A stretch of DNA of 64,000 bases from Candidatus Spongiisociaceae bacterium (lineage in GTDB: Bacteria > Actinomycetota > Acidimicrobiia > Spongiisociales > Spongiisociaceae). The position numbers and the translations under genes are program-made. Each line of letters begins with the position of its first letter. Position 1 is the stretch's first letter. The DNA is taken from positions 768,001-832,000 of the forward strand of contig OZ253564.1 of NCBI GenBank assembly GCA_965262915.1. The letters run 5' to 3'. This document shows, one piece after another, positions 1-64,000 of the stretch. Below the pieces are notes generated by a model. That model had not been told where the DNA came from. It did not search any database and saw only the letters and a list, made by a program, of their open reading frames with translations.

Positions 1-2460
1 TACACGCCAACGAAATGCTGCTGTTGGCCTACTCCATCGCCGCCGTCAAAATCGAAGAAGGACGGCGCCAACGCCGACCCACAGCGACTACCAGCCATTC
101 GCAGGCATCGTCCTGTGCGACACGTTCAACAGCCAACCCGACCAGCAACAGCTCGACACCCTGTCAGGCAACAGCCGACGGGCCGAACAACAAGCCGGCC
201 AACGCATCGACGTCATAGTCGGGAACCCGCCCTGGTCCGCAGGACAGAGAACCGCCGCCGAGGACAACCCCAACATCGTGTACCCACAACTGCGGGAACG
301 CATCCGCGAACCCTACGCGGCGCGCAGCACCGTTACGTTGAAGGCGGCCTTGTACGATTCGTACAAGCTGGCGATCCGGTGGGCCACCGACCGCATCGGC
401 GACCAAGGCATCGTCGCGTTCGTCACCCCCAACTCGGTGCTCGACGGCAACGCCGAATCCGGGCTCAGAGCCTGCCTAGCCGACGAATACCACAGCCTGT
501 ACCTACTCAACCTACGCGGCGACGCCCGCCTCTCCGGCGAAGCCAGGAGGCGGGAAAAGGGCAACGTCTTCGGCAGCAGCACGAGGGTGGGCATACTCGT
601 ATCCGTACTGGTCAAACACCCCCACCAGCCACATCCCGACCGCCAGACCCGCATCTGGTACCACAACATCGGCGACTACCTCACCACAGACCAGAAAAAA
701 CAGGCCCTCCAAGACATGGGGCATGCGCCGACGAGCGGCGACGGGGAAGGCTGGCAACGGATCAAACCCGACAGCAACCACGACTGGATCAACCAATCCG
801 ACCCCACCTGGCAACACCTAATGCCCCTCGGGGACAAGACCACCAAACAGGCAGCCCTGCGCGGGTCGGCTGGATCGGGCGCTGACTCCCCGACTGTGTT
901 CCACATCTACTCGTCCGGCCTCAAGACCAATCGCGACCCATATGTGTACGACTACGACAAGGACGGTCTGGAAGAACGGGCCGAAGCAATGGTCGACGAA
1001 TACGAACACCAACGCGACCGTGTGAGCACCGGGGAGGCGACGGTCGACCAAGCCACCCGAAACGTCAGACCACATGTCATCAAATGGACGGGTGACCTGC
1101 GACCACGGCTACGACGCGGCCTGCGCGCCACCTACGACGAACGGAACATTCGGGAAGTCCACTACCGGCCGTTCACCAAGATGTGGCTCTACTACGAACC
1201 GCTGTTCCTCAACAGGGTCTACCGCATCCCCATCATGTTCCCTCACCGTCCCGACGGCGCGAACCAGGCGATAGTCGTAGCGGGGAGGGGATCGACCCGT
1301 GAGTTCTCGACGGTGGTGACGGACACAGCACCGGACCTGGAGCTGGTGTCCAAAGGTCAGGTGATGCCAAGAACCACCCATCATAATCCGACCGACCGAC
1401 CGACCGACCGACCGACCGACCGACCGACCGACCGACCGATCAGGTCATCTACATCACCGGGCCGGGAGCATCGGTCGGGTTCTCAACACTCGTCAGCGAC
1501 TGTCCCCCGGACCTGCATCTGCTGTCAGGCGGACAAGCGTTCCCCCGATACACCCACCCGACCGGATGAATCAGGTGATCAGCATGACCGGACCAGGCTG
1601 GAAAGGCCCCTTCTCGACGCTGATAAGCGACATCCCTCCGGACATCCAGTTCATGGGCAACGGTCAGGCGTTCCCCCGGTACACGTATCCGAAGGAGACC
1701 AGCCGATGACCGCCGGCACTACTCCGATGCTGGACTTGGGGGACCTAGACCCCACCGGCGACCGGCCCGACGACCAAGGCCGGGTGGACAACATCACCGA
1801 CTGGTGCCTCAACCAGTTCCGCAGCCGCTACCAGGACCCTGCCATCACCAAAGACCACATCTGGGCATACATATACGGAGTGATGCACGCCCCCGACTGG
1901 CGAACCAGATACGCGAACGATCTACGCAAAGGTCTACCCCGCATCCCCTACACCGACGACTTCTGGCCGTTCGCCCAGGCGGGCCGGGAGCTGATCGACC
2001 TACACGTCGGCTACGAAACCTGCGAACCGTATCCGCATGTGCGAGTGCTGGTAGACGGGCAGGCGGCCGACCCGGACCGTGACAGCCCCGACGTGTACCG
2101 TATCGATAAGCCGATACGCTGGGCCAGAACCCGCGGCGAAGACAGGAAACTCGCCAACGACCTGAGCGTGCTCGTGGTCAACGACCGGTGCCGAATCGAA
2201 GACATCCCCCCGGAAGCGCACGAGTATGTGGTCAACGGGAAAACCCCCCGCTCGGCTGGGCCATCGACCGTCTACGGGCTACCCGTGACAAAACGAGCGG
2301 GATCACCCGCGACCCGAACCGGTGGCACACCTGGGCAGACCGGCCCTACAACCTGATCGAACACCTATGTAGGCTGATCACCGTGTCCGTCCGCACCGTC
2401 CGCATCGTCGACGGGTTGCCCCCCTCGCTGCCCCCAGACGACCCACGCCCCGCCGGCTGA
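1..2460 (+). CDS. Type ISP (LlaGI/LlaBIII-like) restriction-modification enzyme, MTase to C-terminal part; runs off the left edge, with frameshifts near 80 and 2245
   Basis: HANEMLLLAYSIAAVKIE, then in a shifted frame DYQPFAGIVLCDTF and the amino-MTase motif IVGNPPW. Also SSGLKTNRDPYVY, YRPFTKMWLY, ITKDHIWAYIYGVMHAPDWRTRYANDLRKGLPRIP and YVVNGKT/PLGWAIDR, all typical of Type ISP enzymes. Confidence 0.88.
1388..1439 (+). repeat. (CCGA)13 simple sequence repeat inside the Type ISP gene
   Basis: 13 perfect CCGA units counted; read as (PTDR)n in the main frame. Confidence 0.97.
1438..1569 (+). other. Alternative ISP specificity-region cassette 2 (currently out of frame)
   Basis: DQVIYITGPGASVGFSTLVSDCPPDLHLLSGGQAFPRYTHPTG*, homologous to in-frame cassette 1 NQAIVVAGRGSTREFSTVVTDTAPDLELVSKGQVMPRTTH (1262-1381). 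Confidence 0.85.
1566..1709 (+). CDS. 47-aa mini-ORF, alternative ISP specificity-region cassette 3
   Basis: MNQVISMTGPGWKGPFSTLISDIPPDIQFMGNGQAFPRYTYPKETSR*. Its ATG overlaps the cassette 2 TGA and its TGA overlaps the next ATG at 1706. Confidence 0.75.
   Translation: MNQVISMTGPGWKGPFSTLISDIPPDIQFMGNGQAFPRYTYPKETSR
1706..2460 (+). CDS. Type ISP C-terminal domain with its own start; frameshift in the C-run near 2245
   Basis: SD AAGGAG at 1692-1697, ATG at 1706, ISP C-terminal motifs follow. Confidence 0.65.
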
Positions 2461-2684
2461 CCTATCGGAGAGGCCGGCTGGCGTAAGGTAGCTGGGTTGA
2501 CCCTGGTCCGCTGCCCAACCACACCCCACCGGTTCTCCCGGGAGAATCCACCACGACAACAACCCAACTGGCGCGCCGCTGATCCAAGTGAGCTGACTCC
2601 AAAAAAACCGGTCACCATCAACCGCCCCGCTTCAAGTCACGCGTATAATTCCCTTTGGATTGTGTTGACTCAGGGGATTAAGTT

Positions 2685-4373
2685 ATGAGACGGTTGGCGC
2701 TACTGGTCGCATGGGTGCTGGTGCTCGGAACAGTCGCGTCGGGAGCGTTACCGTCCACGCCACCCGCGGTGGCGCAGGAGACAACCGGGCCGCCGGAAAT
2801 ATGCGACACAGCCGCGGTGGAACAATTCACCGACGTCGCCGACGGTGAATACGCGTCCGCCTACGTGCTGTGCATGCGCTCTCTGGGCCTCTCGGTGGGA
2901 AGAGGAGCAGGAACCTACGGTCCTGACAGCCAACTCAACCGCGGGCAGATGGCATCATTTCTGGTGCGGCTGTGGCGTGACGTGCTGGGCAACCAATGTC
3001 CCACCGGAGTAGTCACGCCGTTCACCGACGTGCTCGACGACTCCACGCATACCAAGAACATCGAATGCATCTACGGACTGGAGATCACCACCGGCACCGG
3101 CCCCGACACCTACGGCCCCAGGGACCCGCTGAAGGCAACCCAGATCTCCCGATTCCTGTACCGCGTCTACAACAAAGCCGGCGGCGACATGTGCCCGAGC
3201 GCAGACGGGTCGGAACTCCACCGGGCCGCAGAGTGCCTGCTCCAACTCCGGGTCGTGCCCACCACCGGCGAAGCCACCGCCACCACCACCGTCACCCGAG
3301 CACAAATGGCCGTCTACATGGTAGGGCTATGGCACAACCTCTCAGGCAAAGGCCTACCACCCCCACCCCCACCCCTAGGCACCCCCACACCTGAGGCGAC
3401 CACCACCACTACTACCCAACCCACCCACACCGCACCCACCACCCAACGCATCGCCTACACGGTCAACAGATCCACAGCACTTGATCGCGTGCGGGGAGTC
3501 ACGACCACTGACGTCTGGGTTATGAACGCCGACGGAACCGACCAGAAACAACTCACCGACAACGGCTGGGGTCCGGTGTGGTCACCTGACGGAACCCGAA
3601 TCGCCTACACCGGCAGGCGCCTGACGGGCTCCAGAATCAGACCAAACCAGATCAATGAGGTCTGGGTTATGAACGCGGACGGAACCGACCAGAAACAACT
3701 CACCGACAACGGCTGGGGTCCGGTGTGGTCACCTGACGGAACCCGAATCGCCTACACAGTCGGACTCCGCGGAATCTTACGCGGAGTCCGGGTTATGAAC
3801 GCGGACGGAACCGACCAGAAACAACTCACCGACAACGGCATGAGTCCGGTGTGGTCACCTGACGGAACCCGAATCGCCTACGTAGCCCTCGGCCCGGACA
3901 CCGGAGTCCCGACCACTGAGGTCTGGGTTATGGACGCCGACGGAACCGACCAGAAACAACTCACCATCGGCGAGATCTCGGGGTCGTTTCTTCTGTCGTG
4001 GTCGCCTGATGGAACCCGAATCGCCTACCCAGGGGCAAACGGAGTCTGGGTCATGAACGCGGACGGAACCGACCAGAAACAACTCACCGACAACGGCTGG
4101 CGTCCGGTGTGGTCACCTGATGGAACCCGAATCGCCTACTCTAGGGCAAACGGAGTCTGGGTTATGAACGCGGACGGAACCGACCAGAAACAACTCACCG
4201 ACATCGGCCAGAGTCCGGTGTGGTCACCTGACTCTGGCCGAATCGCCTACTCTGGGAGCGGAGTCTGGGTCATGAACGCGGACGGAACCGACCGGAAACT
4301 GCTCTACTACAACCGCACCGCCGGGGATGGCGCGGGTCCGGTGTGGTCGCCCGTGGTCGTGCCGGAGGGTTAA
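2685..4373 (+). CDS. Secreted S-layer-homology protein with a TolB/PD40 beta-propeller
   Basis: Signal peptide, SLH-like motifs (FTDV...RGQMASFLVR, TRAQMAVY), Pro/Thr linker, seven VWVMNADGTDQKQLT...VWSP repeats. Confidence 0.85.
   Translation: MRRLALLVAWVLVLGTVASGALPSTPPAVAQETTGPPEICDTAAVEQFTDVADGEYASAYVLCMRSLGLSVGRGAGTYGPDSQLNRGQMASFLVRLWRDVLGNQCPTGVVTPFTDVLDDSTHTKNIECIYGLEITTGTGPDTYGPRDPLKATQISRFLYRVYNKAGGDMCPSADGSELHRAAECLLQLRVVPTTGEATATTTVTRAQMAVYMVGLWHNLSGKGLPPPPPPLGTPTPEATTTTTTQPTHTAPTTQRIAYTVNRSTALDRVRGVTTTDVWVMNADGTDQKQLTDNGWGPVWSPDGTRIAYTGRRLTGSRIRPNQINEVWVMNADGTDQKQLTDNGWGPVWSPDGTRIAYTVGLRGILRGVRVMNADGTDQKQLTDNGMSPVWSPDGTRIAYVALGPDTGVPTTEVWVMDADGTDQKQLTIGEISGSFLLSWSPDGTRIAYPGANGVWVMNADGTDQKQLTDNGWRPVWSPDGTRIAYSRANGVWVMNADGTDQKQLTDIGQSPVWSPDSGRIAYSGSGVWVMNADGTDRKLLYYNRTAGDGAGPVWSPVVVPEG
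3513..4352 (+). repeat. Seven near-identical coding repeats (PD40 blades)
   Basis: Recurring gtctgggttatgaacgcggacggaaccgaccagaaacaactcacc...ccggtgtggtcacctga, separated by variable-length inserts. Confidence 0.92.
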
Positions 4374-5020
4374 ACAAAGAACACTGTGGCCGATGGGTAC
4401 ACACACCGGCTATGGTCCCCGAATCGGCAGGCGTTGCCGGTCTAGTATCAGGTAGTCGAGTACCAGTCCTGTTGTCTCAGACTACCAACCGCGCTGGTCT
4501 CGGCACCTAGTACCAACTCGCTGAAGCATGGGCATCAAAGACAGATGCCGCCCGTACGTTCACCGGGAGGGTGAATGTCACGCCCGGGCAGGACCACAGT
4601 CCAAGAGACATGACCCCCGGTCCAGGAGCCCGATACCCCCACGCCGGTAACAGTAGAAACCCCCGATCCATGAATAATCGGGGCTAACGTTCTATCCGCT
4701 GTCCTGGAACACGGCGGCGATTTCGGCCCCGCACTCCGCCTCGATCCGGTCCATGACCGCGCCGTGACGAGTCGCGTCAATCAGGATCCATGCCAGTTCC
4801 CCCAGAACACGAGCACATAGAATAGCTGCCCGCCAGTGACACCGAGAGTGACACCGCCCAGGTCAGTATCGTCGGAAATACCTATCTACCAGGCTAAATA
4901 GCGGTATCCGCCAAGTTGTACTGGTAAGTATATAGGCCCCCAACTAACGATCCTCTTCTAGCCCGTGTTGGGGCGAACAGTGGGGCCTTGGTAGGTTGGT
5001 CCGGTCTGAGAGGGAGGTCC

Positions 5021-5605
5021 ATGGCAGGGGCCAAGTACGGGCTCACGCTGTCGAACCGCAGCGTGCTGCTCGGGGTGTCCACGGTGGAGGAGATGCTCGG
5101 TCTGGCCGCCGCAGCCTGATGGCGATCACCACAGCCGACCGGGAGGAGGTGTGGGACTCGGTATGGGTGGGTGACTCGATCTTCGCCAAGCCGCGCCTCG
5201 ACGCCCTGGTGGCCTTCGGGGCGCTGGCCGCCTGCACGGAGCGGGTAGGTCTCGGGGTCGGGTGCATGGCGAGCATGCCGCTGCGCGACGCTCTACTCCT
5301 GGCATACCAGTGGCTCAGCTTCGACTTCCTGTCCGGCGGCCGGTCCATCTTCGTGGCCTGCCAGGGTCAGCGGGAGGCGGGGGGAGGCAAGTTCGCGGAG
5401 GAGTTCGCGGCTTTCGGCATCGATCCGTCCACGAGGAGCCGCCGGATGGAGGAGGCGATCGAGATCCTGCGGCTCGTCTCCCAGACCGAGAACGCCTCCT
5501 ACGAGGGGACCTACAACCGGTTCGAGGACGTGACCGTGCTGCCACGGCCGGTGCAGCAACCGCTGCCGATATGGGTGACCGCCAACCCCAACCCGGCCTT
5601 CCCTT
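5021..5605 (+). pseudogene. LLM-class flavin-dependent oxidoreductase, split by a 20-bp insertion and 3'-truncated
   Basis: MAGAKYGLTLSNR...LAAAA* then DREEVWDSVWVGDSIFAKPRLD...PRPVQQPLPIWV; LLM similarity ends after ANPNPAFP. Confidence 0.8.
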
Positions 5606-5680
5606 TGGGGGTTCCCCGGACCTACTGGGAGAGAGGAGATCCCGCCGGGGCCGTTGCCGGAATGGTAGGGGCCCGCTAGC

Positions 5681-6787
5681 GTGGCTGAGGGGATGCGTGA
5701 ACGTGGCATGGCGCCAGTGCCGGCGCGGAGCGGTGGGCTGGGGCGCCTGCGTCACCGGGCGGCGGTTGCTACGGCTTCAGTTTGGGTAGGGGTGCTGGCT
5801 CTGTCGGTGGTGCCGGTGTGGGTGCATCTGACCGTCGCCGGCCGGGGGGCTAACCCCTTCTGGTGGGTCGCTGCCATGAACGTGGGTCAGGGTTGTGTCT
5901 TGGTCCCGTGTCTGGTCGCCACCCGGAGGGCGGCTGGTCTGAGAGGGGCGAGGGGTCTGCCAGCCGCTGCGGTATTGGGTGCATCACCGGGCCGTGGTCG
6001 GGTGTGGACTTGGGTCACGGCTGTTGGTCTCTGGATGGTGCCTGCGCGGATGAGCATGGCGTTCTTGGTGTGGGCAACGGAGTGGGTGGGTACTGCCGCG
6101 GCTGCCGTCGTCGGCCAGTACCTGGTTCCTCTAGCTGTTGCGGGGCTCTTGGCCTTGTCAGGCCGGTCTGTTCTTCCCCGGCGCTGGCCGCTCGTGGGAG
6201 CTATCGCGGTGGTGGGGGTCTGGCTCGTGGCTGTCGGGGAATCCGGCGGTGTCGCCCCTCTACTCGCGTTCCGGACGGGCTGGCCGGTGCTGGTCGGTCT
6301 CTCTCTGGCGATGGTGTCCACAGTTGGTGCGGCCGCTTCGGTAGTCCTCAACGTGGTTTACGGTGACCGGCTGTCGGTGGCGGCAGCCCGCTGCGGTGGG
6401 ATCCCTGCCCCCGCCGCCGGGGTGTGGTGGGCGGTAGCAGCGATGGCGGGTTCGTGTTTCGCGGTGGCCCCGCTGAACCTCGCTGTCGGGTGGTGGCTGT
6501 TCGGTCCGGTCCCGCTGGCCGACCTGGGCTCCGGGCTGTTGTTCGGTGCTACGGCGGTAGCTGTGGGTGGCACCGCCCTTCGGGTAGCGAACGCGCTGAG
6601 CCGTTCGGCAGCGGTCAACGCTCCGATTCTCTTGGCGCTGCCCCTCGCGGTGCTCTGGCTACTCCTCGCCGGGGCCGCTCCACCGCGGCTCGACCTTTAC
6701 CTGGCCGGTGTGGTCCTCCTCCTAGGAGTCGTTTGGCAGACGTCGGGTGCGTCCCGCCGCCGATCCAGGAAGCGAACGAACCCTTAG
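5681..6787 (+). CDS. Multi-pass membrane protein, EamA/DMT-like
   Basis: About ten hydrophobic segments in two repeated halves; start uncertain. Confidence 0.5.
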   Translation: MAEGMRERGMAPVPARSGGLGRLRHRAAVATASVWVGVLALSVVPVWVHLTVAGRGANPFWWVAAMNVGQGCVLVPCLVATRRAAGLRGARGLPAAAVLGASPGRGRVWTWVTAVGLWMVPARMSMAFLVWATEWVGTAAAAVVGQYLVPLAVAGLLALSGRSVLPRRWPLVGAIAVVGVWLVAVGESGGVAPLLAFRTGWPVLVGLSLAMVSTVGAAASVVLNVVYGDRLSVAAARCGGIPAPAAGVWWAVAAMAGSCFAVAPLNLAVGWWLFGPVPLADLGSGLLFGATAVAVGGTALRVANALSRSAAVNAPILLALPLAVLWLLLAGAAPPRLDLYLAGVVLLLGVVWQTSGASRRRSRKRTNP

Positions 6788-7144
6788 CGGCAGGAGCGGC
6801 CGGGGGGTTAGACCGAAACCCGGCTATACGTCCGAGCAGGCCCTCGCCACCAACCGTACAACCCAAGACTGCCGGCGTTGCCAGCGGACTCGCCCCGGTC
6901 CGCTGTCTGTACGGCGGGTATGAGACCGGCGTTCGTGCCGGCAGATCGCTGGACCGGGTGAGCGGCAACTCACCGCAGATCGGTTGACCCCTGTCCCTCT
7001 CGGTGAGCATCGATGAAGGTGGCCATAACCTGGGTGGGCGGTCAAGGTTTACCTGGGCGGAATACGCAGAAGCCTTCCGCGGGATCTCATTCGCCCGCCG
7101 CAACTCACGGTTCTCCTGCGACTTTCGTGGACGTGATCGGATTC

Positions 7145-9172
7145 TCAGCCGCTAGCGGTCGGTTCGGATGTGAGGTCGAGAGCCCGTACCAGGAAGGTTG
7201 CCATCTGTCCCCGGGTCACAGCCTGGTGCGGGCAGTAACGTAACGGATCGGTCTTACATCCCATGGTCACGCCGACCGCGACCAGAGCATCGATGTTGGC
7301 CTCGTGGGTGTTACCCGCCGTATCCGCGAACCCCGCCGAAGGCGCAGGCGGCAGATCGAAAGCCCGAACCAGGAACGTCGCCATCTGCGCCCGGGTAACC
7401 GGCTTGTCCGGGCAGTACCGCAACGGATCGGTCTTGCATCCCTCAGACACACCAAGATCCCCAAGACGCTCCACATAGCCCACCCACCAAGCATCGGGAT
7501 CCACATCCGCGAACCGCGTCCGCGCATCGGAAGACACGGGAGCCTGACCGAGGACCCGGGTCATCCACACCGCCATGGCCCAACGCTCGATCGGCTCATC
7601 AGGGCAGATACGCCGCTCACCACACTCGGTACCTTCGAGGACACCCGCCGCCGCGAGCCGGTTGATCGACGGTTCGCGAACACCGCCGTCGTCGTCGAAG
7701 CTGTCCGGTTCGGCGGGTTGGTCAGGTTTCTCCCCGTCGTTGCCGTGGCCCGGGGTGGGATCCTCCGGATCGTCAGCCGGGGGAGGGGCCACACCATCGA
7801 TGGCGGTGATGTTGGAGGACCTGAGACCCAGGCCGGTCCGTAACTGGGCCCCGGCGACGGTCACCGACGCGGGTTCACCACCGCGGACACCGCGGAACAT
7901 GACATGTGCGGGTGAGGACAGGGACTCTGTAGCTACCAAGATCGCGTCGGTGACCTCCTCCCAGCCCAGCCAACGCGCGACAGCCGAGGCGCTTACCCGG
8001 CGGTCCCAAGAAGCGTTCGGGTTGCCCACCCCCGGGTCGACGTCCCAGGGGTCCTCGACCGGCGTCAGATACGGCCACTCGCGTCCTGGTGTTTTGCCGT
8101 TCCACTCGGTGAAGAACCCGTAAACGTTGCTTCGGGTGATCCCACCGGACGACGCGGAGAAGAACGCCTGGACGATCCCCGCCTTCGTGAACGTCTCCCA
8201 CTCGTCGCCGAAGTAGGTGAGAACCCGGTCCCTGGTGGTTTCCACGCCGTCGAGCCAGGGCTGCCCACCCGACCGGGTCTCCTTTGCCCAACCTATGTAG
8301 TTCATGTCCCGCCAGCTGTCGTAGAGATGGCACCAGCATCTGTCCTTGCGGGCGGCGCTGATCCCCGGATCGTCGTCGGGATCAGCGGGACGCGGCTCGG
8401 TTTCCCACTGGAAGAACTTGAAGGCTGCGTACGAGCGGGCCGTGACGGCCTGGGCCTCGTTGACTCCTGCCGCCTCCCAGTCGTCGGGGATTTCGGCAGT
8501 ACCCTTGAGGTAGTCCTCGAGTCCGATCGCCAGGACCACGTGGAATCCTGTCTCTACCGGGTCGTCTCGTATCTTCAGTTCCCCGTGACGGTATTCGCAC
8601 ACCTCGTTGCTCCGAGGTGCGCACAGCTTGTTCCTTTCCTCACCGTGACGGAGCCGGACACCCTTGGCGTCTGGCCAGGAAATAGCCGCTCGGCAGCCAC
8701 CTGCCGTTCCCTGGAGCTCACCACCACGGAAGAAGCCGCACTCGTTGCGGGCCATGCGCCGGAACTCCCACCTCTCACCAGCCTGCGGATGCTCCGGCTT
8801 CGGGCAGGGACCCTCGTCGTCGCCCACCAGACACAGATCCAACGGACCTCCTACGGCGGTGAACTCCAACAAGGTGATCTGGGACCCCAAATTGACCCAC
8901 AGTGGGTTATCCAGCGTATACAACAGATCATTGGGAAGGGGCAGGTCCCGCATCGTCGCCGGTTCCGAGCCCGGGAAGTAATAGGCGGCGACATCCTCAC
9001 CCGGCTTGGCCGGATCGGCAAGCGCCTGCCCGTAGGCGCCCCACTGGCCCATACCAACACCATGACCCGAACCCGCGCCCTCGAAAACGAAACCGCCGCT
9101 ACCTTGAGCATCAGCGGCAACAGCAGGAACCAGGCCCACCAGAACCGCCACGAGCAACAACCGCCGGAGCAC
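7145..9172 (-). CDS. SpoIID/LytB-domain protein with C-terminal SLH domains
   Basis: Signal peptide, GSGHGVGMGQWGA, EDYLKG..E, AQAVTARSYA, FSASSGG; SLH repeats with TRAQMATFLVR. Confidence 0.88.
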   Translation of the reverse strand: MLRRLLLVAVLVGLVPAVAADAQGSGGFVFEGAGSGHGVGMGQWGAYGQALADPAKPGEDVAAYYFPGSEPATMRDLPLPNDLLYTLDNPLWVNLGSQITLLEFTAVGGPLDLCLVGDDEGPCPKPEHPQAGERWEFRRMARNECGFFRGGELQGTAGGCRAAISWPDAKGVRLRHGEERNKLCAPRSNEVCEYRHGELKIRDDPVETGFHVVLAIGLEDYLKGTAEIPDDWEAAGVNEAQAVTARSYAAFKFFQWETEPRPADPDDDPGISAARKDRCWCHLYDSWRDMNYIGWAKETRSGGQPWLDGVETTRDRVLTYFGDEWETFTKAGIVQAFFSASSGGITRSNVYGFFTEWNGKTPGREWPYLTPVEDPWDVDPGVGNPNASWDRRVSASAVARWLGWEEVTDAILVATESLSSPAHVMFRGVRGGEPASVTVAGAQLRTGLGLRSSNITAIDGVAPPPADDPEDPTPGHGNDGEKPDQPAEPDSFDDDGGVREPSINRLAAAGVLEGTECGERRICPDEPIERWAMAVWMTRVLGQAPVSSDARTRFADVDPDAWWVGYVERLGDLGVSEGCKTDPLRYCPDKPVTRAQMATFLVRAFDLPPAPSAGFADTAGNTHEANIDALVAVGVTMGCKTDPLRYCPHQAVTRGQMATFLVRALDLTSEPTASG

Positions 9173-9358
9173 CCGAGGATTGTAGAAGCCACCCGTCAGC
9201 AATCTGAACACCAACCTTCGACGTCGACGAACCCGAACTCCCGACACCCCGACCACCCAACACGCCACCCCGGTGGGAAACCTCTGACGGTGACCCGGGT
9301 TCGGTGGAGTCACTCCAGTCTGCCGATGTACGCGGACGAACCTTGGTGTCGGGAGGAA

Positions 9359-9550
9359 TCAGTTCTGGTCGATGATCATCTGGCGGACGTGGGCCTCCAT
9401 CATCCGATGCATCGCCGCGATCTCCTCGGGACCCTTGCCCTCGAAAAGATTGCTGTGCCCTTCCTCCCCGTGCCCCATCATCGCCGACAGCAACTCGTCG
9501 GCGGTGTCCTGCTCCGTGGTCCAGTCACAGCCTTCACATGCAAGCTTCAT
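9359..9550 (-). CDS. Small metal-binding protein, DUF1059-like
   Basis: 63 aa with CxxC (CEGC) and HxxxxH; purine-rich SD upstream. Confidence 0.65.
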   Translation of the reverse strand: MKLACEGCDWTTEQDTADELLSAMMGHGEEGHSNLFEGKGPEEIAAMHRMMEAHVRQMIIDQN

Positions 9551-9930
9551 CGCTTGGTCCCTTCGACGGACGCGTTCTCGAAGTGATCACCCTAGGGGGA
9601 GAGTTCATTTGATCGCAACACACCTAAACTCCTACCCAAGGACCTCCGGTAGCCTGTCCGTTCATCGGTGGCTAGGTCCCTGGGCCCTGGTGCCCCACCC
9701 CTGCCACGGGCACGCTAGGGATGGTGATGAGGTCATGGATGGACAAGGCCCGAGCCCTCCGACCGGTCCATGTGGCGGATTCTCCCGCCGAAGATCTTTC
9801 TCCTGCGCCGACGACGCCCATGTAACATTGACGTACTTCCTCAAGCGACCGGACCGTACACGAAAGGTGTCATACCCTCCCGGTAAGTCTTGGTAGCAGA
9901 TTTTGGGGCGTGACGTTGGAGAGGAGACGT

Positions 9931-10741
9931 ATGGCCCTTGACCTCCGGTCCTGGCGCGACCGTATCGATAGAGGCTCTATCACGGATCAGCGGCCCCTCT
10001 TGGTGCTGCCTCAGCAACGCAGCCCTCGCGGCGGGTCGGGAACCTTCCTTGCTTCTGATGGCGGAGGTAGGCAGTGGTGGGTAAAGCCGCTGAACAACCG
10101 TCAGGGCGGTAAGGTGATTGTGACCGAGCATGTGGTAGGACGTGTGGGCGCCCTGATAGGAGCGCCGGTCTGTGAGGTGGCCATCGTGCAGATCCCCGAG
10201 GAACTGGCTGGGTGGCAGTTTGTACCCGGTCGACAGTTGGAGCCAGGACTTGCCCACGGTTCCGCCGCGGTGGACCAAGCGACCGAGGATCGAAGCCTCG
10301 CTCACCGTCAGCGCGACGACAATCAGATCAGGCAGGCAGGTGTCTTCGCCCTGTACGATTGGTGTTGGGGGGGAGACCACCAGTGGCTGTAGAGACCACC
10401 AGTGGCTGTACTCGGCGAAGGCGGATATGGAGCTATACAGCCATGACCACGGCTTCTATCTGCCACCCACTGGTTCGGACTGGAACGTTGGCGCGCTCGA
10501 TTCCCATGCCGACAGGCCCCACCCAGGGCCTTGGCCGCCTCGCGTTCTTGACCGAAGGGAACTAGATCGCTTATCTGCGGCTCTCCGCGCGATTGATAAG
10601 CAACATCTCTGCGCCATCCTTGGAGATGTTCCTCTGACCTGGCCGGTAACTACCCGAGAACTCGAAGCTCTGGGATCCTTCCTGGAGTGCCGGGCACCTC
10701 TCGTCGCGCATCGTCTGGACTTGATGAAGGAGGCTATGTGA
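9931..10741 (+). pseudogene. HipA-like kinase (HipA_2-type) disrupted by a 19-bp tandem duplication
   Basis: GGSGTFL..WWVK..E..LIGAPV..YDWCWGGDHQWL / YS..LYSHDHG. GAGACCACCAGTGGCTGTA occurs twice (10373-10391, 10392-10410) and creates a TAG. Confidence 0.8.
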
Positions 10742-11616
10742 TGCGATTCGTCTACTCACTTATCCGGTTCGTGCCGGACCCCGCCAAGGGCGAGTTCGTA
10801 AATGTCGGCGCAATCGTAGGAAGCGAACTTTCATCCGAATGGCAAATCCGACAGGTGTCTAATCCCGCCCGCGCCAGGGCCTTAGACGACGAGCGCTCCC
10901 TTGACTTGGTATGGGCTTTCTGCACCCGGGTCGGGGCTGACATAGACCGTTTCGAGGATTCGCTTTACCGCCTGTTCGACTCTGAGGTAGAGTTGTCGGA
11001 GGACTGGCTTGAGAACCTCCACACCCAGCATCGCAACATCGTCCAACTCAGCCCACCGTCACCCATGGTAGCTGACAGTGCTGATGAGGCGCTGGACCGT
11101 CTGTTCAGTCAGATGATTCTGGATCCCACACGTCACCGGCAGAGCACTGTGACCAAACACGTAGTGCTGGCTGCCATGCGAAGGGCCTACGGGAGTTGCG
11201 GCCTACACAAGAACCGCGGCTTTGTAGAACGTGCCCGGCTGTCCGCTTCGGACCACTCGATCCCCGTCGACTTCGCAGTGGTAAACGGTCAGGTACTGCA
11301 ACTGGTCCAGACTTGGTCGTTTCAGTCAGCCGACCAGCAGTCTCTCGCCCAACAAGTACGTTCCTGGGGATGGGTGGTGCATCGGACCCGTCAGCAAGGC
11401 GCCCAACTGGACGCAAGCGGGGTGGAGGGACTTGATGTCGACCCGGATATCGCGATCAGGGCCGTATACGTTCCTCCCGCACCGGACGGAAACGCTGACG
11501 CCTACAGAGGCGCCTTGGATGTGTTCAAAGAGACAGCGATCGAGCACAGACCCATCGATCAGGTCAAAGACGTAGCCGAAGAGGCCCGCCGCCTACTGGC
11601 CAAGACTTCTGTGTAG
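10741..11616 (+). CDS. DUF3037-domain protein, partner of the HipA-like kinase
   Basis: N-terminal YSLIRFVPDPAKGEFVNVG signature; TGATG coupling to the kinase. Confidence 0.85.
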   Translation: MRFVYSLIRFVPDPAKGEFVNVGAIVGSELSSEWQIRQVSNPARARALDDERSLDLVWAFCTRVGADIDRFEDSLYRLFDSEVELSEDWLENLHTQHRNIVQLSPPSPMVADSADEALDRLFSQMILDPTRHRQSTVTKHVVLAAMRRAYGSCGLHKNRGFVERARLSASDHSIPVDFAVVNGQVLQLVQTWSFQSADQQSLAQQVRSWGWVVHRTRQQGAQLDASGVEGLDVDPDIAIRAVYVPPAPDGNADAYRGALDVFKETAIEHRPIDQVKDVAEEARRLLAKTSV

Positions 11617-11715
11617 CAATACCACAACCTTGCCGCGGATCCATGGGCAAGGGCCCGTGCGAGACAGCATGGAAGTATCATCCTCCCCGTGGGTGCTCAT
11701 GAGAACGGGCAGGGC

Positions 11716-13269
11716 ATGCTCGATTGGTTGCTGACCGGGGGCACGGTGATCGACGGGACCGGGAGTCCCGGTTTCCGGGCCGATGTAGGTCTGGTGGGGG
11801 ATCGGATCGCCGCGGTCGGGTCGCTGGACCGCTGCGAAGCACAACGAACCGTGGACGTGAGCGGTTCCGTCGTCAGTCCGGGATTCATCGACGTCCATTC
11901 CCACTCCGAGTTCTCCCTGCTGAGAGGGGTCGATGTCGACGCTCGCCTCACTCAAGGGATCACCACCGACCTGCTCTCGCCGGACGGCTTCGCCTACGCA
12001 CCCCTCTCGCCGGACCGGCTCACCGAGATGAAGGCCTATCTCGAGGTGTTCAACGGGGCGCCCGAGGACGGATGGGAATGGTCGGGCAACGAGGAGTACC
12101 TGGCGATGTTCGACGGCCGGGTCGGCATCAACGTCGTACCCCAGGTGGGTTTCAACGCGGTGCGGGCTGAAGCGGTCGGCTGGGATCCTCGCCCGGCCGA
12201 ACCCGCCGAGGTCGAGCACATGAGGGGACTCACCCGCCGAGGTATGGAGCAAGGTGCCTCCGGTATACAGGTGGGCCTCGACTACTTCCCGTCCGGGCAC
12301 GCCACCACCGAGGAGCTGGTGGCCGTGGCCCGGGTGGTTGCCGAGTACGGGGGGGTCTACACATCCCACGTCCGCGGGATCCGGGGCGACACCGAAGGCG
12401 GCGTGAAGGAGGCGCTGCGGGTCGGGCGGGAGGCGGGGGTGGCGGTCCATATCTCGCACCTGTTCGGCTCCGACGAGCTCTACCAGCTGCTGACCGACGC
12501 CACCGACGAGGGGCTCGACGTCACCTTCGACGCCTACCCGTACATGGCTGCCAGCAGCCACCTGGCCTTCTGCCTGCCCATGTGGGTTGACCGAGGCCCC
12601 CCTGGCACCGTGCTGGAACTGCTCGAGGATCCGTCGGTACGATCCCGGTTGGCCCCCCACATCGACGAGTTCTTCGCGGCCTACGTGGCCCGGCCCGAGA
12701 ACGCTTTCTTCTCGTCCCTCCCGCCCGGTCCGTACCAGTACCTGGAAGGCCGCCCGCTGACCGATGCCGTAGGCCGGGTCGGGGACACGCTCGCCGAGAC
12801 CGTCTGCACCCTGCTGGCCGAGTGCCGGATGCGCGTCCTGATGGTGTACCGCTGGTACGACGAACCCAAGCTCCGCCGTGCCATGACCCACCCGCTCGGC
12901 ATGGTCGGGTCAGACGGCCTGTTCCGGGGCACCCGGCCCCACCCGCGAGGCTTCGGCGCCCACGCCCGGGTGCTGGCGCATCTGGTACGCGACAAGGGCT
13001 GGCTGGAGTTGCCCGACGCGATCCGCCGGATGACCTCCATGCCCGCTGCCCGCTACGGCCTGGCCGACCGGGGAGTGATACGCACCGGAGCAGCCGCCGA
13101 TGTGGCCGTGTTCGACCCGGACCGCATCCAGGACCGGGCCACCTTCGGCAACCCCCGAGCCACGGCGCTCGGGATGGACTACGTCTTCGTAAACGGCCAC
13201 GGTGCCATCAAAGCGGGCCAACTGGCAGGCACCACGGCCGGCCGGGTTCTGCGCGGTCCGGGTTCCTGA
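11716..13269 (+). CDS. N-acyl-D-amino-acid deacylase (D-aminoacylase family)
   Basis: GGTVIDGTGSP..ADV, PGFIDVHSHS, HISH, GSDG...HPRGFG, GAAADVAVFDP. Confidence 0.92.
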   Translation: MLDWLLTGGTVIDGTGSPGFRADVGLVGDRIAAVGSLDRCEAQRTVDVSGSVVSPGFIDVHSHSEFSLLRGVDVDARLTQGITTDLLSPDGFAYAPLSPDRLTEMKAYLEVFNGAPEDGWEWSGNEEYLAMFDGRVGINVVPQVGFNAVRAEAVGWDPRPAEPAEVEHMRGLTRRGMEQGASGIQVGLDYFPSGHATTEELVAVARVVAEYGGVYTSHVRGIRGDTEGGVKEALRVGREAGVAVHISHLFGSDELYQLLTDATDEGLDVTFDAYPYMAASSHLAFCLPMWVDRGPPGTVLELLEDPSVRSRLAPHIDEFFAAYVARPENAFFSSLPPGPYQYLEGRPLTDAVGRVGDTLAETVCTLLAECRMRVLMVYRWYDEPKLRRAMTHPLGMVGSDGLFRGTRPHPRGFGAHARVLAHLVRDKGWLELPDAIRRMTSMPAARYGLADRGVIRTGAAADVAVFDPDRIQDRATFGNPRATALGMDYVFVNGHGAIKAGQLAGTTAGRVLRGPGS

Positions 13270-13512
13270 ACGAGACACTTCTAGTCCCTACCCACGGGTG
13301 GACCTGGCTATAGGTTGGCCGAGGATCATCTCAGCCTGAACGGGGGCCCCATGTTTATTGAGCGGACTGGCTCCGCCCGTCGGCTGTTGGGTTTTCGGGT
13401 GATGGCCCCCTCCACCGTTCGTTCGGTCGAGAGCATGGGGGTAGCCGGAGGAGCAAATCAATGGATTCAGCCATCAGGAGGCTGGTCCCTTCGCTCTACG
13501 ACTCGGCACGCA

Positions 13513-13674
13513 TCACTTCTCATGGGAGGAGCTTTTCGATTTGGAACTGTTAGGTCGTTTAGTAGCTCCAGGCCCGGGGCCCTTCGGCAACTTCGACACC
13601 GAGATTGTCTTGTTTGTCGTGTAGCCGTCGCGCACTTGTCTTACCGTTCGCGCCCTGCGCCGTCTGCCTTTCAT
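13513..13674 (-). CDS. Small basic 53-aa ORF at the 3' end of the DUF6338-like gene
   Basis: SD GGAGGT before ATG; MKGRRRRARTVRQVRDGYTTNKTISVSKLPKGPGPGATKRPNSSKSKSSSHEK*. Confidence 0.5.
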   Translation of the reverse strand: MKGRRRRARTVRQVRDGYTTNKTISVSKLPKGPGPGATKRPNSSKSKSSSHEK

Positions 13675-14323
13675 TAGCTTTTACCTCCGATGCTGCCTCC
13701 GTGAACTCTAGATACTCGATCTCTTCCCATCTTAGAAGAATGCCGGAAGCCTGTATTTCTGGATTGCCTTCATCATCAGTGAGTATCTCTCCGGTGTAAG
13801 GGTCGAGGCTAAGGGTCGCGGCTAGATAGAGATCCTGCGGCTCAGGGTATCCCGAAGCATACGGTCGGCGCCCGTTGACCTCGCCGAAAACGCCGCCTAT
13901 CCAAATGCCAGACTGCAGCTTGCAGCGAACCCCGCCAGCGGGTCGATCCTGGAACAGATGATCCCAAGCCCGAGGCGTCCTATCTCTCCCGCCTAGTTGC
14001 CGAGCCCACGACCAGTTTTTCTTCCACCCGAACCCCAGCACGCCACCCCCGACCAAGGGCACGATCGTGTACAAGATTGGGACAATCCAGAACCACTGGG
14101 GCAAGGATTGCCGGTTGGCGAGGCTGTCCCAGTAGTTCGCATAGAGCCAGTAAAGGGGCCAAGCAGCGATCGACAACACGACAGCCGATCCTCCAACGAA
14201 CCTCAAAGCCCGGTCCTGCAATCCGATCCCGAACCGACCTGCCCATCGCTCAAAACTCCAAACAAACAGAGCACCTGGAAGAAGGGCGATGAGGACGAGA
14301 GTGGCTGTGCCCAAACCTGTCAT
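13559..14323 (-). CDS. DUF6338-like membrane protein
   Basis: LLPG motif and three TM helices, then PRAWDHLF...IWIGG...YASGYPEPQDLYL. Confidence 0.7.
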   Translation of the reverse strand: MTGLGTATLVLIALLPGALFVWSFERWAGRFGIGLQDRALRFVGGSAVVLSIAAWPLYWLYANYWDSLANRQSLPQWFWIVPILYTIVPLVGGGVLGFGWKKNWSWARQLGGRDRTPRAWDHLFQDRPAGGVRCKLQSGIWIGGVFGEVNGRRPYASGYPEPQDLYLAATLSLDPYTGEILTDDEGNPEIQASGILLRWEEIEYLEFTEAASEVKANERQTAQGANGKTSARRLHDKQDNLGVEVAEGPRAWSY

Positions 14324-14626
14324 GCGATGTCACCCACCATTGTCTACTCGAACATACGTTGTACATCGTAGGTGATCAGTGTGACACAAGTTCGAGAGAA
14401 GCTGCCATGGGTCTCTGAGCCAACCTGCCATTGCTCGCCCGGGTCGCCCCCCAACGTACTGAGCGCCCAAGTACCGAGTATCGACCGCGTTGGCTCCGAT
14501 GACAGAATGGTTGTCCTTATGACTTTGCAGATGCCAGCCGGTCCGAATGACGGGTAGGACTCGGCGAATCCCTCCCCTGCCGGGCTGGTCTAAGGCTGGT
14601 ACTCCCCGGGTCGGTCCGGTATTGGC

Positions 14627-16059
14627 GGCTCTTCGGAAATGAGTGGGGAGTAGGGGATCTGCCAGGGGGAGTTGGAATCCACCAGAAGTGAGGAGGGGTC
14701 CTCCATAATCGGGTGTTGGTAATGACATCCGAGGCAGGAGGACCCCTGTGGAAGCTGATCCTACGCGCATGTGCGAGAAGTTGGTAGGCCTAGGTGAGGT
14801 TGATCTGGTAGGGATCAACGACCCGGGCGAGGAGGCACCGTTGGAGGTGGTGATCCGGTCCCGCAAGCCCCGGCCGTTGTGTGAGTCCTGTGGCGGGTCG
14901 GTGTGGTCGAAGGGCTATCGGACGGTTGTGTTGGTGGATTTACCGGCGTTCGGCCGGCCTGTGCGGCTGCGGTGGCGGAAACGGCGCTGGACATGTCCGA
15001 ACCCCGACTGTGCGCTCAGATCGTTCATCGAACAAGACCCCAAGATTGGTCCCCAACGGGCGTTGTTGACATCCCGAGCGGCCCGGTGGGTGACCATCCA
15101 GGTGGGTGGGCGGGGCCGTTCGGTCGACGAGGTCGCCGCAGAACTTGGTTGTGATTGGCATACGGTGAACAAAGAGGTTGGCCGCTGGGGCGAAGCGCTG
15201 CTGGAAGCAGACACCGATCGGGTCGGGACCGTCGAAGCTGTGGGAGTGGACGAGACGTTGTTCTGGCGTCGGGGCCGTTGGCGTACCAAAGTCTGGTGCA
15301 CCTCTGTCGTCGACGTTGGCGGCCACCAGCTGATCGACATAGTCCCTGGTAGAACAGCAGAAAGCGCCGCAGCCTGGTTCCGGTCACAACCCACCGAATG
15401 GTGTGAGGCTATCCGCTGGGCGGTGTTGGACATGTCCGGTTCGTATCGGAAGGCGTATGACAGGGTGCTGCCGCACGCGCTGCAGGTAGCGGACCCGTTC
15501 CACGTCATCCGCCTCGCCAACCAGCGTCTCGACGAGGTACGACGAAGAGTCCAAAACGAAACCCTCGGGCATCGAGGCCGCAAGGATGACCCGCTGTATC
15601 GGATACGGCGGCTCCTAACCGCTGCGCATGAGAGGATCAGCGACCGGGGTCAAATACGGCTGCGTGGTCTCCTCGATGCTGGTGACCCCTACGGGGAAGT
15701 GCGCACAGCCTGGCACGCGAAAGAGACGGTACGAGGCATCTACGGGATCGAGAGTCCGGTCCTTGCTCTCCGATACACCCTCCAGCTCGCAGACGACCTC
15801 CAACACGAATCCTGCCCACCCGAGATCAACAAGCTGGGTCGTACCATCGCCCGCTGGACCCCCCAGATCACCAACTGGCACATCTCGAAGGTAACCAACG
15901 GACCCACCGAAGCCCTCAACAACCTCATCAAACGGATCAAACGAGCAGCGTTCGGGTTCCGCAACTTCGCGAACTACCGAATCCGCGCCCTTCTCTACGC
16001 GGGGAAACCCAACTGGGACCTACTCCCATCGGTCACTCCCCACTGAAATCCGATGAGCC
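14627..16059 (+). mobile_element. ISL3-family insertion sequence, copy 1 (intact)
   Basis: TIRs GGCTCTTCGGAAATGAGTGGGGAGT / ACTCCCCACTGAAATCCGATGAGCC; 8-bp TSD GTATTGGC at 14619-14626 and 16060-16067. Confidence 0.96.
14748..16046 (+). CDS. ISL3 transposase
   Basis: Zn finger CESC...CPNPDC, GVDE, LDMS..Y, VADPFHV, TNGPTEALNNLIKRIKRAAFGFRNF. Confidence 0.96.
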   Translation: MEADPTRMCEKLVGLGEVDLVGINDPGEEAPLEVVIRSRKPRPLCESCGGSVWSKGYRTVVLVDLPAFGRPVRLRWRKRRWTCPNPDCALRSFIEQDPKIGPQRALLTSRAARWVTIQVGGRGRSVDEVAAELGCDWHTVNKEVGRWGEALLEADTDRVGTVEAVGVDETLFWRRGRWRTKVWCTSVVDVGGHQLIDIVPGRTAESAAAWFRSQPTEWCEAIRWAVLDMSGSYRKAYDRVLPHALQVADPFHVIRLANQRLDEVRRRVQNETLGHRGRKDDPLYRIRRLLTAAHERISDRGQIRLRGLLDAGDPYGEVRTAWHAKETVRGIYGIESPVLALRYTLQLADDLQHESCPPEINKLGRTIARWTPQITNWHISKVTNGPTEALNNLIKRIKRAAFGFRNFANYRIRALLYAGKPNWDLLPSVTPH

Positions 16060-16237
16060 GTATTGGCAGCGTCTGAGTCGGTTGAGGCTCGGTCTCCGAT
16101 ACCTCCCATCCATCTCGTGGGGTTACCGTGGATTCAGCTTGCGTTCCCAACTTTTTCCGTATCTGGCGGCGACCTGGCGACGGTCCCGGAAGTAGTCTTG
16201 TCGGCATGTGCAGTCAGTGTGGAGAGGGATGTCACTC

Positions 16238-17569
16238 ATGAGCAACGTACGTCTATTGGCCGGCCGTCCGATGAGCCGCCGGGCCTTCGTGCAAAGGGCC
16301 GCGGCAGCCGGGGTAGGACTCAGCGCCTTGGGTGCCCTCATGGCCTCCTGCGCCGACGACGACGGACCGGATCGTCCCCTTACCCCGGCCTTCTACGACT
16401 GGATCCTGTCCCTGTTCCCGACCCAGGCGGTAAGCGACAGCTGGGACCAGGAAGTCAACGTACAGACCGCGCCCGTCGAAGGCTTCGGCATCGAGCGTTT
16501 CGTGGCGGAAGGCGAGGAAGGGGAGAGCACCTGGGACATATACGTCGGCATGACCCCGTTCGTCGAGATGGCGGCTCTGATCGATGCGGGCGTCATCGAG
16601 CCCTGGGATGATTACCTTGCCGACGGCGTGGCCGATACATGGGTTCCCTCCGTCAGGGCGGAAGCCACCTACGACGGCAGTATCTACAGCCATCCGTTCG
16701 ACACCAGCATCGTGGCGGCCGGCTGGCACGGGGGGCTGGTGGAGGCAGCCGGCCTCGATCCGGATCACGCCCCGGCGACATGGGATGAGTGGATCACCTC
16801 TGCCCGCCAGGTGATGGACAGCGGCGCTGCGCCGTTCGGTGCCACCTTCGACGCCAACGGGTGGCGTTCGCTGGCGCCCGTCTCCCACTCCATCGACAAC
16901 AACGTGTACACCGAGGAGGGCAGGTTCGATTTCACCCACGATGCGGTCGTCGAAGCGCTCGAGATCATGAGACGGCTCATGGAGGTGTCGAACCCGGACG
17001 TGCTCGGTCAGGGCGCGACCGACGCCGGGGCGAACGTCACGCCGGACGAGGGTGCCTTCGCAGGCGAGAAGGCCGCCTACTACTTCAAGCATGCTTACGG
17101 ACCCATCAACATGTCGTCCAAGTGGGCCGATCCCAGCAACCTGCGGCTCGGGGCCATCCCGACCGTGCCGGGCGGGTCGGGCGGAACGGTGTTCTGGTCG
17201 ACCGGCGCCGGTCTGTTCACCTACGGCGGCAACAAGGAGCAGGCTGCGGAGTACATGCACTTCCTCACCACCAGCGAGGACATCCACCGGGCCGATGTCG
17301 GCAACCAGGGTGGCGTGGTAGGCCAGCTCCAGCCCTACGAAACGATCTGGGAGGAGTGGCGGGCCAGCCCGCCGTCCTGGCTGGCGAGTTGGGCGATCAC
17401 CCTGAAGGACCAGCTGAGCAGGGCGAGTGCCATCCGGACCCACACGGCGGGAGTGACCCAGTTCCAGATCGGCCGGCCCCACTGGGAGACCTACCTGACA
17501 GGCGAGGTGTCGGACCCGCGCCAAGCTCTGCAGGCCGCCAAGGACGCGGTACTGGCCGAGACTTCATAG
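16238..17569 (+). CDS. Carbohydrate ABC transporter substrate-binding lipoprotein (Tat)
   Basis: SRRAFV twin-arginine signal, lipobox MASC, AGLDP..PATWDE. Confidence 0.88.
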   Translation: MSNVRLLAGRPMSRRAFVQRAAAAGVGLSALGALMASCADDDGPDRPLTPAFYDWILSLFPTQAVSDSWDQEVNVQTAPVEGFGIERFVAEGEEGESTWDIYVGMTPFVEMAALIDAGVIEPWDDYLADGVADTWVPSVRAEATYDGSIYSHPFDTSIVAAGWHGGLVEAAGLDPDHAPATWDEWITSARQVMDSGAAPFGATFDANGWRSLAPVSHSIDNNVYTEEGRFDFTHDAVVEALEIMRRLMEVSNPDVLGQGATDAGANVTPDEGAFAGEKAAYYFKHAYGPINMSSKWADPSNLRLGAIPTVPGGSGGTVFWSTGAGLFTYGGNKEQAAEYMHFLTTSEDIHRADVGNQGGVVGQLQPYETIWEEWRASPPSWLASWAITLKDQLSRASAIRTHTAGVTQFQIGRPHWETYLTGEVSDPRQALQAAKDAVLAETS

Positions 17570-17731
17570 GGGTCTGTCGGCAAAGTGATTCGCCGTGTCC
17601 TGGCAGCCATCGGCGCCCCTCGCGGCGTTCCGCCTCCTCGACGTACCGCTGCGGGTACGCCTTCGTCGGCGGGCCTGGCGAGAAACGCCGCTGCCGGCGC
17701 ACGACACACCGCCACTTCGCAGACAGACCCC
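17569..17731. mobile_element. MITE-like palindromic element, about 163 bp
   Basis: Imperfect 19-bp TIRs GGGGTCTGTCGGCAAAGTG / CACTTCGCAGACAGACCCC and a nested hairpin centred on CGTACC-GCTGCG-GGTACG. Confidence 0.7.
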
Positions 17732-17750
17732 AGCGGACTGATCCCTGCAG

Positions 17751-18686
17751 GTGGTGGACACGCTGAAGAGGTTGTCCCGGCTTACGAATAGACAAAGCGG
17801 CAGGCGGTCCGGGGTCATCCCGTTCCTGGTCCCGGCGCTGATCCTGTTCGGCATCTGGCAGCTGTACCCGATGCTGCGCGTGGCGACGCTGGCCTTCACC
17901 GACTACGTGGTGATCGGCTCCGCCCCCACCTCGTTCGTGGGGTTCCGCAACTTCATCGACGCGTTCGGCGATCCGCTGGTACGGAGCGGGCTCATCCGCT
18001 CGCTGGTGTTCACATTGATCTTCCTTCCGGGCGCGATCGTGCTGCCCCTGCTGGCCGCGGTGGCCCTGACCCGGGTTCGCTCGACCCGCATGGCCGCCTT
18101 CTACCGGGTGACCCTCCTGATACCGGCGCTGCTGCCCGGCCCGCTCATATTCATCATGTGGCGATGGTTGTACAGCCCGGCCATCGGGCCTATCAACTAC
18201 CTGCTGGTCGACGTGCTGGAGTGGTTCACCGTCCACACGGTGCCCAACTGGGCCGGCGACCCCATCCTGATGCTCCCGTCCATCGTGGTCATGGAGTGGT
18301 GGTGGGGGATCGGATACCACACCATCTTCTTCCTGGCCGGCCTGGCTGCCATCCCCATGAGCACGCTGGAGTCGGCCCGGGTCGACGGCGCCCACGAGGG
18401 AAGGGTGTTCTGGCACATCCTGCTACCCGGGCTGAGGCCGATAATCGCCGTGCTGGTGATCCTCCGGCTCGGGTCGGCCTTCGCCGTCATCGAGGAGTTC
18501 CTCATCTACGGCGGGGTAAACCGGGCTCTGCCGACCTACACGTGGACCGTGTACATGTGGGACACCGCCTTCAAGGTCGGGAAATGGGAGCAGGGCTATG
18601 CCTCGGCGGTGGGCCTGATCGGCACACTGGCGGTGCTGGTCCTGATCGTGCTGATGCTACGGGTGGGAAGGCTGACGCGCTCATGA
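17751..18686 (+). CDS. Carbohydrate ABC permease (UgpA/MalF-like)
   Basis: FVGFRNF, TM helices, EAA loop LESARVDGA. Confidence 0.92.
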   Translation: MVDTLKRLSRLTNRQSGRRSGVIPFLVPALILFGIWQLYPMLRVATLAFTDYVVIGSAPTSFVGFRNFIDAFGDPLVRSGLIRSLVFTLIFLPGAIVLPLLAAVALTRVRSTRMAAFYRVTLLIPALLPGPLIFIMWRWLYSPAIGPINYLLVDVLEWFTVHTVPNWAGDPILMLPSIVVMEWWWGIGYHTIFFLAGLAAIPMSTLESARVDGAHEGRVFWHILLPGLRPIIAVLVILRLGSAFAVIEEFLIYGGVNRALPTYTWTVYMWDTAFKVGKWEQGYASAVGLIGTLAVLVLIVLMLRVGRLTRS

Positions 18687-19555
18687 CGACGGTTAGCACA
18701 CGGGCACCGAACCGCCGGGCCCTGCGGGCCGTTCTCGGACGGGTGGCGACGCACGGATACCTGGTCCTGCTGGTGCTGTTCGTGGCGCTGCCGCTGCTCT
18801 GGGTGCTGATGCTGTCGGTCAAGACCCTCCCGGATGCCTACACCAACCAGATCATCCCGCGTTTCGGCCTGACGCTGGAGCACTACTGGCAGACCTGGGG
18901 AACGATCGGCTCCCTGCGACGCAACTTCCTCAACAGCGCCATCGTGGCGGTGGGAAGCATCTCTCTGACCGTCGCCGCGGCCGGCCTCCTGGCCTACGCT
19001 GTCGTGCATCTCCGCTTCCGGGCCAAAGCGGTGGTGATCGTCACTGCCTTCGCGGCGCTGCTGATCCCGGTTCGTGTCTCCGGCATCATCGGCGTGTGGG
19101 CGGTCCAGCGCCAACTGGATCTCCTGGACTCGGTTCTCGGACTGATCCCGCCCTATTCGACCTTCGGGCTGGCGGTCGGCTTCTTTATCATGAAGAGCAC
19201 CTTCGAGCTGATACCGAAGGAACTGATGGAAGCGGCGGAAGTGGACGGCGCGTCGCCTCTCTGGAGGTTCTGGCATGTGGGTGTTCCGCTGGCCCGCAAC
19301 GGGCTGATCGTCGCCGGCCTGACCCAGTTCATACTGTCGTGGGGCGACTACCTGCTGGCGGTGACCCTCACGACTTCTAGGGAGTCCCGCACCCTGCCCG
19401 TGCTTCTCGCCACCGCTACGGGAGGGATGGGCGCCTGGAACTGGCCCTCGATCTCGGCCGTGTTCGTGATGGCTTCCCTCCCGGTGCTGATCGTGTTCAT
19501 CTTCGTGTATCGACGGTTCATGCAAGGAGTACTCGAAGGTGGACTACGGGGATAG
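18683..19555 (+). CDS. Carbohydrate ABC permease (UgpE/MalG-like)
   Basis: IPKELMEAAEVDGAS; ATGA coupling to the upstream permease. Confidence 0.92.
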   Translation: MTTVSTRAPNRRALRAVLGRVATHGYLVLLVLFVALPLLWVLMLSVKTLPDAYTNQIIPRFGLTLEHYWQTWGTIGSLRRNFLNSAIVAVGSISLTVAAAGLLAYAVVHLRFRAKAVVIVTAFAALLIPVRVSGIIGVWAVQRQLDLLDSVLGLIPPYSTFGLAVGFFIMKSTFELIPKELMEAAEVDGASPLWRFWHVGVPLARNGLIVAGLTQFILSWGDYLLAVTLTTSRESRTLPVLLATATGGMGAWNWPSISAVFVMASLPVLIVFIFVYRRFMQGVLEGGLRG

Positions 19556-19573
19556 GACGAGGAAGGAAGAAAC

Positions 19574-20440
19574 ATGAATGTACCGGCCGGCCCCAAACTG
19601 CTCATCGGCTACGACGTGGAGTCCTGCGCTATCGGGGAGAGCCTGAGTCGCATCGAGGATCCCGCGAACCAGCTCTACCAGGCGATGGATTCGGGATCGA
19701 TCGAAGAAGGCTGCCGCCGGATCGTGTCCCTGCATCGAGACCTGGGAGTGTCGGGCACGGTGTTCGCCTGCGGAAAGACGGTGCTCCACGCCCTTCCCAC
19801 CTTCGAGAAGCTGGTCGAAGAGGAACTGATCGATATCCAGCAGCACACTTACAGCCATGTGCTCTTCAAGGAGGACGTGCAGCTGGGGGCGACCTTTCCC
19901 GCTTCTCCCACCCCTGCCCTCCAGTTCGAGGTGCGAATGGCATCAACCGTCCTCCGCGAGTACCTAGGCATCGAATGCATCGGGCTGCGCACCCCCCACG
20001 GTTATGCCTTCGGCCTGTCGGACCGCCCCGACCTCGTGGATGTGATCCGATCCGAAGGCATACGCTTTGTCAGTTCCTGGGCGCGGGATCCCGAGGGGAA
20101 CTCTCCGGCTCCGCTAACCAACCAGCCTCATTGGTACGACGAGGGCGGCGTGTTGGAGACGCCGTTTCAGCACTGGATGGACGTGGCGTGGTTCGAGTTG
20201 AAAGGGCTGACCGCCTTCGACGAGTTCACCAAGGTACTGCGCGAGGCGGTGGACTGGATCGTTGCCAACGAGGCGGTCTACGGGACCTGCTTCCACGACT
20301 GGGGGTTGGTGCGCTACCAGTCGGAGGAGTCCGGCTGGCTGCGTAACCTGGTCGAATATGCATTGGAGAGCGGGGTAGAGGTGATGAGCTACACGGACTA
20401 CTACCGCCAGGCCATCGGCCAGACGGCTCGGGGAGGTTGA
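19574..20440 (+). CDS. Polysaccharide deacetylase family protein
   Basis: GYDVE, QHTYSH, GLRTPHG, FHDW. Confidence 0.8.
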   Translation: MNVPAGPKLLIGYDVESCAIGESLSRIEDPANQLYQAMDSGSIEEGCRRIVSLHRDLGVSGTVFACGKTVLHALPTFEKLVEEELIDIQQHTYSHVLFKEDVQLGATFPASPTPALQFEVRMASTVLREYLGIECIGLRTPHGYAFGLSDRPDLVDVIRSEGIRFVSSWARDPEGNSPAPLTNQPHWYDEGGVLETPFQHWMDVAWFELKGLTAFDEFTKVLREAVDWIVANEAVYGTCFHDWGLVRYQSEESGWLRNLVEYALESGVEVMSYTDYYRQAIGQTARGG

Positions 20441-20444
20441 CGAG

Positions 20445-21362
20445 ATGCTGATGGAAGGGATCATCACACCGGTGGTCACCCCGTTCCACGCCGACGGGAG
20501 CATCGACCGGTCCGCCTTCGGCGAGATGCTCGAACACCTCATCAGCGCCGGGGTTCACAGCGTCATCGTCGGGGGCAGCACCGGCGAGTTCTACGCCCAG
20601 ACCCTCGCCGAGCGGGTCGAGATGATGGAGTTCGGGGTCGACGTGGTCCGCCGGCGGATACCCGTGATGGCGGGGGTGTCGGCCAGCCACACCGCGGACT
20701 GCATCACGCTGGCCACCGCGGCCCGTGACCTGGGCCTGGACGGTCTCCTCCTGGGTTCCCCCCCCTATGCGGCGCCCACCGAGAAGGAGAACGCCCTCCA
20801 CGCCCTGCGGATCGACCGGGCGGCCGGTCTCCCGATCATGCTCTACAACTACCCCCACCGGACCGGCTCGGACATGGGCCCCGAATACCTGAGCCGGGTG
20901 AGCCGCTCGCCCCGGTTCCGGGCGATCAAGGAGAGTTCGGGTGACATAGACCGGCTCCACCTGCTGGCACGGGAGTATCCGCATCTCACCATCGCCTGCG
21001 GGGCCGACGACCAAGCACTCGAGTTCTTCGTATGGGGGGCCCGATCGTGGGTGTGCGCCGGGTCCAACTTCCTGGCCGCCGAACACATCGCCCTGTACGA
21101 GGCGTGCGCCGTGAAGGGTGACTTCGAGCTGGGACGGCGGATCATGAAGGCCATGCTCCCGCTGATGACCACTCTCGAGAGAGGCGGCAAGTTCGTCCAA
21201 GGAGTCAAGTTCGGTGCCCGGCTGGCAGGTTTGCCTGCGGGCGTTCCCCGGCAACCTCTCCGCTCCCTGACCAAGGAGGAGAAGCGGGAGTTGGAACGGG
21301 TCATCCGCACGATGAAGACGGCCGTGCGCAGTGCGGTCGAGGGGGGATCGGCTCATGCTTGA
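20445..21362 (+). CDS. Dihydrodipicolinate synthase/N-acetylneuraminate lyase family aldolase
   Basis: VTPF, GGSTGE, LYNYP.RTG, IKESSGD. Confidence 0.9.
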   Translation: MLMEGIITPVVTPFHADGSIDRSAFGEMLEHLISAGVHSVIVGGSTGEFYAQTLAERVEMMEFGVDVVRRRIPVMAGVSASHTADCITLATAARDLGLDGLLLGSPPYAAPTEKENALHALRIDRAAGLPIMLYNYPHRTGSDMGPEYLSRVSRSPRFRAIKESSGDIDRLHLLAREYPHLTIACGADDQALEFFVWGARSWVCAGSNFLAAEHIALYEACAVKGDFELGRRIMKAMLPLMTTLERGGKFVQGVKFGARLAGLPAGVPRQPLRSLTKEEKRELERVIRTMKTAVRSAVEGGSAHA

Positions 21363-22872
21363 CCTGCTGACCAGAGACGAGTACGCGGCGCTGTCGTCGG
21401 CGATCATCCTGCCCGCCAACTCGTTCATCAACGGCAAGTTCCGCCCCGCCCTCTCGGGCGCGACGTTCATATCCACCAACCCGGCGACCGGAGAACCCCT
21501 TGCCGAGGTCGCCGCCTGCGGGGCCGAGGACGTGGACCTGGCGGTCCGCAAGGCGCGCCAGGCCTTCGACGACGGCCGGTGGGCCAAGTTGGCGCCGGCA
21601 GATCGCAAAGAGGTCTTGATCCGGCTGTGCAAGCTGATGACCCGCAACCGGCGGGAACTCGCCGTTATGGAGAGCATCGAGTCGGGCAAACCGATCCGGG
21701 ACTGCGACTCGATAGACGTGCCGGAGGCCATCGACACCATCAAGTGGCATGCCGAGCTCATCGACAAGGTCTACGACAAGTCGGCGCCGGTCGGCGACGA
21801 CGCCATGGCGCTCATCGTGCGGGAGCCGGTCGGAGTGGTGGGTGCGGTCCTTCCGTGGAACTTCCCGCTGCTCATCGCCGCCTGGAAGATCGGCCCGGCC
21901 CTCGCCGCCGGGAACTCCGTCGTCCTGAAACCCTCCAAGCAGACGTCGCTCACCGCCCTGCGCCTGGCCGAGCTGGCCATGGAGGCCGGACTGCCGGACG
22001 GTGTCCTCAACGTGGTCACCGGCACGGGACCGGGGGTCGGGGAGCCGCTGGGGAGACACATGGACGTGGACATGGTCACCTTCACGGGATCGACCGAGAC
22101 CGGCCGGCAGTTCCTCCGTTACTCCGCGGACTCCAACCTCAAGAAGGTCACCCTGGAGTGCGGCGGCAAGAACCCGTTCGTGGTGCTCGAAGGAGCGGAG
22201 GATCTGGACATGGTGGCCGAGCACTTCGTGACCGGCGCCTTCTGGAACATGGGCGAGAACTGCTCGGCCTCGTCCCGGCTGATCGTCCACCAGGCCGTGC
22301 GGGACGAACTGCTCGACCGGGTCCTGGCCCGGGCGGCGGACTGGAGGACCGGGGACCCGCTCGATCCGGTCAACCAGCTCGGTCCGCTGGTCGACGAGCC
22401 GCACCACACCAAGGTGTGTTCCTACCTCCGCGCAGGGGCTGACGAGGGGTCCGGAGTGCTCCTGGGAGGCAGGTCGTTGGGTGGCCTGTACGTCGAGCCG
22501 ACCATCTTCGACGTGAACGACACCGACTCAGTCCTCATCACCGAAGAGATCTTCGGTCCGGTGGCAGCGGTGACCACGGTCACCAGCAACGAGGCAGCTA
22601 TCGGGATGGCCAACAACACTCCCTACGGCTTGGCGGCCTCGGTGTTCTCGGGGAACATGCGTGAGGCTCTGCGCGGGGCACGTGCCATCCGCGCCGGCAC
22701 GGTCACCGTCAACTGTTACGGCGAGGGGGACATTTCCACTCCGTTCGGCGGCTACAAGCAGTCCGGGTTCGGGGGACGCGACAACTCCGTCTACGCCCAC
22801 GAGCAATACACCGAGCTCAAGACCATCTGGATCGATCTCAGCGACCGCTCCTTGGAGGAGTCCATCGACTGA
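21355..22872 (+). CDS. Aldehyde dehydrogenase (PuuC-like)
   Basis: PWNFP, FTGST, LECGGK, catalytic Cys in GENCSA, EEIFGP, PFGGYKQSG. Confidence 0.93.
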   Translation: MLDLLTRDEYAALSSAIILPANSFINGKFRPALSGATFISTNPATGEPLAEVAACGAEDVDLAVRKARQAFDDGRWAKLAPADRKEVLIRLCKLMTRNRRELAVMESIESGKPIRDCDSIDVPEAIDTIKWHAELIDKVYDKSAPVGDDAMALIVREPVGVVGAVLPWNFPLLIAAWKIGPALAAGNSVVLKPSKQTSLTALRLAELAMEAGLPDGVLNVVTGTGPGVGEPLGRHMDVDMVTFTGSTETGRQFLRYSADSNLKKVTLECGGKNPFVVLEGAEDLDMVAEHFVTGAFWNMGENCSASSRLIVHQAVRDELLDRVLARAADWRTGDPLDPVNQLGPLVDEPHHTKVCSYLRAGADEGSGVLLGGRSLGGLYVEPTIFDVNDTDSVLITEEIFGPVAAVTTVTSNEAAIGMANNTPYGLAASVFSGNMREALRGARAIRAGTVTVNCYGEGDISTPFGGYKQSGFGGRDNSVYAHEQYTELKTIWIDLSDRSLEESID

Positions 22873-23052
22873 CTCGCACGTTGGTGCTGGCCGCGGCGTC
22901 CTCACCGCGTGGAGAAGCCCCCGGGTAGGGGATGATGCGGAACAAGGAGTTCGGGCTTGTGACCCTCCTCGATCCTGGAGGCGGTGACCACACCACTACC
23001 TGGGCTGGGCGGCGAGCGGTGAGGAATCGAGCGCGGCGATGGCATTCGTCGG

Positions 23053-23793
23053 TCAGGGTCGATCATCGAGGAGTCGCGGAAGGTTTCTGGTCTCGTGTTC
23101 CAGCCAGGCCGCGGCGGCCGGGGATATGAATGACACCAGCTCGGTTGCTTCGCTGTATATCTGCTCCAAGGTTTTGGCGACTTCGGGCATACCTCGGAGC
23201 GTACATCTGAGGGGACCGATGATGGGTTCGCAGTGGGAGATGCGATTCCGAAGGAGGTGCAGGTAGGCGAGCCGGTGTTCAACAGCTCGGCGACGGTCCC
23301 CGAAGTCACGGCCGGGCGCGGTGAAAGCGTTGTCAAGTGCAGGAACCCAGAGGCTCTGCTCGTAGCGGGCACTCGCCAGATAGCGCCAGAATCCAAAGTT
23401 GAGAGCCGCGATGACCTTTCCGGGATCCGGACGGTACGACGTGTGCTCGGCACGCCCTATCGCACTTCTGATCTTTACTCGATCCGCCTTGTTGAACCAG
23501 TGATGCCTCACCCAACTCGGCTCGTCGAACCAAGCTTTACCGGGAGGACGACCGCTGACCTGAGCATGGTGGGCGGTCAACCGACGGTGCATGGCGTTCC
23601 GAACCAGTACCTCGACATGTTGGATCAGTTCCGCGAAGGACCCAGACACGGGCGCATTCCATGCGTAGAGGGCAACGGCCGCCGCAGGATCGGTTGTCGC
23701 CTGGCGAATGGATGCGAAACGTTGCACCGACACCAAGCCTTCGAGTTCGTCTGCGGTGAAGACGGATGCCGGGTCGGGTCGCGTTGTCGTCAC
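23053..23793 (-). CDS. Abi_2 (AbiD/AbiF-like) HEPN-domain protein
   Basis: ALYAWN...EVLVRNAMH, LNFGFWRYL, HEPN RxxxxH motif in LRNRISHCEP; GTG start at 23793. Confidence 0.85.
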   Translation of the reverse strand: MTTTRPDPASVFTADELEGLVSVQRFASIRQATTDPAAAVALYAWNAPVSGSFAELIQHVEVLVRNAMHRRLTAHHAQVSGRPPGKAWFDEPSWVRHHWFNKADRVKIRSAIGRAEHTSYRPDPGKVIAALNFGFWRYLASARYEQSLWVPALDNAFTAPGRDFGDRRRAVEHRLAYLHLLRNRISHCEPIIGPLRCTLRGMPEVAKTLEQIYSEATELVSFISPAAAAWLEHETRNLPRLLDDRP

Positions 23794-23821
23794 CTTGGCT
23801 ATCCGGGATCGTCGTCGTCGG

Positions 23822-24024
23822 CCCCGGTCTGGTGACTTCGGCCACCCCCGGGTTGAGTTCGTGCCGCGGGTCTGCCGGGCGTCGAGCAACGAGCATTGGT
23901 GCGGGTAGGGTCGTCGCCTGTCGGGAGTCTGTTATCCTATTGTCGAAGACCCCGGTCTGGTGGCTCCGGCCACCCCCGGGGTTAAGTTCGTGCCGGGGGT
24001 CTGCCGGGAGTTGAGCAGCGAGCA
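23822..24024 (-). ncRNA. Two ~75-nt structured direct repeats with a 54-nt spacer upstream of the Abi gene (candidate RNA antitoxin)
   Basis: 23822-23895 and 23950-24024 differ by 7 substitutions and 1 indel; hairpin GGUGGC-CG(G/A)A-G(C/U)CACC is kept in both. The repeats are certain; RNA function is inferred. Confidence 0.6.
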
Positions 24025-24083
24025 GCGTTATGGGCCCCGGGGCAACTCTCGCGGCAACCGGCCGACCACTTGCCACCGGCGTG

Positions 24084-24418
24084 TCAGAAGATGGTTGCGG
24101 CGGTGTCGACGATGTTGTAGTCGTCGTCGGTGATGAGCACGACCCGCCACTTGTCGAGGGTGGTGCAGGGATGCGATATCCCGACCCGGGCCGGGGTTCC
24201 CACGGGGAGGTCGGCGGCATTATCGGGCCGTACGAAGGCGTGCTGGTCGTTCAATTCGACGATGGGGAACGGTCCACCTCCGCCTGTGGGGAGAGGGTCG
24301 ATGACTGACGGTGAGCCCTCGTCGAAGCCGATGTCCCGGCGCCCGACGTTGAGCAGGGCCAGGTTGGGCACTCCGATGTCGATCAGGAACCGGAGACCGG
24401 TCGGCTCCACGCCCGTGG
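24084..24418 (-). pseudogene. Internally deleted remnant of a paralogue of the PLP aldolase/deaminase at 32861-34171
   Basis: TGVEPTGLRFLIDIGVPN fused directly to LALLNVGRRDIGFDEG...IVDTAATIF*. Confidence 0.88.
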
Positions 24419-24421
24419 CGG

Positions 24422-24810
24422 CCCTGTATCTGGAGCCGACGATCTTCGAAGTGGCCGGCCCCGACTCGGTCCTCATGTGGGAGGAGATCTTCGGCTCGGT
24501 GGCGGCGGTGACCACGGTGAGCAGCAATGAGACCGCTATCAGGGTGGCCAACAACACACTGTACGGTCTCGCGGCTTCGGTGTTCTCGGGGAACATGCGG
24601 GAGGCCCTGCGCGGGGCGCGGGCCATTCGTGCTGGCACCGTGACCGTCAACTGTTACGGCGAGGGAGACATCTTCACTCCGTTCGGCGGCTACAAGCAGT
24701 CCGGGTTCGGGGGCCGGGACAATTCTGTCTACGTCCACGAGCAGTACACCGAACTCAAGACGATCTGGATCGACCTCAGCGACCGGGTATTGGAAGAGTC
24801 GATCGACTGA
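24422..24810 (+). pseudogene. Diverged duplicate of the 3' end of the aldehyde dehydrogenase
   Basis: LYLEPTIFEV...EEIFGS...KTIWIDLSDRVLEESID* matches about 22485-22872; catalytic N-terminal part missing. Confidence 0.9.
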
Positions 24811-24905
24811 CCGTGGTCGGTGGTTCTCGCCTGGCCGTGTTTGCCGCTTGGTGGCGTGGTCGGTCCGTCGTCGTATTCCCAGCAGACGAGCGTTCCGGCG
24901 GTTCT

Positions 24906-24992
24906 GACGCCGCACGTGTGTCCGGGAAGGAGTCCGTGAGAGGGAACAGGCCGGGACGGAAGGTCTCGGACGAGTTCAAACGAGACGCGGGC
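24906..24992 (+). mobile_element. Possible IS3-family left-end remnant
   Basis: SD GGAAGGAG and GTG followed by RKVSDEFKRDA, like the IS3 OrfA N-terminus; similarity stops immediately. Confidence 0.45.
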
Positions 24993-25167
24993 AGATCGTC
25001 AACATCTCAGGCAACCCGATCTGCAAGACATACCATCCGGGGCGCTTCACGTCCTTGTATTGCCAGGGCTTGGCTACTGTGTTGTTAACCTCAGGGAGGG
25101 CTTCAGTGTCTTGGTGTGTCTGCGCCTTGGGCATTGTCACGAAACGAGGAAACGAGAGCGGGGCGCG

Positions 25168-28100
25168 ATGGCTTGGAGATCTCTACCAGCGCAACGAACG
25201 GCGCGGTGCCGCGGAGGCCGAGGCCGCCGGGCCGGGAGGAAACTGACGACGATCGTGACCGTAGCCGCGATGGTGATGTCGCTGGCTACGCCGGTGGCTG
25301 CACAGAATGATCCTCCGGCGCGGCCCACCGGGTTGAGGTTGTCCGCGCCGTCGCACGAGTTGGTACGGCTTACCTGGCGCAATCCGAGGGATTCGTCGAT
25401 CACGGGCTACAAGATCCTGCGCCGTCTTGCCGATTACACAACCTCTTTCGGGGAGATAGATACCGTTACAGGAAGCAGCGTGACTTCCTATGAGGACATG
25501 AGCGTTGCGGCCGGCGTCACCTACTACTACTCGATCAAGGCCGTCAACAGTGCGGGAGACAGTGAGGAGTCGGACGGTATGTTCGACCTCTACATCCGCG
25601 TGCCGGCGGAGCCGATCAACGACTCGCCTGTGGTGACCGGCAGCATCGCACTGACCTACACGGAGAACGGCACCAAGACGGTAGCCCGTTACCGCGCCAG
25701 GGATCCCGATAGTAACCAATTCACATGGGACCTAGAAGGGGAGGATGAGGATGATTTCAGCATCACCGACGGTGTGTTGGCGTTCCGCTCGCCGCCGGAC
25801 TTCGAGAACCCCACGGACAGGGGTGCCGACAGCGAGGACAATGACTATGAGGTAACGGTACGTGCTGACGACAGCCTTAACGTAGGCGAGTTGCACGTGG
25901 TCGTGTCTGTGATTGGTGTGGACGAGCCACCGACGTTTACGGCCGGGGATACCGAGGTTTCTTACACCGAGGACCGAACAGGCATTGTGCAGACCTACCT
26001 TGCCATGGATCCGGAGGGTGAAGAGATTTCCTGGTCGCTGTCCGGTACTGATCGGGGTGATTTCACTATCACCGGCGGCGTGTTGAACTTCGTGGCTCCA
26101 CCTGATTTCGACGCGCCGACAGATAGCAATAGGAACAATGAATATGTAGTGACCGTGGTGGCTTCAGATGGAGCCAAGACTTCTACTCGCAGCGTGACTG
26201 TGACCGTAGAAGATGTCGACGAGCCGGGTACGGTCACGTTGTCGTCACCGCAACCGATGGTTGATATCGACTTGACCGCGACTCTGAGTGACCCTGATGG
26301 GCGCATCACCAATATTGAATGGCGGTGGGAATTGCAAGAGGGCGGTTCGGGTCCGTGGGTACTTATCAGCAGCGCGAACTCGGATCGCTTCCGTCCCCGC
26401 GCGAGCGACGAGGATGACCGGCTACAGGTCGAAGTCCGCTACCACGACAGGCGCGGAGCCAAGTCTTTGACGAGTGATCCGACTCTGGTCGTGCAGTCTT
26501 TCCGTTTAGATAACCTGCCACCGGTCTTTGCTTCTCAGTCGTTCACACGTGCGGTGGCTGAAAACACTTCCTCGGGTCAGAACGTCGGTGATACGGTGGT
26601 AGCCACCGACGAGGATGTGTCCTCATTGGTATACAGCCTCAGTGGCGCGGACGCCGCAGCGTTCACTATCGACTCGTCGTCCGGTCAGATCAGGACGAGC
26701 GCTCCGCTCGACTACGAAACCAAGAAGACCTACCGCGTCAACGTGGTCGCCACCGACTCGTCCAGAGCGTCGCAGTCTGTGGCGGTGACCATCAATGTCG
26801 AGGATGTGGAAGAGCCCCTTTCGGCCGTCACCGGTGACACCCCGGTCGAATACGCCGAGGACCGCACCGACGCGGTGGCCACCTACACCGCTACTGACCC
26901 CGACGGCACTGCTGTTACTTGGAGTCTCTCAGGTGTCGATGCCGGTAGGTTCGATATCAGCAACCGCGGCGTGTTGAGTTTCGCGATACGGCCTGACTTC
27001 GATGACCCGGCTGACCAGGGTAGGAACAATACCTACGACGTGACTGTCGAGGCATCCTCAGGGAGTGATGATAGCTCCTTGCCTGTGATGGTGATGGTCA
27101 CCGATATAGACGAGCCGTTGGTGCTCACCGGTGATGGCTCGGTCCGATTTGCCGAGAACAGGAGCAGCAGCGACACGGTGCATACCTATGAGGCCGACGA
27201 TCCTGAGGGAGAGACCGTCGTGTGGACTCTGGAAGGCGCCGACCGTGAACTCTTCACCATTACTACGGGCGGTGAGTTGATGTTCGAAGCATCGCCGGAC
27301 CATGAGAACCCGACCGACCGCGGCAGGAATGGCTCCTATGACGTGACAGTGGTGGCTTCTGACAGGAGACATACCGCGGAGCGAGATGTAACCGTTACCG
27401 TCACCAACGTAGACGAGCCCGCCACGCTGACGCTCAGCTCGCAGCAGCCGCAAGCCGGCACCGCGCTCACCGCCAGACTGACCGACCCCGACGCCCGCAT
27501 CAGGATCAGCAGTTGGCGATGGCACAAGTCACCGAACGGGACAGACCCTTGGCTCGATGCCACAGGAAGAGGGGCGCGGTCGGCCCAGTACACCCCGGGC
27601 GAAGGCGACGCTCCACCAGACGGTGATGAGGGCCTCTACCTGCGGGTGAGTGTCACCTATACAGACGCGTTCGGGGCAAAGGCCCTCGAGTTGATCACGA
27701 CCCGGACGGTACGCGCCGAGCCACTCACGAACAGCCCGCCGGTGCTCTCATCGACGGACGGGAGGCGCTCGATCCCGGAGAACACATCCCCGGGCGAAGA
27801 CATAGGCGCGGCCTTCAGCGCTACCGACACCGACAGTGGCGACACCTCCCTGAGCTACAGCCTCGCTGGTACTGACGCCGGCTCGTTCGACCTTGACGCT
27901 TCGACGGGTCAACTCTCAACCAGAGCTGCGCTCGACCATGAGGCCAAGAGCAGTTACGAGGTCACGGTGAGGGTGACCGACCCGTCTAATGCCTCCGACG
28001 ACGTACCGGTCACCATCACCGTCGAGAACGTGGAAGAGGACGGAACTGTCACACTTTCGGGTGTGCCACCCGAGGTCGGTACTCGGCTGACCGCCACGCT

Positions 28101-29028
28101 GACCGATCCCGACGGCGATATCTTCGATCTCGCCTGGCAATGGCAGCGGTCCACCAGTCGCGACGGCGGCTGGAGCGACATCTTCGCCGCGACCTCACAG
28201 ACCTACACACCGACCGGCGCCCACACCGATTACGACACCGATTACTACCTGCGGGCCGTGGCCAGATACAAAGACGGATTCTCCCCCAACGACTCAGATG
28301 AGGCCAATGGCGCCACTCTCGAGATAGTGGAAAGGGTGCAGCAACAGCAGCGTGACACCAGCACCGGCACCGGCACTGACACCGACGACCGCAGGCCGAC
28401 CAGCAGCGGCACCAGCAGCGGGACTAGCAGCGGCAGCGGTACCAGCGGAACACAGAGGCCCGATCCTGAGCCTGAGCCCGACGACGACAAGGCCTTCTCG
28501 GACATTGACGACACCTCATCGCTTCACCGAGCGTTGCGGACGCTGTCTGCCGAGGACGTGCTGGACGGTACGGGCTGTGGTCGTGGTCGTCTATGTCCCG
28601 AAGATCATCTGTCGCGCTGGGAGATGGCGGTGTGGCTGATACGTGTCGTAGACGACGGTGCCGACCCTCGTGCGACACGCAGGTCACGGTTTGCCGATGT
28701 GGACGCCGATGAATGGTGGTCGCCCCATGTTGAGCGTCTTGCTGACCTTGGGATCACCGAGGGTTGCAAGGCCGAACCCCTGAGCTACTGTCCTGATCAG
28801 CCCGTCACCCGTGCCCAGATGGCCAGTTTCCTCGTCCGGGCTTTCAAACTCCCCAGGGCCGGGTCCGCAGGATTCGAGGACACCGCCGGAAACGTCCACG
28901 CCCGGAACATAGATGCGATTTACGCGGCGGAAATCACTATCGGCTGCGCCTCCATCCCGCTGATGTACTGCCCCGGCCGGTACACCACCCGAGCCCAAAT
29001 GGCAAGGTTCCTCCTCCGGGGTCGCTGA
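25168..29028 (+). CDS. Large surface protein: FN3, multiple cadherin-like/Ig repeats and C-terminal SLH
   Basis: Signal peptide, FN3 (PARPTGL..LTW..YYYSIKAVN), repeated A.DP.G..WSLSG.D...F.I, PDFE.P.D and LDYE motifs, SLH TRAQMA. Confidence 0.9.
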   Translation: MAWRSLPAQRTARCRGGRGRRAGRKLTTIVTVAAMVMSLATPVAAQNDPPARPTGLRLSAPSHELVRLTWRNPRDSSITGYKILRRLADYTTSFGEIDTVTGSSVTSYEDMSVAAGVTYYYSIKAVNSAGDSEESDGMFDLYIRVPAEPINDSPVVTGSIALTYTENGTKTVARYRARDPDSNQFTWDLEGEDEDDFSITDGVLAFRSPPDFENPTDRGADSEDNDYEVTVRADDSLNVGELHVVVSVIGVDEPPTFTAGDTEVSYTEDRTGIVQTYLAMDPEGEEISWSLSGTDRGDFTITGGVLNFVAPPDFDAPTDSNRNNEYVVTVVASDGAKTSTRSVTVTVEDVDEPGTVTLSSPQPMVDIDLTATLSDPDGRITNIEWRWELQEGGSGPWVLISSANSDRFRPRASDEDDRLQVEVRYHDRRGAKSLTSDPTLVVQSFRLDNLPPVFASQSFTRAVAENTSSGQNVGDTVVATDEDVSSLVYSLSGADAAAFTIDSSSGQIRTSAPLDYETKKTYRVNVVATDSSRASQSVAVTINVEDVEEPLSAVTGDTPVEYAEDRTDAVATYTATDPDGTAVTWSLSGVDAGRFDISNRGVLSFAIRPDFDDPADQGRNNTYDVTVEASSGSDDSSLPVMVMVTDIDEPLVLTGDGSVRFAENRSSSDTVHTYEADDPEGETVVWTLEGADRELFTITTGGELMFEASPDHENPTDRGRNGSYDVTVVASDRRHTAERDVTVTVTNVDEPATLTLSSQQPQAGTALTARLTDPDARIRISSWRWHKSPNGTDPWLDATGRGARSAQYTPGEGDAPPDGDEGLYLRVSVTYTDAFGAKALELITTRTVRAEPLTNSPPVLSSTDGRRSIPENTSPGEDIGAAFSATDTDSGDTSLSYSLAGTDAGSFDLDASTGQLSTRAALDHEAKSSYEVTVRVTDPSNASDDVPVTITVENVEEDGTVTLSGVPPEVGTRLTATLTDPDGDIFDLAWQWQRSTSRDGGWSDIFAATSQTYTPTGAHTDYDTDYYLRAVARYKDGFSPNDSDEANGATLEIVERVQQQQRDTSTGTGTDTDDRRPTSSGTSSGTSSGSGTSGTQRPDPEPEPDDDKAFSDIDDTSSLHRALRTLSAEDVLDGTGCGRGRLCPEDHLSRWEMAVWLIRVVDDGADPRATRRSRFADVDADEWWSPHVERLADLGITEGCKAEPLSYCPDQPVTRAQMASFLVRAFKLPRAGSAGFEDTAGNVHARNIDAIYAAEITIGCASIPLMYCPGRYTTRAQMARFLLRGR

Positions 29029-29089
29029 CACGGGGGTCTGACAAACACCCAGCTAAACCATCAAACACCGGCGACGGTGGACGACACGG

Positions 29090-29320
29090 GTGCCTCTGTG
29101 TATGTCAAGTCGCGTGCGGTTGAGACCTTATCGGTGTTGGGTTGATGCCGTTCGTTGGTGATCATCAGCCACCGGACGCGGGACGCGATCTTGCGTTTGA
29201 GGCAGCGCATCGCAGGGTTGTGGGTCCTGCCCTCGCCGATCTTGCGCTCGTAATACCGACGTTCGGCGCTGTTGTCCGTGCGGACCCTGGGTGAGGGCAA
29301 TGAGATGCAGTGATGTCGAG
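29090..29320 (-). mobile_element. IS110-family transposase C-terminal remnant
   Basis: LHLIALTQ / RRYYERKIGEGRTHNPAMRCLKRKIASRV, frameshifted; CTTGACATA near the end. Confidence 0.7.
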
Positions 29321-29608
29321 CACTGTGTTGACACCTGCAGCCTCTCCCTGATCTCCGCTATCGCTGTCACCCGTCTTAGGTCGAATGCAGGTTGCCGTGT
29401 TGACTGACAACTCATGGGTGCTTGGGTGCACAGCCGCAAAGGTAACCTTCCCCAAGCTCCGCGGGACACGGACGGAAACGGCTTGCCTGTGTGGGCTCGG
29501 ATCCCGGGCTTGGAGTTGCCCGACCAAGAGCGGCACCGGCTTTGCCGTTACGTTCAGTACTGGCAGGATTTCCTCGACCCGAACACCGACCTCGTCGTCG
29601 GCGGTGGG

Positions 29609-30358
29609 TTATGGGACGATGGGCTGGAAGGCAGGGCTGGAAAGCGGCTGGTAGTTATCTGGCCACGGGGCGGTCAGACGGCAGAGGAGGCGCATACTCG
29701 GAGCCACGCCAGGGGGGTTGACGTGTTCGGCGGTGATGGAGATAATGTCCTCGCCGATGCGATCGCGGAGGCCGTGGACCGTCTCGACCAGGTAATCCGG
29801 TACCCAACCCACAGGAGCGTAATCCGGGGTGGCGATGAGGATGGCTTGAGGATTCACCTCATTGTGGGGGTCGTCCACGAGGATCAGGCGATCGCCGGAC
29901 TGCAACGCCGTGACAGCTTCTGAAGCGCCCTCGCGGTGGCGGATCCCGCGGACGAAGAACAAAGTGGTGAGGTTGGCGTCTTCGGTGCGGATTGGTGGGG
30001 CGAACACCTCGATGCGGTCGGTCACCTTCCGGCCGTCGTTGCGGGCCATCACCTCGAAGGGGTCGCTATCGATGTCTAGGCCAAGTTTCTTAACATACTG
30101 ACCGTAGTCCGGGCGGCGGCGCGGCATTTGGCGGTTACGAAAGACGGGAAACAGTTTCTCGCTCTCATAGACCCGGTGAAGATCAGGCAGGCCCGGCAAA
30201 CGCGGGAAGCCCTGAAGGGATTTGGAGGCCTTCAGATAGACGAACCGGTAGGACTCCGAGCCGTTCAACACAGTTTGGGTGAGCAGGCCTACAGGGCGGA
30301 TCCGGCCCTCGGGGTGGCGCCAGGTGACATACAGGTTGGATTCGGCGCGCTCGGTCAT
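29609..30358 (-). CDS. HIRAN-domain protein, partner of the HipA-like kinase
   Basis: LYVTWRHP...PVGLL, LFPVFRNR.MP.RRPD, C-terminal FFVRGIRH...NEVNPQAI...VGWVP. Confidence 0.82.
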   Translation of the reverse strand: MTERAESNLYVTWRHPEGRIRPVGLLTQTVLNGSESYRFVYLKASKSLQGFPRLPGLPDLHRVYESEKLFPVFRNRQMPRRRPDYGQYVKKLGLDIDSDPFEVMARNDGRKVTDRIEVFAPPIRTEDANLTTLFFVRGIRHREGASEAVTALQSGDRLILVDDPHNEVNPQAILIATPDYAPVGWVPDYLVETVHGLRDRIGEDIISITAEHVNPPGVAPSMRLLCRLTAPWPDNYQPLSSPAFQPIVP

Positions 30359-30840
30359 CCGTTTCTCCACCACGAAAAAAGGGGCCTCCTTCAGCCTAGC
30401 GAGGGTTGGAACTGGGTCAGTCGCGCCCAGTTGCGACGCATAACCCGCTCGGCGAAGGCCTCGGGTGGGTAGTTGCGATCTTTGGACGACATCTGTTCTA
30501 GCCTTTGTGGGTCGCTTAACAGGAACCCGAGACTCGAGGCATGATCGAAGGTAGGGGCCAGATAGCGGCCGGACTCAGACACGATAACGGCCCAGTTCTC
30601 CTCATGGCGGTCAGTGTTGCCGATGAGGGCGTCCAGTACAAGATACCCGACGAACACTTCCCAAGCCGATAAACCGTCCAAAGCGCTTGCAGGAGCCTGA
30701 TAGTCTTCCAGCGCCCGATGGATGGCCTCAACCGTATATGAACTTCGGTCGCTGACAGTTACGTAGTCGCCTTGTTCGGCAAGCAACGCATTCCCGTGAA
30801 CCAAGTCCTCGGTCGCGTTGAGTACAGAACGACATATCGT

Positions 30841-32275
30841 GGCTCTTCGGAAATGAGTGGGGAGTAGGGGATCTGCCAGGGGGAGTTGGAATCCACCAGA
30901 AGTGATGGGGGGTCCTCCATAATCGGGTGTTGGTAACGACATCCGAGGCAGGAGGACCCCTGTGGAAGCTGATCCTACGCGCATGTGCGAGTTGTTGGTA
31001 GGCCTAGGTGAGGTTGATCTGGTGGGGATCAACGACTCGGGCGAGGGTGCACCGCTTGGGGTGGTGATCGGGTCCCGCAAGCCCCGCCCGTTGTGTGTGG
31101 CATGTGGCGGCCCGGTGTGGTCCAAGGGTCACAGAACGGTTGTGTTGGTGGATTTACCGGCGTTCGGCCGTCCGGTTCGGCTGCGGTGGCGGAAACGCCG
31201 CTGGACGTGCCCGAACACCGACTGTGAGATCAGATCGTTCATCGAACAAGACCCCACGATTGGTCCCCAACGGGCGTTGTTGACATCCCGAGCGGCCCGG
31301 TGGGTGACCATCCAGGTCGGTCGGCGGGGCCGTCCGATCCAAGAGGTCGCCGCAGAGTTGGGTTGTGATTGGCATACGGTGAACAAAGAGGTTGGCCGCT
31401 GGGGCGAAGCGCTGCTGGGGGCCGACACCGATCGGATAGGCGAGGTCGGGGCTGTGGGCATCGACAAGAAGCGTTGTTCTGGCGGAAAGGCCGGTGGCGC
31501 ACCAAGGTTTGGTGCACCTCTGTCGTCGACGTTGGCGGCCACCAGCTGATCGACATAGTCGGTGGTAGAACAGCTGAAAGCGCCGCAGCCTGGTTCCGGT
31601 CACAACCCACCGAATGGTGTGAGGCTATCCGCTGGGCGGTGTTGGACATGTCCGGTCCTTACCGGAAGGCGTATAACCGGGTGTTACCGCACGCTCTCCA
31701 GGTAGCAGACCCCTTCCACGTCATACGCCTCGCCAACCAGCGACTCGACGAAGTACGACGAAGAGTCCAAAACGAAACCCTCGGGCATCGAGGCCGCAAG
31801 GATGACCCGCTGTATCGGATACGGCGGCTCCTAACCGCCGCGCATGAGAGGATCAGCGACCGGGGTCAAACACGCCTGCGTGGTCTCCTCGATGCTGGTG
31901 ACCCCTACGGGGAGGTACGCACAGCCTGGCACGCGAAGGAAACGGTACGAGGCATCTACGGGATCGAGAGTCCCGCCCTCGCTCTCCGATACACCCTCCA
32001 GCTCGCAGACGACCTCCAACACGAATCCTGCCCACCCGAGATCAACAAGCTAGGTCGCACCATCGCCCGCTGGACCCCCCAGATCACCAACTGGCACATC
32101 TCGAAGGTAACCAACGGACCCACCGAAGCCCTCAACAACCTCATCAAACGCATCAAACGAGCAGCGTTCGGGTTTCGCAACTTCGCGAACTACCGAATCC
32201 GCGCCCTTCTCTACGCCGGGAAACCCAACTGGGACCTCCTCGCCACCGTCACTCCCCACTGAAATCCGAAGAGCC
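30841..32275 (+). mobile_element. ISL3-family insertion sequence, copy 2
   Basis: Same TIRs as copy 1; 8-bp TSD CATATCGT at 30833-30840 and 32276-32283. Confidence 0.96.
30962..32262 (+). pseudogene. ISL3 transposase with a +2 frameshift near 31465
   Basis: gacaagaagcgttg here versus gacgagacgttg in copy 1, breaking the GVDE motif; element is 1435 bp versus 1433 bp. Confidence 0.85.
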
Positions 32276-32860
32276 CATATCGTTCCGTACACGTCCTCTT
32301 CACCCTTGGAGTCGACACAGAGCTCAACCCGGGCTGCCGGCAGGCCCAACACGCCGGCTACGCCGTACGCGATCCGCTCAGCCCAGTCGTCGCCCTTTCG
32401 GTACTTCGAGCCGTGTCTTGGCGTGCTGAACGTGGCATCTTTCATGAGCCAGCGCTCTTCAGTGTCCGGCTCGACCAGCCAGCGCTTCGGCTTGGTTCCC
32501 AGAACCTCCTCTCCAGAGAGTGCCCACTCGCTGACGTCGATCTCGACGTATCGGGGTGGGCGCTCGCTCAAACCTTCAGCCATCACCACTGGAGCGTAAC
32601 CAACCGAAGAACAACACCGAGGCCGACTGCCCGACCGCTGGAGACACCACACACCGGCTCCGGATCATCCCTGAGCAGGTCAGCGCGGTCGGACAGAGCG
32701 CCAATCCCGGACTAGCTGGGGGCGCTTGCCGTTGGGGGAGCGCCATGGCGGCCCAAGAGCGGGGTCGCTTCTGGTTTGGTTCGGCTCCCCTGGCTCATTG
32801 GCTGCCACGTCCCGGGCCCTGGTCTACTTTCCTGAGGATCACGGGCCACGGGGCCACGGC

Positions 32861-34171
32861 TCAGAATATGGTCGTTGCGGTGTCGACGATGTTGTAGTCG
32901 TCGTCGTCGACGACGAGCAGGACCCGCCACTTGTCGAGGGTGGTGCAGGGATGCGATATGCCCACCCGGACCGGTGTCCCCACGGGGAGGTCGGCAGGGT
33001 TGTCCGGCCGTACAAAGGCATGCTGGTCGTTCAGCTCGACGATGGGGAACGGTCCGTCCCCGCCCCTGGGGAGGGGGTCGATGACCGAAGGCAAGCCTTC
33101 ATCGAAGCCGATGTCCCGGCGCCCGACATTGAGCAGGGCAAGGTCGATCTGAGGTCTCGATACGACGGTGGCGCCCACCTCCAGCGCCCCCTGGAAGGGG
33201 GTGTAGGCCCAGCCGGGCTGGATGCTGGGCCCCATCGCGGCATAGTGACCGTGATCGTGAACCAGGTAGCAGCCGGACCGCAGGACCAGCCGGTAGGAGT
33301 CGATAGAGGCGAGTTCGTGCCTGATGTATTCGCTGACGATCTCGAAGATCTCCGAGCCCCCGATGGTCAGCACGGGCGGCTCGGTGGTGTCGAAGACCCC
33401 ATTGCGGTGGAAGTCCCGAAAGATGCCTGTGACCGATTCCAGGTAGGCGTTGACCGAAGCCAGGCTCTCCGGTGAGCGGTCCTCGCCGGCGGGACCTTCG
33501 TACGCTCCTATCCCGCCGACCACCGCGGTGCCGGTCTGCCCGATCTCGCGGGCCACGGCTTCGGCCTCGTCCTGGCTGCGGCAGCCCGTCCGCCCGTTCG
33601 GTACTCCGATGTCGATCAGGAACCGCAGACCGGTCGGCTCCACACCCGTGCTGTCGATGGCCGCGCGGTAGGCCCTCACCACCGCTACCGAGTCGACGAA
33701 GCTGTACACCTCCACGTCGGGCTGTTCCGCCAGACGGACCAGACTCTCCAGTGACCGGGGATCGGCCGCCTCGTTGGCCAGGAGGATCCGGCGTACCCCG
33801 AAGCGGTGGGCGGTGACGGCCTGGTGTGGTAGCGCAACGGTGAGGGCCCAGGTTCCGTGCTCGAACTGGAGCTTCCACAAGGCCGGCGCCATGGTCGTCT
33901 TGCCGTGCGGAGCGAGGAGGACGTTGTTGTCGGAGCAGTAGCGGCCCATCACCTCTGCGTTGTGATGCAGGGCGCTCCGCCGGAGCAGGGCGAACGGGGT
34001 GGGGAGGTCCTGCAGGGCGTTCAAGCCGGTCGCCGCCAGCCCGGCGGGCGTCCAGGACCCGTCACCACGTTCGGGGGGGAGACCTTTCAACCCCGGAGGC
34101 AGGGGAATACCGTCGAGTGATCGGAGAGCCTCCTCCATCACGTCGTAGTCAATTCCGGCTGGGTTTGGCAT
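32861..34171 (-). CDS. Fold-type III PLP enzyme (D-serine dehydratase/D-threonine aldolase-like)
   Basis: LAPHGKTTMAP, GRTGCR, YEG, LRSGCYLVHDHG, LNDQH, ISHPCTTLDKW. Confidence 0.88.
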   Translation of the reverse strand: MPNPAGIDYDVMEEALRSLDGIPLPPGLKGLPPERGDGSWTPAGLAATGLNALQDLPTPFALLRRSALHHNAEVMGRYCSDNNVLLAPHGKTTMAPALWKLQFEHGTWALTVALPHQAVTAHRFGVRRILLANEAADPRSLESLVRLAEQPDVEVYSFVDSVAVVRAYRAAIDSTGVEPTGLRFLIDIGVPNGRTGCRSQDEAEAVAREIGQTGTAVVGGIGAYEGPAGEDRSPESLASVNAYLESVTGIFRDFHRNGVFDTTEPPVLTIGGSEIFEIVSEYIRHELASIDSYRLVLRSGCYLVHDHGHYAAMGPSIQPGWAYTPFQGALEVGATVVSRPQIDLALLNVGRRDIGFDEGLPSVIDPLPRGGDGPFPIVELNDQHAFVRPDNPADLPVGTPVRVGISHPCTTLDKWRVLLVVDDDDYNIVDTATTIF

Positions 34172-34298
34172 AGTTTCTCCATGGCGGCGGTCTGGCTGCC
34201 CGTGCTACGGTCATCCTACATCGTTGCTTCGATGCGTCCCCGATGTAACGACTGACGGGACATGGTGTTGGTTGTCGATACGCGGGGTCTCGATCGGA

Positions 34299-35222
34299 AT
34301 GCTCACTATCCCACCGGGCGACATCAAGTTCGACTACAGCCCTCTGCACGAGCCGGTGGCCACCGTCGGCTTGGGCGAACGGGCCGTAGTACGCACCGTC
34401 GACTGCTTCACGGGGAGGTTCCAGACCCCTGGAGGCTTCACCGAGGAGAACGTGCGCTGGACCCACGAGAACCTCGACGGGGTGACAGGGCCCATTGCTG
34501 TGGAAGGCGTCCAAGCCGGCGACACGATCGCGATCACCCTCCATTCGGTCAAACCCACCACGGTCGGGTCGGTGGTGCTCAGCAGGTGCGAGGCTCACTC
34601 GCCGTACGACTGGTGGGAGGAGGAGTTCGCCTGCAACGGTCTGGAGATCGACGGGGACACCATCGATGTCTTCGGGATCCGCCTCCCGATCGACCCTGTG
34701 GTGGGCTGTATTGCTGTGGCCCCGGCCCGGGAGTCCGTCCTGAGCATCAAGCAGGGACGGTACGGGGGCAACCTCGACTGCGATCTCATCAAGGAAGGGG
34801 CCACCGTTCTACTCGCAGCGGAGAGGGAAGGGGCCTTCCTGTACCTGGGTGACAGCAAGGCCGTGATCGGGCGGGGAGAGGTGTGCCAGCCTCCCGAGAT
34901 CGGTACCGACATCGAGATCAGCGTCGAGGTGGTGGAGGGGATCGACGGCGCCTGCCTGGTGGGACCCCGGCTCGTGTCGGAGGACACGATCGCCTCGATC
35001 GTGTCCTACACCAGCCTGGCGGAGGCCGGCCGTCTGGCCTTCAAGGACCTGCTCGACTGGCTGGACGGAGGTACCGACATGTCACGACCGGAGTTGGGCG
35101 TCTTCATGGCGTCCGTGGCCGACCTGGGCGTGTGCCAGGTTTCCAACAGCCTGTACACGGCCCACTGCGAGATACCGCGCGACTACGTGGAACGGCTCGA
35201 AGCGAGGCTGGGCCCGGCCTGA
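34299..35222 (+). CDS. Acetamidase/formamidase family protein
   Basis: TVDCF, TGPIAVEG, YGGNLD, LYLGD....GRGEV. Confidence 0.85.
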   Translation: MLTIPPGDIKFDYSPLHEPVATVGLGERAVVRTVDCFTGRFQTPGGFTEENVRWTHENLDGVTGPIAVEGVQAGDTIAITLHSVKPTTVGSVVLSRCEAHSPYDWWEEEFACNGLEIDGDTIDVFGIRLPIDPVVGCIAVAPARESVLSIKQGRYGGNLDCDLIKEGATVLLAAEREGAFLYLGDSKAVIGRGEVCQPPEIGTDIEISVEVVEGIDGACLVGPRLVSEDTIASIVSYTSLAEAGRLAFKDLLDWLDGGTDMSRPELGVFMASVADLGVCQVSNSLYTAHCEIPRDYVERLEARLGPA

Positions 35223-35263
35223 GCCGAGGACCCACCCGGCGGGGCGCGGCGCGGTAGGTGGCG

Positions 35264-35638
35264 TCAGGAAGAGGTTGACGGGCGCCGCCAAGCGGACACC
35301 AACTGCCGCAGCTCCTGCACCTGCTCTGTGTCGAGTGCGACGATGGCCATGGTCCCGTCGACCTCGTCCGTCTCGACGCGCAGTTTCAAGGCAGCGCGCC
35401 GGTCGTAGTGGAAGCTGAGGTGACCCCGCATGGTCTCGAAGCTACCTCTGCCCGGTAGATCTCCGCCGGCGAGCCTCAGCAGATTGGCGAAAGAATCGAT
35501 GGGTACTGTCACCTTCTCGATCTGGTTTGACCCGGGCGACGATCCCTCGGCGGTCACCACGATCCGGTCACTGTAGGGAGACAGCGTCAGTATCTTGTCG
35601 GGAGAAACGAAGCTCGACATCTCGCATACGTCCGGCAT
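35264..35638 (-). CDS. Hypothetical protein
   Basis: 124-aa ORF with globular composition; no motif recognised. Confidence 0.45.
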   Translation of the reverse strand: MPDVCEMSSFVSPDKILTLSPYSDRIVVTAEGSSPGSNQIEKVTVPIDSFANLLRLAGGDLPGRGSFETMRGHLSFHYDRRAALKLRVETDEVDGTMAIVALDTEQVQELRQLVSAWRRPSTSS

Positions 35639-35654
35639 CGAAACCGTACCCGGG

Positions 35655-36110
35655 TCATCGCCGGTATCCGCCAGAGGATGGGACTCCAGAAGCCGGTTCA
35701 GGAACTCGGACAGGTCGCGAACCTTCTCGCGTCGGATGGTCGAGCCGGCGCCATCCCCATCCTGATAGCTCCGGCACCGGATATCGCAGTAGTCGGAGTA
35801 GCTTCTGAAGGTAAGCGTTCCATCGGCGCCCCGGATGGTCGATTCGATGCTGAGGTCCGGGTCGGCGGGCAGCTGTTACCACCCTACTCAGATCGAGGAC
35901 ATCGACCTGCACTCTGGCGACGTCGCGGCCTTTCCACATGCCCCAACCCTTCACGGTGACGGCCACGCTGTGCCGGTCGGCGGCCACGACGCGTACTCGG
36001 CGTGACCAGTCGAAGAGCAGATGGCTGGTTGCTGTGAACTTGTTCCGGCGACTGATCGAGGGCCTCCCCTCGGTTGCTTCCCGCACACCATGTCGGATCG
36101 TCACCACCAT
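35655..36110 (-). CDS. Hypothetical protein, possibly a fragment
   Basis: 151-aa ORF on the same strand just upstream; no motif recognised. Confidence 0.25.
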   Translation of the reverse strand: MVVTIRHGVREATEGRPSISRRNKFTATSHLLFDWSRRVRVVAADRHSVAVTVKGWGMWKGRDVARVQVDVLDLSRVVTAARRPGPQHRIDHPGRRWNAYLQKLLRLLRYPVPELSGWGWRRLDHPTREGSRPVRVPEPASGVPSSGGYRR

Positions 36111-36218
36111 CGTGGGCGGCTACCAAGTTTAGGGGGTAATTGTTCAACATGACGATAGTTATCCTGTCCAGGAGTGATAGTCGTCGCGCGGGGTCGTTCC
36201 TGCGGTACGCTCCTAGTC

Positions 36219-37277
36219 ATGGAGGCGCAGACCGTTCTAGGGCCGGTACCGGTGGATCAACTCGGGGCGACCTTGATGCACGAGCACGTTCTCGTCGACC
36301 TCACCTGCTACTGGAGCGAGCCGGACGATCCCGCCGACCGTGAACTGGCCCGGGTGAAGGTGGCCGACGTGAGCCGTTACACGATCCTCGGTACTCCGGT
36401 GGGACGTACCACGATGATGATCCTCGACAACCTGGTGCTCGACGACGTGGGGATGGCCGCCGGCGAACTCGCGCACTTCGGGAACGCCGGAGGTGGGACC
36501 ATCGTGGATCTCACCCTGGACGGGATCGGTACCGGTCCGCAACGGCGCCGCGACATCCTGGGCGTGCGTGAGGTGTCGGCACGCTCCGGGGTTCACATCG
36601 TGGCGGGGACCGGCTATTACGTCCACCTTTCCCATCCGGATCACGTTGCCTCCTCCAGCGCTCCGCAACTCGCCAGGGAGATGGTCACCGAACTGCAGGA
36701 GGGCATCGCCGGCACCGGGGTGAGGGCGGGGATCATCGGTGAGATCGGCCTGTCGGCAGAGCCGCATCCCGACGAACTCAAGGTACTGGAGGCGGCAGCC
36801 ATCGCCTCGCTGGAGACCGGTTTCACGATCAACCTGCACATCGAGCCGGGTTCTCCCACCGGTCATCACGCCGCCGAATGGCTGCTCGGCAGGTCTGTTC
36901 CCCCCTCCCGGATAGTGGTCGGCCATGTCGACGGCTTCATCGACCGCGACTACCTGGCCGGCCTACTGTCGCTGGGTGTGACGATCGAGTTCGAGGGTTT
37001 CCATCTGGACGGGTGGAAGGGCGGGCGGTTCGGATTCGACAGCGCCACCGACGCGGAGCGGATCGATGTCCTGGCCCGGCTGGTCACTGATGGCTACGCC
37101 CCCCAGATCGTGCTTGCTCAGGATCTGTGCACCAAGCAGATGTACCGGCGCTACGGAGGCGTTGGCTACGACTTCGTCCCCGCAGGGGTGGTGCCCCGCC
37201 TCGAAGATGCAGGCGTACCTTCGTCGGCCATCAACACCATGCTGGTCCACAACCCAGCCAAGCTCTTGGCGCGGTAG
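36219..37277 (+). CDS. Phosphotriesterase-family amidohydrolase
   Basis: QTVLGP, TLMHEH, GGGTIVDLT, VAGTGYY, AGIIGEIG, GHVD, LVHNP. Confidence 0.92.
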   Translation: MEAQTVLGPVPVDQLGATLMHEHVLVDLTCYWSEPDDPADRELARVKVADVSRYTILGTPVGRTTMMILDNLVLDDVGMAAGELAHFGNAGGGTIVDLTLDGIGTGPQRRRDILGVREVSARSGVHIVAGTGYYVHLSHPDHVASSSAPQLAREMVTELQEGIAGTGVRAGIIGEIGLSAEPHPDELKVLEAAAIASLETGFTINLHIEPGSPTGHHAAEWLLGRSVPPSRIVVGHVDGFIDRDYLAGLLSLGVTIEFEGFHLDGWKGGRFGFDSATDAERIDVLARLVTDGYAPQIVLAQDLCTKQMYRRYGGVGYDFVPAGVVPRLEDAGVPSSAINTMLVHNPAKLLAR

Positions 37278-37488
37278 CTCTTTAGCCTATAGGTTGGGGC
37301 CGGCACGGATAGAGTCGGCGGGAGGCTGAGACGTGATCGCTTTTCAAGACCGATGCGGGGCCCGTCATAATCGCAAGTGTGTTCCCCTCCTTAATCTGGC
37401 CGTGTACGCAGAGACCTTCTCAGCCCTCCGCCCCGCATTCCGTAAGGCTTGTGATCATGGCGTCCTCGGTCAGCAAAGCCTCGGATTC

Positions 37489-38097
37489 CTACTGCCCCTC
37501 AAGCCATGTCCGGAGCTCCGCCAAACGCTCCAGGGCCCGTTCGAGGCTGGGTGATTGATTGCGCGCACGGTCCGGACTCCAGCTGCTACGAACATATTCG
37601 CGGATGATCGCGACATACTCAGGACCAATCCGGCGGCCACTACCCGGGCGGGGAGGTACACCCTCCCTGATGTCCTTACTTCGTGACCTTCGGCAGAGAT
37701 CAATCAGATGTTGCTTGGGGTCGTCCAGTTCGTCGACCCTGTGGGGAAGCCGGCGGCCTATCGCAAAGTAATGGGCAAAGGCCTGATGGTCAGCCAGCAA
37801 CCAGGCTTCGGTGGCCCGAACCGCCAAGCGGAAGCACATCCCTCCTCGGGTCTGGCCCTTCATTAGGTTCGAGCGAAGTGCGGGGATGCATAGACGGTTG
37901 TCGTCATGGTCTAGATCGTGGATCACGAACCACGCGAGGGTACGAGCAGTCCTGTTCAGGCCGGGTAGCTTCCTGTCGAGGTAACCCTTACCGTATGCAG
38001 TCAGAGTGTGTCTGGGGATCAGTCCGGCACTCTTGAGCAGTGTTTCCGCAACCGGTTCGTCAGTGGGTCCTTCGACTGCGTAACGGACATAGCGCAT
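37489..38097 (-). CDS. DUF4276-like TOPRIM-related protein
   Basis: AVEGPTD, DLD, EAWLLAD, DPK, SPSL; coupled to the upstream ATPase. Confidence 0.78.
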   Translation of the reverse strand: MRYVRYAVEGPTDEPVAETLLKSAGLIPRHTLTAYGKGYLDRKLPGLNRTARTLAWFVIHDLDHDDNRLCIPALRSNLMKGQTRGGMCFRLAVRATEAWLLADHQAFAHYFAIGRRLPHRVDELDDPKQHLIDLCRRSRSKDIREGVPPRPGSGRRIGPEYVAIIREYVRSSWSPDRARNQSPSLERALERLAELRTWLEGQ

Positions 38098-39251
38098 CAG
38101 AGGAGCGTCAGCTGTTGAGCCGTCGGCGGCGCGGTTTCAGACCCCAGTATCTCGGCCAGGGTGATGCCGGCATCGAGCAGAATGTCGATTTCCGATATCT
38201 CAGCTGCTGATATGCCGGTCGTCCCCTCGTCGCCGGGTTTGAGGACCAGCACCTCGTCTAGGCCCAATCCGGGGTCCTCTAGCAGTTCGGTTGAGTGGGT
38301 AGACAGGATTATCTGAGACCTGCCGTGGCGGGCCGCGCGACTCAGAACGGTGGGGAGTTGCCGGACGATGGAGGTATGCAGCGACAGTTCTGGCTCCTCG
38401 AGCAGGATGATCCTGCCCGCCTTGCCGGCCCGCTCCTGGATCAGCCACAACAACCCGATCAGGCGCAAGGTTCCATCCGAGAAGTCGTGCTCGTTCTGTT
38501 TGGCACCCGTCTTACGCCAGTGCTTGTAACGGGCTTGTAGGTGGGGCCGCCCGGCTTCGTCGCGCTCTAGAGACAGATCCTCGAGCTGAGGAACGACGCA
38601 GCGAAGCGCGGTGTTTATTCGATTGAGGCGAGCAACTCTCGTCTTCTCCCGCGTCTTGGCCATCCTCACCAAGAAGTCGCTGCCGAACGGTCCCCCGCCG
38701 GGTCCTTGACCCAATCCGGGGTCACGAATCAATTGAGGTACCAAGTGTAGGTAGCGAACCGCATCCAGAAACTCGACAACAGGCCGAAAATCGCGGTTCG
38801 AGTTGACCTGTTCCGTGGCGGTCTGGGTCAAACGTTCTTCGTCTGCCCTATCGTCGCGATCTGGGCGATCAATGATGGTCTTTCCGTCTTTGCTAACGAC
38901 CTCGCGGCGAATGATGGGACGATGGCGACCCCGTTGCTCGGCCGTGAAATGGAGCCGGTAGGTCCATGTTGGCTCGTTTCCGGCAGATCCGAGGGTTAGC
39001 TCCAGGCCGACCCTCCCGTAGTTGAAGTTTCTGGCAGCCAGGCATCTGACGCGCTTGAGTCCGCCGCGGGTCTTGACAGCGTGCTGCAGTCCTCCGCCGT
39101 CAGTAGCAACATCGCGTAGGAACCTCAATGCGTCGAGGAGGTTCGATTTACCCGAGGCGTTAGGGCCGACCACAAATAAGCGATTGCCCAGGGAGACATC
39201 GACCGTTTTGAAGTTGCGCCAGTTCATCAATGAGAGATGGTCGATCCGCAT
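38097..39251 (-). CDS. AAA_21/ABC-type ATPase
   Basis: NWRNF, Walker A GPNASGKS, signature SDGTLR, Walker B LLEEPE, STHS. Confidence 0.9.
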   Translation of the reverse strand: MRIDHLSLMNWRNFKTVDVSLGNRLFVVGPNASGKSNLLDALRFLRDVATDGGGLQHAVKTRGGLKRVRCLAARNFNYGRVGLELTLGSAGNEPTWTYRLHFTAEQRGRHRPIIRREVVSKDGKTIIDRPDRDDRADEERLTQTATEQVNSNRDFRPVVEFLDAVRYLHLVPQLIRDPGLGQGPGGGPFGSDFLVRMAKTREKTRVARLNRINTALRCVVPQLEDLSLERDEAGRPHLQARYKHWRKTGAKQNEHDFSDGTLRLIGLLWLIQERAGKAGRIILLEEPELSLHTSIVRQLPTVLSRAARHGRSQIILSTHSTELLEDPGLGLDEVLVLKPGDEGTTGISAAEISEIDILLDAGITLAEILGSETAPPTAQQLTLL

Positions 39252-39518
39252 CTGGCTCAGTCCTCGTCTCTCCCGGTTCTCGCCATACCGTGATTCCGGG
39301 CGTTCCTTCCGAAATCGATCACAATCCCTGGTCGTATCCCGGGCAGGATTGCGGGCCGGAAGACCATCCGAGAGTAGCTGATCCAATAATCTTCCCTTTG
39401 CCGTCCCGCTCCGGTAGAGAGGCCCAGGCAAGATTTGCCGGTTTCCGGGACGCCTCCGGGGAGTGCATCGTATACTCGATTCCGTGTCCCTAGAGGGGTC
39501 ACGAAGATTGGAGATGCC

Positions 39519-41489
39519 ATGGCAGACCACCCGAACCGACGATCTAGACAGCGCGGAAGGAGACGATTCTCCGGCCCGGTATCCGCCCTTGCCCTGCTAC
39601 TGGCGCTAGCCCTGGTAGCGGCGGCCTGCGGCGGCGAGGAGGACACGACGGCCGCGGACGAAGCAGCCGCGGCGCAGGCACAAGCGGCTGCTGCGCAGGC
39701 AGACGCGACCGCGGCCCAGGCAGATGCCGATGCGGCCGCGGCGGCGCTGGCCCAGGCACAAGCCGATCTGGAAGCCGCCCAGGCGGCCGCCTCCGAAGCC
39801 ATGGAGGGTGATGAGGCCGCCCAGGCCGAGCTGTCCGACAGGCTCGCAGACGCCGAGGCAGCCCTGGAGGAAGCCGAGATGGCCGCCGAGGCAGCCATGA
39901 AGGCCGCCGAGGCAGCCGAAGCAGCCGCGGCAGCCGAAGCAGCCGCGGCGACTACCACCACCGAAGCGATGATGGCCGAGGAGATGGGCACGGTCACCAT
40001 CGCGGTACCGACCGACATCGCCACGTTCGATCCCAACGGTGTGACCGGGGTCCGCGACCTGGATATGTACATCAACCTTTACTCCGGGTTGACCCGCCAC
40101 AGCGTGATCCCGTCGTCGATGGCCGAGGGTCACTACGAGTGGGACCGGGTAGAGGTCGAGCCCAACCTGGCCGAATCGATCGATATATCGGACGACGGCA
40201 CGGTTTACACCTTCAAGATCCACGAGGGCCTCAGCTTCCCGAGCGGGAACCCCTTGAGCGCCAAGGACTTCCACTACTCGTGGGAACGGGGCCTGGCCCA
40301 CACCGGCAGCATCACCGACTTCGAACTCGGCGTGGCCGAGATCTCCGATATGAACCAGGTGCAGTTGCTGGACGACTACACGTTGCAGGTGACCCTGCCG
40401 CGGCCGAACCCCAGAATCCTGCGAGTGTTCTCCCTGTCGGTCATGTCGGCCGTCGACTCCGAACTGCTCAAGTCGCAGGCGACCGAGGACGACCCCTGGG
40501 CTGACAATTACGCCCGGAGCAACCCGGCCGGATACGGTCCGTACATGCTGGTCGAACGTGACGTCGGTACCAGGATGGTGTTCGAGCCCAATCCCGGCTG
40601 GTGGGACCCGGAGTCTGCCGGCAGGTCGAAGATCATCTACCAGGTGGTGCCTGAGGAGGTGCAGCGCCTGTTGCTCGTCCAGCAGGGCGCCATCGATCTC
40701 GCCTACGCAATGTCGGCCCGCACCGCCCAGAGAGCCGGCGACAACGTGCAGGTTCTGGACTTCCCGACGTTCGCCCAGCGGTACCTGGGTCTGAACCAGA
40801 CCAAGGCGCCATACAACGACCTCAAGGTTCGTCAGGCGATCGCCTGGGCGATCGACTACGATCGGATCATCGCCGAGGTCTACTTCGGTAGCTCCCAGCG
40901 CCTTCTCAGTCCGTTCCCGACCGGCCACGAAGGATGGGTCGACTCCTGGCCGTACAGTCAGGACATCGAGAAGGCAAAGGCCCTCTTGGCCGAGGCCGGA
41001 TATCCCGACGGGTTCGACGCCGAGATGCTGGTCTACGGCGACCTGCCCGAGATCGAGGCGGCCACGGTGCTCATCCAGAGCGACCTGAAGCAAATCGGGA
41101 TCAATCTCGGGGCCCGCAGCGTCACCGGAGCGGAGTTCTTCGGGCTCGTCAGCCCGGGGACGGACGATTTCGACATGGCGATCATCCCCTGCACCCCCTG
41201 GTTGCCCGAGGTGTGGTACACGTCGAACCTGCTGCTCCATTCGGGGACAACGTGTTCCATTACGTACAACAACCCCGTGGTGGACCAACTGGTCGCGGAC
41301 ATGAAGACGGCGGCCACTACCGAGGAGGCGATCCTCCCGGCACAGAGGGCGCAGGCTTTGTGGGAGGAGGACATCGGTTTCATCCCGATCGCCCAGCCCA
41401 ACCAGATCCAGATCCTGAGCAAGGACCTGAAGGGATTCCTGCTGACCAATGAGGACGAGTCGGTGTACTTCGCCTTCCTTGAAAAGTAA
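39519..41489 (+). CDS. Family-5 ABC substrate-binding lipoprotein with an Ala/Glu-rich stalk
   Basis: Lipobox AAAC, about 110-aa A/E/Q helical region, EPNLAES...YTFKI, GYGPY, VRQAIAWAID, AKALLAEAG. Confidence 0.92.
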   Translation: MADHPNRRSRQRGRRRFSGPVSALALLLALALVAAACGGEEDTTAADEAAAAQAQAAAAQADATAAQADADAAAAALAQAQADLEAAQAAASEAMEGDEAAQAELSDRLADAEAALEEAEMAAEAAMKAAEAAEAAAAAEAAAATTTTEAMMAEEMGTVTIAVPTDIATFDPNGVTGVRDLDMYINLYSGLTRHSVIPSSMAEGHYEWDRVEVEPNLAESIDISDDGTVYTFKIHEGLSFPSGNPLSAKDFHYSWERGLAHTGSITDFELGVAEISDMNQVQLLDDYTLQVTLPRPNPRILRVFSLSVMSAVDSELLKSQATEDDPWADNYARSNPAGYGPYMLVERDVGTRMVFEPNPGWWDPESAGRSKIIYQVVPEEVQRLLLVQQGAIDLAYAMSARTAQRAGDNVQVLDFPTFAQRYLGLNQTKAPYNDLKVRQAIAWAIDYDRIIAEVYFGSSQRLLSPFPTGHEGWVDSWPYSQDIEKAKALLAEAGYPDGFDAEMLVYGDLPEIEAATVLIQSDLKQIGINLGARSVTGAEFFGLVSPGTDDFDMAIIPCTPWLPEVWYTSNLLLHSGTTCSITYNNPVVDQLVADMKTAATTEEAILPAQRAQALWEEDIGFIPIAQPNQIQILSKDLKGFLLTNEDESVYFAFLEK

Positions 41490-41507
41490 TAGGACGCAAA
41501 CTCAGGC

Positions 41508-41542
41508 GGGATGGGTCCGGGCTCGATACCCGGGCCCATCCC
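41508..41542 (+). terminator. GC-rich stem-loop after the SBP gene
   Basis: GGGATGGGTCCGGG / CCCGGGCCCATCCC 14-bp stem with no U tract; may stabilise mRNA or attenuate. Confidence 0.6.
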
Positions 41543-41566
41543 CTCGTACCCGCTAACTTGTAGAAG

Positions 41567-42586
41567 ATGAGGAACCTCTCCCTGTTCGTGGGGAAACGGC
41601 TGTTGCTAGTCGTTCCCATGCTGTTCCTCGTCAGCATCTTCACGTTCATCATGCTGCGGGCGATGCCGGGCAGCGCGGTGGAACTGATCGCCGGCCCGTT
41701 CCGGACCCCGGAGAGAGTGGCGTTGATAACCCGCCAGTTGGGCCTCGACAAACCGTTGGTGGAGCAGTATGTGATCTGGATGGGGGACCTGCTGCGCGGC
41801 GACCTCGGGATAGCGTGGCACACGGGTCAGCCGGTTACGACCGACTTGGCCGCCCGCATCCCCGCATCGGTCGAGTTGGCGTTCCTGGCTCTGCTGATAG
41901 CGGTGCCTTTGGGCGTCGTCACCGGAGTCTTAGCGGCCCGTTACCGCGACAGCATCGGCGACTTCGGGCTTCGTCTGTTCTCGCTGGGCGCGATTGCCAC
42001 ACCTGAATTCCTGTTCGGGATATTCGCGATCTGGTTCTTCTTCTTCGTGCTCAACTGGGCGCCTCCACCTCTTGGCAGGATCGAGTTCGGGATATCCCCG
42101 CCCGAAGCCATCACCGGGCTCTATATCGTCGATAGCCTGTTGACCCGGAACACCGAGGCGCTGGTGTCGTCGCTCCGCATGATCGCCCTCCCCGCCATCA
42201 GCTTGGGGATCATCCTCTCCGGGGGGTTCCAGCGTTTCGTCCGGGCGACCATGATCGAGTCCCTCAGCACGGATGCGGTGCTCTCGTCCCGGGGCCACGG
42301 GCTGCCCAACCGGCTGATCTTCTACAAGTACGCGCTGAAGCACGCGCTGCTGGTGGTGGTGCCGGTCTTCGGCATCGTGGTGGCCTTCGCCATCGGCGGT
42401 CTGGTGGCGACCGAGATAATCTTCTCGTGGCCGGGTGTGGGCCGCTACGCCATCGAGGCAGGTCGCAAGGCCGACCTCAATGCCGTCCAGGGCTTCGTGC
42501 TCTTCTCGGTCGTGCTCTACGTCGCTCTTAACCTCTTCGTCGACATCGTCCAGGCGATCATCGACCCGAGGATCGAGTACCGATGA
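41567..42586 (+). CDS. Peptide/nickel ABC permease (DppB-like)
   Basis: LGLDKPL..QY, GDLG, EIIFSWPGVG. Confidence 0.92.
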   Translation: MRNLSLFVGKRLLLVVPMLFLVSIFTFIMLRAMPGSAVELIAGPFRTPERVALITRQLGLDKPLVEQYVIWMGDLLRGDLGIAWHTGQPVTTDLAARIPASVELAFLALLIAVPLGVVTGVLAARYRDSIGDFGLRLFSLGAIATPEFLFGIFAIWFFFFVLNWAPPPLGRIEFGISPPEAITGLYIVDSLLTRNTEALVSSLRMIALPAISLGIILSGGFQRFVRATMIESLSTDAVLSSRGHGLPNRLIFYKYALKHALLVVVPVFGIVVAFAIGGLVATEIIFSWPGVGRYAIEAGRKADLNAVQGFVLFSVVLYVALNLFVDIVQAIIDPRIEYR

Positions 42587-43452
42587 CGGTCGCCGCTCGG
42601 ACGGAGGAACGGGCGAGCCTCGCCGTCCGGTTGAGGCGGATCCGGCGCTACCCGTCGCTCGTGGTCGGCGTCATCATTTTCTCCCCGATCCTGCTGGGTT
42701 CGATCATCGTGCCCTTCATCAGCCCTCACGGTGCCACGGAGACGGTGGCGGGCCGCCAGTTGCTGCCACCCAACTCCGAACACCTCTTCGGTACCGACCT
42801 GTACGGCATGGACATCATGACCCGCATCTTCGCCGGAGGCCGATACGACCTGTTCGTGGCGATAGTCGCCGCGGCGATCGGCATGAGCATCGGGGTGATC
42901 ATCGGGGGCTTCTCCGGATATGTCGGCGGGAGGGTGGACGAGTTCATCAGCCGGGTGATAGAAGCCCTCCAGGCATTCCCGCCCTTCATCATCGCCCTGG
43001 CGGTCGTCTCGGTGCTGGGTCACTCGGTGGTGGTCCTGACCGGGGTCATCTCCCTGGTTCAGCTCACCTACTACGTGCGGACCATGCGGGCCCAGGCCTT
43101 CTCCATCCGGGAACGGGCCTTTGTCGAGAGTGCCCGGGCCATAGGACTGCGAACTCCCGCCATCGTGTTGCGCCACATCATTCCCAACGGGGTGCGACCG
43201 TTGATCATCCAGCTGATGATCAACGTGGGAGGCGCCATCCTGCTCATCTCGCTGCTCGGCTTCCTCGGCCTCGGAGCACAGGTCCCAACCCCCGAGTGGG
43301 GCTCGATGATCTCGATCGGTCTCGAGTCGGCCGTCACGGGTGAGTGGTGGGTATGGCTGTTCCCCGGCTCGGCGATCATCCTCACGGTTGTCTCGCTAAA
43401 CCTGATCGGCGACGGGCTGCGCGACGTACTCGACCCCCGCCAGGGCGGTTAG
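42583..43452 (+). CDS. Peptide/nickel ABC permease (DppC-like)
   Basis: HLFGTDLYG.D, FVESARAIG, PEWG, GDGLRDVLDP. Confidence 0.92.
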   Translation: MTVAARTEERASLAVRLRRIRRYPSLVVGVIIFSPILLGSIIVPFISPHGATETVAGRQLLPPNSEHLFGTDLYGMDIMTRIFAGGRYDLFVAIVAAAIGMSIGVIIGGFSGYVGGRVDEFISRVIEALQAFPPFIIALAVVSVLGHSVVVLTGVISLVQLTYYVRTMRAQAFSIRERAFVESARAIGLRTPAIVLRHIIPNGVRPLIIQLMINVGGAILLISLLGFLGLGAQVPTPEWGSMISIGLESAVTGEWWVWLFPGSAIILTVVSLNLIGDGLRDVLDPRQGG

Positions 43453-43456
43453 CGAT

Positions 43457-44410
43457 ATGCCACTGCTCTCGATCCGCGATCTCGACATCGAACTGCGTCA
43501 CCAGGAACGCTTCGGCTACGCGGTGCGGGGCCTCACCCTCGATGTCGAGGCCGGTGAGATCGTGGGGCTGGTAGGCGAGTCGGGTTCGGGGAAGAGCCTC
43601 ACCGCCCGGGCGGTGATGGGGCTTCTCCCGAGTGCGGCGTCAGCGAGCAAGGGCGAGATCATCTTCGACGGGGTGGACCTCTTGACCCTTGACGAGGTGG
43701 AGATGGAGCAGGTGCGCGGTCGCCGGATCGGGATCATGTTCCAGAATCCTAGGGAGAGCCTCAACCCGGTTTTCACGGTGGGCGACCAGTTGCGGACCAT
43801 ATACAGGAGGATCCGGGGCCACGACAAGCGCAAGGCTCGGAAGGAGTCGCGCCGGATGCTGCTGTCGCTGGGTCTGCGGGAGGTGGATCGTGTCCTGGCC
43901 AGCTATCCCCACCAGCTCAGCGGCGGCATGGCCCAGCGAGCCCTGCTGGCCCTGACGCTGGCATGCGACCCGGAACTGCTCATCGCCGACGAGCCCGCCA
44001 CCGGCCTCGACGCGGCTACCCAGACTCGCCTGTTCGTCGAGATCGGTCGCGTCATCAAGGAGACCGGTAAGACAGCCATCGTGATAACCCACGACATCAG
44101 CCTGGTCAGCGGGATATGCGACTCGGTGGCGGTCATGTACAGCGGCCAGATCGTCGAGCGGGGTACGGTCACCGACGTGGGCGCCCGACCCCTGCACCCG
44201 TATTCGAACGGCCTGCTGGCTGCGGCCGAGTTCGCCGACGAAGGCGGGCGGGCCAGCTTCATTCCCGGCGCTCCCCCGGATCCGTTCATGCCCACCGGCG
44301 GATGTCCCTTCCACCCCCGCTGCCCCAAGGCGTTCGAGCCCTGCCCCGATGTGGTGCCCATCGCGACCTCCACCGAGGGCCGGCAAGTGAGGTGTCACCT
44401 TTATGAGTGA
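43457..44410 (+). CDS. Peptide ABC ATP-binding protein (DppD-like)
   Basis: GESGSGKS, LSGGM, ADEP, GCPFHPRC. Confidence 0.93.
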   Translation: MPLLSIRDLDIELRHQERFGYAVRGLTLDVEAGEIVGLVGESGSGKSLTARAVMGLLPSAASASKGEIIFDGVDLLTLDEVEMEQVRGRRIGIMFQNPRESLNPVFTVGDQLRTIYRRIRGHDKRKARKESRRMLLSLGLREVDRVLASYPHQLSGGMAQRALLALTLACDPELLIADEPATGLDAATQTRLFVEIGRVIKETGKTAIVITHDISLVSGICDSVAVMYSGQIVERGTVTDVGARPLHPYSNGLLAAAEFADEGGRASFIPGAPPDPFMPTGGCPFHPRCPKAFEPCPDVVPIATSTEGRQVRCHLYE

Positions 44411-45419
44411 TCTACTCGAGGTGCAGGGCCTGACCAAGGTCTTCGCAGGGGCCGGTACGTTCTGGTCGCGTCGGGCTCCGACGATTGCGGTCGAGGACGT
44501 GTCGATCCGCCTCGGGAAGGGAGAAACCCTGGCCGTCGTCGGCGAGTCCGGCAGCGGGAAGACCACGCTGGGTCGCTGCATCCTCCGGCTGATCGAGCCC
44601 ACCGAGGGCGTGGTGGTCTTCGAGGGAACCAACATCCTTCCGCTGCGAACAAAGGACTTGAAGGGATTCCGCCGCAAGGCGCAGATGGTGTTCCAGAACC
44701 CGCAGGGCTCGCTGGACCCGCGGATGCGGGTGGCCTCCATCGTGGCCCAGCCGATCAAACACCATGAGGGCCTCTCCGGTTCCGAGTTGGAACGCCGGGT
44801 TCTCGAGGCGCTGCGGGCTGTGGGACTGGGAGAGTCCGACCTGCCCAAGTACCCCCACGAGATGAGCGGCGGCCAGCAGCAGCGGGTAGCCATCGCCCGG
44901 GCCATCGCCACCCGTCCCGACCTCCTGGTGCTCGACGAACCCACCTCCGCCCTGGACGCCTCCATCCAGGGCCAGATCATCGCCCTGCTGGACGACCTTC
45001 GGGATGCGTACGAGATGAGCTACCTGTTCATCTCCCACGACCTGCGGTTGGTGCGGGCCCACTCCGATCGGACCGCCGTCATGTACAAGGGAAGGCTTAT
45101 GGAACTGGGATCGACGGCAGATGTGTTCGCCGATCCGAGGCACCCCTACATGCGGCTACTCGAGGAGTTGATCCCCACCGTGCCGGCCAACCCCCTCGCC
45201 CCGGCCGCGGCCACCTTCCTCATGGACGACACCTCCGACCGCCCCGACGTGGGGTGCGTGTTCAGGAACCGCTGCCCGGCCGTGACCAGCGAATGCGAGT
45301 CCCCCCAGGAGCTGACTCCGTCGGATGCCGACCACCGGGCCGCGTGCTGGCGCCACACCGACCCCGGCTTCGACCGCGAATGGGAACGCCTCATAGGAGA
45401 CGCCCTGAAGGATCTGTGA
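44403..45419 (+). CDS. Peptide ABC ATP-binding protein (DppF-like)
   Basis: [33 protein letters not shown]. Confidence 0.93.
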   Translation: MSDLLEVQGLTKVFAGAGTFWSRRAPTIAVEDVSIRLGKGETLAVVGESGSGKTTLGRCILRLIEPTEGVVVFEGTNILPLRTKDLKGFRRKAQMVFQNPQGSLDPRMRVASIVAQPIKHHEGLSGSELERRVLEALRAVGLGESDLPKYPHEMSGGQQQRVAIARAIATRPDLLVLDEPTSALDASIQGQIIALLDDLRDAYEMSYLFISHDLRLVRAHSDRTAVMYKGRLMELGSTADVFADPRHPYMRLLEELIPTVPANPLAPAAATFLMDDTSDRPDVGCVFRNRCPAVTSECESPQELTPSDADHRAACWRHTDPGFDREWERLIGDALKDL

Positions 45420-45481
45420 TTGGTGGTGGGTGGTTCCCCGTAGCCGGTCACCCGTCGTTACACGGACGCCGCAATGGCCCT

Positions 45482-45830
45482 CTATTTGCCCAGCGTGCGT
45501 CGCATCAGGTCCTGGAGGGTCACTGCCAGGGATTTGTCGAGCTAGCTGTGTAGTTCCTCGATTCGATCTTCGATGGTCTCGTGGTAGGAGAAGGTGGAGG
45601 GTTCCCAAGATGTCTCGACAAGGGTCGCGTCGGGCCGCGTACTCCTCGCCTCGTATCCGGATGCTCCCGCACGAGGTGATAGCCATGACCCCGGGATAGG
45701 CGCTGACCACATGGTGAGACTTGAAGGAGACATAAGTGCTCGGCCCGCTTGGCGGTCTTTGTCATCTCGCGGCGCCACCACCTCACCCTGGGATCGAAGG
45801 CGTGGATGGGTCCGTCCACACGCGATCCCG
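45482..45830 (-). pseudogene. Decayed C-terminal remnant of a paralogue of the Fic gene at 58115
   Basis: FDPRVRWWRREMTKTAKRAEH and VETSWEPSTFSYHETIEDRIEELHS*LDKSLAVTLQDLMRRTLGK* match the Fic C-terminus; internal TAG at 45542-45544. Confidence 0.85.
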
Positions 45831-46006
45831 CTGTCCGGCTGCGGGGAACTCCTGTCGGATATCAAGCCAGTCCTCTCGAAACCAGTCGCATATGTCCTTG
45901 AGAAACTAGGCCCACTACAGCCAGCACCAGCCAGCCACGTCCCGAACCAGCCGACACTCAGCAATCGGTGCCCGTGGCCGGTAGCGTGTAACCGCCTATT
46001 GCGATC

Positions 46007-47323
46007 TTAACCAAGCCTTGAAGCGTGGGATCGCTCGTGGTTTTTGCCGTTCAGAGCAACAGCCAATGTCGGGACGTCTTCCATCCGCAGGTTGGATAGG
46101 GTGACGCGAACGCCAGGGGCAGAGTTCTGCCGGTACCGTTGACCGGACCTGATCGCGAAGCCTGCCTTCGCAGCCGCTGCCACTGAAGCTGCCTCGTCTT
46201 GAACGCTGACCCAGACGTTCATACCCGAGACCCCATATGCCACTACACCCTCAGCACCGAGTTCCTCTATCAAGGCCGATTGTCGTCTTCGATACGCGTG
46301 GGCGCTCTCCTTGACCTGGGCCATGGCCTCGTTATCACCAAGGACCAGGGCAACGGCCCGTTGCAGGATTCGGCTGACCCAACCTTGGCCCACTTGCTGG
46401 CGCGTCTGAATACGATCCAGTGTCAGTGAGTCGCCGACCGACCACGCCACGCGCAGGTCCGCACCAAGCGGTTTCGTCGCGGACTGAACCAGCAACCAAG
46501 CGTGTCGATCCGTTGTCACGACGTTGAGAGGGCTCGATTCGCACAGTGCGAAGTAGTCATCCTCGATGATGAGAAGGTCGGGCATCGGGTCGATGACCTC
46601 CCGTAGCTCTCGAGCTCGTTGCTCGGTCCGCATGGAGCCGAATGGATTCTGTGCCCTCGGTGTCGAGATCACGGCTTGCACGCCTCGAATCACAGCCTGG
46701 AGCGCCCGTGGGTCCATACCGGCGTCATCGACGGGTACAGGGACTGCCCGAAAGCCGAGGGTGGCGACCAAGCTGCGCAACCACGGATAGCCGGGGTCTT
46801 CGAGAGCAACCGCCGCGCCCCGCCTGAGGTGAGCCTCAAGTGCTCTCTCGACGGCATCGAGAGCACCGCTCGTTACCACGATCCGATCTGCATCGACGCC
46901 GTCCTCAGCCAGAAGCGAGACCGCCTTCTCATGCAGCATCGAGTCAATGGCCTCGGCGCCGAAACCGGCGGCAGCGTGGGATGCCAGGCCGAGATACTTG
47001 CTGAGGTCCGGGAGAAAGGCACCGTCCGGATTACCCGAGGCCAGGTCTATCAGATCACTCTGTACCTCGGATTCGATGTTGTGGGACAGGGCAACGTCGC
47101 CGGCAACGAATGTCCCTCGCCGTCCCATCGAGACGATCAGGCCCCGATCGGCGAGCCGGCGGTATGCAGCTGCCGCTGTTGTCGGGGAGAGACCGAATCG
47201 CGCTGCCGCGGCTCTTATGGGCTCCAGGCGGTGGCCCGGCGCGGAGGTCCCGTCGACGATTTGCTTTTCGATGAGTTGCTCAAGATCGCGAGCAGACCGA
47301 ATGTTGGGCTCTCTGGGAGACAT
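46007..47323 (-). CDS. MocR/GabR-subfamily GntR regulator (PtsJ-like)
   Basis: N-terminal wHTH (AAAYRRL..GRRGTFV) and aminotransferase domain (DLASGNPD, EDPGY, TPRAQNPFG, IEDD). Confidence 0.92.
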   Translation of the reverse strand: MSPREPNIRSARDLEQLIEKQIVDGTSAPGHRLEPIRAAAARFGLSPTTAAAAYRRLADRGLIVSMGRRGTFVAGDVALSHNIESEVQSDLIDLASGNPDGAFLPDLSKYLGLASHAAAGFGAEAIDSMLHEKAVSLLAEDGVDADRIVVTSGALDAVERALEAHLRRGAAVALEDPGYPWLRSLVATLGFRAVPVPVDDAGMDPRALQAVIRGVQAVISTPRAQNPFGSMRTEQRARELREVIDPMPDLLIIEDDYFALCESSPLNVVTTDRHAWLLVQSATKPLGADLRVAWSVGDSLTLDRIQTRQQVGQGWVSRILQRAVALVLGDNEAMAQVKESAHAYRRRQSALIEELGAEGVVAYGVSGMNVWVSVQDEAASVAAAAKAGFAIRSGQRYRQNSAPGVRVTLSNLRMEDVPTLAVALNGKNHERSHASRLG

Positions 47324-47479
47324 GCTCAGGATTTATAGCAAGTGTCGCGCGGCATTCGTAACGCGCACCGCCTTCGGCTCCCGCAAACGGTGTAGGCGCC
47401 AGCTTGCGCTTCCGAGGGAGGCGCCGTCGTGCTCGCTCATGTTCTTTTGAGTTGCGTCTCGCACAACCCACCGGTACGA

Positions 47480-47515
47480 TTGCGCTGGTACAAACACTCG
47501 GACGTAGTGATACAA
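47480..47515. promoter_or_regulatory. Candidate MocR operator in the divergent intergenic region
   Basis: Imperfect palindrome TTGCGCTGGTACAA with a repeated half-site GATACAA 22 bp downstream. Confidence 0.3.
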
Positions 47516-47548
47516 CTAGGACCGGTGTCTTCTCGATAGAAAGGGAAC

Positions 47549-48523
47549 ATGCTGGGCGATGTGCACGTAGTTCTCACGCTTGACTGCGAGAGGCCAACAT
47601 CAGAGACCGACCCGAGGGCGAGCGGTCCACCGAGTTACGCCGCCGGTATCGAGTCGACGCACGGCTATGTGAGGACCGCCGAGTCCAGGGGGTATCCAGT
47701 TTCCCTCTTCGTGCATCCCGAGGTGGCAGTTTCCGACCCGGTGGTGTTCAAGCAATTCGAAGCGGACGGACACACACTCGGACTTCACCTCCATCCGTGG
47801 CGATTCTCCGATGGAAAGTACGGTGCCGAGCTGGGCGGGCTGCCCGATAACGATGCACGGGCTGTGATCGCTGAAGCCACCGCTGTCTGGCAATCCGCGC
47901 TCGGATACCGACCAAAGCTGTTTAGGGCCGGGGCTGCGTCCGCGAACGACTCCACATTTCGCATTCTCTCAGAGCTGGGATTCGAAGGTGGATCCACGAC
48001 GATTCCGGGACGGGTCTATCCCGACATTCATGCCATCTGGGCAGGCAGCGATCCGGACCCTCATCGGGCAAACGCCGTTCTTAGACAGCTTCCTGGAGAT
48101 CTTGACTTCGCTGAGATGCCGATCTCAGTGGATCTATCGCGACAGGTCCACAAGAACGGTCGTCGTTTCCACTGGGAATTGAGGCCAGACTGGGATGTCA
48201 ACTACGACGACGTTGCGTTCAACATTCTAAGTCAAGTCACGGCCCGCGAGGCCGATGTGCCGGTGATCAATATGGTCACCCACAACGATCACAACTTCGC
48301 CGACCCGAACGACCCTTACTCAGTGTCGTTCTCATCGATCATCGACGCTATCGAGAAAGCATGTGACAGGGCACAGTTGACACCCATAGCGTCGACGGTC
48401 CAGCGCGTCGTGGATCTAACTCTGAGACTGCCTCCAAGACAACTACCCCTAAACAAGGCCAGTGGAAAGGTCATCGAGGAGACTGGCGAGTTTGTCGACG
48501 TGGATATGACACGAGTCCTGTGA
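47549..48523 (+). CDS. Polysaccharide deacetylase family protein
   Basis: TLDCE, LGLHLHP, FRAG, THN. Confidence 0.72.
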   Translation: MLGDVHVVLTLDCERPTSETDPRASGPPSYAAGIESTHGYVRTAESRGYPVSLFVHPEVAVSDPVVFKQFEADGHTLGLHLHPWRFSDGKYGAELGGLPDNDARAVIAEATAVWQSALGYRPKLFRAGAASANDSTFRILSELGFEGGSTTIPGRVYPDIHAIWAGSDPDPHRANAVLRQLPGDLDFAEMPISVDLSRQVHKNGRRFHWELRPDWDVNYDDVAFNILSQVTAREADVPVINMVTHNDHNFADPNDPYSVSFSSIIDAIEKACDRAQLTPIASTVQRVVDLTLRLPPRQLPLNKASGKVIEETGEFVDVDMTRVL

Positions 48524-48567
48524 TGTCTGACAAGTCCCGGAGACGTGCTACGAAAGGAAGCCGAACT

Positions 48568-50301
48568 ATGACGAATCTACGAACCAGATCCACTGCAAGC
48601 AGGAGAGTAGGTGCTCGACCGAAGACTTGGTGGGTGTCGAGTCTTGTAGTGGCCCTGGTCATGGTGGCGGCCGCCTGCGGCGATGACTCCACGTCGACCA
48701 CAACGACTGCTGGCGTCGTGACCACCGGCGATGTCACGACCACCGCAACTGCAACGGCCCCCGCTTCCGACACCACCTCCGCTTCCGACACGGCGACCAC
48801 CGTTAGCGAGCCCACCGACGGACCGCAAGGAACCCTGAGGATTGCGGTATCCCGGTTCCAATTCGAGACGCTGGACCCGGCCGAGGCTGGACCGGCGACG
48901 CATGGCTATTGGGATCCGATATACGACTACATGTTCGACGTCGATGGAGACGAGATCCAGCCCGGCCTCGTCGAAGAGTGGAGGAATTCCGAGGACGGCC
49001 TGACCTGGGTGTTCCAGGTGCGTCAAGGTGCCAAATGGCACAACGGGCGTGAAGTCGACGCCGAAGATATCAAGTGGAACTTCGACTGGATGCAAACACG
49101 GCAGCACGATACCGCGACCATTCTCAGGGACGTTTTGGAGAGCGTCGAGGTCAGTGGACCATTCGAAGTGACGGTCAAGTTGAGCCAACCGGTGCCCTTG
49201 ATCCTCGACTGGTTGTCGGCGACCAACTCGTACTCCCTCGTGCCGCGAGAGTACAACGACATGACCACTACGGAGTGGCTCAACAATCCTATCGGCAGTG
49301 GTCCTTGGAGTTATGTCGACCACTCGGTCGGGGAGTTCGTAAGGTATGAGGCTGTCGGGGAGCATTGGAGGAAGGTTCCCGAGTTCAAAGAACTCGTCAT
49401 GACGGTTGTCCCTGAGGACTCCACCCGACTCGCGATGCTCGTCCAGGGAGATGTTGATCTCATCGATGCTCCTCTCTCGTTCGTTCCGGAAGTGGAAGCC
49501 TCCAGCGCCAACCTAAAGACCATCTCCGTCAAGCAAGCAGTCTCGGCGGGTATCTACTTCACCGGCGTATACCAAGATGCAACGGAGGCTCCTGCATACG
49601 ATCCAGATCGTCCATGGGCTAAGAAGGAGGTTCGCGAAGCCCTCAACCTAGCGGTGGACAAGCAGGCGATCATCGACACGATCTTGTTCGGCGAGGGTCA
49701 ACTGGCAGTCGTGGCGAGCGTCCTCCCCTGGCAACTTGGATGGAGCGATTCGTGGGCACCCCACCCGTACGATCCGGATCGGGCGAAGCAGTTGCTGACG
49801 GAAGCCGGCTATCCAGATGGCTTCTCGGTAACTGTCCACGCTTATCCGCGACCGGGAATCCCTGACCTGCCACTGGTCATCGAGGCAGTTGCGGCTGACT
49901 GGGCCCGGCTGGGTCTTGATGTCGAGATCTTCCCGTCGGACTGGCCCGGCATTGCCAGGCCGTTGGTTCGCGGTGGAGAAGCGGACTTCTTGCTCGGCCA
50001 CTCGCTGGGCGTATTCCCCCCCAATCTTGATCGTGTCCTGTGGAGAGCGCCTAACAGGTACTTTGAGACCTCTGAGTTGATCAACTCGGCTCTTGATGCT
50101 CTCGAGAGCGCTCAGACCCGGGAAGAGGTCGCAGACGCCATCGGTCGCGTTGGCGATGCTGTGATCGAGGAATTCGCTTGGGTACCGGTTGCCATCGTCA
50201 ACCAGCTCTACGTAGCGAACGGCGATACGATCGGCGATGCTCCGATCATGGCCCACGCTGGCGGATTGAACCATCTCGAGTACGTGACACACTCACCGTA
50301 A
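48568..50301 (+). CDS. Family-5 ABC substrate-binding lipoprotein
   Basis: Lipobox AAAC, Thr-rich linker, PGLVEEW, PIGSGPW, VREALNLAVD, AKQLLTEAG. Confidence 0.92.
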   Translation: MTNLRTRSTASRRVGARPKTWWVSSLVVALVMVAAACGDDSTSTTTTAGVVTTGDVTTTATATAPASDTTSASDTATTVSEPTDGPQGTLRIAVSRFQFETLDPAEAGPATHGYWDPIYDYMFDVDGDEIQPGLVEEWRNSEDGLTWVFQVRQGAKWHNGREVDAEDIKWNFDWMQTRQHDTATILRDVLESVEVSGPFEVTVKLSQPVPLILDWLSATNSYSLVPREYNDMTTTEWLNNPIGSGPWSYVDHSVGEFVRYEAVGEHWRKVPEFKELVMTVVPEDSTRLAMLVQGDVDLIDAPLSFVPEVEASSANLKTISVKQAVSAGIYFTGVYQDATEAPAYDPDRPWAKKEVREALNLAVDKQAIIDTILFGEGQLAVVASVLPWQLGWSDSWAPHPYDPDRAKQLLTEAGYPDGFSVTVHAYPRPGIPDLPLVIEAVAADWARLGLDVEIFPSDWPGIARPLVRGGEADFLLGHSLGVFPPNLDRVLWRAPNRYFETSELINSALDALESAQTREEVADAIGRVGDAVIEEFAWVPVAIVNQLYVANGDTIGDAPIMAHAGGLNHLEYVTHSP

Positions 50302-50392
50302 CCGAGAAGGTACTCCGCTATGAACTCGGCCTTGGGTGCTCCGGTCATGCCGGGGGACCCAAGGTGACGAGTACCCTGTCCCCGAAGCAGCC

Positions 50393-51415
50393 ATGAGCAC
50401 TCCCCTGCTGGACGTTCGCGATTTGAAGACCGTATTCGGCGCGGGCGACGACGCGGTCACAGCCGTGGACGGGATTTCGTTCAGCCTCGAGGATGGGGAA
50501 AGCCTCGGCATCATCGGTGAGTCCGGGAGCGGCAAGACCGTCACCGCCTTTTCGATACTGCGCCTGGTAAGCAGACCAGGGAGGATCGTTGAGGGTTCGA
50601 TACGCTTTGAGGGAGAGGAACTTCTCACCAAGTCGGCCCGGGAGATCACACGTCTGCGCGGACGGAAGATGAGCATGATTCTCCAAGACCCGATGTCGTC
50701 CTTGAATCCCGTCTTCCGCGTCGGGGACCAGATCGCGGAGGCCGTGCTGCTGGCGGCCGGTGATCAGAGAGGGAGCCGCTCTGAGGCTAGGAAACGCTCA
50801 GAGGAACTCCTCCGGATGGTTCGAATTCCGGAGCCGGTGAGCCGCGCCCGGCAGTATCCGCATCAGATGAGCGGGGGAATGCGCCAACGCGTAGTGAGCG
50901 CCATCGCACTGGCGGGAAACCCGAGGCTCCTGATCGCTGACGAACCGACGACATCCCTCGACGTGACAACGCAACTGCAGTTCCTCGACCTGATCAGGGA
51001 CCTTCACGCCACATTGGGATTCGCTCTTATTTTCATTAGTCACGATCTCGGTATCATCGAACGGGTCTGCAGCGATGTGGCCGTCATGTACGCCGGCCGG
51101 ATAGTGGAAACCGGGTCGACCGACGAAGTCTTCTCCGAACCGGCCCATCCATACACTCGTGGTTTGCTGCGGTCGGCTCCCGACATTTCCAGGCGGTCAA
51201 AGACACTCGATTCGATCAAAGGTCAACCCCCCGATCCCCGGACCTGGCCCGTGGGCTGCCGATTTGCAATGCGCTGTCCTGATCTCATGGACCAGTGCGT
51301 GAAGACCTACCCTCCAGTCATCAACCTCAACCAGGGGCAGAGTGCTGTACACGATGTTGCCTGCTGGCTCCATCAGGTTGAGAAATCTGTTGCGCGTGAC
51401 GGCAGACGGCATTAG
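50393..51415 (+). CDS. Peptide ABC ATP-binding protein (DppD-like)
   Basis: [25 protein letters not shown]. Confidence 0.93.
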
Positions 51416-52427
51416 TCCGAGGGTCGCGCCACTAGTCGAGTTCGACGATGTCGCGAAGACCTTTACCGTACGGCGAGGAGCTTTCAGACAGAGCGTCGAG
51501 TCGGTCTACGCGGTGGCCGGAGTATCACTGTCGGTCGGCGTTGGCGAGTCGGTCGGCCTGGTCGGTGAGTCCGGATGCGGGAAGTCCACGCTCGCAAGGA
51601 TGGCATTGAGGCTGCTTGAACCGTCATCCGGAACCCTTCGGTTCAAGGGAACCGACTACGACAGGCTGTCTTCGTCCGAACTCAAGGAGTTTCGCAGCAC
51701 GATCCAGGCTGTCTTCCAAGATCCTTACTCATCGCTGAACCCTCGGATGCGGGTGGTGGACATCATCTCCGAGCCGCTCCGATCGTCACCCGGAATCACG
51801 CGGAGAGTAAGGCATAGTCGGGCCTTGGAGATACTCGATCTGGTCGGACTACCGGCCGTGGCAGCCGAGGGTTATCCCAACCAATTCAGCGGCGGTCAGC
51901 GGCAGCGTATTGCGATTGCCCGTGCGCTAGTGTCGGAGCCGGCCTTGATCGTCCTCGATGAGCCCACATCGAGTCTCGACCTTTCGATTCGGGCGCAGAT
52001 ACTCAACCTGCTCAACAGGCTCCGCGAGGAACTCACGGTTGCGTACCTCGTCATCTCGCATGACCTGTCGATGATCCGACATCTGTGCGACCGGATATCG
52101 GTGATGCACCTAGGTCGCATCGTTGAGACGTCCGTCAGCGAGCATTTCTACAGCAACCTCCAGCATCCGTACGCAAAGGGGCTTCTCGGGTCGCTGCTGA
52201 TTCCTCTAGCAAAAGGAGCCGGACCCCAGGATCCCATACCCGGTGAGCCCCCCAGCGCGGTCAACCCTCCGCCGGGTTGTTCCTTCCATCCTCGCTGCGA
52301 ATGGGCATTTGCCCCCTGCACGACGGACACTCCGGAGTTGTTGTTCCGACGGGGATGCGAGCTTGATCAACTCACAGCGTGTCACTTGTACGAGCCGTCG
52401 GATCTGATCCGAGCCGGGTCAGCGTAG
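51396..52427 (+). CDS. Peptide ABC ATP-binding protein (DppF-like)
   Basis: GESGCGKS, FSGGQRQR, LDEPTSSLD, GCSFHPRC. Confidence 0.92.
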   Translation: MTADGISPRVAPLVEFDDVAKTFTVRRGAFRQSVESVYAVAGVSLSVGVGESVGLVGESGCGKSTLARMALRLLEPSSGTLRFKGTDYDRLSSSELKEFRSTIQAVFQDPYSSLNPRMRVVDIISEPLRSSPGITRRVRHSRALEILDLVGLPAVAAEGYPNQFSGGQRQRIAIARALVSEPALIVLDEPTSSLDLSIRAQILNLLNRLREELTVAYLVISHDLSMIRHLCDRISVMHLGRIVETSVSEHFYSNLQHPYAKGLLGSLLIPLAKGAGPQDPIPGEPPSAVNPPPGCSFHPRCEWAFAPCTTDTPELLFRRGCELDQLTACHLYEPSDLIRAGSA

Positions 52428-52434
52428 TCGAGCC

Positions 52435-53349
52435 ATGACCTTCCTGCTGCGACGCGCGCTCCAGGCGATCGCAACCGTCTTGCTGATGAGCCTTATCGTC
52501 TTCGTGCTCTCACGCGTTACCGGGAGCCCGCTTGACTTCATCCTGAGCCCTCTGGCCACCGAGGAGGAATTCGCCCGGGAGTCAGCGAGGCTTGGACTGG
52601 ACAGACCGATATTGGTCCAGTACTTCACGTTTCTGGGTCAGGTTGTCCAAGGCGATTTCGGCACGTCGATATATTACAAGGAACCGGTGATCTCGATGAT
52701 TACCAGCAGGCTGGGATCGACCGTCTTCTTGGCCTCGACGGCGTTTATCCTCGGAGCCGGACTCGGACTGCCATTCGGCGTAGCGGCAGCTAGCCGTCGC
52801 AGTACGAAGGTGGACACCGGAGCTCGCGCGATGGCATTGCTCGGGCAGTCGGTTCCCACCTTTCTGCTCGGAATCGTATTGATAGAGGTCTTCGCCGTGC
52901 GTTTGGCTTGGCTGCCTACGGGCGGTCGGGATGAACTGGCCACCTTTGTGCTCCCGGGCGCAACTCTTGCTGCGTATGTCTTCGCGGCGATTCTGCGCCT
53001 TACCCGTTCGTCGATGATCGAGGTCCTGTCATCTGACTACATAACCCTGGCCATGATCAAGGGAGCGCCGAGGTGGCGGGTCGTCTGGCACCACGCGCTC
53101 AGGAATGCCTTGATTCCGGTCCTGACTTTCTCTGGACTTCTCCTCGCTCAACTACTCGTTGGGGCGATAGTGGTTGAGACAGTGTTTGCGTGGCCCGGGC
53201 TCGGACGACTGGCTTTCCTGTCAGCGGCCCAGAGGGATTATCCGTTGTTACAAGCCATCGTCGTATTCATTACGGTGGTATTTGTCATGATGAGCTTCAT
53301 CGTGGACGTGCTGTTGACGTTCCTTGATCCACGAGTCAGGGTGTCGTAA
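52435..53349 (+). CDS. Peptide ABC permease (DppB-like)
   Basis: LGLDRP..QY, GDFGTS, HALRNAL, ETVFAWPGLG. Confidence 0.93.
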   Translation: MTFLLRRALQAIATVLLMSLIVFVLSRVTGSPLDFILSPLATEEEFARESARLGLDRPILVQYFTFLGQVVQGDFGTSIYYKEPVISMITSRLGSTVFLASTAFILGAGLGLPFGVAAASRRSTKVDTGARAMALLGQSVPTFLLGIVLIEVFAVRLAWLPTGGRDELATFVLPGATLAAYVFAAILRLTRSSMIEVLSSDYITLAMIKGAPRWRVVWHHALRNALIPVLTFSGLLLAQLLVGAIVVETVFAWPGLGRLAFLSAAQRDYPLLQAIVVFITVVFVMMSFIVDVLLTFLDPRVRVS

Positions 53350-54282
53350 GTGTCGGTCGAGCGATCCCAATCGGGAGGTTTGAACCCCGGGGAGCCGGGT
53401 TCGATTAGCGAGGTGGCTGTCCGCCGGCGCAAACCAATCTTCTCGCAGCTGTTTCGAGGGACGGGCGCGTTCGCCGTCATTATTGTGGGCTTTGTCATTC
53501 TGGCCGGGATCTTCGCTCCCCTCCTAGCACCATTCGAGCCTGAATTCGGGCTGCTGAGGGAGTCGTTGCTTCCTCCTGGATCCGGGGCCCAAGACAGCGC
53601 CTTTCCTTTCCTCTTCGGGACGGATCGATTCGGGCGCGATGTCTTGTCGAGGGTCTTGCATGGCTCACGGGTATCGCTGGCCGTGGCCGGCATGTCGGTA
53701 GCTGTGGCCGGCACCATAGGAACCACGATCGGGATCGTGGCAGGGTACTACGGGGGACTGGTGGACGCCCTATTGATGCGCCTCGCCGATCTTGTTCTGT
53801 CGATGCCGATCATCCTTCTGGCACTGGTACTAGCTGTGCTGGTTGGACCCAGCTTCTTCAATGTCGTACTCATTCTCGGCGTCGTGCTCTGGGCCGAGTA
53901 TGCGCGACAGGCACGAGCCGAAACTCTGGCCATCCGAGAACGCGAGTACGTGCTGTTGGCGCGGGTCGCCGGAATCCGGAAGGCCGCGATCATGTTCCGC
54001 CACATACTCCCCAATATCCTCGACACGCTCCTGGTGCTAGCGACTCTCCAGGTAGCCCGAGTGATCATCATCGAGGCATCGCTCAGCTTCCTGGGTGTGG
54101 GCATCCCGCCGCCTGCGCCTGCGTGGGGGCTCATGGTTTCCGAAGGTCGGGGACTCCTCAAGACGGCTTGGTGGATTTCGCTCTTTCCGGGTCTTGCGAT
54201 AACGATCACAATCCTCGGAATCAACGTTATCGCCGATCGACTCAAGGACATCCTGGACCCTCACGGCAAGGTGACGGTCTAG
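53350..54282 (+). CDS. Peptide ABC permease (DppC-like)
   Basis: FGTDRFGRD, RHILPN, EASLSFLG, PAWG. Confidence 0.93.
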   Translation: MSVERSQSGGLNPGEPGSISEVAVRRRKPIFSQLFRGTGAFAVIIVGFVILAGIFAPLLAPFEPEFGLLRESLLPPGSGAQDSAFPFLFGTDRFGRDVLSRVLHGSRVSLAVAGMSVAVAGTIGTTIGIVAGYYGGLVDALLMRLADLVLSMPIILLALVLAVLVGPSFFNVVLILGVVLWAEYARQARAETLAIREREYVLLARVAGIRKAAIMFRHILPNILDTLLVLATLQVARVIIIEASLSFLGVGIPPPAPAWGLMVSEGRGLLKTAWWISLFPGLAITITILGINVIADRLKDILDPHGKVTV

Positions 54283-54428
54283 GAGGGTGCCGAAAAAGCC
54301 CGTGCAATGGGGTTCGCGGGCAACTGACAACTCTGATACTAGGTGGTTCACCAAGCAGCGAATCCCGTTAGATTGTTCTTCAGCACCCTCCCAGAGCGAC
54401 CGGGTTGCTGGCCGCGGCTACCGGGCTG

Positions 54429-56168
54429 CTAACCCTGAGTCCCTATGTCGAGGCCTTGGGGTCGCTGATCCATCAGAGGAAGTCGCAGGACCGACACGTG
54501 CTCGGCGTCGTGATAGATCGACTGGTTGGCGACTCGTAGCTCGGAATCGGACCAGTAGGGGGCTCCGGTGTTGTGGTTGCGGTCCAGATTGGGAAAGTCT
54601 GAACTCGTGATCATGAGGCGGAGCCGTTGACCGGGACCGACCCGAAGAGCCAGTGACCGCATGTCGATACGGTACAACCGGGGTCCAGCCCCGCCGTACT
54701 CCGAGTCGGCGACCGGGTCCACCAAGCCGGTACGCACGGCTCCGAAGGAGAGGTTTACAGCCAAGCCGTCCTCATGGACCCATACCAGCTTCGCGATGAA
54801 GTCAGTGTCGGGCGCGTCGGTCCCGACCCACAACAACAACTCGACATCGCCTATCAGATACGTTGCCTCGCCAAAGATCGGAGTGTCGTAGACGGCGATA
54901 TCCCTCCTGCTCCGCAATGGAGACTGATCGAGAGGTGCGACCTGCGCGTCCTGTGTGATGATGCTCATGACAGGATCAGCGGGATCGTAGACGTATCGGT
55001 CGGGCGGTTCCTCACCCGGTGGCTGTTCACGGAGTACGCCAGGAGTATCGGGCTCGTTGGCTGATCCCGTCGAGTGGAGGTAGAAATCGAGCGGCGAGGT
55101 ATCGGACAACGGCCAATTGTTTGTGGTGATCCAATGGTTTGACCCGACGAGGAACAGTTGAACGGGACCCTCAGCGAAATGATTGCGGATGCCCTTGATG
55201 GTGAAGTCGAACCAGTCCGCGATCATCTCAACCCACGACCTCTCGGCCTGAGGACCAAAGCTCAAGTCTCCCAACTCCGATCCGAACTCCCAAGGCATAT
55301 GGCTCCATGGACCTATCACCAGACGGTGCCTGCCGGGGTCGACATCTTCGTGCGCGTTCTCCATCAGGCTTGGATAGTGCTTGGCAGTCCTGACTACCCG
55401 GTCCCACCAACCCGTCAGCAGGCAGACGGGGACGTTGACATGTGGATGGGTCCTGTAGAAGTTCCATTGTTCGCCGTTCTCTTCACTGTGCTGCTCGACG
55501 AGGTACGTCTGGAACTGGTCGGTGAGCGGCCCGAATACGTACTCAGGGATGCTTGCTAAGGGGAGTCGCCAGACCCACTTCGTTCCTTCTACGTGTTCCC
55601 AGATCCGTTTCGCCTCGTCCGGGCTGCTGGGCACCGACTCGTCTCCATCGCGGTAGCGGCTGCCGGCGGCCAGCATGTAAACCCAGTGCAGGCGTCGGCC
55701 GGTCTCGAAGATACCTTGCGTGAACTCGGTGGCCCGCGGACTCATACCCCCAGCGAACATCGCCGTCAACGACGGAGGTTGGAGACCGGCCAACTCCCAC
55801 TGGACCCAACTGTCGTAAGAATGTCCAAATGTGCCAACCTGGCCCGTGGTGCGGGGTAGGTGCGCGCACCATTCGACGGTGTCGTAGCCGTCCTGGGCGT
55901 CACTGGTCCATGCCTCCGGACCGAATTGCCAGAAGAACTCCCCTTCGGAATCGAACCGTCCCCGTATATCCTGGGTCACGACCACATATCCACGCTGAAC
56001 AAGTCGACGGGCCGAACGTACGTATCGATCGAACCGCCTTCCGTATGGTGTGCGCAGCATGAGCACCGGATACGAAGCTTTATCATCCGGTCGATAGACA
56101 TCTGCCCGCATCACGGCGCCATCCGTCATCTCCACCGGAACACCGACCTGTTCGATGATCTGTATCAT
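54429..56168 (-). CDS. CocE/NonD-family hydrolase
   Basis: RTPY, QDIRGRF.SEG, nucleophile GHSY, GWWD, GPWSH, SSDFP. Confidence 0.92.
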   Translation of the reverse strand: MIQIIEQVGVPVEMTDGAVMRADVYRPDDKASYPVLMLRTPYGRRFDRYVRSARRLVQRGYVVVTQDIRGRFDSEGEFFWQFGPEAWTSDAQDGYDTVEWCAHLPRTTGQVGTFGHSYDSWVQWELAGLQPPSLTAMFAGGMSPRATEFTQGIFETGRRLHWVYMLAAGSRYRDGDESVPSSPDEAKRIWEHVEGTKWVWRLPLASIPEYVFGPLTDQFQTYLVEQHSEENGEQWNFYRTHPHVNVPVCLLTGWWDRVVRTAKHYPSLMENAHEDVDPGRHRLVIGPWSHMPWEFGSELGDLSFGPQAERSWVEMIADWFDFTIKGIRNHFAEGPVQLFLVGSNHWITTNNWPLSDTSPLDFYLHSTGSANEPDTPGVLREQPPGEEPPDRYVYDPADPVMSIITQDAQVAPLDQSPLRSRRDIAVYDTPIFGEATYLIGDVELLLWVGTDAPDTDFIAKLVWVHEDGLAVNLSFGAVRTGLVDPVADSEYGGAGPRLYRIDMRSLALRVGPGQRLRLMITSSDFPNLDRNHNTGAPYWSDSELRVANQSIYHDAEHVSVLRLPLMDQRPQGLDIGTQG

Positions 56169-56388
56169 CGCATCCTCCACTCCGCCCAGCGATTGTTACA
56201 GGACCAAAGCTGTTTTGTAGTAGTGCAAGCGTAGCGAGCGACCGCTATAGTGAGCAAGCGCCGCGCCGGGTGGTCGGCGCAGAGATTTCGGCGACTGTAG
56301 CTCGGCACGCCATGCCGCTCCTTCCCGAGCTTGTGAGCCAGAACATTGCCGGAATTAGCACGGTACAGAAAGCAGGCGAGGAGAACTG

Positions 56389-57255
56389 ATGGCACCCCGA
56401 TCGATAATCCTCGGCTGCGGTACGCCGATTCCGGACACGAAGCGGTGGGGATCTTCCTTCGTTGTCGATGTCGGCGACTCTTGGATGATGTTCGACTGTG
56501 GCTTCGGGGCGACGCTCAAGCTCTATGAGGCACAGATCGCTGTGACCGATATCGATACCGTGTTCTTGACCCATCACCACTCGGATCATGTCGCCGATTA
56601 CCCGGGGCTTCTCTTGTCACGGTTCGATATGGCCACAGGTCACGAGAACCCGCTCAATGTTTACGGACCGGACAAGACGACTCAACTGACTGAGAGGCTG
56701 ATCGGTCCCGACCGGGGTGCTTTCTGGCCTGACATCGTGGCGAGGACGACTCATCCATTGAGCCTCGGGGCTTACCGACGCCGCGGCGGGGTCCTGCCGC
56801 GCAGACTACCTCAGGTCGAAACATCCGATCTCGAATCGGGTGTTGTCGTCGAAGGGCCCGGGTGGACTGTGCGAACTGCCGAGGTTGAGCACGTTCAACC
56901 TTATTTGGACTCCTTGGCCTATCGGCTGGAGACAAACGCGGGTTCCATGGTCTTCGCCGGTGACACACGTCCATGCTCCGGCTTAACCGAGTTGGCCACT
57001 GATGCGGACATGCTGTTCATGGCTTGTGTCCGTCTCTCCGAGGACATGCGGGAAGACCCAGCGTACGGCGCAGCCCTCTCCGGCAGTCGCGAGGCGGCCC
57101 TAACGGCTGAGGCAGCAGGGGTCAAGCATCTCGTGCTGGTTCACCAACACCCGGCGATGGACTCAGCAGACCAGAAGGACCGAGTGTTGCGGGAAGTTTC
57201 GAGTATCTATGGCGGCAAGGTCACTTGGGGGGAAGAGGGACTCGAGATCCCTTAG
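56389..57255 (+). CDS. MBL-fold metallo-hydrolase (RNase Z/AtsA-like)
   Basis: LGCGTP, FDCG, THHHSDH, FAGDT, LVLVH. Confidence 0.88.
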   Translation: MAPRSIILGCGTPIPDTKRWGSSFVVDVGDSWMMFDCGFGATLKLYEAQIAVTDIDTVFLTHHHSDHVADYPGLLLSRFDMATGHENPLNVYGPDKTTQLTERLIGPDRGAFWPDIVARTTHPLSLGAYRRRGGVLPRRLPQVETSDLESGVVVEGPGWTVRTAEVEHVQPYLDSLAYRLETNAGSMVFAGDTRPCSGLTELATDADMLFMACVRLSEDMREDPAYGAALSGSREAALTAEAAGVKHLVLVHQHPAMDSADQKDRVLREVSSIYGGKVTWGEEGLEIP

Positions 57256-57357
57256 CTTAGGTGAGGAGGATATGGGTTTATCCTCTGGTTTCAATAGTTT
57301 TGGCCCTCCGCATTCTGGTAGGTAAGCCAAAACCAACGTCACCTTTTCCCGTGCCGG

Positions 57358-58010
57358 ATGAAGTCATCTCTGCGCTGGACGCATAGACGCGGTATATCGC
57401 CCACTGACCTGGAATCCGAAACGCTCGACCTCAAATCGGATCGTGGCGACTCCACGAAGACGCTCCGTCAACTCGCCAAAGCAGCAGCTTGCCTGGCGAA
57501 CGGTCGAGGTGGAACCTTGGTTCTCGGCGTCGAGGATGACAGGGAAGGGTCCGAAGCCTTCACCGGTACAGGTGTCGATCTGCTCAAAGCCCGTCGCTAT
57601 ACCTTCGAGACTGTGGATCCGCCGCTCACCGTTTCAGTCGACGCGCCGGACGTAGTTGTCTTCCGCTCGCCCCTGATCAGATAGCTGCACTCCACGCGGA
57701 GCGAGAGGGTCGTGACCCTTCGGAGCAGGCCACCGGGCCATCGGTTGACGAGTTGGACCGGTCGGCGGTGGATCTGGCACGTCGATACCTGGGCCGGCTC
57801 ACCGATGAGCGAGCGCAGTGGGTGAGTCTGTCGGATGCCGAGCTCTCTCAAGCTCTCGGCGTGGCGACTCCGGACGGTGAGTTGCTGATCGCCGGCGAGC
57901 AGTTCTTTTGCGTACGTCGGGTCGAGTTCGTCAGCTACCAGCACAGGGTCAGCGCCGGAAGCCTGCCCGACGCGAGCGAGCGGTTGTCTGTACCCCTGAT
58001 GGTGGCCTAG
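57358..58010 (+). pseudogene. Fragmented Schlafen/AlbA_2-domain gene
   Basis: ESETLDLK...ACLANGRGGTLVLGVED; stop at 57684, second fragment 57753-58010. Confidence 0.7.
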
Positions 58011-58114
58011 TCCTACGCAGGAAGTGTGGAAGGCTAAAACTGGTCTATATAAGGCGACATGACTTCCGGGGTGGGAAACCACGGCATCGCATGAGTTGAT
58101 ACCGAGATGGAGGG

Positions 58115-59614
58115 TCAGCCGCCGAGCGTGAAGTGCATGAACTTCCGAAGGGTCACTGCAAGGGACTGATCGAGCCAGTCGTACAGGCCATCGAGGCGAT
58201 CATCGATATTCTCGTGATGGGAGAACGTGAAGGGTTCCCATGAGGTCTCGACGAAGATGCCGTCGCGTCCCGAGAATTCCTGGCCGCGGATCCGGATTCT
58301 CCCGAACGACGTAATGGCCATCACCCCGGTGTAGGGGCTGGCCACATGGTGGATCGAAGTCACGAACCGGAGGTCCACTCCGTTCACCGACATCCCCAGC
58401 ATCGACCACCACGCTCGGGGTTTGAAGCAGGCGTAGTGCTCGGCTGCCTTTGCCGTCCTGATGATGTCGCGGCGCCACCACCTCTCCCGACGGTCGAAGT
58501 GCATTGGCCGGTCCGTCCACACACGGGCTTCCTGTCCGGCCTCGGCGAACTCCTGGTCGATGTCGACGCAGGCCGGTCGTAGCCAGTCCCATATGTGGTC
58601 GTGAAGCCGGTCGGCGCGCATCCCGGCGTTGGCTCCTGTCTCGATCGCGCGGTCGATCAGATCGAGTTCCTCAGGATCCACCACCTCGGCGAGTAGCCAC
58701 TCCTCCTCCATGGCCATACCCGCGAAGCTGTCGAGAGTCGACTCGTCGAGTTCACGACGGATCGACCGCAGCGCCAGTTCGGTGAACAGCCTGGCGAGCG
58801 GTACCAGGTCTCCGTCGTTGGCCTCGTCCAAGGCCAGGAGATAGGCATCCCGGCGGTTCCGATCGACCACGATCGGCGGATACTGTGCCCTTTCGAGAGG
58901 GAGGGCGGCCAGCGCTCTCGCCACCCGGCCGTTGCCGTCCTGGAAGGGATGGATCTGCGCGAACCGGTGATGCAACCACGCAGCCACGACAACCGGATGT
59001 ACGTCGGTCATCGCCTCGTACAGATCTATCAGGCGCCGTATCTCCGCTTCCACCTGCTCGGGCGGGGCAAAATCGAGCACGGTCCCGTCGGCGCGTCTCA
59101 CCCGGTTAGGAAACCTCTTGAAACTCCCGTGGTCCATCATGACTTGGGCATAACGCCTTGTTGGGTCCGTGAGGAAGCAGAAGGGCTGAGCCCGGGTGAT
59201 CAGGGCATGGAGTTCCCGGATGAAGGAGCAGGTCAGGGGACGACCCGCTCGGGCCAACTCGAAGACCATCTCGAGCCCTTCCTTGTGGGCTCTCAGCATC
59301 CGCAGGACCCCTGGAGGCACTTCCGCGTCCGCTGTGTCGGCCCCTCTGGTGATCCCCTTGATCACCATCACGTCGGTGGTGGGCCTGTCCAGGTCGTACA
59401 GCCCCTCGATGATCCCGGTTTCGATGGCGTGCTTCCGGAGGGTCTGATGGAACGGGTAGGTGGATTCGATCCGACCGAACTCGGTCCGGTGCTCCTGCCA
59501 CGAACGGTGCACGGCGTCCAGGGTGGCCAAGTTGTGTCCCAAGGCCTTCTCCACCGTCCGGTCGAGCGGCTCGATCGGATGCCAGCCTCTACCGCTCATC
59601 GCTACGCTCGACAT
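58115..59614 (-). CDS. Fic family protein with a long C-terminal extension
   Basis: AIETGIIEG and canonical HPFQDGNGRVAR; start at 59614 or 59599. Confidence 0.92.
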   Translation of the reverse strand: MSSVAMSGRGWHPIEPLDRTVEKALGHNLATLDAVHRSWQEHRTEFGRIESTYPFHQTLRKHAIETGIIEGLYDLDRPTTDVMVIKGITRGADTADAEVPPGVLRMLRAHKEGLEMVFELARAGRPLTCSFIRELHALITRAQPFCFLTDPTRRYAQVMMDHGSFKRFPNRVRRADGTVLDFAPPEQVEAEIRRLIDLYEAMTDVHPVVVAAWLHHRFAQIHPFQDGNGRVARALAALPLERAQYPPIVVDRNRRDAYLLALDEANDGDLVPLARLFTELALRSIRRELDESTLDSFAGMAMEEEWLLAEVVDPEELDLIDRAIETGANAGMRADRLHDHIWDWLRPACVDIDQEFAEAGQEARVWTDRPMHFDRRERWWRRDIIRTAKAAEHYACFKPRAWWSMLGMSVNGVDLRFVTSIHHVASPYTGVMAITSFGRIRIRGQEFSGRDGIFVETSWEPFTFSHHENIDDRLDGLYDWLDQSLAVTLRKFMHFTLGG

Positions 59615-59697
59615 CCGGTGTCCTACAGCAGGCCCGTCGACACCACGTCTGACCAGCCGTTTACGCGATCCGCACACCAGCCACCAGTCACCAGCCA

Positions 59698-60447
59698 CTA
59701 CTCCGGAAGAGTCCAGCCGAATTCCCTGACGTAGCCGCTGGAGTCCGCTCCGATCCGGGTGTCGTCCAGCCGTCCGGCTTCCTCGAGGGCTATCTGGATC
59801 GGCACCGGCGTTCCCAGCCTGGTGCTGCCGGCCTCGACCATCTCGATAGCGTCGGCCAGGGTAAGGATGTCGGGCGAGGCGGCCTTGACCTCGATGTGGT
59901 CGGGCAGAGCGGCCCGCATCGCCTTTACCTGCGCCACCGTGCCGCCCCCGTACACCGACAGGCCGGTAGATGTCTTGCCGAAGTCGGCGCCCGACTCGAC
60001 TACCACCCGGCAGGCGTCCTCCAGCTTCCCGGGGATCTGCTCCATCTCCGGGGACTCGATGATTGCCTTGGTGATGACAGCCGGGTTCTCGGACTTGGCC
60101 GCCTCCACCACCGCTGCCGCGTCACGGATGGCGGCGTCGAGGTCACCGTAGAGGATCGCCGACCATGCGGCCAGGAAGTCGATCTCGATGGCACCCGACG
60201 CCACGCATTCCTTTGTCGCGGCCACCTTGGCTGCGGTTCCTTCCAGCCCGATCGGCATGCTGACTATCCCGGAGGTTGCGACCCGGTCGCCCATCCGCCT
60301 CGCCACCCGCTCGACCCACCAGGGATACACGCAGAAGGCGGCAACGCCCAGCTCGACGCACTCGTCGGCCATCCGGTCGAGCGTGTCGGGCCCGGCCCTC
60401 GGATCAATGCACACCTGGTCCAGCATCTCGGTGATTCGCCTAGTCAA
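59698..60447 (-). CDS. deoC: Deoxyribose-phosphate aldolase (divergent)
   Basis: CVYP, PIG, GAIEID, KAIIE, GADFGKTSTG, VKAA, RLGT. Confidence 0.82.
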   Translation of the reverse strand: MTRRITEMLDQVCIDPRAGPDTLDRMADECVELGVAAFCVYPWWVERVARRMGDRVATSGIVSMPIGLEGTAAKVAATKECVASGAIEIDFLAAWSAILYGDLDAAIRDAAAVVEAAKSENPAVITKAIIESPEMEQIPGKLEDACRVVVESGADFGKTSTGLSVYGGGTVAQVKAMRAALPDHIEVKAASPDILTLADAIEMVEAGSTRLGTPVPIQIALEEAGRLDDTRIGADSSGYVREFGWTLPE

Positions 60448-60570
60448 CGCATTCTCCTCTCGCCGTCCTTAGAGAGAAACTACCCGATCCTCGGAAATCA
60501 CGTAGCGCCGTTTCCGATCCGGTCTGCGTTCTGGGCCGAAAGAGCGACCGAACAACGAAACCGCAACGGG

Positions 60571-60654
60571 CACCCGGCACCCGGCACCCGGCACCCGACA
60601 CCCGACACCCGACACCCGACACCCGACACCCGACACCTAACACCTAACACCTGA
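60571..60654. repeat. Intergenic heptamer tandem array, 12 units
   Basis: (CACCCGG)3(CACCCGA)6(CACCTAA)2(CACCTGA). Confidence 0.95.
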
Positions 60655-60661
60655 CCCCCGG

Positions 60662-63010
60662 CTAGAGATCGCCGTTGGCGGCAAGCGCGAGCAGCGCGCT
60701 GTTGACCACCTGGTCCGCCTGGAGGCCGAACCGGTCGTACAACTCCTGGATGGTTCCCGACTCACCGAAGTCATCGACCCCTAAGGGGACCACCCGTTGC
60801 CCGTAGACGGATCCCAGCCAGGCCATCGCGTGCGAGGCGGCATCGTGCACGGTGACGATCGGGGCGCGCCGGAGTTGCGGGGGGATGAGTGCGGCCAAGT
60901 GGTGCTCGTCCACCGGCCGCCTTAGCTGCGACCGGGACTCGCGGAGGGTGCGGATCCAGCCGGTGTACAGGCGGTCGAGGCTGGTGAGCGAGAGCACCGA
61001 GGCACCGACACCTTCGGCCTCCAGCTCGTCCGCTGCGGCCAGGACTTCGGGCATGACCGACCCGCTCCCGGCCATGATCACGGGAACCAGGGTCGGGTCG
61101 GCCGGTGCTCGCAGCCGGTAGCCCCCGGCCACCACGTCGGCATGCAGGCGGTCCTCTCCTACCGATTCCAAGATCTCCCGGAAAGGTGCCTGGTCGATGG
61201 GCCGGGTGCCGAGGCGCAGGTAGGAGATGGCGCCGTCCGGGTCGGAGAGGCGGTGGAGGGCGTCGATGAGCAGCCATTCGAGCTCCTGGGCGTAGGCTGG
61301 TTCGGCGAACTCCACCCCCGGCAACTCCATCCCCACGGACGGGGTGATAGTCGACTGGTGGGCGCCGCCCTCTGGGGCCAGCGTGACCCCGGAGGGAGTG
61401 CCCACCACCACGAAGCGGCTGCCGTTGTAGGTGCCGTAGACGAAGGCGTCGAGGCCGCGGAGGACGAAGGGGTCGTAGACGGTGCCGATCGGCAGCAGCA
61501 TCTCGCCGTGGTGGTCATGCGAGAGACCCAACTGGCCGAGCAGCATGAACAGGTTCATCTCCGAGATTCCCAACTCTACGTGGTGGCCGTCGGGTCCCGG
61601 TTTCCAGCGCAGCAGCGTCTCGGCTGCCGAGTAGTCGGGCCGGTACTCGGGCGAGAAGACTCCGGCCTTGTTGATCCAGCCGCCCAGGTTGGTCGATATG
61701 GCTACGTCCGGGGATGCAGTCACCAGCCGCTCGGCCACTCCCTCGACGCCGGCAAGCCGTACCAGCACCCTCCCGAAAGCGTCCTGGGTCGATACCGGCC
61801 TGGCCGTTGCCCCGGCATGGGCGAACGTCCCGACCGTGGCGGGAAGGGGCAGCGCGGGTCGGGGCGGTGTGGGGAGGTTGTTGATCTCGCTCCCTACCCA
61901 CTCGCACAGCCGTCCGGCGGGAGTGTCGGGATCGAACCGATCCCATTCGGTCTCGGGGCTCAGCCCCGTGCGGGCGCGGAGATCATCGATCTGGATCCGG
62001 GTGAGGAGGGCCGCATGGTTGAGCGGATCGCCGGCGAAGGGCAGACCGTATCCCTTGACGGTGTAGGCGAACACGATACTGGGACGATCGGGCTCGGCGT
62101 CGCAGGCCCGGAAGCACCTGACCAGTTCCACCAGGTCATGTCCGCCGAGGTCGTGAACGACCGACGGGAGATCCTCGTCCCTCACCCCGGCGATGGTTTC
62201 CGCCACACCCCTGGCAGCGCCCTCCAGGAAGTGATCCCGCAGTTCGGAGCCACTCAGCCGGAAGAGGCTCTGGTAGTGCTCGTTGGACATACCGTCGATG
62301 TGGCGGCGCAACACCATGCCACCCGGGCGGTCGAAGAGTCCCTGGATGCGCCGCCCGTACTTGGCCTGGGTGACGTGCCAGCCGGCTGCTGCGAAAGCAT
62401 TGACCATCCGGCCCACCGCTATGTCCGGAACCACCCGGTCGAGGCTCTGGCGGTTGGCGTCCACCACCAGCATCACGTTGCCCAAGCCGGCCAGGGCCGG
62501 CTCGACTATCGCCTCCCAGACATTTCCCTCGTCCAGTTCCGCGTCGCCCACCAGCGCTATGAAGCGGGCCGGGTCCTGGGAGCCGAACTTGGTCTCGACG
62601 TAGCGGCGGGTGGCCGCCGAGAACAGCGGCGCCACCGCACCCAGGCCTACCGAGCCGGTCGAGAAGTCGGCCACGTCTGGATCCTTGGTCCGGGACGGAT
62701 AGGCCTGCAACCCGCCCAGGCGTCGCAGTCGAGTGAGATACGAGCGGTCCAACTCGCCGGTCAGATACTTGATGGCGTGGTACACGGGGGAGGCGTGGGG
62801 TTTGACGGCCACCTTGTCGTTGCCGCCGATATGGCTGAACCACAGAGCGGTCATGACCGACACCAGGGATGCGGACGAAGCCTGGTGTCCTCCCACCTTG
62901 ATCTCGGTGCTGCTGTCCCGGTTGACGTGGTCGACCATCCTTACAGCCAGCCAGAGCACCCGCTGTTCTATCTGTTTGAGCGTTTTCTCATCGACAGCAG
63001 GAAGCGTCAT
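60662..63010 (-). CDS. AceE-like pyruvate/2-oxoacid dehydrogenase E1 (transketolase-like ThDP enzyme)
   Basis: KVGGHQASSAS, LQAYPS, STGSVGLG, GDAELDEGN, ELGISEMN, PEGGAHQS. Confidence 0.88.
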   Translation of the reverse strand: MTLPAVDEKTLKQIEQRVLWLAVRMVDHVNRDSSTEIKVGGHQASSASLVSVMTALWFSHIGGNDKVAVKPHASPVYHAIKYLTGELDRSYLTRLRRLGGLQAYPSRTKDPDVADFSTGSVGLGAVAPLFSAATRRYVETKFGSQDPARFIALVGDAELDEGNVWEAIVEPALAGLGNVMLVVDANRQSLDRVVPDIAVGRMVNAFAAAGWHVTQAKYGRRIQGLFDRPGGMVLRRHIDGMSNEHYQSLFRLSGSELRDHFLEGAARGVAETIAGVRDEDLPSVVHDLGGHDLVELVRCFRACDAEPDRPSIVFAYTVKGYGLPFAGDPLNHAALLTRIQIDDLRARTGLSPETEWDRFDPDTPAGRLCEWVGSEINNLPTPPRPALPLPATVGTFAHAGATARPVSTQDAFGRVLVRLAGVEGVAERLVTASPDVAISTNLGGWINKAGVFSPEYRPDYSAAETLLRWKPGPDGHHVELGISEMNLFMLLGQLGLSHDHHGEMLLPIGTVYDPFVLRGLDAFVYGTYNGSRFVVVGTPSGVTLAPEGGAHQSTITPSVGMELPGVEFAEPAYAQELEWLLIDALHRLSDPDGAISYLRLGTRPIDQAPFREILESVGEDRLHADVVAGGYRLRAPADPTLVPVIMAGSGSVMPEVLAAADELEAEGVGASVLSLTSLDRLYTGWIRTLRESRSQLRRPVDEHHLAALIPPQLRRAPIVTVHDAASHAMAWLGSVYGQRVVPLGVDDFGESGTIQELYDRFGLQADQVVNSALLALAANGDL

Positions 63011-63687
63011 CACTGATCGGCGATGTAGGAGACGTAGATACGCCTGATGTCTCTGGCCGAGAGAATCATGCGATGAACCTCATCCGGAACCTCGGAAAGG
63101 TTGCCCTCAGTATCGAATATTGCTAGAGGCTTATCAAGGATAATATCACGGTTCGGATTGTCGTCAGGATCCGTATTGAACCAGGCTAGGTTGCCAGATA
63201 TGTAGCTTCTATCGTGTAGCTCACAGATGACAAAACGGACGGATAAATTCTTAGGTACATTAGCTTCGAAGGCATAATACCACCCGGACGTCTCAGCAAA
63301 GGCAGGAGCGAGGACTGGTGATAGGTAGCTAAGCGGCCATAGTTTATGTGCAAGGGCTGATAGTATGGAAGCACTGGATAGTAGGCCAATCAGCCAGGCA
63401 GTAACGTATAGGAGCCGCGAGTCGTCCAGTAGAATGTATGCATTCGGATCCCGTATCAAATGCGAGAGACTGGGAGAGTGGTCACTGACCAGTGGGATTA
63501 GCCGTACTACACCGTAGAAAACCAGTATTGTAGTATTGGCGACCGCGGCAACGACTATGAGTCCTGCTGCCTCCATTGTTCGAGATAACCGCCGTGTCGG
63601 AAAGCGCCGTTTCCTGAGGACGTAGTGAACATAACCAGGGATGAAAATGAGGATTGTTATCAGCAGCCCAGTCAGCGAACTAGGCAA
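63010..63687 (-). CDS. DUF6338-like membrane protein (lower GC)
   Basis: FIPGY, three TM helices, SGWYYAF..YISG....NRDIIL; TGATG overlap with the E1 gene. Confidence 0.65.
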   Translation of the reverse strand: MPSSLTGLLITILIFIPGYVHYVLRKRRFPTRRLSRTMEAAGLIVVAAVANTTILVFYGVVRLIPLVSDHSPSLSHLIRDPNAYILLDDSRLLYVTAWLIGLLSSASILSALAHKLWPLSYLSPVLAPAFAETSGWYYAFEANVPKNLSVRFVICELHDRSYISGNLAWFNTDPDDNPNRDIILDKPLAIFDTEGNLSEVPDEVHRMILSARDIRRIYVSYIADQ

Positions 63688-63730
63688 CAGCCACTCCTCT
63701 GCCGATCACGTGTAGAGAGCGGGATTCGCC

Positions 63731-63910
63731 TCAGGTCCCGGTTCTGGGCGGGCGTATCGCGGTTACTAGGGCTCTCACAATGTCTGACGGGTCGGGTCGT
63801 TGCGAAATCGGCTTAGGAGGCGGAGGCGCGTTCTTCGGCGCCATGCCACCCGTCTCGATCACCTCGTATCGGTCTCGAACCCGGGCGTGAAACTTCTTCT
63901 TGCGGGCCAT
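63731..63910 (-). CDS. Small basic Pro-rich 59-aa ORF upstream of the DUF6338-like gene
   Basis: MARKKKFHARVRDRYEVIETGGMAPKNAPPPPKPISQRPDPSDIVRALVTAIRPPRTGT*. Confidence 0.4.
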   Translation of the reverse strand: MARKKKFHARVRDRYEVIETGGMAPKNAPPPPKPISQRPDPSDIVRALVTAIRPPRTGT

Positions 63911-63964
63911 GGTCCGAGCTTAGCAGAGCGCCGACGTAACCCCCTACGAGAGACGTTGAGGCTG

Positions 63965-64000
63965 CTTCCGCCAGAGATGCATAATCTTCTCTGGCGGAAG
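63965..64000. repeat. Perfect 13-bp inverted repeat at the window edge
   Basis: CTTCCGCCAGAGA-N10-TCTCTGGCGGAAG. Confidence 0.7.

Follow-up and report, generated by a model that had tools for sequence, protein, structure and literature searches.

A decayed Type ISP restriction-modification gene from a lineage in which a slippery repeat probably chooses the DNA-reading loop

The stretch of DNA analysed here (the window) comprises 64,000 nucleotides of contig OZ253564.1 (assembly GCA_965262915.1, positions 768,001 to 832,000) from a Candidatus Spongiisociaceae bacterium. It opens inside a Type ISP restriction-modification (R-M) gene, the remnant of which starts about 1090 bases upstream of the first base of the window (Table 1). 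The domains left are the C part of the helicase, the coupler, the N6-adenine methyltransferase and the target-recognition domain (TRD). Pfam detects Type_ISP_C (PF18135, E 7.9e-78) as two stretches about 120 amino acids apart, with a second break near 2244, and Eco57I (E 5.5e-07); judged by position, the remnant also takes in the last part of Helicase_C and the coupler, for which the Pfam matches come from the ortholog. That ortholog, in genome G006, is intact and carries Mrr_cat_2 (E 8e-18), ResIII, Helicase_C, ISP_coupler, Eco57I/N6_Mtase and Type_ISP_C; an Mrr nuclease is also present in the trunk of a related locus, L027.

Table 1. Features of the Type ISP remnant, in window positions
Feature	Position	Strand	Basis
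Type ISP R-M pseudogene remnant, 3' two-thirds	1..2460	+	Pfam, tblastn
1-base deletion private to this copy, moving the methyltransferase reading from frame 3 to frame 2	76..80 (~78)	+	DNA alignment with G006, G005
Cassette 1, frame 2, within the trunk ORF; E at the base-reading position	1262..1387	+	HMM, alignment
(CCGA)13 tract, translated in frame 2 as PTDR units; putative frame selector	1388..1439	+	Tandem Repeats Finder
Cassette 2, frame 1; H at the base-reading position	1438..1569	+	HMM, alignment
Cassette 3, frame 3, 47-codon ORF; Q at the base-reading position	1566..1709	+	HMM, alignment
AAGGAG, Shine-Dalgarno-like hexamer, 8 bases before ATG 1706	1692..1697	+	Sequence reading
TRD-C ORF, rest of TRD core and guide subdomain	1706..2460	+	Pfam, homology
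Private 2-base insertion, C4 to C6, breaking the TRD-C ORF	2240..2246	+	Alignment with G006, G017

The gene copy in the window is a pseudogene and unable to act. With the intact 1730-aa ortholog as the tblastn query, only aa 578-1730 are matched in this genome, at genome positions 766911-770457 and split over three frames; the kept part is 92.7% identical to the ortholog from aa 578 on, and a counterpart of aa 1-577, including the Mrr-family nuclease, was not found anywhere in the genome by this search. Two private frameshifts add to this loss. The deletion separates the upstream DPFTGTG motif from NPPW (about 225-236), so that GNPPWSAG is found in the frame-2 translation and the methyltransferase does not lie in one frame. 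The two inserted bases at 2244 are absent from the assembled contigs of sequencing runs X5 and X9; those of X1 and X2 agree with the window. Since the gene is dead in this genome, any switch here is a relic. The 5' truncation and the frameshifts of the gene had been missed in the first-pass annotation.

That annotation described three homologous modules, each in a different frame, with (CCGA)13 between the first two, and this anatomy is confirmed. The three cassettes are homologous, 42 amino acids long, one per frame, and their cassette HMM matches (E 1e-24 to 2e-29) put the homology beyond chance; the repeat, (CCGA)13.0 with 100% matches in Tandem Repeats Finder, lies inside the trunk ORF, the unit length not being a multiple of three. 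Cassette 1 translates as NQAIVVAGRGSTREFSTVVTDTAPDLELVSKGQVMPRTTHHN and continues into PTDR repeats, cassette 2 as DQVIYITGPGASVGFSTLVSDCPPDLHLLSGGQAFPRYTHPTG up to a TGA at 1567-1569, and cassette 3 as MNQVISMTGPGWKGPFSTLISDIPPDIQFMGNGQAFPRYTYPKETSR up to a TGA at 1707-1709. The frame logic proposed for them also holds. All three frames are free of stops from the repeat to 1566, as had been claimed for 1440-1566. With 13 units, frame 2 is an ORF that runs from cassette 1, past cassettes 2 and 3 out of frame, into the C-terminal domain and on to 2356. With 14 units cassette 1 is read into cassette 2 and then stops at 1569, which is exactly what a natural allele, that of genome G005, does. With 12 or 15 units the reading would enter cassette 3 and stop at 1709, frame 3 being open over 1365-1706.

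Because cassette 1 lies upstream of the repeat, it is part of every form, a point missed in the first-pass annotation. Hence the choice would be between cassette 1 alone, 1 with 2, or 1 with 3. The two stop states carry two cassettes each, cassette 1 and a downstream one. We add that open off-frames at a single locus are unremarkable: synonymous resampling leaves both off-frames open at cassette 2 with P of about 0.18, and the bypass frame open at cassette 3 with P of 0.46, and we therefore dropped them as an argument for the window locus.

What the cassettes correspond to becomes apparent on alignment, which identifies each as the Type ISP TRD segment made up of the omega-hairpin and Loop VI, in agreement with the earlier placement of this segment in the target-recognition region of LlaGI/LlaBIII enzymes. 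The aligned counterparts of cassette 3 are LlaBIII 1335-1376 and LlaGI chain positions 1178-1220. According to the portion of Kulkarni et al. 2016 (PMC4872093) available to us, that stretch holds a beta-hairpin (1347-1358) and Loop VI (1365-1374), position +3 is read by H1368 in LlaGI and N1360 in LlaBIII, and G1372-Q1373 read the other strand. When the variable residues are mapped onto these enzymes, the column of H1368/N1360 holds E, H and Q in cassettes 1, 2 and 3, respectively, and GQ is kept. The downstream segments are thus homologous to the base-reading part of the TRD, cassettes 2 and 3 matching both cassette 1 and the Loop VI of LlaGI/LlaBIII. Given that the cassettes differ at the base-reading residue, the target that is recognised, methylated and cut should differ between the states by one or two positions; this expected change of specificity with frame is drawn from the E/H/Q differences, by alignment to two solved enzymes.

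In the stop states the product would be more than a plain truncation: the C-terminal half forms a separate ORF (TRD-C) by way of ATGA overlaps, as in many relatives. One overlap joins the stop of cassette 2 to the ATG of cassette 3 (1566-1569) and another the stop of cassette 3 to the ATG of TRD-C (1706-1709); the ATGs at both downstream stops had been overlooked, as had the homology of the C-terminal part to free-standing small proteins. Programmed ribosomal frameshifting at the ATGA junctions was considered; no X XXY YYZ heptamer was seen there, and the overlaps fit termination-reinitiation. The AAGGAG hexamer ahead of the TRD-C start also occurs in G005, G006 and G042, and is absent from G017 at the same locus. 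Owing to its private frameshift, the TRD-C of the window runs in frame 2 to about 2244 and then in frame 1 to a TGA at 2458-2460; it matches positions 163-302 of the Type_ISP_C profile (E 1.2e-41), and from its first residues it is homologous to free-standing proteins of 224-261 aa, which match positions 163-340 of the same profile. The genes for these free-standing proteins adjoin the trunk gene or directly follow the cassette array, and in seven of the 11 inspected the start overlaps the stop of the last cassette as ATGA, an eighth doing so at its second in-frame ATG.

Would a separate TRD-C find its place on the rest of the domain? For a natural trunk/TRD-C pair from a related locus in G015, complex prediction returned scores of 0.88, 0.86 and 0.88, the best control reaching 0.00; the mark used is reached by 58 of 80 solved complexes and by 2 of 110 mismatched pairs. 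The runs share at least 90% of contacts, the partner has pLDDT of at least 85, and the predicted interface includes trunk residues 554-595, that is, the cassette. TRD-C is thus predicted to dock on the cassette in this locus, and since the single-chain form of the domain is solved, the pass may reflect that likeness. An AlphaFold2 model of the 881-aa methyltransferase-TRD part of the intact ortholog (alignment A4) was poor (mean pLDDT 51.7), its confident part being only about 660-870, which is TRD-C and neither cassette 1 nor the linker.

Four orthologs are assembled across the locus and only G006 is intact; the window copy (G000) is broken, G017 is broken by an in-frame TGA, and G005 by a TAG and a frameshift, so that this sub-lineage may be decaying. 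The repeat at the junction is not invariant: CCGA is present in 13, 14 and 21 units in three species (14 being the G005 allele), and these alleles align with no gap column in 400 + 120 flanking bases. Elsewhere the tract is replaced altogether, by (GCAGAGGG)3 in G017, by (CT) in at least 25 units in G042, and, in the metagenome contig L165, by about 30 units of (CAGC), a tract that the end of the contig truncates. Four or five different non-triplet repeats therefore occupy the same junction in orthologs with the cassettes kept, and this turnover points to selection on the repeat itself. The alignment of orthologous loci recovers the cassettes and the three-frame layout in G005, G017, G042 and L165; G006 has a cassette 2/3 hybrid. 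L165 came from a metagenome scan with a 17-base junction pattern, which gave at least 120 stretches; it is the one with cassettes among the matches listed, and the other 119 among them look like chance. Of 22 sequencing runs available as assembled contigs, X1, X2, X5 and X9 were aligned to the window. Coverage by X1, X2 and X9 breaks off at 1381 or 1375 and begins again at 1447, on either side of the repeat, and a contig of X5 spans the repeat site with 20 gap letters somewhere within 1151-1606. In these contigs, which break at the repeat in X1, X2 and X9, variation of its length within one population was not seen.

The cassettes appear to be maintained in their own frames. Between the window copy and G017, which belongs to another genus, cassette 2 shows 10 synonymous changes and one non-synonymous change, an own-frame pN/pS of 0.04, as against 1.7 in the bypass frame and 4.1 in the remaining one; stops, which had been named as a sign that the downstream cassettes are not in use, are found in none of its frames in this comparison. 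Cassette 1 gives pN/pS of 0.08. For cassette 3 only 4 of 127 bases differ from the G017 counterpart (2 synonymous, 2 not), so its own frame is not singled out. For 137 same-type pairs that neither genome includes in its trunk ORF, the own frame has a pN/pS of 0.26 and the other frames have 1.23 and 2.47, the genomes compared being kin and not independent. Taken with the repeat turnover, the separate TRD-C ORF and the related arrays described next, these substitution patterns make the three-frame cassette design itself appear selected.

Seventy-nine related loci with a trunk alignment were taken into a survey of cassette arrays (L064 and L090 were left out of alignment A2). Numbers of cassettes from 0 to 7 were found in 2, 1, 3, 16, 9, 32, 6 and 10 loci, respectively, hence 3-7 cassettes in 73 of the 79, as counted with an HMM built from the same loci; a first HMM, made from the window cassettes only, missed most cassettes of the related arrays and was rebuilt with 13 more seeds. 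Once five loci are set aside for having fewer than two cassettes or lacking a long trunk frame, frameshifts at repeats connect the trunk frame to 326 of the 344 cassettes in 74 loci, versus 194 with random switch sites, and in 64 of these loci to all of them. The same 8-residue loop occurs twice in none of 76 arrays. The key base-reading residue is nearly invariant inside each cassette type, types being greedy clusters (single-linkage merged most of them). The cassette on which the trunk ORF terminates varies from genome to genome.

In our opinion the window probably holds a decayed copy of a Type ISP R-M gene from a lineage in which a slippery repeat chooses the DNA-reading loop. The trunk ORF would supply the nuclease, helicase, coupler, methyltransferase and the first half of the recognition domain. 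The omega-hairpin and Loop VI piece of the TRD would be encoded several times, as alternative cassettes in different frames, placed behind a simple sequence repeat with a unit that is not a multiple of three, and slipped-strand changes in repeat length would shift the trunk ORF into one of the three frames. Where the number of units is 1 modulo 3 (13), the product would contain cassette 1 only, followed by a junk linker of about 90-100 aa leading in frame into TRD-C. Where it is 2 modulo 3 (14, as in G005), cassette 1, a PTDR linker, cassette 2 and a stop would follow one another, and where it is 0 modulo 3, cassette 1, junk, cassette 3 and a stop. In the stop states a separate TRD-C chain would start at the ATG overlapping the stop (ATGA), and would dock on the cassette, completing the recognition domain, with the downstream cassette presumably displacing cassette 1. 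The earlier suggestion that repeat length picks three protein forms, and probably specificities, without a recombinase is thus supported by comparison as the design of the gene family, but not for the window copy, which is a pseudogene.

We lean, by a narrower degree of belief, towards a wider version of this hypothesis. Sponge symbionts, mostly Acidimicrobiia, together with metagenome-assembled genomes titled Caldilineaceae, Thermodesulfobacteriota, Longimicrobiales and Dehalococcoidia, would share a heritable multi-state switch of Type ISP specificity. One to five hypermutable repeats would serve as a frameshift 'decision tree', in which at each repeat two frames lead to different Loop VI cassettes and a stop and the third leads to the next repeat, so that one gene would yield 3-7 enzymes with no need of a recombinase. 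A separate subunit would supply the remainder of the domain, and the window would hold a relic of the three-state version.

The alternative that survives best, though we consider it unlikely, is a plain ON/OFF switch, in which 13 units give the full-length enzyme, other numbers an inactive truncation, and cassettes 2 and 3 are roleless leftovers of tandem duplication. As far as the accounts available to us go, this is the usual outcome for repeat-bearing R-M genes; moreover, the fused bypass frame is the one found in the intact G006 and in two of the three broken orthologs (G000 and G017), the single cassette of L040, a fused paralog in G005, is followed directly by (C)13 and so resembles a simple switch, and, as noted above, the open off-frames of the window locus are not improbable by chance. 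Yet purifying selection has kept cassette 2 in its own frame but not in the bypass frame, and out-of-trunk cassettes in the related arrays have been kept likewise. Leftovers would not remain stop-free, type-unique, ordered and 95% reachable by repeats across 74 loci. The stops, moreover, overlap ATGs that open the next ORF.

It is also possible, but in our judgement quite improbable as the whole explanation, that slippage is not heritable and that RNA polymerase or the ribosome slips on the repeat, giving each cell a mix of isoforms and a pool of several specificities. Runs of G or C of 9-37 bases are present in many related arrays, and the accessible part of a preprint (10.64898/2026.04.01.715767) describes frame-dependent frameshift suppression at (AG)n in a Type III mod gene. 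However, tract lengths differ heritably between genomes, with trunk ORFs that end in different cassettes. Such slippage could act alongside slippage at the DNA level.

We find it very improbable that the downstream cassettes are silent donors which, as with pilins, recombine or convert into the expressed cassette without being read by frameshift. Scaffold codons conserved among the cassettes could support recombination, and the 2/3 hybrid of G006 did arise by deletion between a shared GGACAAGCGTTCCCCCG stretch; but deletion between direct repeats is irreversible, the turnover of junction repeats points to selection on the repeat, and donors need no repeat path, stops, three-frame spread or hypermutable repeats, all of which are found. 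That frames and repeat length are long-read assembly errors is scarcely credible: the gene does contain frameshifts, one of them in a C run, and short-read contigs cannot span the repeat, but the three-frame layout recurs in G005, G017, G042, L165 and 73 of 79 related loci, and the X1 and X2 contigs, possibly from the same sample, equal the window on either side of the repeat and at 2244.

If selection of the loop by repeat length is correct, it offers a compact, recombinase-free means of diversifying defence and methylation patterns within a population. The Type ISP recognition domain would then be splittable after Loop VI and reassembled from two chains, and the arrays would form a natural catalogue in which Loop VI variants are paired with target bases. 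Such a catalogue would be useful for specificity engineering, which the consulted part of Kulkarni et al. 2016 (PMC4872093) calls an unaccomplished challenge. Annotators should be warned that genes of this kind resemble frameshifted pseudogenes trailed by many tiny ORFs. It is already known that repeats switch R-M genes on and off and that in two H. pylori enzymes a repeat toggles two specificities. Arrays of cassettes in several frames are not described for Type ISP or other R-M genes in the literature searched; with intact sponge-symbiont relatives carrying up to seven loops, this looks like an undescribed way to change the recognition of foreign DNA.

By architecture the family is close to LlaGI and LlaBIII (PDB 5ffj, 4xqk; phmmer E 7.4e-72 and 7.6e-53), with which it shares the Mrr nuclease, SF2 helicase, coupler, gamma-class N6-adenine methyltransferase and TRD. 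Each of those enzymes is one polypeptide that has a single Loop VI and lacks an internal repeat, whereas the present family has several copies of Loop VI, in different frames behind a repeat, and a TRD that is split beyond them. Among solved structures the sequence is matched best by an adenine-specific DNA methyltransferase, PDB 7lo5 (E 1.8e-74), which we take to be the Type IIL enzyme DrdV; the cassette aligns to its residues 777-818, but this enzyme lacks a helicase, and its TRD is fused and contains only one cassette. In phasevarions (Type III mod, Type I hsdM/hsdS, Type IIG), too, slippage of a non-triplet repeat within an ORF changes the product stochastically and reversibly; the outcome there, in the accounts available to us, is ON/OFF or a truncated subunit, while here each frame would lead to a different conserved recognition cassette. 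Repeat-driven truncation is the case in NgoAV hsdS. Multi-hsdS Type I loci likewise hold alternative recognition modules at one locus and act as multi-state specificity switches; in the part of Atack et al. 2020 (PMC7394358) at our disposal they do so by a recombinase and inverted repeats that swap whole TRDs, as opposed to a 40-aa loop segment that would be picked by frame without a recombinase.

The closest precedent is the two-state Type IIG switch of H. pylori, JHP1272 (Hpy99XIV) and HP1353-HP1354 (HpyAXVI), for which we rely on part of Krebes et al. 2014 (PMC3936762). There, and probably here too, translation of an extra TRD-like segment depends on a repeat near the 3' end of a fused R-M gene: in H. 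pylori a homopolymer adds a small C-terminal domain resembling part of a TRD, and the methylated motif changes at two positions. The extra segment was proposed to displace the resident one, which matches the arrangement of cassette 1 with 2 or 3 in our case. The H. pylori switch, as described in that part, has two states and one homopolymer, and its extra piece follows a complete TRD at the very C-terminus. The Type ISP system is helicase-driven and known from sequence; three states are expected at this locus and 3-7 in relatives, which have up to 3-5 repeats, its cassettes occupy all three frames, and the insertion falls in the middle of the TRD, the rest of which is a separate or fused TRD-C.

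The finding is best read as a probable repeat-driven specificity switch, of high interest as a family-wide pattern, of which the window copy is a relic. The Type ISP gene lies on the plus strand and is already under way at window position 1. Tandem Repeats Finder, three translations and an open-frame scan confirmed all the coordinates, frames and repeat arithmetic of the first-pass annotation, which left unmentioned both ATGA overlaps and an AAGGAG 8 bases 5' of the ATG at 1706. From the repeat to 1566 all three frames are open; with 13 units frame 2, the bypass frame, passes cassettes 2 and 3 out of frame and continues to the C-terminal region, ending at 2460 after a further frame change. Its translation matches Pfam Type_ISP_C (PF18135) with E 7.9e-78, in two stretches about 120 residues apart, and, more weakly, an Eco57I methylase. 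The claim that 14 units put cassette 1 in frame with cassette 2, followed by a stop, is borne out by a natural 14-unit allele in the related genome G005.

Features of the window, with positions as numbered within it
Feature	Position	Strand	Basis or remark
(CCGA)13.0 repeat	1388-1439	+	Tandem Repeats Finder, 100% matches
Cassette 1	from 1262, frame 2	+	42-residue homologous segment, 5' of repeat
Cassette 2	from 1438, frame 1; TGA 1567-1569	+	42-residue homologous segment
Cassette 3	from 1566, frame 3; TGA 1707-1709	+	42-residue homologous segment
ATGA overlap, cassette 2 stop with cassette 3 ATG	1566-1569	+	sequence reading
ATGA overlap, cassette 3 stop with ATG 1706 of C-terminal region	1706-1709	+	sequence reading
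562-aa ORF	2685-4373		SLH domain and PD40 beta-propeller repeats
Tandem repeats of 111-273 bases	3513-4299		in the DNA of the 562-aa ORF
249-aa ORF	59698-60447	-	
CACCCGA heptanucleotide repeat	60571-60660		12.9 copies, 92% matches; between the stop of the 783-aa ORF and the start of the 249-aa ORF
783-aa ORF	60662-63013	-	

The CACCCGA repeat could sit in a promoter region.

The window copy is a pseudogene and the local switch a relic. An intact ortholog of 1730 aa exists in G006, a genome of the same genus, with Mrr_cat_2, ResIII, Helicase_C, ISP_coupler, Eco57I/N6_Mtase and Type_ISP_C domains. When this protein is searched by tblastn against the whole genome that holds the window (G000, one contig of 5,055,038 bases, 64.4% G+C, the window being G000:C1:768001-832000), only residues 578-1730 are found, in three frames at 766911-770457; hence the copy has lost its nuclease and all but a minor part of its helicase. 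Two further changes prove private to this copy when it is aligned with the orthologs: one base is deleted near window position 78, and near 2244 an insertion has turned C4 into C6. Contigs of two other sequencing runs lack the two inserted bases, and those of runs X1 and X2, which may stem from the source sample, match the window. A few kb 5' of the truncated gene, at L017:8522-10030 (window about -4478 to -2970), lies a TnpB-like open frame of 503 codons with OrfB_IS605 and Cas12f1-like TNB matches, which may have to do with how the gene lost its 5' end.

What the cassettes are can be judged from solved structures, among which phmmer finds 7lo5 (E 1.8e-74), LlaGI 5ffj (7.4e-72) and LlaBIII 4xqk (7.6e-53). 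Cassette 3 aligns to LlaBIII 1335-1376 and LlaGI chain positions 1178-1220, and cassette 1 likewise. The structural account of Kulkarni et al. (2016, PMC4872093) places in the core of the target-recognition domain (TRD) a conserved beta-hairpin with an omega loop, 1347-1358, and Loop VI at 1365-1374; there LlaGI H1368 and LlaBIII N1360 occupy equivalent positions and read target base +3, and LlaGI G1372-Q1373 reads the other strand. By this alignment, the cassette is the omega-hairpin plus Loop VI. LlaBIII N1360 is aligned to the residue directly after the cassettes' PD(L/I) and, counting from H1368, G1372-Q1373 fall on the conserved cassette GQ. Mapping of the variable residues, which the first-pass annotation had called for, puts E, H and Q in the H1368 column of cassettes 1, 2 and 3, so the copies, as aligned, vary at a base-reading site. 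We infer that the cassettes would specify different bases.

The substitutions between G000 and G017, a genome of another genus, indicate that each cassette codes in its own frame. Cassette 1 has 13 synonymous and 3 non-synonymous differences, with a pN/pS of 0.08 in its own frame and 2.0 and 4.9 in the others; for cassette 2 (10 and 1) the values are 0.04 in its own frame, 1.7 in the bypass frame and 4.1 in the third. Cassette 3 (2 and 2) gives 0.28 in its own frame, and the frames are not discriminated, with 4 differences in 127 bases. Stops in relatives' cassettes 2 and 3 had been named as evidence against a switch; in this comparison cassette 2 has none in any frame of either genome and cassette 3 none in its own or the bypass frame. 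Cassette 1, where read-through is not needed, is interrupted by 4 stops in one off-frame and by 2 in the other. Synonymous resampling puts the chance of such openness at 0.18 and 0.46, thus open off-frames at this single locus are not unlikely when taken alone.

With the 692-aa window translation as query, matches were found in 16 of 41 related genomes (G000 among them), including 15 of the 24 same-family genomes and none of the 16 from other families of the same order. A stricter search of the 29 genomes available for the family showed close relatives in five.

Close relatives of the window locus in five family genomes
Genome	Repeat	Cassettes	State
G000 (window)	(CCGA)13	3	bypass frame; 5'-truncated, two frameshifts
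G005 (same genus)	(CCGA)14	3	cassette 1 to cassette 2 in frame, then stop; also a TAG and a frameshift
G006 (same genus)	(CCGA)21	cassette 1 and a 2/3 hybrid	bypass frame; 1744-codon open frame (stop to stop), 1730-aa protein
G017 (another genus, 81% aa identity)	(GCAGAGGG)3	3	bypass frame; ATGA overlaps kept; one in-frame TGA
G042 (genus of G017)	(CT)n, at least 25 units at both contig ends	2 and 3 only	ATGA overlaps kept; assembly broken at repeat

Between genomes the repeat differs in length: the flanks of the tract in G000, G005 and G006 (400 bases before, 120 after) align with zero gaps around 13, 14 and 21 units. Conservation of cassette number and frames holds in part: G005 and G017 share the three-cassette layout, G006 carries the hybrid, and in G042 the trunk ORF runs directly into the repeat without cassette 1. 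A metagenome contig (L165:1-123) opens with some 30 units of (CAGC), a further repeat type at this junction; near-identical cassettes 2 and 3 come next, and after them TRD-C, the remaining C-terminal part of the TRD. The presence of at least four unrelated non-triplet repeats at one junction argues that the repeat as such is under selection. Assembled contigs of the sequencing runs break at the window repeat. Among the four orthologs whose assemblies span the locus a single one is intact, so the three-cassette sub-lineage of the window may be dying out. G005 also has a fused 1626-aa paralog (L040, minus strand about 2369-2508), whose single cassette closely resembles cassette 2 and is immediately followed by (C)13, read as PPPP, ahead of the C-terminal half; it looks like a simple fused-versus-truncated switch.

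The pattern is far richer in other Type ISP-like loci of the family, where 5-7 cassettes stand at the 3' end of a trunk ORF of 1400-1680 aa, in all three frames, with a stop after each, grouped 3' of G or C runs (9-18 bases) or (GA)n. In locus L027 (minus strand 8429-9285) there are three G runs about 250 bases apart and seven cassettes in all; each run is followed by one +1-frame and one +2-frame cassette and the third frame is open to the next run, so that L027 shows three times over what the window has once: a repeat, cassettes 2 and 3, and a third frame left open. Locus L026 holds three tandem loci of this type with 16 cassettes in total and, taken together, L026, L027, L028-L039 and L045-L123 show 3-7 Loop VI cassettes per array, spread over three frames, with 1-5 repeats (G/C runs, GA, CA, TC, tetranucleotides) ahead of them. 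In G006, L029:3921-4289 (+) contains fragments of a second array, four partial or whole cassettes 5' of a divergent TRD-C gene, which may be remains of a neighbouring locus.

Scanning one genome per species with an alignment of the trunk segment that immediately precedes the arrays gave 79 loci, with 0 cassettes in two (both cut by contig ends), 1 in one, 2 in three, 3 in 16, 4 in nine, 5 in 32, 6 in six and 7 in ten, and with repeats of G/C (9-37), GA, CA, TC, GGTC, CGAA, ACCG and CCGA. Because the genomes are kin, the array counts are descriptive and not independent tests: a path that begins in the trunk frame and may shift frame at repeats but nowhere else reaches 326 of the 344 cassettes in 74 loci, each ending in a stop (mean 194 with random switch points), and in 64 of the 74 it reaches every cassette. 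Each cassette type occurs once per locus, the same 8-residue loop being shared by two cassettes in 0 of 76 arrays. The H1368-equivalent hardly varies among cassettes of one type (e.g. A 27/27, H 15/15, C 15/15) and differs between types (among 354 cassettes H 147, C 84, A 50, N 27, S 21, K 19). For 137 same-type pairs in which neither cassette falls within the trunk ORF of its genome, the own frame gives a pN/pS of 0.26 and the other two frames 1.23 and 2.47. Depending on the genome, the trunk ORF presently ends in cassette 1, 2, 3, 4, 5 or 7. The loci are titled as Acidimicrobiia MAGs (Candidatus Spongiisociaceae, Poriferisodalis, Poriferisodalaceae, Poriferisocius, Aldehydirespirator, Hopanoidivorans) and as MAGs of Caldilineaceae, Thermodesulfobacteriota, Longimicrobiales and Dehalococcoidia. 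Sponge-associated MAG families of several phyla appear among these titles, and sponge and coral metagenomes among the runs containing the window stretch, which suggests horizontal spread among co-resident symbionts.

In the arrays the recognition domain is divided, with the break after the cassette. Array trunks match the Type_ISP_C profile at 6-116 and a neighbouring ORF of 224-261 aa, the TRD-C, at 163-340; the cassette occupies the gap. TRD-C lies just 5' of the trunk, divergent from it, or directly 3' of the array. In 7 of 11 inspected loci of the last kind its first ATG overlaps the last cassette stop as ATGA, in one a second in-frame ATG does so, and in three there is a short gap. The window ORF from 1706 begins like free TRD-C proteins (M..LDLGDL...DNITDW) and covers profile positions 163-302. 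For a natural pair in the related genome G015, the last 595 trunk residues (ending in the first cassette) and the 241-aa TRD-C, given as alignments, complex prediction scored 0.88, 0.86 and 0.88 (best control 0.00), a mark that 58 of 80 solved complexes attain, as do 2 of 110 mismatched pairs, with at least 90% contact agreement between runs and a partner pLDDT of at least 85. The predicted interface takes in trunk residues 554-595, which are the cassette. This modelling supports binding of trunk and TRD-C, with the reservation that the same domain is solved as a single chain in LlaGI and LlaBIII and the pass may reflect that likeness. An AlphaFold2 model of the intact G006 ortholog was too poor for use.

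Anatomy, conservation, frame logic, the pseudogene state and the docking predicted in a related pair are direct results, and upon them we would build the following scheme. Slipped-strand mispairing would alter the tract length, and the trunk would then end in another cassette. TRD-C would be translated as a product of its own, started either by reinitiation at ATGA or at a separate ribosome-binding site; in the sub-lineage of the window, the bypass frame could instead fuse it to the trunk. Once assembled, the domain would read another base wherever Loop VI makes its contact or contacts. A less likely alternative is slippage during transcription or translation, which would yield several isoforms side by side and could add to such slippage of the DNA. 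That the downstream cassettes are silent donors for recombination would account for the G006 hybrid but leaves the repeats, the stops, the three frames and the reachability unexplained. A plain ON/OFF switch whose extra cassettes are duplicated junk conflicts with the selection seen when each cassette is read in its own frame, and with the statistics of the arrays. An assembly artefact is excluded, for the layout recurs in many assemblies.

In the literature searched we found no description of multi-frame cassette arrays of this sort. Since cassette 1 precedes the repeat in the window's sub-lineage, two cassettes would coexist there in two states of the proposed switch, for which Type IIG enzymes of H. 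pylori are an experimental precedent: in these a homopolymer brings in a small extra domain that is similar to part of a TRD, and the methylated motif changes at two positions (Krebes et al. 2014, PMC3936762). We rate the repeat-driven specificity switch, as read from sequence, as one of a known kind, and the multi-frame cassette array as its probable new variant.

Follow-up and report, generated by a model that had tools for sequence, protein, structure and literature searches.

A conserved structured leader RNA, a putative antitoxin, accompanies a divergent branch of AbiF-like HEPN proteins

Upstream of most relatives of an AbiF-like gene of Candidatus Spongiisociaceae lies a conserved structured RNA, the helices of which carry compensatory base changes. 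The gene was analyzed within a 64,000-nt stretch of DNA (hereafter, the window) and encodes a HEPN protein that has the AbiF fold in its modeled structure, retains the Rx4H motif intact, and is predicted to act as an RNase. Its own leader holds two copies of the RNA motif, which, judging from alignments with orthologues, arose when 129 nt of leader and first codons were duplicated in tandem within this lineage. By analogy with characterized AbiF systems, the locus probably specifies an AbiF-type toxin with a putative RNA antitoxin, in a type III toxin-antitoxin (TA)- or abortive-infection-like arrangement with a new RNA variant.

Gene, protein fold, and genomic context

The gene lies inside an ORF spanning positions 23053 to 23889 of the window on the minus strand (Table 1), and the alignment of its N terminus with the MTTP start of orthologues supports the GTG codon at 23793 as the start. 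The RNRISH motif, at residues 182 to 187, is intact as originally predicted, with R182, N183, R184, and H187 (the HEPN Rx4-6H catalytic motif) invariant across 77 relatives. Alignments A1 and A4 show R65, R182, N183, R184, H187, and E189 to be invariant, as is N66 in A1; in A4, N66 reaches a conservation of at least 90%. The accompanying label of Abi_2 gene holds only marginally by Pfam, since Abi_2 (PF07751) scores 15.4 bits on the window protein (E 0.024), below the gathering score of 25.6. The same profile is matched at E<=0.01 by 70 of the 77 relatives, at best with 1e-8. The best defence-family profile is PADLOC PD-T4-5 (PDLC04038), matched with a low score over residues 19 to 231 (E 2.6e-9) and by the relative in locus L066 with E 1.6e-13. 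NCBIfam yielded no family for the window protein, and sequence profile searches of PDB chains gave no match at E<=1.

Structural comparison sustained the designation of AbiF-like HEPN protein. With the AF2 model (pLDDT 93.8) as the query, Foldseek ranked chain 8VZ6_A, PbAbiF, first (E 6.9e-3, probability 1.00; next match, E 0.72). The VIA comparison placed the same chain on top, with Z 11.5 and an rmsd of 3.7 Å over 205 of the 246 residues (runner-up, Z 5.5); middling Z values are possible for helical folds, but 8VZ6 stands 6 units above the rest. Sequence identity to PbAbiF is 16%, and the alignment with phiC2 AbiF is weak (hhalign probability 6%). The window protein is a divergent member of Abi_2, and the high-GC branch of the Abi_2/HEPN family of which it forms part is itself large and divergent, comprising 2162 clusters at 50% identity (E<=1e-30) and occurring in Actinomycetota, Alphaproteobacteria, Acidobacteriota, and other phyla.

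The same-strand neighbor upstream, a D-ser_dehydrat gene fragment, ends 58 nt from the distal duplication unit described below, and it is possible that read-through transcription of the leader originates from it. A full-length 436-aa paralogue of this fragment is encoded at positions 32861 to 34171. This part of the window is rearranged and contains ISL3 transposases in addition to the gene fragment. A simple scan of positions 23600 to 24300 returned neither a sigma-70-type promoter nor a canonical terminator (a GC-rich stem with 5 or more U in 8 bases behind it), and no conserved promoter was seen by eye upstream of the motif. In agreement with the earlier statement that cas genes are absent, the scan of 14 neighboring ORFs (14.7 to 34.2 kb) detected no Cas family, and no integrase was found beside the gene among 14 ORFs scanned.

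Table 1. Features of the AbiF-like locus, in window coordinates
Feature	Position	Strand	Basis
AbiF-like HEPN gene, 246 aa plus stop, GTG start	23053..23793	-	Translation, PADLOC, AF2, 8VZ6 match
Proximal 129-nt duplication unit, reaching into the first ~8 codons of the gene	23769..23897	-	Repeat coordinates and alignment
Proximal, degenerate motif copy	23793..23864	-	R1 7.1 bits, E 0.07
Distal 129-nt duplication unit	23898..24026	-	Alignment of both units with five orthologue leaders
Distal copy of the leader RNA motif	23918..23993	-	R1 covariance-model match, 38.1 bits, E 1.2e-9
D-ser_dehydrat fragment, C-terminal part only, same-strand upstream neighbor	24084..24650	-	Pfam PF14031 E 2.6e-11, 188-aa ORF

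A conserved RNA motif in the leaders of relatives

The motif shared by relatives is ~45 nt long, consists of three helices, and is located on the sense strand, 20 to 40 nt upstream of the start codon. Its basal stem (CCCCGG/CCGGGG) is GC rich, helices P2 and P3 vary, the 3′ strand has conserved bulges of purines and U, and the tail, of the YUUCG type, is conserved as well; the version in the window's clade is simplified, with P2 and P3 fused into GGUGGC/GCCACC. What follows the GC-rich stem is, in Actinomycetota, a pyrimidine tail (UCUUCG or UUUUC) and, in Alphaproteobacteria, a GUAC tail with no U run; a conserved UA occurs ~17 nt 3′ of the stem. In the seed alignment (A2), which consists of 34 sequences, none from the window's clade, 89.8% of the cells are paired and 11 of the 15 base pairs changed on both sides in a compensatory manner. 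Not one of 500 shuffles reached the observed pairing or covariation, and slid controls paired to at most 50%. The proportion of paired cells is 91.6% in the model-fitted alignment A3 (94 rows). P2 is represented by over 10 distinct types of paired sequence, and the G-R-G bulge is conserved in 67 of 70 rows. An outer helix (P0), sought by eye in pairings of the A-rich 5′ flank with the 3′ flank, was dropped for its inconsistent register; candidate P0 pairs include GAUC/GAUC and GUAC/GUAC in two Rhodococcus loci.

Covariation and linkage in homologues bear out the original prediction of a sense-strand structured RNA tied to this gene family. R1, a covariance model made from upstream regions of other clades alone, with the window's clade left out, recognized the distal copy in the window and scored 38.1 versus 5.9 bits on the two strands of the locus. 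In the 260 nt preceding the gene, sense-strand matches of 25 bits or more were found at 66 of 80 homologous loci from several phyla, the other 14 having no model match. Two matches above 35 bits occur in the own genome, both preceding the two paralogous genes, and just two in 150 other genomes of the phylum, both beside family genes; one family gene in this phylum sample has no motif. Weak matches of 16 to 31 bits (C1:1952348 and C1:3209262 in the own genome and four in the phylum sample) were taken as false positives because they either consist of a simple CCCCGG hairpin or lie farther than 1.5 kb from any family gene. Repeats scattered over the genome and unlinked to Abi genes were not what we found: the 231-nt repeat region has no second copy in the 5.06-Mb genome, and the motif occurs only at the two paralogues. 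The motif travels with the gene, not with the neighbors of the gene. When used in annotation, the model tells true sites (above ~35 bits) apart from ordinary GC-rich hairpins.

Some loci depart from the single-motif arrangement. Two motifs per locus have arisen independently in L074, L057, L066, and L093, in tandem in L074 and with one copy downstream of the gene in the other three, where direct repeats of the motif plus the first codons flank the gene. Those of L093 are 106 nt long, 98% identical, and adjacent to a tRNA gene. The same leader and first 12 codons also precede an unrelated 189-aa gene in L066, and the motif of G512 is inverted, on the strand opposite from the gene. The side gene of L066 and the inversion in G512 suggest that the element may have roles beyond that of a dedicated antitoxin.

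The motif did not prove to be the Rfam abiF motif, which the original prediction had named for an Infernal search. Rfam 15 gave no family at the motif, and abiF (RF03085) had no match at E<=10 in positions 22800 to 24400, although as a positive control it found both phiC2 motifs (37.6 and 19.5 bits). A genome-wide search with RF03085 returned two weak matches elsewhere and none at either paralogue locus. RF03085 and the motif covariance model did not detect each other in either direction, so what the motif shares with the AbiFr RNA is its position and a similar architecture. Literature searches retrieved no paper describing the motif, which the primary Cell 2025 AbiF/Cas13 paper and its supplements could hold.

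Two copies of the motif in the window

A repeat search delimited two direct-repeat blocks of ~82 nt (23814 to 23895 and 23942 to 24024), 87 to 88% identical with one indel, 128/129 nt apart from start to start and separated by 46 nt. The two direct repeats claimed upstream of the gene are thus real, but their spacing was misjudged: the earlier 54-nt gap includes a few weakly matching bases, and the proximal repeat ends 20 nt, not 28 nt, from the GTG. Each of 7 orthologues has a single motif, and both window units are collinear over their whole length, start codon included, with the single orthologue leader. In addition to the motif and the leader, the distal unit contains an insert of 41 nt that is specific to the window and a relic of the start-codon region (~23898 to 23941), which makes up most of the former "spacer." Contigs from two other studies (X5 and X10) span both copies, and a low-depth contig in X1 carries one unit.

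The hairpin GGUGGC-CGRA-GYCACC is found in each copy as predicted, with the differences falling in the loop or giving a G-U pair. The distal core hairpin (23982 to 23949) has an outer CCCCGG/CCGGGG stem, a 1-nt 5′ bulge, an inner GGUGGC/GCCACC stem, and, on the 3′ side, an AGA bulge and a UCUUCG tail. In isolation it folds with -25.4 kcal/mol (z -2.9), and the distal copy is near-identical to the single motif of orthologues. In the proximal core hairpin (23852 to 23822), the outer stem has lost one C (CCCGG), one inner pair is G-U, and the pyrimidine tail is replaced by CCGACG, where orthologues have UUUUC; the isolated hairpin folds with -18.6 kcal/mol (z -0.75), and the R1 score of this copy (Table 1) derives from a 401-nt search with the filters off. 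The canonical motif is preserved in the distal unit, and the ORF-adjacent unit is decaying. Also confirmed are the upstream AGACCC(C/G)CGG segment and its potential to pair alternatively. We discarded this pairing of AGACCCCCGG with the 5′ arm, which is the minimum-energy fold of the distal copy, yet no better than shuffles (z -1.46), and is confined to the 41-nt insert, with no counterpart in orthologues. The duplication may raise the antitoxin dose or provide two motifs per transcript, as in RCd22 of Clostridioides difficile, and equally may be neutral.

Possible functions of the leader RNA

In the published AbiF model, an upstream noncoding RNA (ncRNA) neutralizes the HEPN toxin (PMC12373285, PMC12737573, PMC13064643). 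Transferred to the window by analogy with PbAbiF/AbiFr and C. difficile AbiF/RCd22, this model would have the leader transcribed with the toxin mRNA or in excess of it. The folded motif would then bind the protein, probably with each monomer of a HEPN homodimer taking up one motif, and the 3′-side bulge would block the RNase site, so that the toxin would be inactive unless freed by phage infection or by loss of the RNA. Against this explanation count the lack of a match to Rfam abiF, the sub-threshold Abi_2 score, the negative sequence search of PDB chains, the weak alignment with phiC2 AbiF, the 14 of 80 loci with no model match and the motif-less family gene of the phylum sample, the negative simple scan for a promoter and a terminator, and the arrangements in L066 and G512. 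The degenerate copy, moreover, is the one in the normal position by the ORF, which would be odd were the RNA required to act there in cis.

An unlikely alternative is a leader acting purely in cis, as an attenuator, a terminator, or an autoregulatory operator that sets toxin expression with no neutralization by free RNA. Consistently with such a leader, the motif is on the sense strand, a short and constant way ahead of the start codon, the GC-rich stem of Actinomycetota is followed by a pyrimidine tail (UCUUCG or UUUUC), and RCd22 lowers abiF transcription 17-fold (PMC12373285). However, the alphaproteobacterial tail, GUAC, has no U run, the simple scan of 23600 to 24300 gave no terminator, and a terminator would not need conserved bulge nucleotides or covarying inner helices. 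Moreover, the opposite-strand motif of G512 and the downstream copies of L057, L066, and L093 could not act on the leader of the respective gene.

It is quite improbable that protein and RNA motif are genuine partners with the motif serving as an activator, a sensor, or a substrate (a processing site or a phage-displaced decoy) instead of an inhibitor. PbAbiF is reported to cleave and process its own ncRNA (PMC12737573), and the conserved UA 3′ of the stem could be a cleavage site. Against this role, the RNA neutralizes the toxin in both AbiF systems studied experimentally (PMC12373285, PMC12737573).

Very improbable, in our judgment, is an element working at the DNA level, such as a recombination or attachment site or an attC-like cassette boundary, with the repeats as scars of insertion or recombination. 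The flanking repeats of L093, L057, and L066, the leader and 12 codons placed before a different gene in L066, the inverted motif of G512, and the rearranged surroundings with ISL3 transposases and a gene fragment in the window would suit such an element. On the other hand, the motif is confined to a single protein family, with orientation and distance fixed in 66 of 80 loci, no integrase lies by the window gene among the 14 ORFs scanned, and a transcribed RNA would agree with the strand-specific scores and the conserved asymmetric bulges, though folded single-stranded DNA is formally conceivable. The scars can be explained with no dedicated site, by homologous recombination between conserved leaders. 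A minimal CRISPR-like array, in which repeats flank a spacer and the RNA guides or programs the nuclease, is suggested by two direct repeats with a hairpin in each, a less similar stretch in between, and the discussion in PMC12373285 of AbiF as a Cas13 ancestor and of motif duplication as a step towards arrays, but this reading is largely refuted and scarcely credible, given that the "spacer" aligns with the orthologue leader and start-codon region, that 7 of 7 orthologues are single-unit, that the repeats reach no more than 87 to 88% identity and one of them is decaying (7.1 bits), that the putative spacer (23896 to 23949) matched none of 50,697 phage and 72,556 plasmid records, and that no Cas family was found among the 14 neighboring ORFs scanned.

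A toxin with a putative RNA antitoxin remains our preferred explanation of the locus. If the motif works as proposed, the RNA-antitoxin principle would extend across the family and matched protein-RNA pairs would become available for studying RNA recognition by HEPN proteins. A broader proposal, which we consider distinctly unlikely in its entirety, is that the motif represents an uncatalogued, multi-phylum class of AbiF antitoxin RNAs that, together with the first codons, forms a recombination-prone module, repeatedly duplicated, movable, and invertible, and that the variant loci are independent snapshots of the passage from a single hairpin to a multi-repeat locus in which the repeats enclose unique sequence. 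The variant loci supply natural examples of motif duplication and, should this proposal be true, would illustrate the step proposed between AbiF and Cas13 arrays.

Comparison with known systems

PD-T4-5, the best-matching defence profile, corresponds to an Abi_2-type defence gene of E. coli, the description of which is reportedly due to Vassallo et al. 2022, and its PADLOC model includes no RNA partner. AbiF proteins, characterized only recently, are HEPN toxins that an upstream RNA neutralizes and from which Cas13 likely descends. Rfam abiF is reported with Abi_2 proteins mainly of Bacillota and Pseudomonadota (PMC12373285). The locus studied here leads to a second, covariation-supported RNA motif, which accompanies a large branch of the protein family.

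Structure 8VZ6 is PbAbiF bound to its ncRNA, AbiFr (Zilberzwige-Tal et al. 2025, as cited in later papers). The window locus resembles this pair in its HEPN Rx4H motif and in consisting of one small gene immediately preceded, on its own strand, by a structured RNA, but the sequence and helix layout of the latter differ, with homology undetectable by covariance models, and binding and inhibition are putative at this locus. In C. difficile AbiFCd, RCd22 consists of two Rfam abiF RF03085 motifs followed by a terminator (PMC12373285). Both loci have two tandem hairpin motifs upstream of the toxin gene on the sense strand, and the hairpins share with the RF03085 consensus a GC-rich basal stem, a 1-nt 5′ bulge, and a longer unpaired 3′ stretch. 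Unlike RCd22, the window copies are 129-nt duplicates that include the leader and the start codon, one of them is degenerate, and relatives are single-copy; they have no RF03085 match, and a simple scan gave no separate terminator at the window.

The proposed logic, an RNase toxin checked by a directly upstream RNA, is that of ToxIN, AbiQ, and classical type III TA systems. Classical type III antitoxins are described as arrays of near-identical ~36-nt repeats cut into units by the toxin (PMC12373285). Most loci of the branch, in contrast, have one structured hairpin per gene, the window having two 129-nt units, and the predicted toxin of the window has the HEPN/AbiF fold, not the ToxN/AbiQ fold. 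With Cas13, finally, the window locus shares a distant HEPN resemblance (PspCas13b 8WF9, Z 5.2, 127 residues) and a hairpin-forming repeat, whereas it differs from Cas13 with its CRISPR array in that it has no variable spacer, its protein has one HEPN domain, and no array is found in relatives.

The Abi gene encodes a divergent AbiF-like protein

The elements that the original prediction had read in the window, namely an Abi gene with an RNRISH motif, two upstream repeats, their hairpins and an AGACCC(C/G)CGG segment, are all present, with only small coordinate differences. Within the minus-strand open frame 23053-23889, alignment with orthologues places the start of the Abi gene at GTG 23793, yielding a 246-aa product with RNRISH at residues 182-187. 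With 15.4 bits, this protein is a weak match to Pfam Abi_2, whose gathering score is 25.6, whereas PD-T4-5, a PADLOC defence model, fits it at E 2.6e-9. Neither NCBIfam families nor, by sequence alone, PDB chains match it. The best solved match of its AlphaFold2 model (pLDDT 93.8, pTM 0.90), built on the 77-sequence alignment A4, was 8VZ6_A, PbAbiF bound to its ncRNA, as scored by Foldseek (E 6.9e-3; next entry, E 0.72) and VIA-align (Z 11.5, rmsd 3.7 A over 205 residues; next entry, Z 5.5). VIA-align gave Z 5.2 for PspCas13b. The hhalign comparison with AbiF of phage phiC2 was weak, yet collinear through the RN..AH motif. The window protein belongs, as a divergent member, to the AbiF/Abi_2 HEPN group.

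An order-level search detected relatives in 12 of 401 genomes. Seven orthologue-type loci (L013-L019) show 58-67% identity to the window protein, and a second clade, at about 35-45%, takes in a paralogue at C1:3851966 of the window's own genome. Scanning a single genome per species with a pattern yielded 544 relatives among 601 candidate stretches, from Acidimicrobiia (many of them sponge-associated MAGs), other Actinomycetota, Alphaproteobacteria, Gammaproteobacteria, Acidobacteriota and others; the best 80 were retained. Positions E61, R65, W88, F135, W136, W149, R182, N183, R184, H187 and E189 are invariant in A4, and Abi_2 is recognised in 70 of its 77 sequences (E<=0.01). When 1.84 billion cluster representatives were searched with a profile, 7957 matched at E<=0.001; the number fell to 5644 with a cut-off of E<=1e-10 and to 2162 with E<=1e-30.

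A covarying RNA motif in the leader

Upstream regions of the more distant relatives carry a related hairpin, richer than that of the window. For a seed alignment of 34 such regions (A2), which leaves out the window's clade, we wrote a structure with three helices: P1 (ACCCCGG/CCGGGGU); P2, whose 4 bp vary in sequence; and, across a 1-nt junction, P3 (UGCC/GGCA), the loop of which is variable. The 3′ strand is interrupted by a G-R-G bulge of 3 nt and, ahead of the 3′ strand of P1, by another of 1-2 nt; the structure also includes a YUUCG-type tail. In A2, 89.8% of cells are paired, and both partners have changed in 11 of the 15 pairs. None of 500 shuffles attained the observed pairing, compensatory-pair number or covariation score, and sliding the partners by 1-3 columns reduced pairing to 38-50%. 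The alignment fitted to the covariance model R1 (A3) has 91.6% of cells paired, a figure that leans towards the model. Among its 70 best rows, P2 occurs as more than ten different paired sequence types, and 67 have G at both outer positions of the G-R-G bulge.

Run over the window and 94 loci, R1 gave 94 matches at E<=1. With this model, built without the window's clade, the distal window copy scored 38.1 bits (E 1.2e-9), the orthologues 25-38 bits and the proximal window copy only 7.1 bits. The window's clade has a single helix, GGUGGC/GCCACC, formed by fusion of P2 and P3 and accompanied by a 5′ bulge of 1 nt and a 3′ bulge, AGA.

Proteins of the same clade have a 12-14-residue insertion directly after the HEPN motif (residues ~192-207; columns 201-212 of protein alignment A1), modelled as a small beta hairpin, and the clade with the full three-helix RNA has none. 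This insertion coincides with the RNA simplification, but it is a single event. The 3′ flank of the motif (A3 columns 94-98) forms a conserved N-U-(U/A)-C-(G/A) tail (U in 69 and C in 65 of 70 rows), and a UA(C) lies ~17 nt past the stem (columns ~110-112), just before the ribosome-binding site; the tail or UA(C) could be a processing site.

The motif accompanies the gene family

R1 matched the sense strand in the 260 nt ahead of the protein match at 66 of the 80 retained loci with at least 25 bits, and at 60 with at least 35 bits. Among the 14 loci below 25 bits, one has 71 nt of upstream sequence, two score weakly at about 22 bits, and in several a variant hairpin can be recognised by eye. 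In the window's own genome, where 150 of 4416 first-look candidates were scored, R1 had four matches at E<=1: two (67.7 and 38.1 bits) immediately before the paralogous genes, one at each, and two weak ones (20.0 and 16.1 bits). The stronger is the canonical full motif of the paralogue (L012/L109; G000:C1:3851838-3852526; 44% identity), whose upstream region is common to relatives in L025. Six of 150 other genomes of the phylum had a match at E<=1e-3. Two strong matches in this sample (64.2 and 37.0 bits) adjoin family genes; four others, of 24-31 bits, were rejected as plain hairpins or because the family gene was absent within 1.5 kb. Three genomes of the sample have family genes, two with the motif and one without.

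Published work shows AbiF to be an RNase toxin of the HEPN type, which an upstream-encoded ncRNA neutralises (PMC12737573; more in PMC13064643), and PbAbiF to be a dimer with one ncRNA per monomer, in which bulged nucleotides block the active site (PMC12737573). By analogy, the conserved leader motif would be the cognate antitoxin RNA of the window protein's branch. Fold, catalytic motif, RNA structure and RNA-gene linkage are established here; transcription of the Abi locus, binding, inhibition, dimerisation and an anti-phage role would follow the AbiF precedent. Attenuation by a leader that acts purely in cis may be part of the explanation, but is hard to reconcile with the inverted motif of genome G512, which lies on the strand opposite to the family gene, with motif copies downstream of genes, and with tails that lack a U run. 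The G512 locus, L114, scores about 2 bits on the gene's own strand, and its arrangement is inverted or divergently transcribed.

Rearranged loci

Motif duplications at other loci are listed in the table. At L066, an unrelated 189-aa ORF, in which no Pfam or PADLOC family was found, stands behind the first motif copy (49.1 bits) and the first ~12 codons (MPTFDHRLIAV against MSTFDHRVIA), as if the gene had been swapped while the leader was kept. This swap and the flanking repeats suggest a DNA recombination site, a reading that leaves unexplained the family-specific, strand-specific conservation with fixed spacing. The palindrome at L074 looks like an operator.

The region around the window's Abi gene is itself rearranged, with ISL3 transposases and a gene fragment accompanied by its full-length paralogue. 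About 6 kb apart, the Abi gene and the PDC-M03 pair, whose component A also has a weak HipA_C match, look like a small defence island. Neither a sigma-70-type promoter nor a canonical terminator was predicted in 23600-24300. Most orthologues have a conserved 219-aa ORF upstream (L013, L014, L016-L018), with no Pfam family, and most are near an MmeI-type methyltransferase fragment; this neighbourhood, represented at L031:1760-2419 and 4259-5515, has been lost by the window's Abi gene.

Features of the window and of relatives' loci
Feature	Location	Strand	Remarks
Two ISL3-family transposase genes	14748-16046, 31369-32262		Near Abi gene
Aldehyde dehydrogenase gene	21331-22872	+	One flank of Abi gene
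Direct-repeat blocks	23814-23895, 23942-24024		87-88% identical; spacing 128/129 nt; one indel (repeat search)
D-serine-dehydratase-like gene fragment	24084-24650	-	188 aa; C-terminal D-ser_dehydrat domain only; directly upstream of Abi leader
Full-length paralogue of the fragment	32861-34171		436 aa; 8 kb away
Gene for 1322-aa protein	25060-29028	+	Cadherin, fibronectin-III, S-layer-homology domains; divergent from region upstream of Abi locus
PDC-M03 pair (PADLOC candidate defence system)	29609-30373, 30391-31125	-	Component B E 9.5e-77, A E 1.2e-40
Two strong motif cores	L074		205 nt apart, upstream of one gene
Near-perfect palindrome, ~50 nt	L074:2135-2187		Phytoactinopolyspora endophytica; directly upstream of first of two motif copies
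Direct repeat, 106 nt	L093:2409-2514, 3251-3356		98% identical; motif and first codons; flanks Abi gene; tRNA gene about 350 nt beyond
Direct repeat, 72 nt	L057:2426-2497, 3232-3303		85%; motif and first codons; flanks Abi gene
Three motif copies	L066		Leader-ORF segment 505-1174
Second motif	L032		Upstream of second, frameshifted paralogue
Motif	L114 (G512:C44):1501-1578	+	37 bits
Family gene	L114 (G512:C44):1449-844	-	Adjacent to motif

The window repeats as a tandem duplication

Both window repeats form the inner hairpin GGUGGC-CGRA-GYCACC on the sense (minus) strand, within an outer stem whose sequence is CCCCGG/CCGGGG for the distal repeat and CCCGG/CCGGG for the proximal; the AGACCC(C/G)CGG segment was confirmed upstream of the hairpin. 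The gap between the repeats is 46 nt rather than the predicted 54, and the proximal repeat is near the start codon, but at 20 nt, not 28. No further copy of the 231-nt repeat region was found in the 5.06-Mb genome. In each of the seven orthologues the hairpin is single, about 35-40 nt upstream of the ATG. Both 129-nt units are collinear with the single leader of five aligned orthologues, from the hairpin, past a conserved GGAUA box, as far as the start codon and the codons that follow it, so that the supposed spacer is mostly the distal unit's decayed leader and start region. To judge from these alignments, the whole repeat structure is a tandem duplication. The predicted alternative-pairing sequence is present, but sits within a stretch of 41 nt, immediately 5′ of the hairpin, which both window units have and the orthologues lack, and is therefore window-specific.

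Contigs from two other studies span both copies (X5 record 17, 12 differences; X10 record 11, 22 differences). One X1 contig joins 23817 to 23950 into a single hybrid unit, which fits recombination between the two copies and may be an error at its low depth of 4.9. The reading of the repeat-spacer-repeat as an array or guide is contradicted by the single unit in 7 of 7 orthologues, the low score of the proximal copy, the alignment of the "spacer" with the orthologue leader and start region, and the lack of any match of 23896-23949 to phage and plasmid sets. The duplication is best read as local, with the distal copy keeping the functional motif and the decaying second copy perhaps still contributing.

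Comparison with the known abiF RNA

No Rfam 15 family matched the motif, be it in the window, in 20 loci judged by gathering scores or, with a cut-off of E<=10, in 12 loci. The comparison with the Rfam abiF motif, suggested by the original prediction, did not identify the leader RNA: over the whole genome RF03085 matched neither Abi locus, and in a control it found both motifs upstream of the phiC2 AbiF gene (37.6 and 19.5 bits), a locus where R1 had no match. No description of the motif was found in a literature search that covered sources other than the primary AbiF/Cas13 paper (Cell 2025) and its supplements. Systems of this kind have been described before; Rfam 15 does not contain the RNA motif. 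Homology to the RF03085 RNA is not detectable, but the two agree in position, strand and general architecture, which comprises a GC-rich basal stem, a single unpaired base 5′ and a longer unpaired segment 3′.
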